From Mobula hypostoma (Eukaryota), in NCBI RefSeq assembly GCF_963921235.1, contig NC_086121.1, positions 23,312,001 to 23,376,000 of the forward strand: a stretch of 64,000 nucleotides of DNA, read 5' to 3'. This document shows, piece after piece, positions 1-64,000 of this stretch; positions within the stretch are counted from its first letter, which is position 1; each line of letters opens with the position of its first letter. Under the pieces are notes generated by a model that was not told the DNA's origin, did no database searches, and saw nothing but the letters and a program-made list of their open reading frames with translations. The position numbers and the translations under genes are program-made.

Positions 1-164
1 GGCTCTCATTCTCATTCATTAATATTTGTTTCCTTTGTGTTTTTTGTTATTCTTTTCATAAAATCTTTTTCCTTCAGGCACAGTTAGTACTCCTACTTGG
101 ACTTGAGGTGCTTTGCCATCATAACAACTGTACTTTTTTTAAACACCTAGTCATTAATGTTTGA

Positions 165-1380
165 ACATAGAATAGTACAGGCCCTTTGGCCCACATTGTT
201 GTGCCGTCCCTCAAACCCTGCCTCCCATATAACCCCCCACCTTAAATTCCTTTACTCTTTGGAGAGAAGGAGGATGAGAGGAGACATGATAGAGGTATAC
301 AAAATATTAAGAGGAATAGATAGAGTGGATAGCCAGCGCCTCTTCCCCAGGGCACCACTGCTCAATACAAGAGGACATGGCTTTAAGGTAAGTGGTGGGA
401 AGTTCAAAGGGGATATTAGAGAACGGTTTTTTACTCAGAGAGTGGTTGGTGCGTGCCGTGTGCGGGTCAGTGGGACTAGGCAGAAAATGGTTCGGCTCAG
501 CCAAGAAGGGCCAAAAGGCCTGTTTCTGTGCTGTAGTTTCTATGGTTCTATGGTTCTACCCGTCTAGTAGTCTCTTAAATTTTACTAGTGAATCTGCCTC
601 CACCACTGACTCAGGCAGGGTATTCCACGCACCAACCACTCTCTGAGTAAAAAACCGTCCTCTAATATCCCCTTTGAACTTCCCACCACTTACCTTAAAG
701 CCATGTCCTCTTGTATTGAGCAGTGGTGCCCTGGGGAAGAGGCGCTGGCTATCCACTCTATCTATTCCTCTTAATATCTTGTATACCTCTATCATGTCTC
801 CTCTCATCCTCCTTCTCTCCAAAGAGTAAAGCCCTAGCTCCCTTAATCTCTGTTCATAATCCATACTCTCTAAACCTGGCAGCATCCTGGTAAATCTCCT
901 CTGTACCCTTTCCAATGCTTCCACATCCTTCCTATAGTGAGGCGACCAGAACTGGACACAGTACTCCAAGTGTGGCCTAACCAGAGTTTTATACAGCTGC
1001 ATCATTACCTCGCGACTTTTAAACTCTATCCCTCGACTTATGAAAGCTAACATCCCATAAGCTTTCTTAACTACCCTATCTACCTGTGAGGCAACTTTCA
1101 GGGATCTGTGGACATGTATCCCCAGATCCTTCTGCTCCTCCCCACTACCAAGTATCCTGCCATTTACTTTGTACTCTGCCTTGGAGTTTGTCCTTCCGAA
1201 GTGTACCACCTCACACTTCTCCGGGTTGAACTCCATCTGCCAATTCTCAGCCCACTTCTGCATCCTATCAATGTCTCTCTGCAATCTTCGACAGTCCTCT
1301 ACACTGTCTACAACACCACTAACCTTTGTGTCATCCGCAAACTTGCCAACCCACCCTTCTACCCCCACATCCAGGTCGTT
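165..1380 (-). mobile_element. CR1-clade LINE 3' portion (ORF2 RT C-terminus, open 556-1368) with internal inverted duplication
   Basis: The translation KFADDTK...WQMEFNPEKCEVVHFG...LVRPHLEYCVQFWSP...GHGFK...FFTQRVV matches CR1 ORF2. Bases 251-455 are a + strand copy of about 625-830. A 3' UTR lies at 165-250. Confidence 0.93.
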
Positions 1381-2225
1381 AATAAAAATGCTTTGATTTC
1401 AGCAGACCAAGCCCAGCCACTTCCTGCAATAACATCCTGTGTATTTGACAGGATAAGGATTTCCTTTAGTCTTGTAGTATATAATACATGTACAAATTTT
1501 TCTTTTAAGGTTCTCCTGAAGATGCTGATTCCTGTTCGGGAGTGTGTTTGATTGGCAGCACCCTCTTTCCCTTACCTCAATCAACTGGTCATTCTCTAGG
1601 TAGATAGAAAGATAGATATTCTATTGATCCCAAAGGAAATTACAGTGTCACAGTAGCATTACAATTGCACAGACATAAATATTAGAAGAGAAGTAGAAAG
1701 AGTAAAAAATGTAAGTTACCACAAACAGTCTAACAGGAGGGTTTCATCACTTTTCCAGCTATAGGTTGACTCATTATAGAACTTAATGGCCAAGGGTAAA
1801 AATGGAGCAGTGTAGTTGTCTATGTGTGACCTTGACCTTCACCCTGCAGTTGGGATGGAAGCATTTCGATCAAGGGGCAGATGCCTAGACTGATCCTTTC
1901 CCAAGTGGTTAAGTGCATACAGAGTCTAGCTGGTTAGGAATGAGATCCCAGGTAGATTTATTTGTCACTTTTCAGCTGGGGTGCCCAGGGCTATTGCTTT
2001 GGCACAACTGATATGTCAACTAGATCAATTAAAGTCTCACATCGTAATGACCCACCAAATAACTGAAATAGCTGTATTTTCTTTGGTTTTAATTAGAGGA
2101 TTGTGTTCCTTTATATCCACTTATATAAAGCGACTACCAGAAAAGTTTCCATCTTTTTCCACTTTTCTCATTTCAATTAAGTTTAAGATGGGGGAGAAAA
2201 GTAAATATAATATCTGACAAGTAGG

Positions 2226-2424
2226 GTGGTATTTGATTTCCATCCCTCCCCCTCCTGTCTTCTCCTATCATTTTGGATCTCCCCCTCCCACTTTCAAATC
2301 TCTTACTAACTCTTCCTTCAGTTAGTCCTGACGAAGGGTCTCGGCCTGAAACGTCGGCTGTACTTCTTCCTAGAGATGCTGCCTGGCCTGCTGCGTTCAC
2401 CAGCAACTTTGATGTGTGTTGCTG
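2226..2424 (+). mobile_element. Penelope-like element 3' end (pLTR fragment)
   Basis: Near-identical to the reverse complement of the 3' end of the long PLE at about 60140-60340. Confidence 0.85.
2324..2359 (+). ncRNA. Minimal type I hammerhead ribozyme (PLE-borne), intact core
   Basis: agtc-CTGACGA-agg gtctcgg cct-GAAA-c-GTC^ggct; stem I agtc/ggct with one G-U pair. Confidence 0.8.
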
Positions 2425-3049
2425 TTATTTGATGATTTAGTTTCAGTTCTGCCTAAATTATGTTACAAAATTCTACTAAATCTGAATTCACATGAATTCC
2501 AATTAAGATTACCAAGGCGACACACATATAAAAACGGTGCTTCTAATATCTCACTCTTTACATTTATTTATTTGTGGGCCGTAGAGCATCGTAGCAGGGA
2601 TAATGTTGACTATGATCAAGATGATATCATGCAAAGAATTTCCTGCTGGACTTTTAAGCAAATATCATTTCAGATTTTGTTGGGTATAGGGGAATGTTGG
2701 TGCAGTTTAAAATATTAAAAGCATTGAACAACATAGATAAGAAGAAACCGTTTCTTCCTGTGGGAGAAGCAAGAAACAGAGGATATAATATCAATATTAG
2801 AACAAACATTTTCCATAAAAGCAAGTAGAAAGTTTAAAAACCCTGCTCTGAAAGTTTGGGACATTTGGAGTTTTGTGCTAGATAATTTTTTTATTAAGCA
2901 AACTCTGCATGTTTCATGGTTGTTATGGAGATGGACAAGGATAGATCAGAAGTTGAGGTCCTAAATTGGAGGGAGGGTGATTTCAATTTGATAAGATCAG
3001 AACCGACAAAGGAGGATGGGAAGCAGGTAATTCTATATAAAAGCCAAGG

Positions 3050-4900
3050 GAGTCATTCAAAAGTGAAATGATAAGTAATCAGGGCCAACGTGCTCTTGGG
3101 TGAAAGGTCAACATCTTCAAGAAACATTGGATGGCAAGGAATATTGAAGATTTAATTAGCAAAAGTAATCTATAACAGTCTAGGCCTGTAAACAGAGAGA
3201 CCTTAAGGGGGTTATAGAAGATGCGGAACATTACTTAAAATATAAGTAACTGGGAGCACAAAGTCAGGCCACAAAATAGCACAAGCGAGCAAAATTATGG
3301 ATAATCGCCAAATATTATACAACTATATTTGGTTCAAGAAGGCAACAAAGGAAAGAATAGGGCCCTTAAGGGACAAAAGTGTCACATTACAAGGAGCCAG
3401 AGGATGTAGGTAAGGTCTTAAGTGAAAGCTTCTCATCTGTATTCATCATGGAGAAGGAGGCAATTATAGATGGAGAATTCGTGGGGATAGTGGATTTCTA
3501 AAATAAATTACTAATATAAAGGAAGAGGTATTTGATGTTTTATTGTGTTTATAGGTAGATAACTCCCAAGAGCTTCATGAGATGTACCTCATGATACAAG
3601 ATATGTGAAAAAGACTGATGGGGCCATGACAGAAATTTGCAAATCTTCTCTAGCCAAAGAAGAGGAGCAAATGAATAGCAGAAATCAAAGTGTAGCTTAT
3701 TTATTCAAAAAGGACAGCAGAAAAAAAGGCAAGGTAATTACAACACTATGAATATAATGTCAGTAATAAAAATATTTATAAAAATTGTGAGATACGATTA
3801 ATCAAGCTGTATTAGCGAGTTAAGGGTAAATCAAGGAAGTTAGCACCACTTTGTGGGGGGGCTTTGCTGATTAACTTGACTGAATTTTTTAATGAGGATG
3901 TTGTATTTGATGTTTCTTACATGGACTTCAGAAAGGCCTTTGACAAGCTCTCACGTGGATACAGATCTGAAAGGTCGGAGTCCATGGGATTGGCAGAATA
4001 GAGATTGGCAGAATAGAGATTGGTTTGGTGCTGGAGAGGTCTAGGGTTGTTTTTATAACTGAAAACCCATACCAGTAGTGTACTGCACTGGGACTCTTCT
4101 TGTTTATCACGTACATTAATGAGTAGGAGTTATGGTTATAAGTTTAGAAATGGAATGAAGATTGGAGTTGTTGTTGACAATGAGGAGATTAAGCTTAAGC
4201 TGCAAGATGATATTGTTATGTCTGTAAAATTGGCAAAGAAAGTATGTTTTGCAAGGATTAGTTAGGTTAAGATATACAAAATGAATGGTAGCACCCTAGG
4301 AAGTACTGAGGAACAGAAGAACCTTAGTACACATAAACAAGGATTCCAAAGGCAGAACCACAGATAGTTAAGAAGCCAACTGATATACTTGACTTCATTA
4401 GCCTGTATATAGCATGTAAGAGCAGGAAGATCATGGTATAGAGCATTAGTTAAGAGTAATGTGTGCATTTTTGGTTACCACACTATAGGAGGGATGAGAT
4501 CGCACTGGAGAGGGTGGCAAGGAGATTGACCAGGATGTTGCTTGGGGTGGAACATTTGTGCTATGAGAGGAGACCGGACAGCCTAAATTTATTTTCCACG
4601 AGGCAGAGAAGGCTGCGGCTGGAAGCACTTGTCTGAGGTATACAAAATTATGAGGGGCATGCATTGAGCAGATAGCGAGAATCAATTCCCCTTAGCAGAA
4701 GTGAACCTCTGGTAAAAGTTACGAGCTTTGAAAGGGATTTGAAGAAGAATCTGTAATGCACTACCTAAGAGAGGAAGAGACTAAAACTATTTAAGAAGTA
4801 TTTACACCAGCCCATGATATACAGGGCTATAGGGTTGGGTACTGGTAAATGAAGTTAGTACACATTGGTGGGCCAAGGGACCTGTTTCATGCTGTATAAT
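3050..4900 (+). mobile_element. Old, degenerate CR1 LINE ORF2 relic
   Basis: Remnant CR1 motifs (MDFRKAFDK at about 3920, GSTEEQKNL, MRGMH-ADS) with many stops, and a CR1-like 3' tail near 4870-4900. Boundaries approximate. Confidence 0.7.
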
Positions 4901-6258
4901 GTGGTGACTATCAAGGCAGAGGCAGGAAACAGAACTGATACCTACATCAGCGGCAATCTAATTAAACAATAGAACAGCCCCAAGGAATTGAACAATCTCT
5001 CCTGGATCTAATGTTCCTGTGTTTCTTAGCTGAAATAAATAAAGGAGAAAATTAAATGTTCTCATTTATCACACTCAGTAATACGATCTCCTCATAACAA
5101 GGACAACACAGTTAGTAGCGTTGCTCCCTCACAGCTTCAATTTTGATCTCCAGCACTGTGTGTGCAGGGGTTACACGTTTTCCTTGTGACTGTATGGGTT
5201 TCCTCCCTTATCCTCAATATGTGTAGGTTGGTTGCACTGGAAATTGCCCCTAGTGTTTTTGGGAGGGGCAGAATATGGAGAGGTTTTATGCAAAAATGGG
5301 GAGAATAAAATGGGATGTTTAGGATGTAAATGGGTGCTCAGTTGTTGATATGAACTTGGATTTTCCAATGCTTTTCTTTTATTCTCTATGGCTCATTAGA
5401 AGTAATGAAATTGTGCATTGGGAGGAAGAAGTTATGTAGAAAGGGTGGGAAAAGGTTTATGGATGAGTCAGCCAACTATCTTTTTTGAGTGCTGTAAACT
5501 TTGTGTAATTGCCCGCAAAGAAACAAGATAGATTTAATATTCCTACCTTGGCTGCTGTCTTCTTGTTCCTTTAATGTATGCCCTGACCAAATGATGACAG
5601 ATATTCTTCCCTCACTTTTACATGGACTAGAAGAAAATTAATTTGCACAAAACTGAAATCAAAGAAAAAGATATTTTCAACCTTTGTCTACATTTCTTTA
5701 ACTAAGATTAGATATATATTTGTTTATTGTACAGATGCGAACTTCAACAGTTTTGCAGACAGCTGAAAACAGCCATTGTGGGCGATAGATTCTCTGTGTG
5801 TTTGAAGATCAACAGATCTTTGAAGTGAGTACTAGTGGACTTGTTCTGCATACATAGTCAAGAGGGAGGATGGTATCGTACGGTGGGCTCCAAACTTGCA
5901 GTAATTCAATGAACTGCTGGTAGCCTCATTGCAAAGGCAGGAAACAGGATTTGTAGTGCAGGTATAATATTGTATGTTTTTTTGATTTGTATTTCCTATA
6001 AGATTTCCTGGTAACCTTTTGAAAGTTTATTATTGCATATTTAACATTCCAGAGTAACCATCTGTTACACATTTTCAGTAAATTAGTCATTGTGATTGAT
6101 CCTTCTCTATTTACATATAGATCCCTTCCTCCATTATGAAGTGTGAGCTTCCTCCTTAATTAGAAATCCCACTAACTCAGAGAATTTAACACAGGTTAGC
6201 AGAAATCAAGTCTTGCAGATGAAAAAGGATCTAATGCTTTCCCAGCGCATACAAAGAA

Positions 6259-6384
6259 TAAACTCTTCTCAGGCTTCCAGCTGGGTACAGGTATCACTTT
6301 TAACCTACATTTCGAAGACAAACTTGTTATCGAAACATCAGTTAAAATCATACCTGTACCTGGATGGAATCCAAGAAGAGTTTA
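6259..6384. mobile_element. Fold-back (palindromic) remnant of a second PLE-like 3' end family
   Basis: The two arms of about 60 bp are reverse complements (taaactcttc...gaagagttta). The right arm is homologous to 47165-47228. Confidence 0.6.
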
Positions 6385-6483
6385 AAAGACTGGCATATCT
6401 TCCAATATATTTAAGAAATGGTTCAGCTTACTTAAATCATCTAAAAATATGCTGCTAACAGATATTAAAGAGTGGCATTTAAA

Positions 6484-6670
6484 AACGTAAACAACAGGAA
6501 TTCTGCAGATGCTGGAAGTTCAAGCAACACACATCAAAGTTGCTGGTGAATGCAGCAGGCCAGGCAGTATCTCTAGGAAGAGGTACAGTCGATGTTTCGG
6601 GCCGAGACCCTTCGTCAGGACTAACTGAAGGAAGAGCTAGTAAGAGATTTGAAAGCGGGAGGGAGAGTGA
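6484..6670 (-). mobile_element. PLE 3' end fragment
   Basis: Same sequence as 60113-60290. Confidence 0.85.
6587..6622 (-). ncRNA. Minimal type I hammerhead ribozyme, intact core (AUC triplet)
   Basis: Minus strand reads agtc-CTGACGA-a-ggg tctcgg ccc-GAAA-c-ATC^gact. Confidence 0.75.
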
Positions 6671-7129
6671 CATGCTTGTTGTTATATCTTCTGTATGACC
6701 AACATGTACTTTACCCCATTGCTACCCAAAATCAGATGTGAATAATCTACCTTTTGCTTAAGAATTGCCACTAAGACACCATACAACAGGTTTACAAGTA
6801 TCCATAAAACTCAAGATAAATGTAAAGCTTTTGAATAGCTAGTGATAATGCACTGAGCTCTGTTGTTGGGATATGTCGTGTTTTAATCAGTGATTTTTTT
6901 TATTGTCACATGTATTGACGTACAGTGAAAACTTGTCTCGCATACCATTCATGCAGATCAATTCGCCACACAGTACACTGAAGTAGCACAAGGTAAAACA
7001 GTAACAGGGTGCAGACTAAGGCGCCACAGTTAAGATTAGCTTTGTTTGTCACACACACCGAAACATCAGAACATTCAATTACAGAGAGCGTGTGGAGCAG
7101 GTAGACTATAAGGTGCAAGGTTTGATGGG

Positions 7130-7450
7130 ACAGCACAGTAGCATAGCAGTTAATGCAATGCTGTAAAGCGCCAGTGATTAGGGTTTAATTCCCACCACTG
7201 TCTGTAAGGAGTTTGCATGTTCTCCTTATGATCGTGTGGGTTTCCTCCAGGTGCTCTGGTTTCCTCCCACATTCCAAAGATGTATGGATTGGCGTTAGTA
7301 AATAGCCGGCGTGCTATGTTGGTGCTGGAAGCACGGCGACACTTTGAGGGCTACCCCCAGCACATCCTTGGACTCTGTTGGCCATTGACTCAACTGACAC
7401 ATTTCACTGTAGGTTTTGATGTTTCAATGTAGACAGGGCAAATAAAGCTA
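7130..7450 (+). mobile_element. tRNA-derived V-SINE-like element
   Basis: tRNA-like head, then the central block gtaaggagtttgcatgttctcc...gtgggtttcctccaggtgctctggtttcctcccac, which recurs about 10 times in the window. Confidence 0.7.
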
Positions 7451-9832
7451 ATCTTTATAACAAGGTAGGTTATGAAGTCATACTGGAAATCAGAACAATG
7501 TTCCCTGGCAACAGATCCAAAATCAATATCAATAAAAACATTTTCGCATTGAAAGTGGTTTGGCAGGCAGGGTGAGTACAAATTTGAAAGTATTCCGCTG
7601 AAGGAAGTTGGATGAAGAAAAACAATTAAGGAATTAAGCATAAATTGCGGGGAAACGGAATGTATCTGGGGGATCACAGTAATACCGCTAGTAGAGCTGC
7701 TGCCTCACAGTTCCATTCCAACGAATGTTGCACACTCTCCATATAACTACATGTTTTGTCCAGGTACTCTAGTCTCCTTCTACACCCCGAAGACATGCGA
7801 GTCAGTAGATTAACTGTCCACTGCAAATTGATCCTAGTGCGTAGGTCAGTGGAGGAATCTGAAGTGTTAATGGGAACATGGGGAGAATGAAATTAGATTT
7901 GTGAAAGCATAAGCATGTTATCATGGGGACCAGGGCTTGTTCCTTGCTCTATAACTGTATGATTTTATTTGTGCTGATAAGAGCTGGTGCAGACTCAGTG
8001 AGCAAGTAGTTGACTTCTAGGCAGTATTATTCTGTAAATTTATTATGTACACAACACAGTACACTGAGCTCAGAAGTTGTGCAACTGGACTAATGACCCA
8101 GAAGTCTGGACTAATGGTTCACAGATATATCAATGTCATCATGGTAGCAGGGAAATGCTTTTTCAAAAATCTGGAATAGGAATCCAGCTACTATGAAACT
8201 TTTAAGTTTTTCACATGACACTGTAACTCTGGATCCACAGCAATCCATGGCCCTCCAATGGACGATCAAGTTGGAGGATTAGCTCCGGGTAATAAATGTT
8301 GCTGCTGAAGATTTAAAGAAGTACAGGATCTGTTATCAACAGATTGGTGATAGACCAGAATATGCCTCCTCTCTACAGTGTTTCAGGGTCCTACTACTGC
8401 CCATAGTTTCAACCTGATGCAGATACTCTGACTGGTTACTCAAGCATCTCGTTTCTTAGCCTTTCTCTCAGGTCAGTGAGATATGTCCCATGAAGAAATG
8501 ATTAACCAGTGCTCATGGGAGATAAAGGTGAATTAAGCGGCTCTGTCTATATTCATTATTCTCCACTTATTTAGATTGAGATCTCAGGCAGATCTTCAGA
8601 AGTTGATTGCAATGGTGTTAAGAACATACGAAAGGATATTACTGCTGATTTTGAGCTTTACTGGATATGCATTTCCAAACTGATTAATACAGCGGAGCTT
8701 GATAAAAGTAGTTAATGCAGGTTACCAGATTGCTCCTGTGGAAGAAGAATGGCACTGCAAAGGGATGCATCCATATACCACAGCTTAATTAAAATTGAAA
8801 AAGGGTTGGATTGCACAAAATTCCCACAAAGCGTATTGCCACAAGATGAAAGGAAATCCAGAGGTGAAACGTAGAGCGTAATTCCCAGCTCGTTGTCAAA
8901 ATTCCCATTTTGTGCTGTTTCCTGTTGACCTACTTAAAATGGTAGGAGAACATGATGGAAGAGTGATATTCATTATGCCCCATGTATTCAAGTCTTGGGA
9001 ATACTTAGGAAGGAAGAATAACAGGAGACAATATACTCTAATTACAGTGTGAAGAGGGTCCAGGAACAGACGTGCATCCTTGAAGGTGGAAGAGCATGCT
9101 AACGGAAAGGTTGGTAAAGCAGGGATTGAAAACAGAGCACAGAGAATTAAAGCATGGAGGTTCTGAACCCATAGGTAGCATTGAGTTGTCATCACTGGAG
9201 TAGTGTTGCCACACTTTAAGAAGAATGCGCAGCTTTAAAACAGGGTGCTAAAAATTTATAAGAACATTTCCAGGGTTTGCATGACTAGAATGGAGAAGCT
9301 CACCTGAGAACAAAATAAAACCGATAACTGCAGTGATGGGAGATGTGCAGGATTATGCCTGGTTTAAATAAGACTGCTGTTCCATTCGGTTGCTTGAGGA
9401 CTAAGGGAGACAAATTTAATACTTTGGTTAAAAGAGAAGGGAAAATGTGTGGAAAAACATTTGTTTCTCTGGGAAGGTTTGTGACTCACTGCCTGCAAGA
9501 GTAGTGGAAGCAGAATAAATCCACAAATTCATAGAAGTAGGTAGACACTTGAGAGAGCTAATATGCTGAAATAACCATTGTGGAAAGAGTTTTAAAAATT
9601 CACAGCCCCAACCAATAAGGGATAAAGACTTTCATAATAGGCAGCTCTTTGATTTTTAAATAGTGATCCCTAGGTTTGGATTCGCCCACGAGGAAGCATC
9701 TTCTCCACATCTACCCTGTTAAGACCCAAGACTTTGTATAGTTTAGTCAAATCACCCCTCATTCTTCTAAATTCTAAAGGATACTAGCTTTATCTGTTAA
9801 ATCCTTCCTTGTAAGGCAACTTGTCCATTCTG

Positions 9833-10761
9833 CACTCAGTGACCATTTTATTAGGTACATTTGTACACCTGTACGTGAGTACAAATATCTAATCAGCCGA
9901 TCATGAGGCACAGCTCAATGCATAAAAGCATGCAGACATGGCCAAGAGGGTCAGTTGTTGTTCAGACTAAACATCAGAATGTGGGAAAAAAATGTGATCT
10001 AAGAGACTTTGACCATGAAATAATTGTTGGTGCCTGACAGGGTGGTTTAAATATCTCAACATTTGCTGGGATTATCATGCACAACAGTTTCTAGAGTTTA
10101 CAGAGAATGGTGTGAAAAAATTTTAAAAAGCATTCCGTGAGTGGCATTTCTGTGGGAAAAACTGTCTCTTTAATGACAGAGGTCCGAATGAGAGAATCAA
10201 CAAACTCATTCATAAGGCCAGTGATGTTTTGGGGATGGAACCGGACTCTCTCACGGTGGTGTCTGAAAAGAGGATGCTGTCTAAGTTGCATGTCATCTTG
10301 GTCAATGTCTCCCATCCACTACATAATGTACTGGGTGGGCACAGGAGTACATTCAGCCAGAGACTCATTCCACCGAGATGTAGCACTGAGCGTCACAGGA
10401 AGTCATTCCTGCCTGTGGCCATCAAACTTTACAACTCCTCCCTTGGAGGGTCAGACACCCTGAGCCAATAGGCCGGTCCTGGACTTATTTCATAGTTTAC
10501 TGGCATGATTTACATATTACTATTTAACTATTTATGGTTCTATTATTATTTATGCTGCAACTGTAACAAAAACCAATTTCCCCCAGGAACAATAAAGTAT
10601 GACTATGACTATGTTAGAACAGCAGTGTGCAGAAGTGCATCTCTGAAAGTACAACATGTCGAATCTTGAAGTAGATGAGCTACTGCTGCAGAGGACCATA
10701 AACATACACTCAGTGACTAGTTTATTAGTACAGAAGTACCTAATAAAGTGGCCACTGAGTG
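9833..10761 (+). mobile_element. Tc1-family DNA transposon deletion derivative
   Basis: Terminal inverted repeats cactcagtgaccattttattaggtac / gtacctaataaagtggccactgagtg followed by TA. Interrupted by a Rex/Babar insert. Confidence 0.7.
10175..10613 (+). mobile_element. Rex1/Babar-type LINE 3' fragment nested in the Tc1 element
   Basis: Translation RINKLIHKASDVLGMEPDSLTVVSEKRML...SHPLH...TERHRKSFLPVAIKLYNSS, then an aataaa+(gactat)n tail. Confidence 0.8.
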
Positions 10762-11860
10762 TAAGTATCCATCTATTATGCACTGAATTACTTTGAGCGA
10801 TATTTTATATTTTTGCTTAAGTATGGAGATGAACACTGTACACAAATTTCAGATGTGGTCTCAACAATGCTCCATCAAACTGAACTAGAACCTCTCAACT
10901 TTAGTATTCAATTCCTCTCACAATAACAATAAACCCTGTTTGCTTTCTTAATTGCTTGCTGTGCCTGCACACTAGGCTCTAGTGAATCGTGTGCTAGGGC
11001 ACTTTGATCCCCCTATGTCGCAGAGTTCTGCAACTTCATCACTGAGATAAAATATTTCCTTTATTTTCCTGTCAAGCTGAAGAATTTCATATTTCCCACA
11101 TTTATATTCCATTTGCAAGATTTTATCTAAATCCCTATGTAGCTTCTTAATGTTTCCTACCAGCCCTTGTGTCATGAGCAAAGCATAGCTTTATTGCCTT
11201 TGTCCCAAGCCAGTAACAGAAATTGTAAAAGTAGAGGTGAGGAGGGGTAATGAGATAATAGGACTGCTTTCCTTCGAGATGGTATAGATTTGACTGACTG
11301 AATAGCAAGCATTTGCAATTGACAGTTCTACTCTACAAAAGGACTGCCAACTGAGCAGAGGTGGGTGAAATGCAATTGGAAGAGATAATTGATTGATAGA
11401 TACCAAGTTAGTAAAAGGAGGAACAAGAGAGAAAACAGGAAAATTAACTCTCATTAATGATGAGGATTATGGAAATACCAGCAGTGTTTGAATGGCACAA
11501 GTGCCGATCTGGGCTCCATTTTCATCTTCAAGAACGCATGGGCTACAATAGTGCGGTGACTGACTTACTAGTCTCAATCAAGATAAGGGCTTCAATTCTA
11601 ATTCAATAAATCTGGGTTTTAATGGATAATATGAAACCACCACAGTGTCACTCCTGTTCTTACTTGGCCAAGGTGTGACCCCAGGCCTACGAACTAACTC
11701 TTCACTACCCTCTCATTTCAGGGTGGGCATTAAATACTAACTACATCCACATACCATAAAATGGTTCTCAAGTTATAGCACTTAGCCATGCCAATTTATT
11801 TATCATGTTTAATCTGTTGCAGGTGCTGATCTCAAGAACTAAGGGTCTAAAAGCGAACTG

Positions 11861-12793
11861 ATGGAGTTTAGAACTTCAGGCCAGCTAATCGTTTATGGTA
11901 TTCTGGTGTTTCTGGGGATTTTAGGCAATGTACTGGTGTTGGTGACAATACTAGCCACATCGATGGAAAATCATGGCCTCGCCGCTTCCGACATCATTCT
12001 AGCAAACTTTGCAGCTGTCAACCTACTGATTTCAACTTTTCGCAACATCCTGCTGTTTATCACAGAGTCCGGAGTGAAAATTTCTCTGAACCTCAAGTGG
12101 TGTAGGGTGTTCATGTTCCTCTGGTTGTGGCTGAAGTGTGCTAGTGTTTGGATCACTTTATGTCTCAGTCGCTTCCACTTTATGAAGATAAAACAACATT
12201 TCCATCTGAGCTCAAAGACAAAGGAGATCGTCTACGTGGTGATAATATTATCGGCGGTGTGGTTTGTTAATTGTCTCTATTCTATCCCAGCTATTATATA
12301 CACTGAGAAGGTTGGTGCGAATCACACCAAGAAGCTAATGCTGGTTAGCACCACAGAGGAACCTTTTCTTACTTGTTCCTGGAAATTCCCAAATCCACAG
12401 CATGGTATCATATTTGCAGCAGTCTCTCTCATCCTGCATGAATTCCTGCCTATTGTCTTAATGATCTGCACCAATCTCAGCACTGTTTATTATCTCAACC
12501 AACACATCAGCGCAATTGCAAATGACCACCTCCACAGTGTGCAGGTGGAACGAACAGCGGCAAAGTTAATTATGGCACTGGTGTCACTTTTCGTCCTGTG
12601 TTCGGGCACCCATTTGGTGGCGGCGTTTTACTACAATCACAACGCGGGCTCGGCCACCACCTTTTTGTTGACTTTGGCCAACTACTGTGCCTCGGTTTTC
12701 ATAGGTTTCAGTCCCTTAATGCTGGCTGCGGGGCTCAGTAAACTGCGAAATAAAGTTTGCAGCGCGTTACGCATTAACATTTCATCGAGTTAA
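11861..12793 (+). CDS. V1R/ORA-family 7TM chemoreceptor, ORA4-like (ORA3/4 clade), intronless, 310 aa
   Basis: Seven hydrophobic segments. Motifs LGILGN, SDIILANFAAVNLL...FR, WCRVFMFLWLW, WITLCLS-FH, C-W-FP, HEFLPIVLM-TN, ERTAAK and FSP, as recalled for fish ORA4. A candidate 5'UTR acceptor ends at 11822. Confidence 0.9.
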   Translation: MEFRTSGQLIVYGILVFLGILGNVLVLVTILATSMENHGLAASDIILANFAAVNLLISTFRNILLFITESGVKISLNLKWCRVFMFLWLWLKCASVWITLCLSRFHFMKIKQHFHLSSKTKEIVYVVIILSAVWFVNCLYSIPAIIYTEKVGANHTKKLMLVSTTEEPFLTCSWKFPNPQHGIIFAAVSLILHEFLPIVLMICTNLSTVYYLNQHISAIANDHLHSVQVERTAAKLIMALVSLFVLCSGTHLVAAFYYNHNAGSATTFLLTLANYCASVFIGFSPLMLAAGLSKLRNKVCSALRINISSS

Positions 12794-12803
12794 ACGTTTT
12801 CAA

Positions 12804-14284
12804 CCGGTCAGGCAGCATCTACGGAACTGAATAAGCAGTCAATGTTTTGGGCCGACACCCTCCTTCAGGATTGGAAAGAAAGGGGGAAGATTCCAGAATA
12901 AAAAGGTGGAGGCACGGGAAGGACGACAAGCTGCTAGGAGATAGGTCAAACAAGCTAGGTAGGAAAGGTAAAGGGCTGGAGAAAGAATCTGATAGGAGAG
13001 GGGATGATGGGAGAAAGAGAAGAAGGTGAAGGTGATAGGTGAGAAGAGGTCAGAGTGGGAATAGAAGAAGAGAGAAAGGGGAGGGGGAAAGTTACTGGAA
13101 GGAGAAATTAATGTTCATGCCATCATACATAAAAGTTGCTGGTGAACGCAGCAGGCCAAGCAGCATCTATAGGAAGAGGTACAGTCAACGTTTTGGGCTG
13201 AGACCCTTCGTCAGGGCTAACTGAAAGAAGAGCTTGAAATTCCAGCATCTGCAGATTTCCTCGTGTTCATGCCATCAGGTTGGAGGCTACCTAGACAGAA
13301 TATCAGGTGTTGCTCCTCCACCCTGAGAGTGGCCTCATTGTGGCAGGAAAGGAGGCAATGGACCAACATGTCAAAAAGGGAATGGGGAGAGAAATTAAAA
13401 TGATTGCCCACCATTCCGTTTTTGGCAGATAGAGCAGAGTAGCTTGATAACGAAGTTCCCTTATTTATGTCAAGCCTCGTCAATATAGAGGAGGCTGCAC
13501 TGGGAGCACCAGATACCCAGTATTACCAAAACCAACAGTTTTGCAGGTGGTGTTGCCTTATGTGGAAGGACTGTTTGGGGCCCTGAATGAAGCTAAGGGA
13601 GGAGGTAAATGGGCAGGTGCAGCATTTCTGTCGCTTGCAGGGATATGTGCCAGGTGGGAGATTAGTGGGGAGGAATTAATGAAGAAGGGAATCATGGAAG
13701 GTGCAATCTCTGTGGAAAGTAGGTGGAGGGGGACAAAGATGTGTTTGGTGGTAGGATTCCACTGAAGGTGGCGGAGGTTGCGGTGAATGTGTTGGATGCG
13801 GAGGCTTAAGGGGCAGTAGGTAAGGACAAGAACTCTATCTCCGTTAAGATGGCGGGAAGATGGGGTGAGCGTGGATGTCCAGGAAATAGAGATGTGGGTG
13901 AGGGCAGCCATCAATGGTGGAGGAAAAGAAACCCCATTCTTTAAAAAAGGAGGCTCTGATGTCCTGGGAAGGAAAGTCTCATACTGGGAACAGATGCAGC
14001 AAAGACAAAGGAACTCTGAAACTCCCTCTCCTCTCAGGTTCCTTCTTCTCAAGTCCTTTACCTTTCCCACTCACCTGGCTTGACTTATTACCTTCTAACT
14101 AGTCCTCCTTCCCCACTTTAGTCTGGTATCTCCTCCCTTCCTTTCTAATGCTGAAGATGGGAGTTGACCCGAAACGCGACTGTTTATTCATTTCCATGGC
14201 TGCTGCCTGACCCTGGTGAGTTCCTCCAGCATTGTGTGAGTGTTGCTCTGGATTTCCAGTGTCTGCAGAATCTCTTGTGTTTCA
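12804..14284. mobile_element. Inverted composite PLE: minus-strand pLTR plus EN/thumb region, flipping near 14030 to a + strand pLTR
   Basis: EN remnants (VANHFN...EATLRVEEQHLIFCLGSLQPDGMN-like) and thumb remnants. Flanking direct repeat gttttcaa at 12796-12803 and 14285-14292. Confidence 0.85.
13126..13263. mobile_element. Younger mini-PLE nested in the older PLE
   Basis: 14-bp TSD tgttcatgccatca at 13112-13125 and 13264-13277. Confidence 0.85.
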
Positions 14285-15281
14285 GTTTTCAATGTTTTCT
14301 TTAAAAATACCAGATCCTAGCAAGTAGCAAAAGGAGGAGGCAGGACGCTGTGGAACCTGGAGCAAAATGATAAATTGCTGGATAAACTCAGTGTGTCAGA
14401 CAGCAGTTGTGTGAAAAGAGGGGACAGTCATCGCTCATGGTCGAGAGTCTTCAGCTAGGATGTAGATTGTCCATTTCCTTCTACAGTGCTGCCTTCTGCA
14501 TCACTGAATTCCTCCAGCAGTTGGTTTTATGCTTCGCAAGCAGTGCTGAGCTTCAAGTGCCCAGGGGTGATAGCAATACACTGAGATAATAGAGCCACAC
14601 TGTCTGTGTCCTGTTAATCAGCCTGCTTGTTGTTTGGGGCATTGATACCTGCTGGCCCATTCTCTCTCCCGTGTTATCCCTGACCTTGCGGATCTCACGG
14701 TACTTTCCATTTCTGCCTCTCTCCTTTTACTTTCCAACTAAAGTCTGCACCCTGCTTTAAACAAAGTACTTTCCACATTTGCATCTGTTGTGTGTCACTT
14801 CATTCAGACAAGAGGCACTTGCCTAGCCAAATGCTTAGGATACTGAGCCAAAAATTATTGGAAGACTCAAAGTTCGAATCCTCATACGATTTTCTGAGTT
14901 AGTACACGTCAACTGGCCCGGTGATGTGTATCAGAAGATTCTGTATTGAACTTCATGTCAAAGACCTCAGTAAGTCATGCAGCCTGACGGGTGGTTCACT
15001 GTGGTACTGAAGGATGCCTCACTGCTGCAAGTCCCTTTTTCCATATCAGAGCGCAAATCAAGATGCAATAACCGCACTGCTTTGAAGAAAAGCAGAGAGA
15101 TTTCCTGGTATACTGATCAACGTTTATTCCTCAAAGAACTTCACTCTAGCAGATTGTACAGACATTGCCTGGGAGATCTTGCTGCGTGCAAATAACCTGC
15201 CGTGTAGTGGCTACAATTCAGGTTGCTTCACTTGTAAAGTGAGCCCGAGACAACCTGAAGGCAGAGTACAAATCCATGTTA

Positions 15282-15955
15282 AAGCAACACTCACAACACG
15301 CTGGAGGAACTCAGCAGGTCAGGCAGCATCTGTGGAAATGATCAGTCAACGTTTCAGGCTGGAACCCTTCGTCAGGACTGTAGAGGGAAGGGGCAGAGGC
15401 CCTATAAAGAAGGTGGGGGGAGGGTGGGAAGGAGAAGGCTGGAGGTTCCAGGTGAAAAACAAGTAAGGGAAAAGATAAAGGGGTGGGGGATAGGCAGGAA
15501 ACGTGAAGAAGGAATAGGGAAAAACACAATGGGTAGTAGAAGGAGACGGAACTATGAGGGAGGTGATAGGCAGCGGGGGAGGGGGCAGAGTGAAATAGGG
15601 ATAGGGGAAGGGAGGGGGAGTGAATTACCGGAAGTTGGAGAATTCAATGTTCATACCAAGGGGCTGGAGACTACCTAGACAGTTATGAGGTGTTGCTCCT
15701 CCAACTTGAGCTTAGCCTCATCATGGCAGTAGAGGAGGCCATGTATGGACATATCCGAATGGGAGTGTGAAGCAGAGTTGAAGTGGGTGGCAACCGGGAG
15801 ATCCTGTTTGTTGTGGTGGATGGAGCGGAGGTGCTCGATGAAGCGGTCCCCCAATCTGCGTCAGGTTTCACCGATGTAGAGGAGGCCGCACCGGGAGCAC
15901 CGGATGCAATAGATGACCCTAACAGACTCACAAGTGAAGTGTTGCCTCACCTGGA
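15282..15955 (-). mobile_element. 5'-truncated PLE (GIY-YIG endonuclease end plus pLTR)
   Basis: Homologous to 60145-60865. 12-bp TSD aaatccatgtta at 15270-15281 and 15956-15967. Confidence 0.88.
15343..15380 (-). ncRNA. Minimal type I hammerhead ribozyme, intact core (GUU triplet)
   Basis: Minus strand reads cagtc-CTGACGA-agg gttccag cct-GAAA-c-GTT^gactg with a perfect 5-bp stem I. Confidence 0.75.
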
Positions 15956-17236
15956 AAATCCATGTTATTGTTGTTGAGAAAGAAGCAATTGCACACACAG
16001 GTACTGGGTAGTGCAGGCTTCAGCTTCAGACGTGCCTTGAATAACTGTTTCGCCATCCAGAACTAAAGTAAGATTAAAACAGGAAAAGAGGCCATTTGGC
16101 CCGTTGAATCTCTAATAGCCCTGGTGAGTGATCCAGGTGCTCCCATAGCCCTGCAAAATCTTTCCTTTCAAGTATTTCTCCAGCCCCCTGTTGAATGCAC
16201 AATTGAACCTCCCTCACTCCTACCTCTAGCAATGTCTTTGCTGGCCTTAACCCCTTGTTGTGTAAAATTATGGATCTCTGGCTTCTGTTCCCAAGATTCT
16301 GTACACAACGGAGTCAAAAGAAGTTGACAGTGGGGAAAATCGACATTAAAAAGAACCTTAATGTTTACCCAACAACCAGCACCATCCATTCCACAAATAC
16401 AATAGCCTCTCAAAACCCTCCTCCCCTCCCCCCCCACCACACACACCTCTTTTCAGAGATTAAGGAAGCATGCAAGCACATTTTTTAAACCAGGAAGCAC
16501 TGCCAGTTTATCAATATATAAAGAAAAACATTTTTCTTCATGTATCCAGCAGATAAGTAGCTCTGTGTTTGTGAGATGCAAGTATATTTGATACTAATTA
16601 CAATAATAGTAGATTCTTTACTGGACAAGGTTTCATATTAGCGTTTTCCTACAGAAAACTCAATAATGAATCTTGTAGCTCCATCTTGTGTTTCATTAAG
16701 GCTTAGCTCCTGTGTGCTGCTTTTTACCCCTATTATTAAAAAAAATAGATTGAAAACGCAGTATTGAAAAAGCCTAAATGGTGTGTCAATAAATTCAACA
16801 CAGCAAATTCAATAACTTGTTCTCATTACTTATAACATAATGTATTTGAAAGTTACCATGCTAAAGCACTGTGGAACAGTAACAGAATACTTAGATGTGG
16901 TATTATATTGCTGGGATAAATGAGCACAAACTAAAAATATTCTAGTAAAATTGCACATTGCATTGCTCATCACTGGGCAATAATTATTCAAAAGGATGTG
17001 AGTGAAATGTTCAGTTTCCAAATATTGTTTAGAAAAGATCCTCAAAACCTATTATAGGAAGGCCATTATGATTTTGAGAAAAGATTGGGGCTATGGAGAG
17101 TTTGTGCTTAAGTGAGGAAATTTTTAATATAATATGGAAAGATGTATACAAGATAAGTTTTAAACAAGCTTGCAAACAGCTAAGCCTTATTTGGTTAAAA
17201 CTGGTGAAAAGAATGTTTAGGGCAAATATCAGGAAG

Positions 17237-17480
17237 AAACACACATGAAAGTCTGGAGGAACTCAGCAAGTCAGGGAGCACCTATGGAAAAGAGTGAACA
17301 GTTGATGTTTTGGACGAGACCCTTCTTTAGGACTGAGATGGAAGGGGTGAGATGTCACCCAGCTTCCCAAAGTATCAGCTGTTCGCTCTTTTCATAGATG
17401 CTGCCTGACCTGCTGTGTTCCTCCAGCATCTTGTGTGCATTGCTTTGGATTTCCCGCATCTGCAGATTTTTTTGTGTTTG
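17237..17480. mobile_element. Fold-back mini-PLE
   Basis: Two inverted pLTR ends. 13-bp TSD aaatatcaggaag at 17224-17236 and 17481-17493. Confidence 0.85.
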
Positions 17481-20400
17481 AAATATCAGGAAGCATTGTC
17501 TTTATGCAAACAATTTAACTCCTAGTACAAAACAAACCCAGAATCTTTAAAATACAATAAATGGACATAAAAGGTTTGCGACTTTTTTATTCTGATAGAT
17601 GAGCCAAAATGGTTTCTTAATCTATACCCAAGCCTGTGATTTCACTTAACATGATGAATAAAATTTCCCATTATCCATAGGGATTGCTTTTCATTATTTC
17701 AAGAGGATTTTTAAAAATGTAGGCAAGTCATTACTGCCAATTCACCTGTGGCATTTACATTGAGTGTGCAGGAATCAATTTGTGCACCATCTGGGATTAT
17801 ACCACTTAATTACTAGCAAGTAGTAAACTAAAATTCTGCTCCAAAGTTCCACATTAATGCACACATCTCACCTATTTGAACACTGCAGTGAATGTGTATC
17901 AGAGGTCAGCTAAAACACCTGTGTAGCTCATTAGTATGATAAGAACAGATGAACTTAAACCCACACATTTTGACACTGCCTTTTTATAATACCAGCATTC
18001 ATGCATGCACTTATAAGGTGAATTTAATAATATCCAGTTGTTTATGAAACATACTTTGATCTTAATTGTTCCCCTGTTTCTAAGCAATTTCATGCATCAG
18101 TCTCCATAATGGAGATAAGTCTTTTGGTTTGTGAAACAATGAAGAACATCCATGTTCTCAGTTCCTCAGTTAGATAATGCTTCAAAACTGAGGATGACTT
18201 GCTTTGGCTGCTTTTCCCCTGCAGAATCTGCAAACTATGCCACAGATAGGCAAACGGTGCTTGACAGGGTGGGTGAAGAGGCAGTTTGGGGTGTTCCACC
18301 AGATACCAGCACCTAACCTCCTTCGTGTCTGATGTAGAAGCTCTAGGTGCTTTGTGGAAATATATCTGTAACCCTGAAGTCTTTATGAATTTGTAAAATG
18401 TAATGGGACAAAATGGAACCTGTGAGATCCCAGATTGCTTGGCTAGTTTGCTGGTTTGGATGGAGGCTTATAGGAAGATGTGTGTGTTTTATGGCAGGGG
18501 GAATGTTTTGACAACAGAGAAAAACAGGACACATCCTCTAAGGACAAATTGACTGAATTGGAGAACAAATATCAGGAACTAAAGATGGATGCAGATAACG
18601 GAGGAAGGTTATGGATTGGAACAATTTCTGTTCTCTGTAAAAGGTGTAAGAGTGGTTTGTTTGACCTATAAGATTGAAGCTATTCTCCAACAATAGCTTG
18701 AGGAGGTAGCTTCCCTTGCAAGTAAGTAATAAATGTGCCTATAATTTGATCCACTCTGAATTTGTTGTAGTTTTTTAACTGTCTGTTAGAAGACCGAGCT
18801 GAACAGTACCTGACAACTTCTTCATGCTATCCTGGACATTCCTTCTTCATTGTGAAGAGTCATGGACTGGGAATTCCCACAAGTCAGAGGGGATTTGTCA
18901 AAGAATGACAGAATTTTGGTTATTACGGGAGTCAAGAAATATGGAGGTATTTGCAAAAAAGTGATGCTGCAGCCGTGGTAGATACAGAATGGTGGAGATT
19001 GGGTGTTGGTTTAGATGACCTACTTCTGTTTCTAACATTCTTATGACAATGTCCTTGAAGTATTTTATCTCTCTAGCTGGAGATATCTTGCCTTGCATGT
19101 AATAGCAGTATAGTATCAGCCATGCAGATGACATCCCCACTCCCCCTCAAGCTGGCTCTATAAGCTCATCATTTGCACCACCCCCTGCCACCATCTGGTT
19201 CTTCTATCACCTCTCCCTCTCACTCCTATATACAGGTGGCTCCCATGTTACAGAGGTTATGAAGTTCACCTTTATAGATTTCAGAAATCAACTCACTACC
19301 CAAACAAAAACTGAGATAAGGAATAAACCTCACTTCCACAGAATTTGTATGGGGGGAGAAAGTAAATAAATCAACACCACCGCATTCCTAGATGAATGCA
19401 TATAGATTAGATTATGAAGACACGTAATCCTCTTTTATTGTCATTTAGTAATGCATGCATTAAGAAATGATACATTACTTCCTCCGGTGTGATATCACAA
19501 AACACAGGACAAACCAAGACTGAAAAAACTGACAAAACCACATAATTATACATATAGTTACAAACAGTGTAACAATACCATAACTTGATGAAGAAAGTCC
19601 GTGAGCACAGTAAAGTTCAAAGTTTCTCAAATGTCCCACATCTCACGCAGACGGGAGAGGGAAGAAAAACTCTTCCTGCCACGCCCAACCACAATCCGAC
19701 TCTGAGTCATCCGAAAACTTCGAGCTCTGATCAGCTCTCCGACACCGAGTACTGAGCGCCATCTCTGTCCGAGCGATTCGACCTCTTTCTCGGTCGCCAA
19801 AAGCAGGCAAGGCCGGGGATTTTGAAGCCTACCCTCCCAAAGATTCCTGACCACATATGACACAGCTTCACGTTATAGAAAATTGTGTTATGGATTGTCT
19901 TCTAGGGACACAACATTCCCAAAATAGGGGGGGGGTGATGAAACTTGTCCGCTCTTCCCATTGCACGCTCAGCCCTGATGTAGGGGTCTCAAACTAAAAT
20001 GCCAACTGGCACTTTGCTTCCACAGATGCTGCTTGACCCACTGATTTCTTCCAGCAGGTCAGGCACGTGTAGGTTCACAGCCGGGGCCAGAGTCTTGTAT
20101 ATTTCCCACTCCTAAACTCATTGAATTCATAGGAAAATATATAATACCACTATACAACATGTACAAAGGTTTGTAGAAACACATGATATAAAAGTGTGCT
20201 TGGGAATTAATAATCCAGGAATTCTAAGAACCTAGCACTAATTCCCAAGGATGCCAATTATTGGTGTTTTGCTCATCATGGTTTTCTTCACAGTGAGAAC
20301 TCCTCCGTAACAGGGAGAAGGCAAGGGATTGGGGCTGAGTGGGCAAAAGGATCAGTCGTGATCAATTAATGGAGCAGACTCGATGGGGCCAAATGGCCTA

Positions 20401-20644
20401 ATTCTGCTCCTATATTTTTTGGTCTCATGGTAACTTGGGAGATAATAGCAAGTAGAAATAAGACACAGGCAGCAATCCAACTTCCTGAAACTGATCCATG
20501 AAATCAGACCTTTGGTCACCAATGTTACACACATATCCCTTTGCCAAGAACATGTAAACATCTTTGTCAAGTACGCGTATATTCAAGCCTATGCTCACTC
20601 ATCAACTTAAAAGGAGAAAGGTAAACGTTAATAACCTACACTTA

Positions 20645-20809
20645 CAAACAACAGGAATTCTGCAGATGCTGGAAATTCAAGCAACACACATAAAAGTTGC
20701 TGGTGAACGCAGCAGGCCAGGCAGCATCTCTAGGCCGAGGCCTGAAATGTCGACTGCACTTTTTCCTAGAGATGCTGCCTGGCCTGCTGCGTTCACCAGC
20801 AACTTTTAT
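20645..20809. mobile_element. Fold-back mini-PLE
   Basis: Inverted arms. 14-bp TSD ataacctacactta at 20631-20644 and 20810-20823. Confidence 0.88.
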
Positions 20810-21175
20810 ATAACCTACACTTATTGAGCATCTTTCATCTACTAAGGCAAACCCCTAATTACCAAAAGTCTTCTTAGACATGGAGAATGTTTAGGAAGGA
20901 ATTCAACATGTATATCAAATAAGTAAGTTTAAGGAGAATTTAAAAGGAAGAAAGAACATTGAAAAGGTGGAAAGATTCAGACAGAAAGAGAACTTATGGT
21001 CATAGTAAAAGAAAGCACAGCACCAGTGATAGAACAATTAAACCCTGTGGTGCATATAAGATCAGAACTGGTAGGATGATATGATGTAGGAGGATTACAA
21101 GATGATATTATTACTAGTTGTTGTAGGTCAGTGAGAAAGCAATAGATGAATGGGATGGTGTTAGATACGAAAACT

Positions 21176-21435
21176 GGCACGGTAGCATAATGGTTAGCAC
21201 AATGTGACCTGGGCTCAATTACCGCTGCTGCCAATAAGGAGTTTGTACATTCCCCCCGTAACCTCATGAGTTTCCTCCGGGTGCTCCGGTTTCCACCCAC
21301 AGTCCAAAGATGTACCAACTGATAGGTTAATTGGTCATTGTAAATTGTCCCGTGATCAGGATTGAGGGATTGCTGGGCAGCGCGGGTCAAAGGATCAGAA
21401 GGGCCTACTCTGTGCCGTATCTCAATAAATAAATG
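21176..21435 (+). mobile_element. V-SINE-like element
   Basis: tRNA-like head, the shared central block and an (aataa)n tail. Confidence 0.7.
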
Positions 21436-21559
21436 AATAATGTGTGTTCTGCCCCTTTCTCCAAGTCATAAATATCAAGAGTAAATAATTGAGATGTAGG
21501 GACTATTCCTTGGGTTACTCCACTAGTTATATCTTAGTAGCTGGAAAGTGACTCATTTA

Positions 21560-22240
21560 GAAACATAGCAACATAGAAAATCTACAAAGCCCTTCAGCCC
21601 CCAATATTGTGCCAACCATGTAACCTACTCTAGAATCTACCTAGAATTCCCCTATTTTTTCTAAGCTCTTAAAAGACCCTATTGTATCCGCCTCTACCAC
21701 CTTTGCTGGCAGTGCATTCCACACACCCACCACTCTCTATGAAAAATTTAACTCTGACATCCCTTTGATACCTATTTCCAAGCACTCTAAAACTATGCCC
21801 CTCGTGTTAGCCATTTCAGCCCTGGGGAAAAGCCTCTGGCTATCCACACAACCAATGCCTCTCATCATCTATCAGGTCACCTCTCATCCTCCTTCGCTCC
21901 AAGGAGAAAAGGCCAAGATCACTCAACTTTTTGTCATAAGGTAAGCTCTCCAATCCAGGCAACATCCTTGTAAATCTCCTCTGCCCTCGCTATAGTATCC
22001 ACATCCTTCCTGTAATGAGGTGCCAGAACTGAACACAGTACTCCAAGGGGGGTCTAACCAAGGTCGTATATAGCTATAACATTACCTCACGGCTCTTGAA
22101 CTCAGTCCCATGGTTGATGAAGGCCAATACACCATACACCATAACAACACTGTCAACCTGCTCAGCAGCTTTGAGTGTCCTATGGACACAGGCCCCAAGA
22201 TCTCGCTGATCCTCCACACTGCCCAGAGTCTTACCATTTA
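21560..22240 (-). mobile_element. CR1 LINE 3' fragment
   Basis: Diverged homolog of 165-1170. Confidence 0.8.
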
Positions 22241-22574
22241 ATCTAAAATTCAATTATCTATTTGATAATCAGTCTTCAATCCACACTTCCCCTAATACTG
22301 TGAGTTCTTACATGGTGCCATAAATATTGCTGGATTATTCATGCAGAAATTTGCTGACTTGGAGGGAGTTAAATTTTCAAGCGTTTCAATCCCAATCCTT
22401 GGGTGAGCACCAAATGAGAATTAGATTACATATTCAGGCAATATAAAAGGACAAATTGAAACAGGAAGGCAATAAAATGTGGAGAAGATTGCAATAAGAA
22501 TGGAAAAGAGGCAGGATCATATTAGTTTGGAATAATTTGAGAATGTCAGGGGCAGAATTGAGTGTAGTTGCTAT

Positions 22575-23510
22575 TACCAAGAAGGTGCTTGGGAAGATGA
22601 AAGGTTTGAAGGTAGATGGGCTACACCCAGGGTTCCAAAAGAGGTAGCTGAAGAGATTGCGGAGGCACTAGAAATGACCTTTCAAGAATCACTAGATTCT
22701 AGAATGGTTCCAGGGGATTGGAAAATTGAAAATATACTTTCCACTCTTTATGATGGGAGGAAGGAAGAAGAAAGGAAATTATAGGCTAGTTAGCCTGACT
22801 TCAGTGGTTGTGAAGATGTTGGAGTCCATTATCAAGGATAAGGTTTCAGGGTACTTTGAGGTACATGATAGATTAGGCAAAAATCTTGCCTGACAAATCT
22901 GTTGTTCTTTAAGGAAATAACAGGCAGGATAGACAACGGAGAGTCAGTGGATGTTGTTTACTTGGATTTTCAGAAGGCCTTTGGCAAGATGCTGCATATG
23001 AAGCCACTTAACAAGTTAAGAGTGCATGGTATTACAAGAAAGATACTATTATGTATCAACACACACAAAAAATGCTGGTGAACGCAGCAGGCCAGGCAGC
23101 ATCTATAGGAAGAGGTACAGTCGACGTCCAGGTGTTCACCAGCATTTTTTGTGTGTGTTACTTGAATTTCCAGCATCTGCAGATTTCCTCCTGTTTACTA
23201 TTATGTATCGAAGATTGGCTGACTGGCAGAAGGCAAAACATCTTTGAGTCCAGGAACAGAGGGCAAAACCTCAGAATAAAGGGTTATCTATTTAGAACAG
23301 AGAAGAAAATTCCTTAGCCAGGTGGTGAATCTGTGGAAGCCAAGTCATTGGGTATATTTAACACAGAAGTTGATAGGTTCTTTGTTAGTCAGGGCATCAA
23401 AGGGGAGAAGGTAGGAGAATGAGGTTGAGAGGTATAATAAATCAGCCATGATGGAATGGCCGAGCAGACTTGATGGGCCAAGTGGCCTAATTCTGCTATG
23501 ACTTATGGTC
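22575..23510 (+). mobile_element. Degenerate CR1 ORF2 fragments and 3' tail
   Basis: GNYRLVSLTSVVVKMLESII and VDVVYLDFQKAF motifs. Confidence 0.75.
23058..23195. mobile_element. Fold-back mini-PLE nested in CR1
   Basis: 14-bp TSD tactattatgtatc at 23044-23057 and 23196-23209. Confidence 0.88.
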
Positions 23511-23989
23511 TTATTACTGGAATAGAAATTCAGATGTAGATATAAGATGGACTGTGATTCAGACAAAATAGTTGTGATGAGACGACATGGACTATATGGA
23601 GGATAACTAGAACAGAAAGAGGGTCTAGGCCTAAAATGTCGACTGTTTACTCTTTTCTATAGGTGCTACCTGGTTTGCTGAATTCCTCCAGCATTTTGAG
23701 TGTGTTGCTTTGGATGTCCAGCATCCGCAGATTTTCTCGCCTTTGTGATAGAAAGAGTTATGTCGGGATAGAATGAACTACGAATAGGATCAGCATTGAC
23801 TTGAATGGAATAGATTCCAATTGGACCAGGTTGTTATTGGGAGAGACAGAGTGATTATGATTAGGGCAGATTGGAATTGGAGCAGGTTATGACATGGAGA
23901 GTGGCTAAGATTGCTCAGCACTAGATTGGATAAGGAAAGTCAGGTTGGGGTAGGTTGAGCAGAGATGGGGGGTATTATGATTGGGACAG

Positions 23990-25030
23990 GCTAGGTTTGG
24001 AGCAGGTTAAGCCCGCGATTCGACGGCGGAGGCTGAGCCTGGTCTCGGCAGGACACACTCAGGAATTCGGGCCTCAGGGCTGATGACCTGCGCGCCCTGC
24101 TGCCTGCCCAAGCGCTGCCGACCGGGCTAAGGGCGGGCCTTGCTGCCAGATCGGGGCTCCGCTGCTTCCCTTGTGGGATCCAACAGCTCGCCGGCTGCCT
24201 GCCGCTTCTCTCTCTCTCTCTCTCGCCGAAGGCCGGGCGTGACGGTGAACCGCCAGGGGCTCGGCACTCGACACACGGCACCCACTCTTCGGCGCGCCTC
24301 AGTCCGGGAGAACACACGCCCCCTAATCGCTTCTCTAAACGGTAATTTGAAAAAAAAAGAATCGACGAAAGAGGGAGGAGCCTGCCGGTCAGAGGTGGCC
24401 GAGTGACGGTGACCTTTGACGGGCAGCACCTGCACGCAAGCCCGAGGTTTCGGACTTAGCTGTAGGCCTCAGTCGCCGATTTGGAAAAAATAAACTTAGT
24501 AGCATTTCTTGCGGCGTCAAAAGATTGTCATAATATGGGGTGCTGTCCGGTTTCTCTTTATAACATTGCGTCAGTCGTGTAAGTTACGCTGACCAACCAC
24601 CTGCTCCCAATAAATAACATTATTTTCTCCTTTTTTTTTCCAGATTAATTCCTACCTCCCCCACTTGGAGGTGAAAAGAGGTGAGGGCATAGATTCCGCC
24701 GTCCTATTTCGTTCCATGCGTTTTACCTCCCTCAGCTTTGGTCAGTCGCCATGGTGACACTCGGCCTTTTGTTCCTCTAATACCGGCCCAAGCCCCCCAG
24801 AGCAGCGACCGGGTTTGGTGACCATGTCTAAAAAGCAAGTGGTTAAAACGAGGACTAATAGGAAACTGGACTTGGAGCGGAAAAGGGACGAGAAGGCGGC
24901 GAGGCGAGCCTTGGCGAAGGAGAGGAAGAACAGGAGCCAGGGTGGGACGGAGGATGAGGAGTTTGTCAGCTTTGCCAACCAGCTGCTAGCCATGGGACTC
25001 AAACTCCGGGAGGTGCCCGGTGATGGGTAA
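23990..25030. promoter_or_regulatory. CpG island / OTUD3 promoter region
   Basis: Sharp rise in GC and CpG content against a CpG-depleted background, immediately upstream of and covering OTUD3 coding exon 1. Confidence 0.8.
24824..25026 (+). CDS. OTUD3: OTUD3 coding exon 1
   Basis: ATG in accATGt context; MSKKQ...LREVPGDG; donor GG|gtaagg. Confidence 0.93.
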
Positions 25031-28000
25031 GGAAGGGTGAGGAGTACATTCTCTTCACCCACTATCTCTAATGTTTTATCTTTTGACCTGTAAACTAGTG
25101 GCTGGCAATGGTACTTCATATCTTTGATTCCGTGTACGTTACACATAACTTTGTCTTTACTCCAAGTTAAGAGAGGATTAAGATTCCAAACCCTTTAGTC
25201 AATTGCAAGGTTTCTCTAAAATACTAAAAGGGCTAATATTGGCGTTGGTCTCCCCCCTTTGAACTGTAATCGGCGACCAAATCGTGCTTTGCTTCGAATG
25301 CGAGAGCGAGAGTTTTTTACTCCAAATTGCACCTTGCTGGAAAATCTGATTTGTGAACCCAGCTCTGCTTTTTTTAAAATTCAAAGCTTTTAATTGCAAA
25401 CTTGGGGAGTATATCAAAGTATTATGCAATAATGGATGCAAACGACACAAGCTGAAGCTGGACACTTCCTGCTGTAGATTTTAAAATAAAGTGGCTAGAA
25501 ACATTCAGTAATTTGAACAACAACTATATTTCTATACAGTGTTTTAGTTTTATTTCTAATTTTTAGAAGCCACACTATTTTTATTTTCTGTGTTTATTTC
25601 TCCTTAATTGTATGCCCTTAAGGCCTAGATTATGCTCATTTTTTTCCTGAATTCAGTGTGATTGCTCTTTGTGCTTTACATTTCATGCTACCAATCCACA
25701 GAAAGGATGCATACACTAATTTCAGGTTTTAAAAAAAATAGTTTTGCGTCTTGCCTTTTGATATTTGAGTTGTGTGTTGCCAGTTAACAGTAGGGTGGCA
25801 GTTACTGCAACGTTATTACAGCTCAGAGTGTCAAAGTTCAATTCTGGCACCTTTTGTAAGGAGTCTTTTTACATCCTCCTTGTGGAATGTGTGGGTTTTC
25901 CCCAGTGCTCCCATTTCCTCCCACAGTCCAAAGACTTACCAGTTAGTAGGTTAAATAGTCATTGTAAATTGTCCCATGATTGGGTGAGGGTTAATCGGGG
26001 TTGCTGGGTTGGCATAGCTAGAAGGGTTGACTCCACACTGTATCGCAAAATAAATAAATAAATATCTTTTAATTAAAATGTTAATATGCAAAATTAGCAA
26101 TTTTATTTGATAATATTACCCTTGTTTATGATGATCCTGCATATTGCTACTTGGCAGTGATCCTGTGCAGTAACCCAAGTATCGGCAGATGAAAGTGTGA
26201 TGAAGTTTAATAACATCATTGTCCTTGAGTGGAACTATGTACACAGGTGCATTTGTTATCTTGTAATGTGCTATGAAGTGAAAAGGCAAATGGGATTTCA
26301 TGGAAATTGTGCAAATTGTTAGAGGGTTGGAGTCAGAATAGAGAGCTACAATGTTCTGTTAGTAATATGCAAAGATTATAAGCGTGCCCAAATGTACTGT
26401 AAATGAGGCCACTAGATTTCTGTATATTCTGTGCAGAACTGAATCATCATTGCCTGATTTATGATGTAACTGCTTCCATCTCTACAATGCTACACCATCT
26501 TTACGCTTTCCCACTTCAGTGAAAAAGTATCTACTCTCCAAATTTTACTTTGTAATACTCTCTTTGCTTGTTTATGGTAGCTAAGCCTTCTATCTGGAAA
26601 CTCCTCTGAAAACAGTTTCTTTGTTTCTTTATTGAAATTCACTTCTTTCACCAGACTATTTTAATAGCTGGCATCCATGCTGATTAATATTACTCCTTTA
26701 CACATTGCCATTAGTTTTCTACATTGAGGATCCTTTACAAATGCCACTTATTCCAGCTGATAGATACAGTATACATCAAACAGAAATTATCCTGCCTTTG
26801 AACTCCTTGTGTGACAGAATTATATATTAAAGGGGTGTAGCTCAGGTGGCAATTCATCCTGCTAATCCTGGTAAAACTTAATGAGAATTCTTGGGCACTG
26901 TATCACAGTGATGTGTTATAACCTTAAAATATTCTGCAGTTTTTTGCTATAGTTCTTAAAATGCACCCCACAGAGTTACCTATATATTCTGTTCACACTG
27001 TAGTGACGGTGTAATTCTAGCCACCTATTCTGATCCAATGCCCTGTCCTTTATTTTTCCTTCATTTTATACCAATTTTCTAAATTGGTCAATGATCAGGA
27101 AAATTACTATTGGGCTAGGTTTAATTTTGTAGATTATTTTTAAAATTGGAATGCATTTGACATTTTGGAATAAAAGAGAGACCTTTGGGATCCCAGTAGA
27201 ATTGATTAAATGTTACCTCAATGTTCCTAGGAACTTAAAACAAATGAAATGTCAGCATGCATGGTAAAAAGTATAATGTATAAATCCAAAGAGTATTTTA
27301 AAACTATCTTTGGCATCTGGAACACTGCACTCAGTCTTGGTCCTTGTTTCAAAAGCGGGTATCTAGTAAGGGTTGCAAATGTCTGTAAAGATGCAGAGCT
27401 TAAGGAAATAATGTACTTGCAAAAATTGACTCTCTTGGGTCAATTTTTGAATAGTGCCTGATCGCAATGATTAATCCGATTGAAGACTGTGACAGATTAG
27501 ATGCCAGCAATCACTTCTGCTTTGTACGGTATTAAACACAGGATTTAAGCAAAGTATTTGAGAGCAAATATCTCCACTTCAATAAGAAGCACATAGAACA
27601 CAAAAGCAAAATAATGAAAACGGTGAAAAGGTTCAAAGGTTCCTTTTATTATCAAAGTACGTGTGCAGAATACAACTCTGAGATTCGCCTTCCCCAGATA
27701 GCCAAAAAATACAGAAAGCCCATGAAGGTTGTTGAGGCCCCCCTCCCACATGAAAAACAAACACAACTCACAAAACCCAACCCCCCCCACCTCTCCCTCA
27801 CCTAAAAGTTAACAGATCACTCTCCCAGACAAGGCAGCTGAAACATCAAGTCCCTAACCATCCCCCCACTAAGCTTCTCCCACGCAAAACAAAACGGAGG
27901 CAATAACATCAAACACCCAACCCCTCCCTCACCCAAAAAAGTAACCTATCACCCACCTGCCAATTGACAACAAGAAAGAAAACACAGAAAACTGAAGGAG

Positions 28001-31000
28001 ATCAGTACAAACTACAGTCCACACCAATAATCACTTGTGTTTTGGAATTTCAAAAGCAACCTCCATTGGCACTGAGGAGAGCAACACCTCGAACTCAGTC
28101 CTTCCTTGGGGCCTTAATCCACCAAGAAGCAGCCTCCCACGGGGCCCGATGCGGGAAAATCCAGATTAAGTACAGTAAATGCTAGAAGTTCTCAGCAGGT
28201 CAAGCAGAAACTGTAGTGAAAGAAATGTGAAACCATAACGCTTTTCAGGAAGACGCTGCAGTTTCTGTTGAGAAATGAGGTAGTGTATGTGGAAATGCAG
28301 GAAGGGAATAGAGAAGATGGGTTGGCAGTTGTAGCCTGATGGTCCTTATAGCATGTATCTTTTTAAATGGCTGTAGAAATGTAACAAGGAAGAGAACCAT
28401 TTAATGGTGAAGTGTGTGTCCTTGCCTACACTATGCTAAACCACTTAAGGAAAAATAACTTTGATCTAATCTTTTCCTTTTTTTGCCCTACTTATTTAAT
28501 TTAATTTTGTTATATATATTTCTCACTTATAGTTTTTAAATTATGTTTCAAATGTTTTCATTGTGAAGCAACATCAGCTTAACCACAACCGACAATGTCC
28601 TAATGTACAATGCTTTTTTTTATTATAACAACATAATGAAAATCAAATGAATGTATGTATAGTAAACAAGCAAAAAGCAAAGGAAACCCTACCACCCCAT
28701 CTCCTTTCCCCTTCCCAGCCCTACCCTCCCCTCGCCCCTCCTGTATGTGCTGTTTTGGTCCTAGCGCGCACCCCCCCCCCCCCACACTTAGTTCGGCAGT
28801 CATTCTCTTCTAAATACAACAGTAATGGTTGCCAGGTTTTTTCAAATTCCTTGAGTCTGTCCTTGATAACGTATCTTATCCTCTCTGATGCAGAGTATCC
28901 ATTAATGCAGCCAGCCATTGTCTGAGTGATGGAGTTTCCTCCTTTTTCCAGAACATCAGTATTGAGTTTCTTTCCATTAAGTATGCCATAGGTCAGGAGT
29001 TGTTGCTGGGTAGCCTGGAATTTATTTGACCTCGCAGAAGTTCCAGATATTATTAAAATGGGGTCTGGTATTATCTGAACCTTTAGTACCTTTGATAGGA
29101 CTTCAAATATTTGCTTCCAATACTCTTGTATCCTGGGACATAAAGCATAACTATGTAACAAATTTGCCTCTGAGGACTTGCATTTCTCACACATTGGGGA
29201 CACCTCTGGGAATATTTTATGAGTCCTTACTTTTGAGTAATGTAGTCTATGCAGGATTTTAATAGTTTTTAAATTTTGTATTGTAATGTACTGCTGCCTC
29301 AAAACAACAAATTTCACAACATACGCCAGTGATATGGAACCTGATTCTGTTCCTGAATCGGTTTCCTCCTCGGATGCTGAATGACTGAATTGCTATTGAA
29401 ACATTGACAACATTTTGCAGGTGTCCTGTGAAAAAGATGATGAAATTGTTGATTTATATTTACTTAATTGAGAGCAGCACGAGCTTAACTAAAGTTGTGT
29501 CTTTCTCTTTGAAAGGAATTGTTTGTTTCGTGCTCTTGGTGATCAGCTGGAAGGTCACTCCCGGAACCACTTAAAGCACCGGAGAGAAACAGTAGACTTC
29601 ATGATAAAGCACCGGCAAGATTTTGAGCCATTTGTGGAAGACGATGTTCCTTTTGATCGATATGGTGAGCCCTGTATATGACTTCCTCAGTTATTAAACT
29701 TGTAAAAACACAATGGTAATTAAAATTACTTTTTTAAAACTTGTATTATTTATTGAGATGCAGTGTGTAATGGGCCGTTTGAGCCACCCCACCCAGCAAC
29801 CCTCGATTTAACCCTAGCCTAATCACGGGACAATTTACTATGACTAGCTAACCTACCAACCAGTATGTCTTTGGACTGCAGGAGGAAACCCACGTGGCCA
29901 CAGGGCAGAGTGTACAAACTCCTCACAGACAGTACTGGGAATTGAACCGGGGTCACTGGTACTATTAAAGTGTTGTGCTAACCACTATGCTGCCATACTG
30001 CGCCTCTGTTGAAGTAGAATATGTTCTAATAGTTAATCAACTTGGAAAGTGACTTCCTTTCTCTCCGCTGATGCTGAGGAAGAAATGCTCATTGTCAGAA
30101 TATTTTGTTTCAGATTTATGGCATTGCGAGTACTTTGTTTTTATATAATAATATGACTATTTAAACAAGAGTTGAGATCAGTTCCTGAACAAATGCATAT
30201 GTGTGACATGTTGGTTATCAGCTTTACTATGCTTTCCATCATTTAAATTCACTGTTTAGCTAGGGGCTGCTTGGAAGTGCGATTCTCCTCCAACGTTTTT
30301 TCTTCCAGACATAATGCTTAGCATGCCTCCCTTTCCCTGGGGACTTCCTTACCTGGAGTACAATTCCATCACTCTGAGGGGCATTGTTGCAACAGCTGAA
30401 ACTGCCTCTCTGTTAAACATTAGTGTGATTTACATCCTGTCGGATTTTGTTTTCATGGCAGTGCTTTGATATGATCCTGTTCTGCCAATAATGACTTGGG
30501 GCTGGAGGAGGGTAATGTACAAGAGAAGATGGGTGAAGAGTTGATAAATGATTATCTGCTTGTCTGAAATTAACAGTGGTTGCTATTGTCTCTGAAGGAT
30601 TGTGCGATGAAGCCTCTCAGTGAAAGATTTGGCAATAAACTCTGATTGATACAACGCACACAAAATGCTGGAGGAACTCAGCAGGTCAGGCAGCATCTAT
30701 GGAAAAATCGATGAGACCTGACGTAAATTGGGAGACTGCTTCGCTGAGCACCTACGCTCCATCCAGCAGATGAAACGGGATTTCCCAGTGGCCACCCATT
30801 TTAATTCCACTTCCCACTCCCATTCCAATATGTCAATCCATGGCCTCCTCTACTGCAGTGGTCCCCAACCTCCAGGCCGCAGACCGATACATTGCCGCGG
30901 AGAATGCAGAGGTGACCGGAACGCACCCAGCCCATCTTTAAGAAAAAAGGCAAAATAAACAAGCTAATTAATTAAGTGCCGCTTGGCACATAAATGTCAG

Positions 31001-31621
31001 CCCAGATCAGAGGCGACGCAATCGGCAACTGGGCGGCACCTAATTAATTAGCTTGTTTATTTCGGCTTTTTTCTTAAAGACGTGCTGGGTGCGCCCCGGC
31101 TACCGCTGCACCCCTGCATGCTTTGCAGCAATGTATGGGTCCGCGGCCCGGAGGTTGGGGACCACTGCTCCACTGTTGCAATGTGCCCACACTCAGGTTC
31201 GAGGAACAACACTTTGGGTAGCTTCCAACCTGATGGCGTGAACATCGATTCCTCAAACATCTGGTAATGGGTGCCCCCCCCCTTCACTGTTCCCTATCCC
31301 TTTTCCCCACTCTCACCTTCTTGCCTGCCCATCACCTCCCACTGGTGCTCTTCCCCTTTTCTTCCATGGCCTTCTGTCCTCTCCTATCAGACTACCCCCT
31401 TCTCCAGTCCTGTATCTCTTTCATAAATCAACTTCCCAGCTCTTTACTTAATCCCTCTCCCTCCAGGTTTCACCTATCACCTATCTCCCCTACCCCCCCT
31501 CCAACCTTTTAAATCTACTCCTCATCTTTTTTTCTCCAGTCATGCTGAAGGGTTTTGTCCCGAAATGTCGACTGTACTTTTTTCCATAGATGCAGCCTGG
31601 CCTGCTGAGTTCCTTCAGCAC

Positions 31622-31663
<42 letters not shown>

Positions 31664-34600
31664 GTTTAGATTTCCAGCATCTGCAGATTTTCTCTTGTAT
31701 CTGAACTGATACAGTACTTTTTAGTGTGTTGTTGGAATGTTGTCATCGATAAGATGCGAAGCTGGAACTCCACTCGAGCTGGGCACTGTTTAATGTTTAT
31801 ACATGAACTCCTATAACATGATCTTTTAAAGAGTTCGTCATTGCGTGTAAATTGGCTATTACAATTCCCATGTTAAAACTCACAAGTATATTTCAAAAGT
31901 ACTTCAGCTAGTGAAGTGCTTTCTCATATCCTGTGAGTGCAAGAGGTATTGTATGAATGCAAGCCTTTTAATTGCACTTCCCCACACAGTCTACAAATAC
32001 TGATCTGACCTCAGGACCTGGGTGGGGAGCCAGACTTTTGGATCAAGCGAATTATAGAAACGTGTAACTCTCAAACTTGTGTAATTACTTGCATGCATTT
32101 ATTAAGCCCAAGGTTACAGTTTAACTTTTCTGGGGACAGTTAATCAGCTTTTTGTTTGACTGAGACTAATGGTGTGCAAAGTTGCTGTTATACAAATATA
32201 AGAAACAAATACAAGAAATGTGTACACCACTCGAGTATTTAAAAAAAATTTAATCTAAGTGTTTACACACTTTACATTGGTCATATTTATTGTAAAAACG
32301 TTTACTGAATGTTAACAGAGTCACTCTTATTATGTGTTACTGAGTGCTTTCAAAATATGGTGGGTTAGCTCAAATAACTGCTGTTGTTACTCCTATACAT
32401 GCTGGCAATACTCCTATAATAATGTTGGACAAAAAATTACAGGATTTTAACTTGATGATAAAGAGCATAATTTGACCTTGGCCAGCTGGTGTGCAATTAA
32501 AATGAAAACTTGATAATGGTATTCACATGATCTTGCTCTTAGATAACAGTACAGCGACTCTGGGCCACATTTTGCTCTTTGACCATCTAAGGTCCTGTGC
32601 TGATGTTTATAGGTATAGCCTGCTCTTCTTACTGTTCTCCAAAGGAGACATGTTGCTACATGACTAAAAGCTCAAATATAATGTACTTCCTGAAAGTACA
32701 GCCATTTTTGAGAGAATTTCACGCAATGGACTCGCTGGCCATGGATCTGGTTGCCTCTGGATTGTAGCAGGTATAATAGGCAGATACTTAAACTCCAAAA
32801 CCTTGACAATTAATGATCTTTCAGCCATGATGTAGCAGCTTAACTGTACACATTGTTTTTTCCAACAAATACACTAAGGTATTTGGATAAAACAATGAAA
32901 CAAATCACACAAAAATTAGCGCAACACACACAAAATGCTGGGAAATGGGGGTGGTGAAGGAGAGGGGCATTACCGGAAGTTTGAGAAATCAATGTTCATG
33001 CCGTCTGGTTGGAAACTACCCAGACGGAATACAAGGTGATGGGATATAAACTTCACCATTCCCCATTCCCATTTTCCCCTCTCACCTTCTCTCCTTATCT
33101 TCTGGTGCTCCTCCCACTTTTCATTCTTCCATGGCCATCTGTCCTCTACAATCAGATTTCCCCCTTCTCCAGCCCTGTATCTCTTTCACCAATCAACTTC
33201 ACAGATCTTTACTTCACCTTTCCTCCCCCTGTCTGGGTTTCACCTATTACCTTGTGTTTCTTCCTCCCCTCCCCCCACCCTCTAACTCATACTCCTCATC
33301 TTTTTTTCTTCAGTGCTGATGAAGGGTTTTGGCCCGAAACATCGACTGTGCTCTTTTTTTTCCCCATAGATGCTGCCTGGCCTGCTGAGTTCTTCCAGCT
33401 TTTTGTGTGTGTGTTACTTGGATTTCCAGCATCTGCAGATTTTCTCTTGTTTGTGACAAAAATAAAACTAGAGATGACCAGCAAAATGCAGGTTTGGAAA
33501 TACAAGTAGTTTAAACGTGGTGTTGAAATGTTTAATTTATTGTGTTGAAGAGCAAAAAACTATTGTCAGTTACTAATGATTGATATGAATGGGTAAGCTA
33601 ACTTGATGTAATAGAGACCAATTCATTTCTAGCAAACTATAAATATTAAATCCAAATTTTTACCTCTGGGCAATATTTTCCATAACTCCATCTGTTTAAT
33701 AATTAATATTTAGCATATATAATTGAATATAACATGTTTTTGTATCTAATTTTCAGTTACAAATCTGGAAAAGCCAGGCACGTTTGTTGGCAATGATGTG
33801 ATAGTAGCCTTTGCAAGAAACAATCAAGTGAATATAGTGATCCACCAGCTTAACGCCCCACTTTGGCAGGTAAATTTAATGTTCAGTTCATATTATGGGA
33901 TACTATGATAGTGTACAGCAAGTGTTAGAGGCTGCTATATTGAAAAATGCCTATAGAACAGCACTGCAAAACATGAATGACTTTGTGAATGACTCCTGCA
34001 GAACGCTACCATATTACTTATAGTACTTGGCTGCTTCCCTCTGCAGTGTTCTGCAGTACACATCAAACTTGCATTGTAGTGATGTTATTTTGATGCACTG
34101 ACTCTGCATGAAGTGTCATGTCCTTCCTCTCCACTTTGGATATCGGTCTTGTTTGTGGGAACTGGTGTCTAGCAATTAACGTTTGAGAGTGATCAGTAGC
34201 ATTGACAGAGCCTGAAATTCAGAGTCAACTCTTATCTACCTCTGACTTAAAAATGCTAAAAGACTGCCCAACACCACCTCAACAGGCAACCTGCTGAAGG
34301 GTCTCAGCCCAAAACGTCGACTGTACTCTTTTTCCATAGAGGCTGCCTGGCCTGCTGAGTTCCTCCAGCATTTTGTGTGTGTTGCTTGGATTTCCAGCAT
34401 CTGCAGATTTTCTCTTGCTTGTCATAAGGTGACCAGACCATTTCCTGTTATTAGTTTAGTGAACCTTCTCTAAACTGCTTCTGATGTGTTAATGTCGCTC
34501 CTTAAGTAACAAGACCACTGTGCAGGGTATTCCAGATATGGTCTCACCCATGTCCTTTATAACAGAAGCTTGACCTTTTTTGTATTCAGTTTCCCTAGTT

Positions 34601-37600
34601 GCTGGTGGGCTGTACCTTTTCTATAAAGCAAACTAGAATGGGGCATCGCACATTATGTGTTACTCTGCTGTTTTTGCTCTCTTTAAAGCACTTGTATGAT
34701 GTGCATTTATAAAGAGTGTGTTTGATCTGTGAGTTACAGAGGATTGACTATAAGATCTTATGATACTCAAACAGAATCCGGCCATTCGATTCATTGAGTC
34801 TGCTCCACCGTTCCATCTTGCCTGACTTTTCTCCCCAACCCCATTCTCCCACCTTCTCCACAATCAAAGATGGAGAAATGCTGCTGATTAATTCTTCAAC
34901 ATAGCAGATTTTCATGTTAATGGTGTATTTTAATAGACATTTAAAATAACACTTGTTATAATGGTGATGAATACTGATGGTGAGACCCTGGAATGATTTC
35001 AATCCAGTGTTCTAAATACTGTAGAATTTGGAGATGTCTATTATATAAATTTGGCGTGGCCAAGTGGTTAGGGCGTTGGACTAGCGATCTGAAGGCCGTG
35101 GGTTGGAGCCTCAGCCGAGGCAGCGTGTGTGTCCTCGAGCAAGGCACTTAACCACACAGTGCTCCTGTCTACCCAGCTGAGAATGGGTACCAGCAAAAAT
35201 GCTGGGGGTTAACCTCACAATAGACTGGCGTCCTATCTGGGGGGGGGGGGTAGTTTCGTACTCTCAGTCGCTTCACATCACGGAAACCGGAATAAGGATC
35301 GGCCTGATGGGCCACAAGGCTCGTGACAGACTTTTAAAAAATTATATAAATGCCCATAGAGCTCTCAATATAATTTAAATCTCGCCGTTATGTGTATGTA
35401 AACACCATGTGAAAGTCTGTCTGAAACTCATTTTCATCCTATCAGCCAATCAATGTAGAGAGCAATTTTATCTGTGTAATGAAATGTGCCAAGGATACAC
35501 AGGTTTCCTTTATTAGTATACACGGTACAATGTAAACCTTGCCTCCATAAATTATATTACTTTGTGTTTCTGCATAAGATAATAAAATGGGCTGGATATG
35601 TGTAATGTCCAACAGCAAGTGAATCTGTAATGTTAATCAATTACTTTAACACTGCAGGTTTTTGGAACCAGGAAGAGTAATGCTGCCGAGTTGCATATTG
35701 CCTACAGATATGGAGAGCACTATGACAGTGTGCGTAAGGTCAATGATAATTCAGAAGCTCCTGCAAACCTAAGAACTGAGGTTGGTGAATGCATTTGACT
35801 GTCTCCTGGCCCTTGCACATTTGGAGGCCCAGTGGCTTTTTAGTGGTAAATGTGTAACGTTGACCAATGATTAGAGTTTTTAGACTATAACCAATTTCCC
35901 AGTTCTTAAGAAGGAAGAAGTCAGGGGAAAAAACATCCAAGTAACTAAAATCAAAGGTGATTAGAAAAAAAATTAGATTAGGTGGATATTTTGGTGTTGC
36001 TTGCAAACAAAACTGCAAGCTCCTATTAACATGAAGGTTTTAATTTCTTTCAGTGCTGGCTGTGGAATGAATTGAGTCAAAATTAACTATTTGGAGTGGC
36101 AGGAATGAAATAATTTAACTTTAGTGGATAATGGCATGTGTGACAGTAGTGAAAGGTAACTTCATTGCCCAGAGGTTTATGTAGCTTCTGATGAGAAAGC
36201 AATATTCTTTTATTGTAAGATGGTATCAGCAGCACCAGATCCACAAATATTCATGTTTTAAATATGTGACTGGCACAGATGCTCATGAAAGATGATTCAA
36301 AGAAGAAAGATCGAAACAAAATGTGTGACTACGAAGTGGAAGATATACGGGATTTTGAAAACGGAGGTTCAGAAATAGATATGGATGATGCAGTTCAAAA
36401 AGTACGCAATGCAACAGGATGCCTGGTGAGTAATCGGAAACAATTAGACAGGCTGCCTTCAGAAAATCTTGGTTAAGCTTGCAGAAAAGCAGATGAACTA
36501 GTATTCCCAGCTACTGGGACAATGTTCCCCATTTAATTAAAATCTGATTTGATGTCTTTTCATTTGCTATTATGAAGCTCACGCCTACTCCAGTTTCTAT
36601 TTCTGTATACAGCTTTTTTTCTGGGAGTTGCAACCCTTTTTTTGTTTTATTTATTGGCTCAATGATAAGTTCAGTATAGTGCAGAACTACAGTGGTAAAG
36701 TTCACGTGATCTGGTGTGGGACTCAGTCATACCAGTTTATAGTTTATTGGCTTATCAAGCCAAAGAGCAGTGGGGGTACCGTTTGAAAGTGAGGGACAGA
36801 ATTGGTTCTTTGGAATATCAGAATGGCCATCTGTGTATGGAGCCAAAAGAGATGGTGGAGCTCTCAAATCTGGTGGGTGGGGCGGGGGGCTTCGGGGCTG
36901 CGATGTTTTTATTATTCATTCTTTGGGATGTTTGTGAAGAATACAAATTTTAGGTTGTATACATACTCTGATATTAAATGAACCTTAAGTGGATTTTTTA
37001 CATCTGTATTTACTTGGGAGATGGACACAGAGTCTATAGAAATAAGGCATAGCAGCAGTGAGTTAATGGAATATGGATTAGAGGGGGAGGTTTTTCTGTC
37101 CTTATCCTGTTCGAGGAGGAAAATTAGGGTGGATAAATCCCCAGGGCCTCAATGTTCCCTCAGACCCTGTTGGAGGCCAATGCAGACATTACCGGGGCCC
37201 TAGCAGAGATATTTAAAATGTACTTCGCCACAGGGGAGGTGCAGGAGTATTGCTAATGTTGCTCAGTTGCTTAGAAATACTCTAAGAATAAGTCATAAAC
37301 TATAGGCCAGTGAGTCTGACATCCGTAATGGGTAAGTTATTGGAAGGTATTCTAAGGGACCAGATATGAGTATTCGGATAGACGGGGACTGATTAGCATA
37401 ACTTTGTGCATGGTAGTTTGTGTCTAACCAATCTTGTAGAGTTTTCAAGGAAGTTACCAGGAAAGCTGATGAAGGCAAGGTAGTGGATGTTGTTTACACA
37501 GTAATTTGTAAAGGTCCTGCATGGGAGGTTGGTCAAGAAGGTTCATTCATTCAGAACGAGGATTGGATTAGACATTGCCTTTGTGGGAGAAGCCAGAGAA

Positions 37601-40600
37601 TGGTAGTAGATGGTTGCCTCTCTGACTGGATGCCTGTGGCAAGTGGTGTGCTGCTGGGATCAGTGCTGGGACTGTTGTTCATCTGTATCAACAAATTGGA
37701 TGATAATGTGGTAAACTGGATCAGCAAATATGCAGATGACATCAAGATTGGGGGTGTACTGTTCAGCGAGGAAGACAATCAAAGCTTGTAACGGGATCTG
37801 TACCAGCAGGAAAAATGGGCTGAAAAATGGCAGATGGGATTTGATGCAGACGAGTATGAGGCGTTGCACTTTGGGAGGGTAAACCAGGGTAGGACTTAAA
37901 CTCTTGAGTGGTAAGGCACTGAGAAGTGCGGTAGAACTTGGGAATCTGAGAATACAGAATCATAATTCCTTGAAAGTGGCATCAGAAATAGATAGGGTTG
38001 TTACAAAAGCTTTTGGCACATTGGCCTTCATAAATCAAAGTATTGAGTACAGGAGTTTGGTGGTTACGTTGATGTTGTATAAGATATTGGTGAGGCCTAA
38101 CAAGAGAAAATCTGCTGATGCTGGAAATCTAAGCAACACAAAATGCTGGAGGAAATCAGCAGGCCAGGCAGCATCAATGGAAAAGAGTACAGTCGACGCT
38201 TTGGGCCAAGACCCTTCAACAGGACTGGAGGGAAAAAAGATCAGTAGATTTAAAAGGGGTTGGGGGAAAGAAACACAAGGTGATGGCTGAAACCGGAAGG
38301 GGGAAGATGAAGTAAAGAGCTGGGAAGTTGATTGGTGAAAGAGCTACAGGGCTGGAGAAGGGGGAATCTAATAGGAGAGGACAGAAGGCCATGGAAGAAA
38401 GAAAAGGGGGAGGAGCACCAAAGGGAGGTGATGGCAGGCGAGGAGAAAAGGGGATGGGGAATGGTGAAGGAGTGTGGGGGGAGGGCAGAATCAGAGGTTC
38501 AAGAAATAGATGTTCATGCCATCAGGTTTGAGGCTATCCAGATGGAATACAAGGTGTTGTTCCTCCAACCTGACTGCGGCCTCATCTTGACAGTAGAGGA
38601 GGCTATGGATTGACATATCAAACAAGTAGCATTTGTTCTGCTTACAAGGATAAGTGCCGGGAGCAAGATCAGTGGGGAGGAACAAATAGACAAGGGAGTC
38701 GCATAGGGAGCGATCCCTGCAAAAAGCAGAAGGTGGGGGAGGAGGGAAAGATGTGCTTGGTGGTGGGATCCTGTTGGAGATGGTGGAACGTTCTGGAGAA
38801 TTATGTGCCAGCACTTATCCTTGTAAACAAAACAAATGCTACTTGTTTGATATGTCAATCATCACCTCCTCTACCCTCAAGATGAGGCTGCACTCAGGTT
38901 GGAGGAACAACACCTTGTATTTACTCTGATGAAACCATCAAAGCTGCCCTCAAACGCACCTCTTCCATTTCACACATATCTGCTCTTACCCCATCCTCCC
39001 GTCACCCTACTGGGGATAAGGTTCCTCTTGTTCTCACCTACTACCCCCACCAGCCTCCGCGTCCAGCACGTAATTCTTAGAGAGCATGTCCTGTGAGGAT
39101 AGATTGAATAAGTTAGGACTTTTGTCTTTGGAGCAAAGGAGAATGAGGGGTGACTTGTTTGAGGTGTACAAGATAATAAGAGGCATAGCTTGGACAGCCA
39201 GAGTCTGACTTTTTCCCCAGGATGGCTAATTTAGGGGGCAATTGTAGGAAAAAATGGGGGGGGGTGTACACCAGAGGTAGAGTTTTTACGGAGTGGGATG
39301 TGTGTGGAACGTGTTGCCAGGGGTGGTGTTGGAGGCAGATGCATTAGGAATATTTAAGAGACCGCTAGATAGGCACATGTATGAAAGAACAATGGAGGGC
39401 TACATGGGAGGGAAGGGTAAGATTGGTCTTGGAATAGCAGAAAATGTTGGCACAACATTGAACGGTGTATTTTCCTGTACTGTTCCATGTTCTAATTGTT
39501 TAGCAAAAACATTACTTGCCCATTGTTACCCCAGCCTTGAATGTTATGTTTTTGCTGAAGATGAGCAGAGTTTATCATTAACTGAGGAGATACTTGTGAA
39601 ATGGCATAATTATCAAATATCCCCCACATCTTTTGAGGAAATGTGGTTGATGAAGCAGTAGATGGTTGAGCCCAAGATCCTGGGATTCGTTAATGCTTTG
39701 GGCTTGAGATGTTTGACGTACAACAGCTACAACTCTGTTCCTTTGTGTTTTTTTTCCCCCCTCCAGTGAGAAAGGTTAACTTCCATGTTCTCATTGACTC
39801 ATATTTTATAAGGGTTCCTAAATGCATGTTCCTAAGTGATCAAACACTTCTCTGATGTTGGGGGCAGTAATTTTGTGGTGTTTGGACCAGTGATCCATCG
39901 CAGCCTGGAGCCAGCTCATCTTGACCTCTTTGAAGTAGTTATTTATGAAGCAGCACTGTTTGATAGCTGTATCAGCGATGCATTTCTTCACCTTGTCAAG
40001 GTGAGGTAAACTTTTCCTTTGTTAGTTTTACCATCTGAAAGCTGTGTTGCTGTTGGACTACACTTGAAGTTCCTTCAGAGGCATTGCTATACAGTTTTAT
40101 CTTTCTAATGATTTCAGATATGGAGGGAAGCTGTTTCACATTCCGGTGAAAGGTGTTAGGTGTAGGAAATTTCCTTACCTTTGACCTGTTTCCACAATGG
40201 TGAGGCCTCCATCTGTCCTGCCATTGTGTTGCTGATTGAAAGGCATGATTCTGTGAGTATTACCATATGAGGTTGTGGGACAAGTCCCCAGATGAGATTC
40301 AGATCTATTTATCACATGTACATCAAAACATACAGTGAAATGTGTCATTGTTGTTAACAGCCAACATACACAAGGATGTGCTGCAAGTGTAACCATACAT
40401 TCAGTGCCAAAATAGCATGACCACACTGCAGAGCAGAACAACATAGAACACAACAAAACAGAACATACTGACAGGAACAGTATAACAAGCCCCGTTCCTC
40501 TTTCCCTTTCACCCACCTGCCCACGCATGTACACAGTCCTCTAACCCCCAGGATGGGCTGTCTTCAGCCTCCAGAAATTCATGGACTTGCACACACTGGG

Positions 40601-43600
40601 TCCCAACTTCACCAGCAGACTCATTGAGATTTGTAGGTTCGTGCTCTGGCTTCTGGGTCTTGGCCTGGATCTCTGATCAGCCTCCAGTATCAACCCAGGA
40701 CTCGCTACATAGATGGGGGTCCAAACTCCAGGCCTTGAACTCACCAGTGACGGGACCTCAAAAACTAGGCCTCAAGCTCCGGTCTGTCACTGGCCTTCAA
40801 ATACAGAGCCTTGGACTCTGGCTTGTCCTCCAAATACCCCACATCCCTGTCCCTAAACCCTAACCTGACCCCTAATTTCTGTCTGTGTCGACAAGACCAT
40901 TCTTGTGAATTTTTTATTTTAAAATAAACCTAAAAACTAGCTAAATTTGAGCTGCATCCTCAATGGAGAAAGAGGCTCTGCACCATCTTGAAACTTGAAT
41001 TATGGAATCAGGATTAACGAAGAGGATGCACTGAGCTGTGTGCATATTTTTGTCTGGAAATGCAGTGTGTTTTGTCATGATTGCGCTCCATACCCCACCC
41101 TTGGCATATTGCAATCACAATGACATTTTATATTTTATATTTCTCTGAGGTAGCAGATTTTTTTTATATGGCATATGTTTCTGTTTCATATAAAAGTTTC
41201 ATGGTAATAATAATTGATTCTGGCTTAATGTAATTTAAATTCCTCAGCTGCCACAAAGGGGTTTGAAGTGCCTCTGGATAACTGATCCAGTAACATAAAA
41301 CAGACATGGCTGTAATAACCCCTGAAGTCACGAATCCAAACAGACCTTGTGTCAAGAAAAATTGGTGTTCATTGTTAGCCAGGTAGAAAAACTGGGGAAA
41401 GAGAACTTTTTGTGTAATTGTTGTTATTTGTCTTCAGGACACAGATTTGATTGTTCAAAATCTAGAGCTTGAAAACCACGACATCGAGTCTGCAATAGCT
41501 GCCGTCCTGCAGATGGATGAACTAAAGAACAAAAGTGAGTTCTATGTGCAAATATTGAAATTCATTTTCTATATATGTTGCAAGTTTATTTCAGCATGAG
41601 CATTTGAACAATACCCTTTAATGCTCTAAATTCACTTCAAGGTTCACGACTCACTTTTGACTCGCCACTTTTAGCAGATTGTCTGTATTTCACAAGGATT
41701 GTTTTGCAGCCTCCATGAATCTTTCCGAAATGTAAATTGTATGAATGTTTCACTTTGCAAATTTCTAGATCAATAATATTTCCTAAATTTTGTCTTTGAA
41801 GATCAGCTTAACTGTCAAAATGCAAGAATGCGATTTTAACTAAAAAGTTGCAGTACAAGGGGTGATTGATACGTTCGTAGCCCAAGGTAGAAGGAGTCAA
41901 TTTTAGAAAACCTAGCACATTAATTTTTTTAACATAGTCCTATCCTACACTTACACACTGAGTCTAGCAGTCGTGGAGCATACAGATCCCTTCTTTGTAG
42001 AAGCCAGCGTCTTGGACCTCCAGTAGTGGTCAACAGCAGGGGTGATGGATAAGAGATGAGTTATGAACTTCAAACTTTCTGCATAATCACTCAGAGTTGA
42101 ACTACATGTGCATGTAATGAGAGCTGTATAACTCATCCCTTCTACCTTAGGCCATGAACTTATCAATCACCCCCGCTGTCGACCGCTTCTGGAGGTCCAA
42201 GATGCTGATTTTTACAAAGAAGGGATCCGTATGCTCCACGACCGCTTGGCTAAGTGTGTAAACATAGGAGGGGACAATGTTGAAATATAAATATGCTAGG
42301 TTTTCTAAAATTGGCGACTCCTATCTTAGGGCACAAACATATCAATCACCCTTCGTAAGTCTGGGTAAGCACCTTGTACATCTAGTGAATAAATACACTA
42401 CCAAGTAGAGCAACTTGAAGCTTGGTTGAAAATTTCTGAGGTAATTTGCAATGCCTTTTCATGCCTCTTTCCACATAGATTAAGATTTAATGATTTCATT
42501 GCTACAGAATCACTAGAGTTGAATTTAGTTATGTTTTGCTGGATTAGATTGTATTGACGAGTCTAACAAAAACAGCCCACATCACGTGTCTTCTCTCTGG
42601 ATGGAGAATGGAAGTGGCAATAGGATTTTTGGAAATCAAGGTGTAAACCCTGAAGAAATTGAAAATAATAGGACACTGAACAAAAAGGAAGAGAATAAGA
42701 GGACCAAAAATAAGGTGTGTTAAATATCTTTTGTGTGACTGGTCTCTGAAAAAAGCGGTTTATACAGTGATGTGTGATAACGTAAATTTTATACTAAAGA
42801 CTACGAAGTCAACAGTACCAAGTGATATGAAATGCATGAATATTATAATGAAGAGTGGATTCCTCAACAGCTTCAGATGGATAAATTTGCCCAGCAGTCT
42901 TTTAGACTTGTTACGTTTTGGCTAGCAAATGATAAGGCAAATTATCACCAACTTCTAGAGGAGTCGTATGCCAATCAGCATTGCTTTAAAGTTACACTTG
43001 TCATCAGCAAATGTACATTAATTTAGTGGAAATGGAAAGATGTGTATTGTACATTTTCATCAGTATTTTCTCCCAAGGATTTACTGAGATACAGTTTTGC
43101 AAATAGGGTGTGTATTTTCTCACCCTAGGTATTTTGCTGAAAAGGCAAACATTCATGTGTTACTCTTGGCAGTTATTTTGGGTGACAATTGATCAGCATA
43201 CTCAGTCTCCTTGCCTTGCCTCTGACTATTTATATTTTCATTAGCTATTGTCCTATGGCAGCTACTGAAGGAATTGAGGCCATTTGTAGTCCATTAACAT
43301 GGATATCTGTTGATTTGAGTTTCAATCTAGTGACTTGAGCACCAATATACAAGTGTGCACTGTAGTGTAATACTGAGGGGCTGCTACAGTGCTGTAAGTG
43401 GATTTTGGGAGAATCCCTAAACTAAACCCATGCTAGTGCACTTGGCTGATTATAAGTATCCTGCTGTTACTCTGAAGAACAGTGGAGTTGTCCCCAGTGT
43501 CCTTACCAATATTCGTCCCTCGTCAGTGTTACTTAAACATTATATAGTCTTTATCACACTGAATTTGCTAACATTACAACTGATTTCACTTTAAAAGTAT

Positions 43601-44103
43601 TAAACACAAAGTACAATGGACTGGCCAAAGGTCATGAAATGTGATTTATAAATATAAGGACGTTCCCAACTTGGGTAATATCTGGGAACTTCCTTGTTTC
43701 AGCTACCTGCTGGATAAAGTCCAAACTATCAGAAAACTGTGAAAAATGGAACTTTATTTTGTTAAGCGTGTCAAATAACAAAACTAAAGTTCGTATGATA
43801 CACAGCTTTTTGAAATGCTTATTACAGAAAACAGTTAAATAGTGCAATTCATCATAGCTATTTAAATTAGTTGTGCTAATCAAAGTTTTTTTCCCCACCC
43901 TCATTCTCCTGAATTTTTAAAACTAGGTTACAAGTAAGCAACGAAAAGAACAATTAAGGAGAGAAAAGAAGAAACGCCAGGAAGAGAGACATCGACAAAA
44001 AGTTCTAGACAGCAGGAGCAATAATGTGGAAGAGCTCATGACTGATGGGAACTTGCAGCCACCAGTTACATTAGTCAAAACTTTTGCTACGTTAAATATT
44101 TGA
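24824..44103 (+). CDS. OTUD3: OTU deubiquitinase 3; join(24824..25026,29516..29664,33757..33869,35658..35780,36279..36425,41438..41534,42548..42714,43927..44103), 1176 nt / 391 aa
   Basis: Phase-consistent GT-AG exons giving [14 protein letters not shown]...[27 protein letters not shown]...[14 protein letters not shown], a UBA-like segment and a C-terminal [11 protein letters not shown]...TFATLNI. Confidence 0.96.
25790..26062 (+). mobile_element. V-SINE-like element (OTUD3 intron 1)
   Basis: Homologous to 21176-21435. Confidence 0.65.
28543..29261 (-). mobile_element. L1-clade LINE 3' fragment (ORF2 Cys/His C-terminal domain plus 3'UTR)
   Basis: KILHRLHYS...CEKC...[15 protein letters not shown]; A-tail at about 28614-28621; 14-bp direct repeat atagtttttaaatt at 28529-28542 and 29262-29275. 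Confidence 0.85.
29516..29664 (+). CDS. OTUD3: OTUD3 coding exon 2 (catalytic Cys)
   Basis: [49 protein letters not shown]; aag|...|gtgagc. Confidence 0.95.
29745..30003 (-). mobile_element. V-SINE-like element
   Basis: Reverse-complement homolog of 21176-21435. Further copies lie at about 47300-47550, 47950-48155 and 52290-52575. Confidence 0.65.
30856..31167. mobile_element. hAT (Charlie-like) palindromic MITE
   Basis: TIR cagtggtccccaacctcc / ggaggttggggaccactg; 8-bp TSD ctctactg / ctccactg; arms complementary over about 130 bp. Confidence 0.9.
31624..31662. repeat. (TG)n microsatellite expanded from the PLE tail
   Basis: A TG run occupies the position of the short tgtgtg tract seen in other PLE tails. 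Confidence 0.9.
32921..33455. mobile_element. Inverted composite PLE ends (OTUD3 intron 2)
   Basis: A minus-orientation arm followed by a + strand pLTR ending ...gcagattttctcttgtttg. Confidence 0.82.
33311..33348 (+). ncRNA. Hammerhead motif, sense to OTUD3; core intact but G:G mismatch at the base of stem I
   Basis: cagtg-CTGATGA-a-ggg ttttgg ccc-GAAA-c-ATC^gactg. Confidence 0.6.
33757..33869 (+). CDS. OTUD3: OTUD3 coding exon 3
   Basis: [37 protein letters not shown]; cag|...|gtaaat. Confidence 0.95.
35051..35340 (+). mobile_element. tRNA-derived SINE with CORE/Meta-like central block
   Basis: A-box-like tggccaagtgg; central gtgtcctcgagcaaggcacttaacc...aatgggtacc; 11-bp TSD attatataaat at 35040-35050 and 35341-35351. 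Confidence 0.78.
35658..35780 (+). CDS. OTUD3: OTUD3 coding exon 4 (catalytic His)
   Basis: [41 protein letters not shown]; cag|...|gttggt. Confidence 0.95.
36279..36425 (+). CDS. OTUD3: OTUD3 coding exon 5
   Basis: MLMKDD...[14 protein letters not shown]; cag|...|gtgagt. Confidence 0.9.
36770..39492 (+). mobile_element. Degenerate CR1 ORF2 split by a PLE
   Basis: [26 protein letters not shown] and LYKILVRP motifs. The element resumes after about 39080 to a 3' tail. Confidence 0.8.
38100..39078. mobile_element. Rearranged PLE (internal deletion plus inversion) inserted in CR1
   Basis: pLTR on the minus strand; linker [11 protein letters not shown] joined directly to DMSIH; that junction is repeated in inverted orientation. 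Confidence 0.8.
41438..41534 (+). CDS. OTUD3: OTUD3 coding exon 6 (UBA-like)
   Basis: [32 protein letters not shown]; cag|...|gtgagt. Confidence 0.92.
41856..42355. mobile_element. Mariner-type palindromic MITE (OTUD3 intron 6)
   Basis: TA-caaggggtgattgat...atcaatcacccttcg-TA, with arms of about 190 bp complementary and an internal extra TIR-like copy. Confidence 0.82.
42548..42714 (+). CDS. OTUD3: OTUD3 coding exon 7
   Basis: ...[17 protein letters not shown]...KNK; tag|...|gtgtgt. The acceptor is the least certain boundary. Confidence 0.82.
43927..44103 (+). CDS. OTUD3: OTUD3 final coding exon
   Basis: [25 protein letters not shown]...[12 protein letters not shown]. Confidence 0.93.
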   Translation, partial: VTSKQRKEQLRREKKKRQEERHRQKVLDSRSNNVEELMTDGNLQPPVTLVKTFATLNI

Positions 44104-45100
44104 CATTAGGTCCCCCTACAACTAAAGATTGCCTAGCGTAGTAAGTCTCATAAATGGGGGGGGGGGAGTAATTTGGTGGAAGGAGGAGGGAATTTGTATT
44201 TCTGATGCTGCTTTAGATTAACATTGTTTGACTTCATAAGCTTTTTTTTGAAGAACTTCGTTTTTCTTTGTAAATGTGTGTAAACTGGAAGAAAGTCTCT
44301 AAAAAGCAAACACAGTGAATTATTTACACTTTATAAATGCAATAAAGTTTTAAGAATAGTAACAACTAAGAATCAAAATAGTAAGTTGAAATAGTTGGAT
44401 AAATTTTAGGAATAAATGGATTTGAAGGCGAGTGTGCCTTTAACTCTTAAACATGTCGTTTAGAGAGCTGACGATCAGATTTTAAGTATCATGCCCTCTT
44501 TACGCCTCCATTAACATTCAGTAATCGAGATGGAAATTGGGGCCTTTTTTACAATTATTTGCAGATCTCCCAAAAGAGACTTTTATAGAGTGGGTTTGCA
44601 CAGGAGTATTTCTGAATGGAGCATAGAATAGCTGTCACTTGCTGACATCAGTAAGGAAAATTTATAAGAAAAGTTATAAAGAAAACCTTTTTCAGGACTG
44701 AAACCATTTTTTAGTGTAGAGTTTAAGAAGAAGAATGCTGCTAACCACCAAATACAGAGGATACTTTCCCCAAGGACTGTTCCAAGTATGTGAATAGGCA
44801 GGGCAACTGCCGAAACCAAATGAGGTTCATAGAAGAACTGAAATTTCTGATGATGGTTAGTAATTTATTCATTAGAGTCTTATTGTTTTAACACTCCTAG
44901 GGGTGGTTTAAGTTAAAGAAACTTGTTCTGTTGAATTTCTACATACTGAGATGTTTTTATGGCAATAAAAATTTTGGAAAGTTATTGAGAAAAGTCAAGT
45001 GTTTGAAACAGTAACTCCCATGAACAGCCATGTAAAAGAGCTGGCTGTTGTACAATTTTGGATTTTTTTACTTTCTATTTCTGTTTGTATATACAATGTT

Positions 45101-45106
45101 AATAAA
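45101..45106 (+). terminator. Candidate distal OTUD3 polyadenylation signal (others at 44341, 44411, 44964)
   Basis: AATAAA at the end of an AT-rich 3'UTR-like tract, preceded by TGTA motifs and followed by T-rich sequence. Confidence 0.5.
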
Positions 45107-45169
45107 TCAACTCATTGAGAAACTAAAGTTTGTTTTAAAAATCTTTTATTTTCACTATTACATTGACTT

Positions 45170-45515
45170 GCAGTTACCTCTTCTCAATCACCTATCATCT
45201 CCCTCTGCCCCTCCTCCTTTCCTTTCTCCCATGGTCCACTCTCCTCTCCTATTGGATTCCTTTTACACCCATCTCCTCCCCAGCTTCTTCACCCCTCCCC
45301 AACCCGCCTGGTTTCACCTTCCCCTCCCCCATTTCTTATTCTGGTATCTTCCTCCTTCCTTTCCAGTCCTGATGGAGGGTCTCAGCCTGAAGTGTGAACT
45401 GTTTATTCATTTCCATAGATGCTGTCTGACCTGCTGAGTTCCTCCAGGGGTGGGTGGGTGGGTGTGTGTGTGTGTTGCTGTGGATTTCCAGCATCTGCAG
45501 AATCTCTTGTGTTTG
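45170..45515 (+). mobile_element. PLE pLTR fragment (degenerate hammerhead)
   Basis: Homologous to the other pLTR tails. Confidence 0.75.
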
Positions 45516-47143
45516 ATTTGTCGCCTCTTTTAATGTCTTGTAGTTGTACCTGCTTCTACCATTTCCTTTGGCAGTGTTTTCCATATATGCACCACCTTCT
45601 GGTGTGTGTGTGGGGGGGGGTGGAATTTTGCCTCTTGGGACCCTTTAAATCTGTTCCCCCTTGCCTTAAACCTATACCTCTAGTTTTAAACCCCCTTACC
45701 TTAGAGGGGAAAAAAAAACCTGACTATCCATCTTGACTCTGCACCTCATGATTTTCTATACATTTAAAGTCAATGCTCGGCCTCCTACACTCTGGGGAGG
45801 GGGGATCCCCCTCATGTAACAGATTACTTTTGAGGGGATTTTAGCTGATTGTTGCAAATCTGGTTCAGCTGCTGTGGATCAGGAAACCCTGCAAGCTAAA
45901 ATCCTAATGGTAATTGACAAACATTGAAACCTTAAAGTTCCTTGTTCGATGGGGCTGTTTTAATTGGCTAAGCCTCCAGGCTTTGCGTGCATTTGGGGAC
46001 ATGTGCAGCCTATACCCAAGCATTGCCGACACGTATAATGAAACAGAAAACTCTCAGCACTCGCAAGGTTAGGTGGTACCCGAGAAGGCTGTAATGTTTT
46101 GGGTCTGATATCCTTTCTCAGAACAATGCTGGATCTGAAACAGTTAACATTTTGGGTCTCAAAGGATCTTGGCCCAGAATATTTTTTTCCTCTCTTCCAC
46201 AGATACTGCCTCACCTGCTGTTTCCAGCATTTTCAAATTTGCAGCATCTGTAGGATTTGTTTTGATTTTCATCAAATGCAACATTTTACATGAGATAATC
46301 ATACATTTGGTAACAGAAAAATGTCAAAGTCCCCTTTATTGTATGCACAGATGCAATGAAAACCTTACCTCCAGTAGCAACATGGGCACAGTGTTCACAA
46401 TATAAATTATACAAGAAAGAACACAATTGGAACACAAGTCTTGGGGACAAAGTGGTCATGGTATTGCTGTATTGAAGTGATTAAGGTGGTACAGGCTGGT
46501 TCGAGAATCAAATGGTTAAGAGAAAAATTGCTGTTCTTGAACCTGGTGGTGAGGAATTTCATGCCCGACAGTAGCTGTAAGAAGATGGCATGACCTGGAT
46601 GGTAGAGATCATTGCTAGATCAATAAATTTCTTGATTTAGAGAATTGAGGTGCAGAATGGCTTCAAATAAAAAAAAGTTTATCATCTGATATATACTCAA
46701 TTGGGTTCTGTTTTTACTTTGCCTAGAAATTTAGTGTTTAATATGATATTTTCCTGAATACTTTTTGAAACTGACCTGTGAAATACTTCAAATAAATAAA
46801 CTTAAAAGATGAAGTGGAAATCTTTTTCCTTTTTGCTTCCTCTGCACTGAGGTGTGCAGTTGTAAAGGGAACAAATTGAGTTATCCTTTTTACATGTCTC
46901 AAGTAGAGAAAGGATAAATTTCTGAATCATGGTCAAAGTAAATTGATTAGCAAAGTACATATACGTCACCATATACAACCCTGAGATTTGTTTATTTGTG
47001 GGCATACTCAGTAAATCCTATAACCATAATATAGCAAATGGAAGACTGTACATATCAGGGCAGACAACCAGTGTGCGAGAGACCAGTGTGATGTCAGTAG
47101 CAAAAAAGGGTTCAACATTTCACAAGTATTTTAAGGAGCTGAA

Positions 47144-47182
47144 CTGAAGAAGATGGCAGAGTTTGCCATCGAAACATTGGTT
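47144..47182 (+). ncRNA. Hammerhead core of a second PLE-like family
   Basis: CTGAAGA-a-gatggca gagtt tgccatc-GAAA-c-ATT ggtt with a 7-bp stem II; stem I poorly preserved. Confidence 0.6.
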
Positions 47183-50100
47183 ATAATCGATATTTGCACC
47201 CGGCTGGAAGCCCAAGAAGAGTTTATTTGTCATGGGAGAGCTCCAGATCCTTTTCCAAAATGCAGCTTGTTACTAGGAGGCAGTTGGTACATAATTTCAT
47301 TTAATTATTTAGAGATACAGTGAGGAATAGGCTCTTCTGCCCAATGAGCCACATCACCTAGCAACCCACCTATTTAACCCGAGCCTAATCACAGGGCAAT
47401 TTATAATAATCAACTAACCCACCAACTAGTATGTCTTTGGCCTATGGAAGGAAATCCACACGATCAAGAGGAGAACTTGTTACAGATGGCAAGGAATTAA
47501 ACTACTCATTCTGAACTCAGCACCACCCTAACTACTATGGTACCGTGACACCCTCTTCCAACTCAAAATGGGGAGGTGGGAGATGCAAGTATATTGTTAT
47601 ATACTCTGAAGTGAGAGGACCGGCTACCTAGAACTTTTAAAAAATCTTTCAATCCTAGCTCAAGGATGTCAGTTAATGATAAATGTACAACAAAAATATC
47701 AGCTAACTTGATGCAGAAGCTGAAAATGTAAGAACAATTAGTGAACCTAGGAGCAAACAGATGGCTAAGTTAAAATGATTTTTTATATAAAAAAAAAGCA
47801 ACTGGCTTGTCTTCAGTTCAGTGATTATAAAATCCCCAGAAGCTGGAACTTCACAATTAACATTATTTATAATTAATATTTAACAGTTTCAAAGACTAGA
47901 ATGTGATGCAGCTCCCTTTAATGTTTTTTTTGTTTTCTTTGAAAACTTTGTTTATTTATTGGCATACAGCATAGAATAGGCCCTTCTGGCTCTTCGTGCC
48001 ACACCAGCCAGCAATCTTCTAATTTAATCCTTGCCTAATCATGGGACAATTTACAATGACTAATTAACCTACTAACCGGTATGTCTTTGGACTGTGGAAG
48101 GAAACCCACACGGTCATGGGGAGAACGTACAAACCTCTTACAGGCAGCAGCAGAAATTATATTGTCTGCTTTTTAAAATTATTTATACACAGGAACATAT
48201 GATAGGCCAGAGGATTGGGCAAGGACAGCCTGTATTAGGGTAGTGATTTTAGCACTAGGGAGCCATCTCCAGCAGAGCATAATCAGGTAAGAGAATGACA
48301 ATCAGCTGATGGAGACATTCAAGTAGGTCGGGAAGGTTAGTCTTAAGGTAGGATTTTGGGATCTAGACAAAGGATAAAGTGTTGGAGAGGCTTTGGAATG
48401 AATTCAGGTGTACATGGTGGAAATGAATGCTGATGAGAGGCGAACTGAGGGATATGAAAGTGGAAAAGAGCGAGCTGGAGTAATACAGATATTTTGTGGT
48501 TGGATAAAAGAAAAGAATGGACGAGAGGAATGTGGAAGAGGGTTGGGAGGTCAAGGAGAGACTTAAACGCGGGACTGTGAATACTAAAATAGAAGTGCCG
48601 TTGGATTGAGAGCCTCTGTAGATAAGTGAATACAGTAACAATGGTTGAGTGAGATGGTGGATTTGGATTTCACCTGCTATTAATTGGACGAATCCATAGT
48701 GGAAATCGAGGGGCTCGTGAAAACAGGATTTGAATAGATAGACCTAGAGATAAGAATGTATTCTTTTTATTAAAGTAGCATATTAATTGAAACAGCTTTG
48801 GAAACAATTAAGGGGCAATTTCACAAAGTAAGAACATCTTTGTGATGAAGGGACTTTGACAGCCTGCTGTTGATGCAGTCTTGCTAGTACGACCAAGAAG
48901 TGTGGAATGGATTACTGGCTGGCTGGAATTTTAAATGGCAGAGCATAAACAAGCCAGAACGACCTCCACCCTGCATTACTCATTGAGTAGGGAGGAGCAG
49001 CAGCCTCCTCAGACTTTAACCCCAAGGAAATTTTACATCATCCAGGACTGGATGTTAGGCAAGTAATCTGGCACCTGAAGCAACTAATGGGAGTGGAGTG
49101 GAGACAGTTTAAAGATTTGTCTGTCTGACTGCATATGTTTTATGTGTAGATGAAAGAACCATAAAGAAGGGAAATCATAAGTAGAAAGGCGTTTTTTTAG
49201 TCAGTGTTTGACATGTGATCCTTGAAATTCCAGCAGCATACAATTATTAATTTTTCTAATTCCAGAAAGATGTGGCCACAACACATGCTTGCTCCATTCT
49301 AGTACTGGTCTGAGCCTGTATTTGTAAAAAGAATCAAGTTCAACTGAGGCAGGGTGCAGAGCCATAGCCGCTGGGAAATACATGAAGTCATTTTGTCGTT
49401 CTTGATGAAATGATAAACAGCTGATAAGAGAGGGCAAGTTTTTGATCAAAAATTCACCAATCACGTAAGGGCTCTAGGCATTTTTGTTGGAGCCACAACT
49501 GCAACCAGTTAAGATTTAATGGAGCTACTGCCATTCATGCTTGAATGAAGCCATTCTCTGAGATTTTTTGGCTCAGTTTTATTTACTTTATAAAGGGAGA
49601 GAAAGGGCAAATACTGTGTGAGTAGGCAGGCCTTTTGTAAGGAGTCCGAGCATCCCTGAAGGGCTTTGCAATTATGACAGGATATGAGATAGTGGTGTGT
49701 GAATAATCCTATAACTCTTCTGGCTCCCATCAAAAAGTATTTTCCCTTTACAAGATTGTTCCTGGCAGAGGAGAATATACAACTTCAAAGAAATAAAACA
49801 TAAAGCTATTAACTACCATGCTGTCCTGGAGAGAGTTAGTCAATGAAAGTAGTTTTGAAGTTCAGTCACTGTTATAAACAATAGCTCATTTCTGCACAAG
49901 ACCCAACAAGCAAAATAGCAAGTAACCATTTAATCTGATATTTAGAATTAAGTAATGGAAACTGAATTAAAATTAGCTCTGTCTTATGAGCCCTCTTCCA
50001 TTCACTGATAAATAAAGTGACTTCCAGTCCCAGAGTAAATAGAGGCCAGGCGTTTTCTCTTCAAAATAGGACCAAGGGATTTACGTTTCTACCTGAGAGG

Positions 50101-52809
50101 ATTTTGGCCGGGTTGGGGGTGGGGGTGATGAATCTCTTGGAGCTCTTTGCCACAGATGGCTGTGGAGGTGAAGTCATTGGATGTACTTGGAGCAGAAGTT
50201 AATGGGTTACTGCTTGGTGGGGGTTGCAGGAGGGGTCAAGAGAGTGGGGTTGAGAGGAATGATGAATCAACCATGATCTACAAGTTATCACATGTCACAG
50301 TGCTACGCTACAATATCTGGAGCAAAACCTGAACCCATAACTTTCTGACTGATGGGAGAAACTGTCATTGTGCTTGGTCATTACAGAGGAAGGTGATTGA
50401 GGAACACACATCCTGAACGTCACCTGAACTTCAAGAGTTAATGTACAAGGGGAGATGACAGAAACTGTGCTTGTTCTCTGTGGCATTCAAAAAGTTAAAG
50501 GAAGATTCTGAACTAGTCTGACAGGATAATGTAGGGAGAATTCCTATGAAAGAAACTGAAACCTGGATTGTTTAAAAATAAGGGGCCACTCATTTAAAAT
50601 CTCCCTGAGAGTTATGAAACATGTAAGTCTGCTTCTAGTATTAGGGCATATTATGGCGTTATGGAATATTACAAATATTAATTTCAACAACAACCAATCT
50701 TCAGATCTCAATGTGGATTGCAGAATGAATTTAAGATGCAGCTTGGAACAATGGTCTTCCCCGGACTATATTGTTTGCATGGGCTAAATTGTTTAACCTG
50801 TTAGCAGTGATTAACATTCATTTAGGGTGTTTGGAGTGTTGGTGCGAAGATTTAGGTGTTTGAAAATTATATGTAATTCAAAGGAAGCATTGTAGATACA
50901 GCGTAACTATAGATTAACAAGGTGCTGGTGGATCTCAGCGACTTTTGGCTGGTGAAACAAGGAAAGCAACTAAATACTTTGTTAATCACTCTTTTTCTGG
51001 CAAACGATCATCACAAGCAGTAGTCTGTTGCTTCCCTTTGGATTTGGAGGCAATTAGACTTGGCAGAACTGAGGGGAGACAGCAGGCCTGTCGCTGAGAG
51101 CAAGGAGGACTTGAGGTTCGATCGATTCAAGTGGCCGGTCCAAACCAGAAGGATTGGATAAGGCCAAATGAAGGTGGTAGGGTCCAGATCCCAGAGCATA
51201 GAGGCGAAACTGAACCCAATGTTTAGAAGACAATTTAGGCACCGGGTCAGATTGAAAAGGTCAGGGTGTCAAGGCCTGAGGGAGGGTCAGGCCCATTCAA
51301 CTCTCTGCTCCACTCTTTGCAGAATTAAGGGTCTATGGACAGGACTATCTCTGTGGACTTCAGTTCAGAGCACTATTTGGTTGTGTTCATTGTTTGCATA
51401 ATACATTTTCTACTCTCTGCACATGGGTGTTCGATGGTCATTTTTAAAATGGGTTCTTTCGGGTTTCTTTGTTTCGTGCCTGCCTGCTAGGAGACAAATC
51501 TCAAGGTTGCATAATGTATACATGCTTTAATAATAAATGTACTTCGAGCTTTTACCTTTGAAATTGCCCTGCTGTCACCTTTATCTTTAGCATATAAAAA
51601 TGCGATGTAATGTTGTGATAGGGAGGTTCTCTCCAGAGTGACTCCAAATACTGTCAGCTTGCGTGTGCCTAATAAAGATTTTTATACTACCAGCTCCGTG
51701 TCTTTCCAGTGGCTTTCTTTGACAGTCACAACACTACCACACTTTGAAGACTGTCCTTGAATATTTTTAAAGCAGAGTGCAATACTCTAAGCAGTATGTG
51801 GAAGGGCCCAGATGGCCTACACCAATCCTTTTTTGTATATTCATAGTAGAAAGTTTTTTTTTGAGTGCTCAAGGTGACTAGAACCAGGGGCCTTAATCTG
51901 TCATCTGTGAATTTAAGGCATGAAGCTAGGGAACAGTTCCACATGCAGAGAGTATTCTAATTTTGGAAAATACCTCTGCAATAGCAATGGTTGTTTGACA
52001 AATTTGTTAATTAAATCTGATTTTTTTTTTGTCATCTAGGTATAGGGAAATAGAAGTGTGTGGAATTGTCACAGTTCTTGTGGAATAGCTGGATTGCAGG
52101 TGAAGATGCACTAACAACTATAACTCCCCACTTCTGTCCATCCTATGTTGATTGACAGTCACTGGTGAATATCTTTTGATATTCGCTGGTGACTGTCACT
52201 TCATTGGGTCTCAAGGAAATTAAGTGGGCACAACAACCACAAATTGTGTTTTCATTATGATCTTTGGCTGGTAAAAATCAAATTAAAAGATTAGCTTTAC
52301 TTGTCACATGTACATGGAAACATACAGCGAAGTGCATCGTTTGCATCAAATCCAATCAGCGAGGATTGTACTGGGCAGCCCGCGAGTGTCACCGTGCTTC
52401 CGAAACCAACATGGCATGTCCGCAAGTCAATAACCCAAACTCTATCTTTGAGATGTGGGAGGAAACCCCTCACGGTCACGGGGAGAACGTGCAAACTCCT
52501 TACAGACAGTGGAGGGAAATGAACCCCGGTCTTGCAGCCAGCGCTGCAGATCGATTGTGTTAACTTCTACACTAGGAGCAGGGAATTGATCAGTTGAGTT
52601 GGTCTTGAAGAGGAGACAGCTGGATAGTTAAGGGAAGGCGTGCCAGAGGATGGATGAGCACCTGTGGAATGATGAAAACCATGAATGTACATAAGACCCC
52701 GGATCTGGAGTGCAGAGAACTCCGGGAGTTGAAGGCAGAGCACTGTTAGCAAATCCAGACTAATGGTATGACCTTCCATTACCCATATCTTGCACCTTGG
52801 GTAAACCAC

Positions 52810-53420
52810 AAAGTAAATTTATTATCAAAGTACATATATGTCACCACATACAACCCTGATATTCATTTTCTTGTGGGCATACTCAATAAATCCCTAATAG
52901 AATAATGACCATAATAGAATCAGTGAAAAACTGCACAAACTTGGGCGTTCAACCAGTGTTCAAAAGACCACAAACTGTGCAAATACTAAAAGAAAGAAAG
53001 AAAGAAATAATAAATAAATAGATAAGTAAGCAATAGATATCAAGAACATGAGATGAAGAGTCATTGAAAGTAAGCCTATAGCTTGTGGAACATTTCAAGT
53101 GATGTTATCTGCTTTGGTTCAAGAGCCTGTTGGTTGCGGGGTAATAACTGTTCCTGAACCTGGTGGGGTGAGTCCTGAGACTCCTGTACCTTCTTCCCGA
53201 ATGCAACAGCGACAAGAGACCATGATCTGGGTGGTGGGGGTCCTTGATGATGGATGTTGCTTTCCTGCGACAATGCTTCATGCTGATGTGGTCAATGGTG
53301 GGAGGGTCTTTACCCGTGATGGAATGGGCCGTATCCACTACTTCTTGTGGGATTTTCTGTTCAAGGGCATTGGTTTTTCCACACCAGGCTACGATCCAAC
53401 CAGTTAATATACTTTCCACA
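52810..53420 (-). mobile_element. Rex/Babar-type LINE 3' fragment
   Basis: ESILTGWIVAW...ATSIIKDPHHPDHGLLSLLHSGRRYRSLRTHPTRFRNSYYP plus 3'UTR. Confidence 0.82.
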
Positions 53421-53659
53421 GAAGAAATGTATGCAACATGGGATGTTTATCTTGCAGTACAGTGCCAAATGCTTCCAGTCCTCAGCAGGCACAGATATGC
53501 TGGTCGCTGCCTACATTCCTATAGAGCCCAGCACAGAGAGTTCCAAGTACTCTCTCCTTCCCTATCAGGAAGCGAAACCAGGACAAAGCTGGATGAAAAC
53601 TGGGATTAGCCCTTCTCCAGAGCCAGCCCAAACCTTCATTCAAATCTGTGCCACAAAAC

Positions 53660-53830
53660 AATCAATAAACCAGAATCTGCAGCTAACTGGAGTTGACTTG
53701 ATCTTATCAAGTCGAACTTTCAGCCCCATGAATAAGTTACACATTAATTCAACACTGGGCTAAAGCACGTAATAAAACTTGTGAGCTGGAAGAATGTGCG
53801 AACAATCTACTCTAAAGGTATAAATAGTGC
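53660..53830 (+). promoter_or_regulatory. RNF186 proximal promoter: TATA box plus candidate CDX/GATA/HNF1 sites
   Basis: tataaata at 53819-53826; gtaataaaa at 53769-53777; cttatca at 53703-53709; gttacacattaat at 53736-53748. Confidence 0.5.
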
Positions 53831-53883
53831 GAGGCTGCAGACACTTACCGTCCCGAGGAAGCTCGTCTGTGGAGTGTTGGAGT

Positions 53884-54525
53884 ATGGAGAAGAAGGCTGT
53901 TGGAAGTACCCCAGGGTCAGAGCTTGACTGCCCAGTTTGCTTCAACAAATATGAACCTTTCATCCGTAAGCCCAAGCTCCTGGCCTGCCAGCACTGTTTC
54001 TGTGCGATCTGCCTGAAGATCATGGTGTCGCTTAAGGATGGATCCTGGGTGGTCTCCTGCCCGCTCTGCAGGCGCTGCATGCTGGTGCCAGATGCGTTGA
54101 TCAGCAACCTCCCGGACAATACCAGCCTGATGGAGGTCCTGCCCAGGAGGATGTCCGCCTTCCCCGAATCTGTGCCTGAGATCGTCCTGTTGCCACACTT
54201 GCTGCAGCAGTCCCAGCCCAGCACTTTCACCCTGCTCACCCACATCAGTGACTCCAACAGCCCTGCAGACGAGGATGAACACTTCAGGGATCGGATCACC
54301 ACATCTGCCATCAGGCGCTTTCTGGTGACCATGCTCTTCTTCCTGATCCTCTTGTATGGACTTCAATATTTCTTCAAGAACTCTACACTGATCTGGATCC
54401 TCGTCATAATGACTGTTGTGTGCGCACTGGCCGGACTGATCCTCCTATACTTCACGTGTCAGAACACCAGGAGCGGAGAAACTGGGAGATCCTGGACTCT
54501 CCTGACCTTTCTCTCGGGCCGTTGA
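53884..54525 (+). CDS. RNF186: E3 ubiquitin ligase RNF186-like (C3HC4 RING plus two C-terminal TM helices), 213 aa
   Basis: CPVC...PKLLACQHCFCAICLK...WVVSCPLCR matches the recalled RNF186 RING signature. Single exon, two TM helices, and adjacent to OTUD3 as in human 1p36. The first ATG is at 53884; the track starts at an upstream GTG. Confidence 0.85.
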   Translation: MEKKAVGSTPGSELDCPVCFNKYEPFIRKPKLLACQHCFCAICLKIMVSLKDGSWVVSCPLCRRCMLVPDALISNLPDNTSLMEVLPRRMSAFPESVPEIVLLPHLLQQSQPSTFTLLTHISDSNSPADEDEHFRDRITTSAIRRFLVTMLFFLILLYGLQYFFKNSTLIWILVIMTVVCALAGLILLYFTCQNTRSGETGRSWTLLTFLSGR

Positions 54526-55104
54526 TCCACCTTGTTCGCAAGTCAACGTTCATCCTTTCAAAACCATGTTATGTGTGTTTATTGAACAGTAATTGCTTCT
54601 TAAGTGGGATTGTCACCTATGGATACCCGGCCAAGGGTTCAAAAGTAGAATCAGAGTGCTTCTCTGAAGACAGCCATTTGACTCAGTGAGACTGGGCTGG
54701 CTTTCGAAGATGAGTGCCCCATCTCTCTCCCCACATTCCAAGGGTTAATTGATATTTAACTGAGGTAAATATGTAACTGTCATATGAACAGCAGATTTTA
54801 AGTTTGGACAGAGTATTAATGTTAGTAATGACTCCTGTAGTTGAGGATGGCACTCACTGTAGTTGTGAGGGGCCCACCAATCGCCATTCTTAACAAAAGG
54901 GGCTGCCCGGAGTCCAGGTTTCATGACCTCACTGGGACTGGGTTGAAACTGAGATCAAAGTCAGCCACCTCACCCATTTTCCATTACATGGTGAACTTTA
55001 CTCAAGATAGTTTTATTGCAAAACATATGTACCGATTACAGAACCCGAGGTCAGCTTGTAATGAAAGTTTATGGTCTTAAATGTTGCTATGTACAAACAG
55101 CACT

Positions 55105-55110
55105 AATAAA
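55105..55110 (+). terminator. Candidate RNF186 polyadenylation signal
   Basis: AATAAA about 580 nt after the stop, with upstream TGTA and downstream T/GT-rich sequence. Confidence 0.55.
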
Positions 55111-56559
55111 CAGATTTTTGTTAAATCTTTGGCTTTGCTTTGGATATATCTCACGTATTTAAAAATTAACCAAAATACCGTGCTCTGTGTGTTTTGAAGT
55201 AGTACAACTGAAAGCTACGTAGTAAAATGTTGCCTGTCTAGCACCCTTTTCCCCCATTGATATTGAAATCTCAGTACAGTAGCTGTACACAAACCTCCCC
55301 ATCCTCTTCGGTGAATCCTGCCCCTTTGTTTGGCTTCCTCTCCCTTTAATCTACTCATCTAACTTCCCCAGTGAGTGGATTTCTGCTGTTCACCTCTCAG
55401 TCCCGACTGTGGGATGTTGTGCGGCTGTGTTAGTAAGCACTTTTGCCTGTTTCTTTTCTTGCTGCCGCACTGTTGCCTCTGGCAACCCTGAGGATCTCTC
55501 CTTCTGGTTCTCACCTGACGCTACCTTCTCAACAAAGTCATTCAGAAACGCCCTGAGTTTTAACGCAGCTCTCCCAACTCTCTTCTCCGAAACCCACCAG
55601 TACTGTTTCTTTGTCTGACTGCTGTAGCAGTATATAGTATTGGTTGAACAGAAATATCCTCAGTTAAACATCGGAAAGACTGTTGTTTATTGTCCTCACC
55701 AGACACTCCATTCCTTACCTACTGATACCATTGTCCTTTGGAAACTGTCTAAACTTACCATCGACCACCCATTTACATTAATCTACTTTTCATTCTCTCC
55801 ACATTCTCATCACATTTTTAGATTATGAGAACACTCAGTCCTCTTTTATTGTCATTTATGATGTGTTCTCGTTTCTGGTTCCTCCTTTGTTACTATTATT
55901 TTGGGTGAATTTTGAATCGGGGCAGACTGCAGGTAGCTGAACTGAAATAATGCCTTTTGATTTTGTATTTTATGTTCTGTGTTTTCGCTCCTTCCCTTTT
56001 GTTTGTTGCTGTTTGCACGAGTTTTATTTTTACACGTGTGGGGAGGGAGGGATTTGATGCTTTTTTCTTTGAACAGGTTCCATGGTGTTTTCTGGCTGTC
56101 TGCGGGGAAGGGAAATCTCAGGGTTGTACACCACATACATACTTTGAATCCACTGAACTTCTTCTAAATTTCTCCACTCACATACACACGAGGGGCAAGT
56201 TACAGTGGCCAATTAATCTACCAGGCTGCTGTCCGCAATTAGTATACCAAACCCCCCCACATCCCAAAGAGGGCAACTTGAGGTCTTAGAGAGAACAAGC
56301 AGACTCCACACAGAAAGCACCCAAGCTGCACCTGGGAATCTGAAACTGAAAGGTAGCAGATCTGCTCTTGTGCTGCTTTCTACAGCACAAAGGAAGGAGA
56401 ACTGAATAAGCGATGAAAGGACTAGGAAACATTAAGTTGATCAGAACAGATATAAAACATGACCACAGTGGACTGCAATAAACATCAGTTTATTGTCTTA
56501 TAGAGGCTTCAGCATTAGGGAGCAGGAGATCCAATTAATTTGGATGAAAACAATTTCAA

Positions 56560-56812
56560 GTTGCCAATCACCTGTCCAGCTCTTGGCTCCATCCCTCCCC
56601 CTCCTGTCTTCTCCTATCATTTCAGATCTCCCCCTCCCCCTCCGACTTTCAAATCTCTTACTAACTCTTCTTTCGGTTAGTCCTGACGAAGGGTCTCGGC
56701 CCAAAATGTCGACTGTACCTCTTCCTAGAGATGCTGCCTGGCCTGCTGCGTTCACCAGCAACCTTAACATGTGTTGCTTGAAATTCCAGCATCTGCAGAT
56801 TTCCTCGTGTTC
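56560..56812 (+). mobile_element. PLE pLTR fragment
   Basis: Near-identical to the long PLE 3' end; the hammerhead GAAA is mutated to AAAA. Confidence 0.85.
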
Positions 56813-57348
56813 AAGATTTGAGTGTGTGAGATAGCTGAGGACCAATATTGTCAGCACATTGATTAATGAGTTAACGTGTTTTCAACTAACCCATAAATTC
56901 TTGGACATACCATCAGTGGCACGTAGTATCCGCCCTCATGCCTGCAGCGAAGGTATCAAGACGTGGACCATGTTAGTGTAATGAGCACAAGTAAATTCAA
57001 CTGTTTGTACTGCACTGAAGGTCTCATGCTACACATCCTCGAACAGCGGAAAAGCGCTCTAGTACTCAATCAGATTTCTTTGGCATTGTGGTTGAAGAAC
57101 AGAAACCTGTGCAAATGGTAGGATTTACCATTAAAGTAGAACCCTGCAAAAAAGCCCTTTTAATATTGTGCAATGTTTTCACTGTCTAGCTCCATTCACC
57201 AGCTGCTGAAACACCCTCCCATGCATTCGTTAACCCTTAGCTCAGGTTTGCTTATCCAGCTTCCTCTTCTATTAACTTCTCCAAAATTGTACACAACACT
57301 CACTTGCCCCATCATTGAACTGTTCCCACAACCAATGATCTCACTTTA

Positions 57349-57563
57349 GTTGTTGTTCCTCTCCACGCCTTGTGGTGTATCGGGCGGCAACCTTTGCTGT
57401 TTCTATAGCATTTGTCTGTTCATTTTTTTAAACGAGGCCGAGCTGCTAACTCGACGCTCAGCCCAGCACGGACGGAGATCGTGCAAAGAGCCGGCCAGAT
57501 TCGAACCCGGGACCACTCGCCTAGAAGTCCAACTTGGACGCCACTACACCACCAGCCTGCTAT
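57349..57563 (-). mobile_element. tRNA-derived SINE with (AAC)n tail, inserted in a Rex/Babar 3'UTR
   Basis: Minus-strand A box tggtgtagtgg and B box ggttcgaatc; 15-bp TSD aat(g/a)atctcacttta at 57334-57348 and 57564-57578. Confidence 0.8.
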
Positions 57564-58127
57564 AATAATCTCACTTTAAGGACTCTTTTATCTCATTGTC
57601 TCGCTATTTATCTATGTTTGCATTTGCGCAGTTTGTCGTCTTCTGCACTCTAGTTGATCATTCATTGATCCTGTTGCAGTTACTAATCTATAGACCTGCT
57701 GAGTATGCCCACAAAGAAAGTGAATCTCAAGGTTCTGTATGGAAACACTTATGTACTTTGATAATAAATATATTTACTTAATTCTAACCTACTGTCCCTT
57801 TGCTCTCTGATGTACATCAGCTCATAACCCAGCAACAACTCTAGGTTATAATTCTCATCCTTGCTTTCAAATAAGCTTTTTATTTCCCATCTTCCCTATT
57901 TCCCTATTAGAGATTTTCACATTCTTACACTTCCAATGTCTTGTGCTTCCCTGATTTTAAACACTCTGGAACTGCTTTCATGACTCTATGTCTCTCTCCT
58001 TCTTCAAGGTGCAGAAGAGACTACCTGTATCTCAATGCGGTTCCACTTCCACTTTGCTTAGATAAGACTCAAATGAAAAGTCAGTCACCTGGGAAGTTGA
58101 AAAGAAAGTCATAAGTAGACAATATCA

Positions 58128-58625
58128 GCACACACAAAAAGCTGGAGGAACTTAGCACAGGGAGGGAAATGAATGGTGAACAGTCGACATTTCAGGCTAA
58201 CATCCTTCATCATGGCTGGAGAAGAAAGGGCCAAAAGCCAGAATAAGAAGGCGGGGGAGAAGAGGGGAAAAAACACAAGCTGGCAGGTGATAGGTGAAAC
58301 CAGGTGAGGCAGAAGGTGCGGGGTGGCGGGGGGGGGGAATGAAATAAGAAGCTGGAAGGTGGAAAGAGGTAAAGGACTGGAAAAGGAGGAGAGTGCACGA
58401 TGGAAGAAAAAGGGAAGGAGGGGCACCACAAGGAGGTGATATGGAAGGTGAAGGGAAGGAATAAGAGGGGAATGGAAAAAGAACGGAGGGAGGCAGAGAA
58501 TTTACTGTAAGTTAAAAAGAAATCTATATCCTTTCCATTTCTGATGAAGGATCTCAGCCCAAAACATAACCCTTTATTCCCCTCCAACTTGCTGACTCCA
58601 GCATCAGCAGGCGCTCCCGTGTTCA
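58128..58625. mobile_element. Older inverted PLE pLTR pair
   Basis: A minus-strand pLTR followed by a short + strand arm; both hammerheads degenerate. Confidence 0.7.
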
Positions 58626-59104
58626 CTTATCTTCACTTGGTGGCGCTAGCTACCAGGCACTAAATAAACCATGGGATTGAGACTGTTTCTCTTTTACTGC
58701 CTTTGTGTTGATCATACAACATTACAGTATGCATTCTCACTCAGCAATGATATCTACATACCTAGTAACTCCACCAACACCGTCCAAGTTGCATGTATAA
58801 AATAGCACTTCCTGCTAAAACTCAGACAGAAGCACCTCCTTCAAGGGTAGAGTAGAGAAAATGCTTTTTAAAGTAAAAGTAACTACTGAGAAGGAAACTT
58901 AAGGTGAAATTTCAACTGTGGTGGATTTTATATTGAAAAGTAAGATTTACATCCAATTGCAATTATTTAGATTTGAACAAATGCCTAATATTATTTAATC
59001 AAACTTTTGGGTTTGATTAAGTGCAAAATTTGCTGCTTGGGACTGTGGGTTTGGTTTGAATTTGTAGGTTTTGTTCTCTATGTTGCAGACAGCACCAAAC
59101 CACA

Positions 59105-59615
59105 CAGTTCAAAGTAAATTTATTATGAAAGTACATATACGTCACTATATACAACCCTGAGGTTCATTTTCTTGCAGACATACTCAATAAATCCAATCAC
59201 CATAATAGAATCTATGAAGGACCGCAGCAACAGGGTGGACAACCAGTGTGCAACAAACAACAAACTGTGCAAATACAAAGAAGAAAGAAATATAAGTAAA
59301 TAAATAAATAGATAGATAGGTGTCGAGAACACAATATGAAGAGACCCAGTAAGTCACTCCATAGGTTGTAGGAGCATTACAGTGATGGGGCAACTGAAGT
59401 TGAGTGAAATTATCCCCTCTGGATCAAGAGTCTGATGGTTGAGGGTTACTAACTGTTCCAGAACCTGGTGGTGTGAGTCCTGAGGCTCTAGTACCTTCCT
59501 TCTGATAGCAGCAGTGAGAAGAGAGCATGACTTGGGTGATGGAGGTCCCTGACAATGGACCCTGCTTTCCTGTGACAACACTCCGTGTTGATGTGCTCCA
59601 TGGTGGGAAACCACT
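59105..59615 (-). mobile_element. Rex/Babar-type LINE 3' fragment
   Basis: Homologous to 52810-53300. Confidence 0.75.
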
Positions 59616-60208
59616 AAACCACTCAGATGTTTTGAATAACAATACAGGGTCCTAAGAACCTTGTCCCTGTAGTCATCTAATGCTGGACCATTCTTGTATT
59701 CAGAGTTGAAGGCACAAATGGAGCAGGTGGTTTTGTTTTATTGACAAAAGACGTCCAGCCCATGAAAACATGATTCACTGTAACTTCACATTAAGTATTA
59801 GCATATCACTGCAACTTGTATCCAGTTAATTATTAAGTTTTCTACTCTGCAAGATATTTTAATCAATATTTCAATGAATATGTGCAAATTGTCACCTTTG
59901 TGTAGGGAATTGCACTGGCTACTCCATTCCCAAGCTGTTACGATTGCGCAGAACAAGGTGACAATGGAGTAGTATGATTAAATGTTTTTAATGTCACATT
60001 AGTGATGGCATATGCAGAGCAACTTTCAGAGTGGGAACTATGAACCGGGCCTGCCGAGACGAAAACATGTGCACTCGTAAGCCCGCACCAAAAGACAGTA
60101 CCTCCTATGCATACAACAGGAATTCTGTAGATGCTGGAAATTCAAGCAACACACATCAAAGTTGCTGGTGAATGCAGCAGGCCAGACAGCATCTGTAGGA
60201 ATAGGTGC

Positions 60209-60244
60209 AGTCGACGTTTCAGGCCGAGACCCTTCGTCAGGACT
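60209..60244 (-). ncRNA. Minimal type I hammerhead ribozyme, intact, in the PLE pLTR
   Basis: agtc-CTGACGA-agg gtctcgg cct-GAAA-c-GTC^gact, on the PLE sense strand. Confidence 0.85.
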
Positions 60245-60531
60245 AACTGAAGGAAGACTAAGGGATTTGAAAGTTGGAGGGGGAGGGGGAGATCCAAAAT
60301 GATAGGAGAAGACAGGAGGGGGAGGGATAGAGCCAAGAGCTGGACAGGTGATAGGCAAAAGGGGATACGAGAGGATCATGGGACAGGAGGTCTGGGAAGA
60401 AAGACGGGGGGGGGACCCAGAGGATGGGCAAGAGGTATATTCAGAGGGACAGAGGGAGAAAAAGGAGAGTGAGAGAAAGAATGTGTGCATAAAAATAAGT
60501 AACAGATGGGGTATGAGGGGGAGGTGGGGCC

Positions 60532-62730
60532 TTAGCGGCAGTTAGAGAAGTCGATGTTCATGCCATCAGGTTGGAGGCTACCCAGACGGAATATAAGGTG
60601 TTGTTCCTCCAACCTGAGTGTGGCTTCATCTTTACAGTAGAGGAGGCCATGGATAGACATGTCAGAATGGGAACAGGATGTGGAATTAAAGTGTGTGGCC
60701 ACTGGGAGATCCTGCTTTCTCTGGCGGACAGAGCGTAGATGTTCAGCAAAGCGGTCTCCCAGTCTGCGTCGGGTCTCGCCAATATATAAAAGGCCACATC
60801 GGGAGCACCAGACGCAGTATATCACCCCAGTCGACTCACAGGTGAAGTGTTGCCTCACCTGGAAGGAATGTTTGGGGCCCTGAATGGTGGTAAGGGAGGA
60901 AGTGTAAGGGCATGTGTAGCACTTGTTCCGCTTACACGGATAAGTGCCAGGAGGGAGATCAGTGGGGAGGAATGGGGGGGACGAATGGACAAGGGAGTTG
61001 CGTAGGGAGCGATCCCTGCAGAATGCAGAGAGGGGGGGGAGGCAAAGATGTGCTTAGTGGTGGGATCCCGTTGGAGGTGGCGGAAGTTACGGAGAATAAT
61101 ATGTTGGACCCGGAGGCTGGTGGGGTGGTAGGTGAGGACCAGGGGAACCCTATTCCTAGTGGGGTGGCGGGAGGATGGAGTGAGAGCAGATGTACGTGAA
61201 ATGGGGGAGATGCGTTTAAGAGCAGAGTTGATAGTGGAGGAAGGGAAGCCCCTTTCTTTAAAAAAGGAAGACATCTCCCTTGTCCTAGAATGAAAAGCCT
61301 CATCCTGAGAGCAGATGCGGCGGAGACGGAGGAATTGCGAGAAGGGGATGGCGTTTTTGCAAGAGACAGGGTGAGAAGAGGAATAGTCCAGATAGCTGTG
61401 AGAGTCAGTAGGCTTATAGTAGACATCAGTGGATAAGCTGTCTCCAGAGACAGAAAGATCTAGAAAGGGGAGGGAGGTGTCGGAAATGGACCAGGTAAAC
61501 TTGAGGGCAGGGTGAAAGTTGGAGGCAAAGTTAATAAAGTCAACGAGTTCTGCATGCGTGCAGGAAGCAGCGCCAATGCAGTCGTCGATGTAGCGAAGGA
61601 AAAGTGGGGGACAGATACCAGAATAGGCACGGAACATAGATTGTTCCACAAACCCAACAAAAAGGCAGGCATAGCTAGGACCCATACGGGTGCCCATGGC
61701 TGCACCTTTAGTTTGGAGGAAGTGGGAGGAGCCAAAGGAGAAATTATTAAGAGTAAGGACTAATTCCGCTAGACGGAGCAGAGTGGTGGTAGAGGGGAAC
61801 TGATTAGGTCTGGAATCCAAAAAGAAGCGTAGAGCTTTGAGACCTTCCTGATGGGGGATGGAAGTATATAAGGACTGGACATCCATGGTGAAAATAAAGC
61901 GGTGGGGGCCAGGGAACTTAAAATCATCGAAAAGTTTAAGAGCGTGAGAAGTGTCACGAACATAGGTCGGAAGGGATTGAACAAGGGGTGATAAAACAGT
62001 GTTGAGGTATGCAGAAATGAGTTCGGTGGGGCAGGAGCAAGCTGAGACAATAGGTCGGCCAGGACGGGCAGGTTTGTGGATCTTGGGTAGGAGGTAGAAA
62101 CGGGAAGTGCGGGGTGTGGGAACTATAAGGTTGGTAGCAGTGGATGGGAGATCCCCTGAGCGGATAAAGTCGGTGATGGTGTGGGAGACAATGACCTGGT
62201 GCTCCTTAGTGGGGTCACGATCGAGGGGAAAATAAGAGAAGGTATCCGCGAGTTGTCGCTGTGCCTCGGCAAGGTAGAGGTCAGTACGCCAGACTACAAC
62301 AGCATCCCCCTTATTGGCGGGTTTAATAATAAGGTTGGGATTAGTGCGGAGGGAGCGGAGAGCAGAGCGTTCCGAAGGAGTGAGGTTGGAATGGGAACAA
62401 GGTGCGGTGAAGTCGAGACGGTTGATGTCCCGTCGGCAGTTAGCAATAAAGAGATCCAGAGCAGGCAGAAGACCAGAGCGGGGTGTCCATGAAGAAGAGG
62501 AGGGTTGAAGACGGGAGAAGGGGTCATCGGTGGGGGTGGAAGAGTCCTTGCCGAAGAAGTAGGCTCGGAGACGGAGACAGCGGAAGAAAAGTCATGGCGA
62601 ACACGGAACCCGCTGAGGTGTGGGCGAAGGGGGACAAAGGTGAGGCCCTTACTGAGAACAGAGCGTTCTGCCTCCGACAGTTGAAGGTCGGAGAGGATGG
62701 TAAAGACCCGGCACGGATGAGAGCTGGGAT
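60532..62730 (-). pseudogene. Frameshifted PLE RT-endonuclease ORF
   Basis: The RT (track ORF 60855-61886) and the EN (60532-60858) lie in different frames, with frameshifts near 61030 and 62590. Confidence 0.85.
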
Positions 62731-62732
62731 CA

Positions 62733-62875
62733 GAGGGGGGAGGGGGGAGGGGAAGGGGGAGGGGGGAAGGTGGAGGGGGAGGGGGGAAGGGGAAGGGGGA
62801 GGGGGAAGGGGGAAGGGGGAAGGGGGAGGGGGAAGGGGGAGGGGGGAAGGGGGAGGGGGAGGGGGAGGCGGGGGG
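62733..62875 (+). repeat. Polypurine (GGGGGA/GGGGAA)n tract at the PLE 5' breakpoint
   Basis: About 140 nt of almost pure G/A runs. Confidence 0.9.
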
Positions 62876-63256
62876 TGACCTCCTATGCACGTCAGGGCCC
62901 GGTCAATTTACCGTGCAAACCAGCGGCCGCGTGAGCAACTGCCATATTCTCGCCATCAACCCGATACGGTTCACAAGGCAAGCTTACTTCCATCAAATCC
63001 GCAAAGATTCCGGTGTCCTTGGTAGAAGACATTATGTCCTTCTCAGCTGAAGTTTGACTCTCAAGTTCTTGGGCTGGGCTTTGCTCCTCTTGCTGGATGA
63101 CAAAGCGCAGTCTTGTTCACTTCAGTTGTTGGACTTAAATCACTGAGGCTCCTACGGGGAAGCACCCAATCTCTGGATCATGTTCTTGATAACAGAGCGG
63201 GAGAGCAAGGCTCTAGTCTTCTCCACCTACCTCCACCCTAGTATTATTTGGATCTA

Positions 63257-64000
63257 CAGTGGTATGCAAAAGTTTGGGCACCCCTGGTCAAAATTTCTGT
63301 TACTGTGAATAGTTAAGTGAGTAGAAGATCTCCAAAAGTCATAAAGATAAAGACGAAACACTCTTTTCAACATTTTAAGCAAGATTAGTGTATTATTTTT
63401 GTTTTGTACAATTTTAGAGTGAAAAAAAGGAAAGGAGCACCATGCAGAAGTTTGGGCACCCCAAGAGATTTGAGCTCTCAGATAACTTTTACCAAGGTCT
63501 CAGATCTTAATTAGCTTGTTAGGGCTATGGCTTGTTTACAGTCATCATTAGGAAAGGCCAGGTGATGCAAATTTCAAAGCTTTATAAATACCCTGACTCC
63601 TCAAACCTTGTCCCAACAATCAGCAGCCATGGGCTCCTCTAAGCAGCTGCCTAGCACTTTGAAAATTAAAATAAATGATGCCCACAAAACAGGAGAAGGC
63701 TATAAGAAGAAAGCAAAGCGTTTTCAGGTAGCTGTTTCCTCAGTTCGTAATGTAATTAAGAAATGGCAGTTAACAGGAACGGTGGAGGTCAAGTTGAGGT
63801 CTGGAAGACCAAGGAAACTTTCCGAGAGAACTGCTCGTAGGATTGCTAGAAAGGCAAATCAAACCCCCGTTTGACTGCAAAAGACCTTCAGAAAGATTTA
63901 GCAGACTCTGGAGTGGTGGTGCACTGTTCTACTGTGCAGCGACACCTGCACAAATATGACCTTCGTGGAACAGTCATCAGAAGAAAACCTTTCCTGCATC
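63257..64000 (+). mobile_element. Tc1-family IR/DR transposon, left end plus frameshifted transposase N-terminus (runs off the window)
   Basis: TA-cagtggtatgcaaaagtttgggcacccc with an inner direct repeat at about 63441-63462. ATG at 63629: MGSSKQL...GEGYKK...SGRPRKLS, frameshift at about 63862, then PRLTAKDL...STVQRHL...RRKPFL. Confidence 0.92.

What the first reader, a model, noticed from the sequence alone, without database searches (positions are those of the whole stretch)
60112..62877. Neptune-type PLE carrying an intact minimal hammerhead ribozyme; about 20 ribozyme-bearing ends across the window
Seen: the element's 3' end (60209-60244, minus strand) reads agtc-CUGACGA-stem II-GAAA-C-GUC^gact. 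The motif recurs intact at 2324(+), 6587(-) and 15343(-), near-intact at 33311(+), and decayed at about 12840, 13185, 14151, 17300, 19975, 31537, 34291, 38190, 45363, 56680, 58181 and 58541. Known: PLE pLTRs encode minimal type I hammerheads with a vestigial palindromic helix III (here AACGU) that are thought to cleave as dimers, and an extra A after A9 is a tolerated variant. Inference: this genome carries roughly one such motif per 3-4 kb, a large unannotated self-cleaving RNA load.
Basis: partly seen in the sequence, partly recalled or inferred. Interest (0 to 1): 0.8.

Follow-up and report, generated by a model that had tools for sequence, protein, structure and literature searches.

The report
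Known-type minimal hammerheads in ray Penelope tails
A broken Penelope-like jumping gene in a ray genome carries, in its tail, the stripped-down hammerhead (self-cutting RNA) motif long known from this class of element, and 17 more mostly decayed copies lie in the same 64 kb; it is real but ordinary, and cutting is untested.

Summary

- **The element.** Window 62877-60112 (minus strand) is a Penelope-like element (PLE). It has a 12-bp target-site duplication, a reverse transcriptase (RT), a CX4CX2C linker, a GIY-YIG endonuclease (EN) and two frameshifts.
- **The motif.** About 100 nt before the 3' end, at 60245-60208, lies a complete minimal type-I hammerhead. It has stem I (5 bp), CUGACGA, a bulged A, stem II, GAAA, the palindrome ACGU, and C17 before the cleavage site.
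- **Copy count.** Two half-motifs sit in fold-back pairs.
- **State of the copies.** Only 5 of 18 keep the catalytic core. Decay is concentrated at five CpGs. The three "perfect" copies have G·U at 10.1-11.1 where the family consensus has G-C.
- **Covariation.** There is none inside the window. In related elements from skate, corals and other metagenome contigs, stems I and II covary strongly. The bulged A and ACGU are constant there.
- **Annotation.** Rfam's models miss the motif entirely.
- **Novelty.** The class was published in 2014 (PMC4209133), including for fish Neptune elements. This is a new member of a known kind.

The scan's notes record the same motif on many other pieces of this genome. 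Self-cleavage is untested.

The parts
60112..62877 (-). Penelope-like element (Neptune-like), one unit, no upstream pseudo-LTR or hammerhead
   Evidence: tblastn of relatives shows frame 2 at 62719-62582, frame 1 at 62588-61032 and frame 3 at 61038-60544. Two frameshifts lie at about 62585 and 61035. Borders are set by the target-site duplication.
62878..62889 (-). 5' copy of the target-site duplication TGCATAGGAGGT
   Evidence: Read directly.
60100..60111 (-). 3' copy of the target-site duplication TGCATAGGAGGT
   Evidence: Read directly.
62745..62877 (-). C-rich (CCCCT-like) simple repeat at the 5' end of the element, inside the target-site duplication
   Evidence: Its origin is unexplained.
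61032..62588 (-). N-terminal region plus RT and thumb: 519 codons without a stop, with YIDD
   Evidence: Best matches are ray proteins at 87-96% identity carrying PF26215.
60909..60935 (-). Linker CKRNKCYTC (CX4CX2C) between RT and EN
   Evidence: The consensus of relatives is CxRxxCxTC.
60532..60858 (-). GIY-YIG endonuclease ORF
   Evidence: Pfam PF01541 at E 7.5e-5, 23.4 bits against a cut-off of 22.6.
60208..60245 (-). Minimal type-I hammerhead motif; predicted cleavage between 60213 and 60212
   Evidence: The core is complete, stem I is 5 bp (one U·G), stem II is 4 bp with G·U at 10.1-11.1, and ACGU is palindromic.
60112..60212 (-). About 100-nt 3' tail after the cleavage site, with conserved arms that can pair over a long range
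   Evidence: Conserved among ray subfamilies and skate. The common 3' end of copies is at about 60113-60110 in this element's coordinates.
2323..2360 (+). Hammerhead copy with core, stems and ACGU intact (short tail copy 2239-2423)
15343..15380 (-). Hammerhead copy with core intact and H17 = U; belongs to the 5'-truncated PLE at 15956-15279
6586..6623 (-). Hammerhead copy with core intact and C11.1 kept, but palindrome ACGU changed to ACAU
33311..33348 (+). Hammerhead copy with core intact, a stem I mismatch at 2.1, and ACAU
13182..13219 (-). Decayed copy (G12 to A) of the 5'-truncated PLE at 14013-13121
38190..38227 (-). Decayed copy of the 5'-truncated PLE at 38807-38100
31537..31574 (+). 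Decayed copy of a 5'-truncated PLE (ORF pieces at 30713-31258)
56678..56715 (+). Decayed copy (G12 to A) in the short tail copy 56561-56805
12836..12873 (-). Decayed copy
14146..14182 (+). Decayed copy (U16.1 lost)
17299..17335 (-). Decayed copy
19970..20008 (+). Decayed copy
23608..23645 (+). Decayed copy
34286..34323 (+). Decayed copy; homology starts at the 5' edge of the motif
45364..45401 (+). Decayed copy
58181..58218 (-). Decayed copy
58541..58568 (+). Decayed partial copy

Best explanation
The 38 nt at 60245-60208 (minus strand) are the minimal type-I hammerhead motif native to the 3' untranslated region of a Neptune-like Penelope-like retrotransposon of a ray.

**Shown here**
- The motif has the full catalytic core, a bulged A after A9, a helix III reduced to the palindrome ACGU, and stems I and II.
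- The same layout sits on the sense strand downstream of the RT/EN gene in related elements of skate, corals and other invertebrate-derived contigs. There the two stems change sequence but stay complementary.
- Reverse transcription starts about 100 nt downstream of the motif, so every 5'-truncated copy carries it. That is why 18 copies lie in 64 kb.
- After insertion the copies decay neutrally, mainly at five CpGs.

**Inferred from the published class**
- One motif cannot close helix III. Two copies would pair through ACGU and swap stem I strands to form a double hammerhead that cuts after C17, probably helped by the element's protein. The two copies could lie in a tandem or read-through transcript, or act in trans.
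- The likely role is processing of multi-unit transcripts to define the 5' end. It is probably not 3' end formation, because every copy here was made from RNA that was uncut at this site.
For: - **Motif and borders:** read directly.
- **Chance excluded:** 2 exact matches against 0.01 expected. The model gives 18 hits at E<0.01.
- **Element identity:**. Five copies keep ORF pieces and the rest are short 3' ends.
- **Occurrence in relatives:** core-only ascertainment in 86 fetched loci gives 24 sense-strand and 4 antisense matches. The antisense ones are inverted copies. About 0.2 would be expected by chance (own arithmetic).
- **Covariation in relatives:** among 27 distinct motifs the mean contiguous stem I is 3.59 bp against 0.96±0.25 with shuffled partners (0 of 2000 shuffles reach it). 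Stem II is 4.11 bp against 3.07±0.15 (0 of 2000).
- **Other conserved features:** twelve different complementary stem I sequences occur. The bulged A is present in 27 of 27, and G10.1-C11.1 in 24 of 27.
- **pLTR layout in a relative:** locus L011 has two sense motifs 3066 nt apart flanking the ORF.
- **Conservation across elasmobranchs:** motif plus tail are conserved in ray, skate and whale shark while the upstream UTR is not alignable.
- **Decay:** the rate of change is 0.31 per site at CpG positions against 0.09 elsewhere.
- **Literature:** PMC4209133 (class definition, Neptune of fishes, dimer model, low activity in vitro); PMC11167929 (protein-assisted cleavage, internal RT start); PMC6765202.
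Against: - No cleavage data exist for this motif.
- Inside the window there is no compensatory change.
- The nearest-neighbour model does not favour the double hammerhead: -11.5 kcal/mol against -22 for two monomers. The monomer's best fold also pairs GACG of the core with CGUC.
- The copies called intact have G·U at the normally G-C pair 10.1-11.1.
- This element has no second motif upstream.
- Rfam hammerhead models give no match even at E up to 10 on 91 bases.
- In the one PLE studied biochemically, ribozyme mutants did not impair insertion in vitro, and no RNA ends were seen at the cut site (PMC11167929).
Confidence: 0.85

Rival explanations
1. The motif is kept as a structured binding or positioning signal for the element's RT/EN protein near the site where reverse transcription starts. 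RNA cleavage would play no part in this family's life cycle.
For: - All 18 copies are continuous across the predicted cut site, so their templates were uncut there.
- The motif is conserved as one block with the ~100-nt tail.
- In Poseidon of Anolis, ribozyme mutants did not change insertion in vitro and cleavage needed the protein (PMC11167929).
- Naiad PLEs thrive without canonical hammerheads (PMC8557442).
Against: - The eleven catalytic nucleotides and H17 are kept across phyla while the helices vary freely. That is the pattern expected for a catalytic core rather than a simple hairpin signal.
- PLE hammerheads of fungi cleave well, and the metazoan ones cleave weakly as dimers (PMC4209133).
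Confidence: 0.12
2. The copies are an independent non-autonomous, ribozyme-bearing element (a non-LTR retrozyme or SINE-like family) rather than ends of PLEs.
For: - Thirteen of the 18 copies are short (250 bp or less) with no ORF remains.
- Retrozymes derive from PLE pLTRs (bioRxiv 10.64898/2026.07.22.740005).
Against: - No head-to-tail arrays exist. The closest same-strand neighbours, 346 nt apart, belong to different subfamilies.
- 5' start points vary.
- Five copies run on into RT/EN sequence.
- All share the PLE's own 3' end.
Confidence: 0.02
3. The match to the hammerhead consensus is a chance resemblance in a repeat.
For: Rfam finds no hammerhead. There is no covariation inside the window.
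Against:: the strand bias, the fixed position after the EN gene and the covariation across phyla exclude chance.
Confidence: 0.01

Closest known systems
Minimal hammerheads (min-HHR) of metazoan Penelope-like elements (Cervera & de la Peña 2014, PMC4209133; Lünse, Weinberg & Breaker 2016/17 as cited in PMC6765202)
   Same: Type I topology, short stem I (4-5 bp), one extra nucleotide between A9 and 10.1, palindromic 15.2-16.2 with no loop 3. Located on the sense strand in the PLE terminal region, and spread mostly as single motifs on truncated copies. Already reported for Neptune elements of fishes.
   Different: Stem II is only 4 bp with a CUCG loop; the trematode families have 7-8 bp. This ray family has five CpGs in 38 nt and so decays fast. 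The copy in question has G·U at 10.1-11.1. No upstream repeat is present in this copy.
Poseidon PAc hammerhead of Anolis carolinensis (Frangieh et al. 2024, PMC11167929)
   Same: A PLE hammerhead close to the internal start site of reverse transcription; a tail remains downstream of it in genomic copies.
   Different: In PAc the motif overlaps the start codon in the pLTR. Here it lies about 290 nt after the EN stop codon and about 100 nt before the 3' end. The clades differ: Poseidon lacks the CX2-5CxxC linker.
Non-LTR retrozymes of animals (bioRxiv 10.64898/2026.07.22.740005)
   Same: They carry type-I hammerheads related to PLE pLTRs and co-occur with PLEs, including in a chondrichthyan.
   Different: Retrozymes are tandem arrays of short units. 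Here the copies are dispersed, of variable length, and share the PLE 3' end.
Double hammerheads of newt satellite 2 and avocado sunblotch viroid (Forster et al. 1988, as cited in PMC4209133 and PMC6765202)
   Same: A helix III too weak for a monomer; activity comes from pairing of two copies.
   Different: Those keep a 2-3 bp helix III with a loop and have loop-loop contacts. Here helix III is only the shared ACGU.

Membership tests
Hammerhead ribozyme, PLE minimal type I | Catalytic core C3 U4 G5 A6 N7 G8 A9 ... G12 A13 A14, A15.1-U16.1, H17 | tested here: met
   Complete at 60240-60213. Also complete in 4 other copies, and 13 of 18 are broken.
Hammerhead ribozyme, PLE minimal type I | Stems I and II supported by compensatory change | tested here: met
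   None inside the window. Strong across related elements: stem I 3.59 bp against 0.96 shuffled, stem II 4.11 against 3.07, 0 of 2000 shuffles each, and 12 distinct stem I sequences.
Hammerhead ribozyme, PLE minimal type I | G10.1-C11.1 pair | tested here: inconclusive
   G·U in this copy, in 2323 and in 15343. G-C in the window consensus and in 24 of 27 distinct motifs, i.e. all those from other species. The U sits at a CpG.
Hammerhead ribozyme, PLE minimal type I | One nucleotide between A9 and 10.1 | tested here: met
   A in this copy and in 27 of 27 distinct motifs; stated as a class feature in PMC4209133.
Hammerhead ribozyme, PLE minimal type I | Palindromic 15.2-16.2, allowing a shared helix III in a dimer | tested here: met
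   ACGU at 60217-60214. It was part of the search pattern used on relatives, but is also seen with the looser descriptor.
Hammerhead ribozyme, PLE minimal type I | Sense-strand location in the PLE terminal region | tested here: met
   About 290 nt after the EN stop here. In relatives it lies 420-1190 nt after the RT match or 1-2 kb before it, with 24 sense against 4 antisense matches.
Hammerhead ribozyme, PLE minimal type I | Self-cleavage as a dimer | not testable with these tools
   The energy model does not favour the double hammerhead, but it ignores tertiary contacts and protein.
Rfam hammerhead families (type I, II, III, HH9, HH10) | Match to the curated covariance models | tested here: not met
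   No hit at gathering score in the window, nor at E up to 10 on 5 kb or on 91 bases.
Penelope-like element, EN+ | RT followed by a C-terminal GIY-YIG endonuclease in one reading frame | tested here: met
   The ORF is broken by two frameshifts.
Penelope-like element, EN+ | Pseudo-LTRs from partial tandem insertion | tested here: not met
   No motif or tail sequence at the 5' end of this copy. The layout is seen in relative L011.
Penelope-like element, EN+ | 5'-truncated and inverted head-to-head copies | tested here: met
   inverted junctions at 13231|13232, 20734|20739 and 23127|23135, and truncated copies with ORF pieces.
Neptune clade of PLEs | [quoted passage not shown] | tested here: met
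   CKRNKCYTC in frame with the EN. The criterion comes from PMC8557442; Nematis shares it.
Neptune clade of PLEs | Placement with named Neptune references in an RT tree | not tested
   No named reference sequences were available. The database names are all 'uncharacterized protein'.
Non-LTR retrozyme | Head-to-tail arrays of short hammerhead-bearing units | tested here: not met
   Positions and strands of the 18 copies show no array.

The most novel reading that the evidence does not exclude
Ray genomes may carry the largest hammerhead motif load of any vertebrate. If this window's one motif per 3.6 kb held genome-wide, the total would be hundreds of thousands of copies, against the 4,000-9,000 reported for coelacanth and Xenopus. 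The hammerhead plus a ~100-nt tail closed by a long-range stem would then be one functional module kept since sharks and rays split. In that module the ribozyme would act only on the upstream copy of a multi-unit transcript, defining the 5' end, and never at the 3' copy used to prime reverse transcription.
Probability: 0.2. Interest if true: 0.45.

Novelty: new member of a known kind. Interest (0 to 1): 0.22.

Why it matters
The finding adds a cartilaginous-fish family to a well-described class. Three practical points come out of it.

- Standard Rfam-based annotation is blind to these motifs.
- In a CpG-methylated vertebrate genome this CpG-rich motif decays fast. Counts of 'hammerheads' should separate intact cores (5 of 18 here) from relics.
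- Every copy was made from RNA uncut at its own 3' motif. Any model of what the ribozyme does for the element has to account for that.

None of this changes current understanding of PLE hammerheads.

Tried and rejected
- **Rfam scans.** Three were run: gathering score on the whole window, E up to 10 on 5 kb, and E up to 10 on 91 bases. None gave a hammerhead hit, so Rfam membership cannot be claimed.
- **Fuzzy regex scan.** It timed out and was replaced by blastn and a covariance model.
- **Covariation inside the window.** Uninformative: no pair changed on both sides.
- **Thermodynamic test of the dimer.** The double hammerhead is less stable than two monomers in the nearest-neighbour model. 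I treat this as inconclusive rather than as evidence against the dimer.
- **The alternative monomer pairing GACG/CGUC.** It depends on N7 = C, which is not conserved in relatives, so it is probably incidental.
- **Retrozyme reading.** Rejected, because there are no arrays.
- **Copies starting exactly at GUC^G.** I looked for these as a signature of cleavage in vivo and found none in this window. The nearest starts 5 nt upstream, at about 23127.
- **Missing data.** DNA for the bamboo-shark relative could not be fetched. The paper PMC5785218 is not held.
Full report
**What is there**

On the minus strand, window 60244-60209 reads agtc-CUGACGA-A-GGGUCUCGGCCU-GAAA-CG-UC^gact. In hammerhead numbering:
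- Stem I is UAGUC/GACUG, five pairs, one of them U·G.
- The core C3-A9 is CUGACGA, followed by one extra A.
- Stem II is GGGU/GCCU, closed by the loop CUCG.
- G12 A13 A14 follow. Helix III is reduced to A15.1-C-G-U16.1, the palindrome ACGU.
- C17 is the cleavage nucleotide, so the cut would fall between 60213 and 60212.

The 12-mer TGCATAGGAGGT lies at 62889-62878 and again at 60111-60100, so the insertion is 62877-60112.

**The element**

tblastn of long relatives maps the coding region in three frames: 62719-62582, 62588-61032 and 61038-60544. That means two frameshifts.
- The middle piece is 519 codons without a stop and contains YIDD.
- The last piece matches Pfam GIY-YIG (PF01541, E 7.5e-5).
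- Just upstream, in the same frame, lies CKRNKCYTC, a CX4CX2C motif. Relatives have CxRxxCxTC at the same place.

According to Craig et al. 2021 (PMC8557442), a Zn-finger-like CX2-5CxxC linker between RT and EN marks the Neptune and Nematis clades and is absent from Penelope/Poseidon. A 2026 preprint found only Neptune and Poseidon in vertebrates. 'Neptune-type' is therefore the likely clade, but I made no tree with named references.

The best protein matches are from the rays Hypanus sabinus and Mobula hypostoma (87-96% identity). Sharks and skates come next, then corals and molluscs at about 50-55%. The window is from a ray.

The 5' end of the insertion is a C-rich simple repeat of about 130 nt. 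There is no upstream repeat and no second hammerhead.

**How many copies**

blastn of the element against the window finds its last 100-250 nt many times. I aligned 14 copies of the motif (A2), built a covariance model (R1) and searched the window with filters off. It returned 18 matches at E<0.01: the 14 used to build it plus 12836(-), 14146(+), 19970(+) and 58541(+).

Two more half-motifs lie at the junctions of head-to-head inverted pairs, at about 20739(+) and 23127(-).

Five copies continue upstream into RT/EN sequence: 60208, 38190, 31537, 15343 and 13182. The rest are short 3' ends. These are therefore 5'-truncated PLE insertions. They are not arrays and not an independent element.

**State of the copies**
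- The full core is kept in 5 of 18: 60208, 2323, 15343, 6586 and 33311.
- Only the first three also keep ACGU. All three have U at 11.1, which gives G·U at the pair that is G-C in the window consensus and in all 24 distinct motifs from other species.
- The consensus motif holds five CpGs in 38 nt. Positions in CpGs changed at 0.31 per site against 0.09 elsewhere, and 40 of the 44 CpG changes were transitions.
- This is the pattern of neutral decay after insertion in a methylated genome. 'Intact' here means 'not yet hit'; it does not mean 'maintained'.

**Is it a hammerhead or a look-alike?**

*Chance.* The exact pattern occurs twice against 0.01 expected, so chance is excluded.

It gives nothing: 90.7% of cells are paired, but no pair changed on both sides. 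All copies are one family and differ only by decay.

*Covariation across relatives.* I fetched relatives of the RT from other genomes and from metagenome contigs, 86 loci in all.
- Using only the core sequence as bait (CTGANGA, 7-25 nt, GAAACGT), there are 24 matches on the sense strand and 4 on the antisense strand. The antisense ones are inverted copies. By my own arithmetic, about 0.2 would be expected by chance in 0.64 Mb.
- Among 27 distinct motifs, the mean run of pairs next to the core is 3.59 for stem I, against 0.96±0.25 when 3' partners are shuffled among motifs. For stem II it is 4.11 against 3.07±0.15. No shuffle out of 2000 reaches either value.
- Stem I takes twelve different complementary sequences, for example caca/tgtg, gcga/tcgt, gctc/gagc, ttcaa/ttgaa and agtc/gact.
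- The extra A is present in 27 of 27.
- Locus L011 has two sense motifs 3066 nt apart on either side of the ORF, which is the classical pseudo-LTR layout.

*Conservation in elasmobranchs.* Between ray, skate and whale shark, the motif and the ~100-nt tail align while the UTR upstream does not.

The structure is thus supported by covariation, and the ray motif is a member of that family.

**Comparison with what is known**

Cervera & de la Peña 2014 (PMC4209133) defined exactly this class. They described:
- minimal type-I hammerheads in the terminal repeats of all PLEs examined, including Neptune, Poseidon and Xena of fishes;
- a short stem I, a nucleotide between 9 and 10.1, a conserved G10.1-C11.1 pair and palindromic 15.2-16.2;
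- mostly single motifs on truncated copies, a proposed dimeric active form, and low activity in vitro.

The NAR review PMC6765202 cites Lünse, Weinberg & Breaker for cleavage as dimers. Frangieh et al. 2024 (PMC11167929) showed for a Poseidon element that cleavage needs the element's protein. In that work ribozyme mutants did not impair insertion in vitro, and reverse transcription started at internal sites, which leaves a tail.

Nothing in the window departs from this picture. Rfam's hammerhead models do not see the motif at any threshold tried, so it is indeed unannotated by standard pipelines.

**Mechanism**

*Shown.* The motif lies about 100 nt upstream of the common 3' end of the copies. 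All 18 copies are continuous across the predicted cut site, so the RNA templates were uncut at this motif when copied.

*Inferred.* Helix III cannot close in one molecule. Two motifs can pair through ACGU and exchange stem I strands to form a double hammerhead. The likely role is cutting multi-unit or read-through transcripts at the upstream motif.

*Unresolved.* The nearest-neighbour model gives -11.5 kcal/mol for that double structure against -22 for two monomers. The monomer's best fold pairs GACG of the core with CGUC. This neither supports nor excludes the dimer, since tertiary contacts and protein are not modelled.

**The rival reading**

The motif could be a binding or positioning signal and not an active ribozyme. 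I rate this at about 0.12. The uncut templates and the 2024 biochemistry favour it. The strict conservation of catalytic nucleotides, while the helices vary, speaks against it.

**Earlier notes of this scan**

A word search finds 424 notes in this genome that mention hammerhead and Penelope, so the motif has been noted many times on other pieces. Follow-ups there reached the same class (s1-142299). They also reported short tail copies whose starts pile up at the ribozyme (s1-141983). In my window only 34286 starts at the motif's edge, and none starts at the cut site.

**Verdict**

This is a new member of a known kind, and interest is low.

Noticed in passing
window 60112-60212 (-) and the matching tails of other copies; L004:5535-5640: The ~100-nt tail after the hammerhead has two conserved arms, about CUGCCUGGCCUGCUG and CAGCAUCUGCAG. 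They can pair over a long range around a middle part of variable length that includes (TG)n expansions. The arms are kept in ray subfamilies and skate, but only one pair shows a compensatory change. This is possibly the RT recognition structure.
   Followed up: partly
window 13231|13232, 20734|20739, 23127|23135, 17344/17396: Head-to-head inverted pairs of PLE tail fragments (fold-back mini-insertions). Several junctions lie within or a few nt from the hammerhead. This is a known by-product of PLE integration and the subject of another note on this window.
   Followed up: partly
window 2239-2423 (+) and 17234-17344 (-): Some tail copies end about 35 nt before the usual 3' end, so there are two discrete 3' ends. 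This is reminiscent of the two adjacent RT start sites reported for a Poseidon element.
   Followed up: no
window 62745-62877 (-): The 5' end of the PLE, inside the target-site duplication, is a C-rich CCCCT-like microsatellite of about 130 nt. A short version of the same repeat lies in the 3' UTR at about 60265-60290. Its origin is unexplained.
   Followed up: no
window 12836-17335 and 31537-34323: PLE ends cluster in the same orientation: four minus-strand motifs within 4.5 kb and three plus-strand motifs within 2.8 kb. They belong to different subfamilies, which fits insertion next to earlier PLE copies.
   Followed up: no
window 60208-60245 (-): The monomer's lowest-energy fold pairs G5-G8 (GACG) with CGUC of helix III/C17, which would mask the core. 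It depends on N7 = C and is not conserved in relatives.
   Followed up: partly
window 63608-63874 (+): An ORF of 88 aa looks like the N-terminal helix-turn-helix part of a Tc1/mariner-type transposase. This is judged from the sequence only.
   Followed up: no
L002:5685-5722 and L003:5675-5715: The copies in an ENA contig and in whale shark have CCGAYGA in place of CUGAYGA (U4 to C). These are decayed examples in the loci that happened to be fetched.
   Followed up: no
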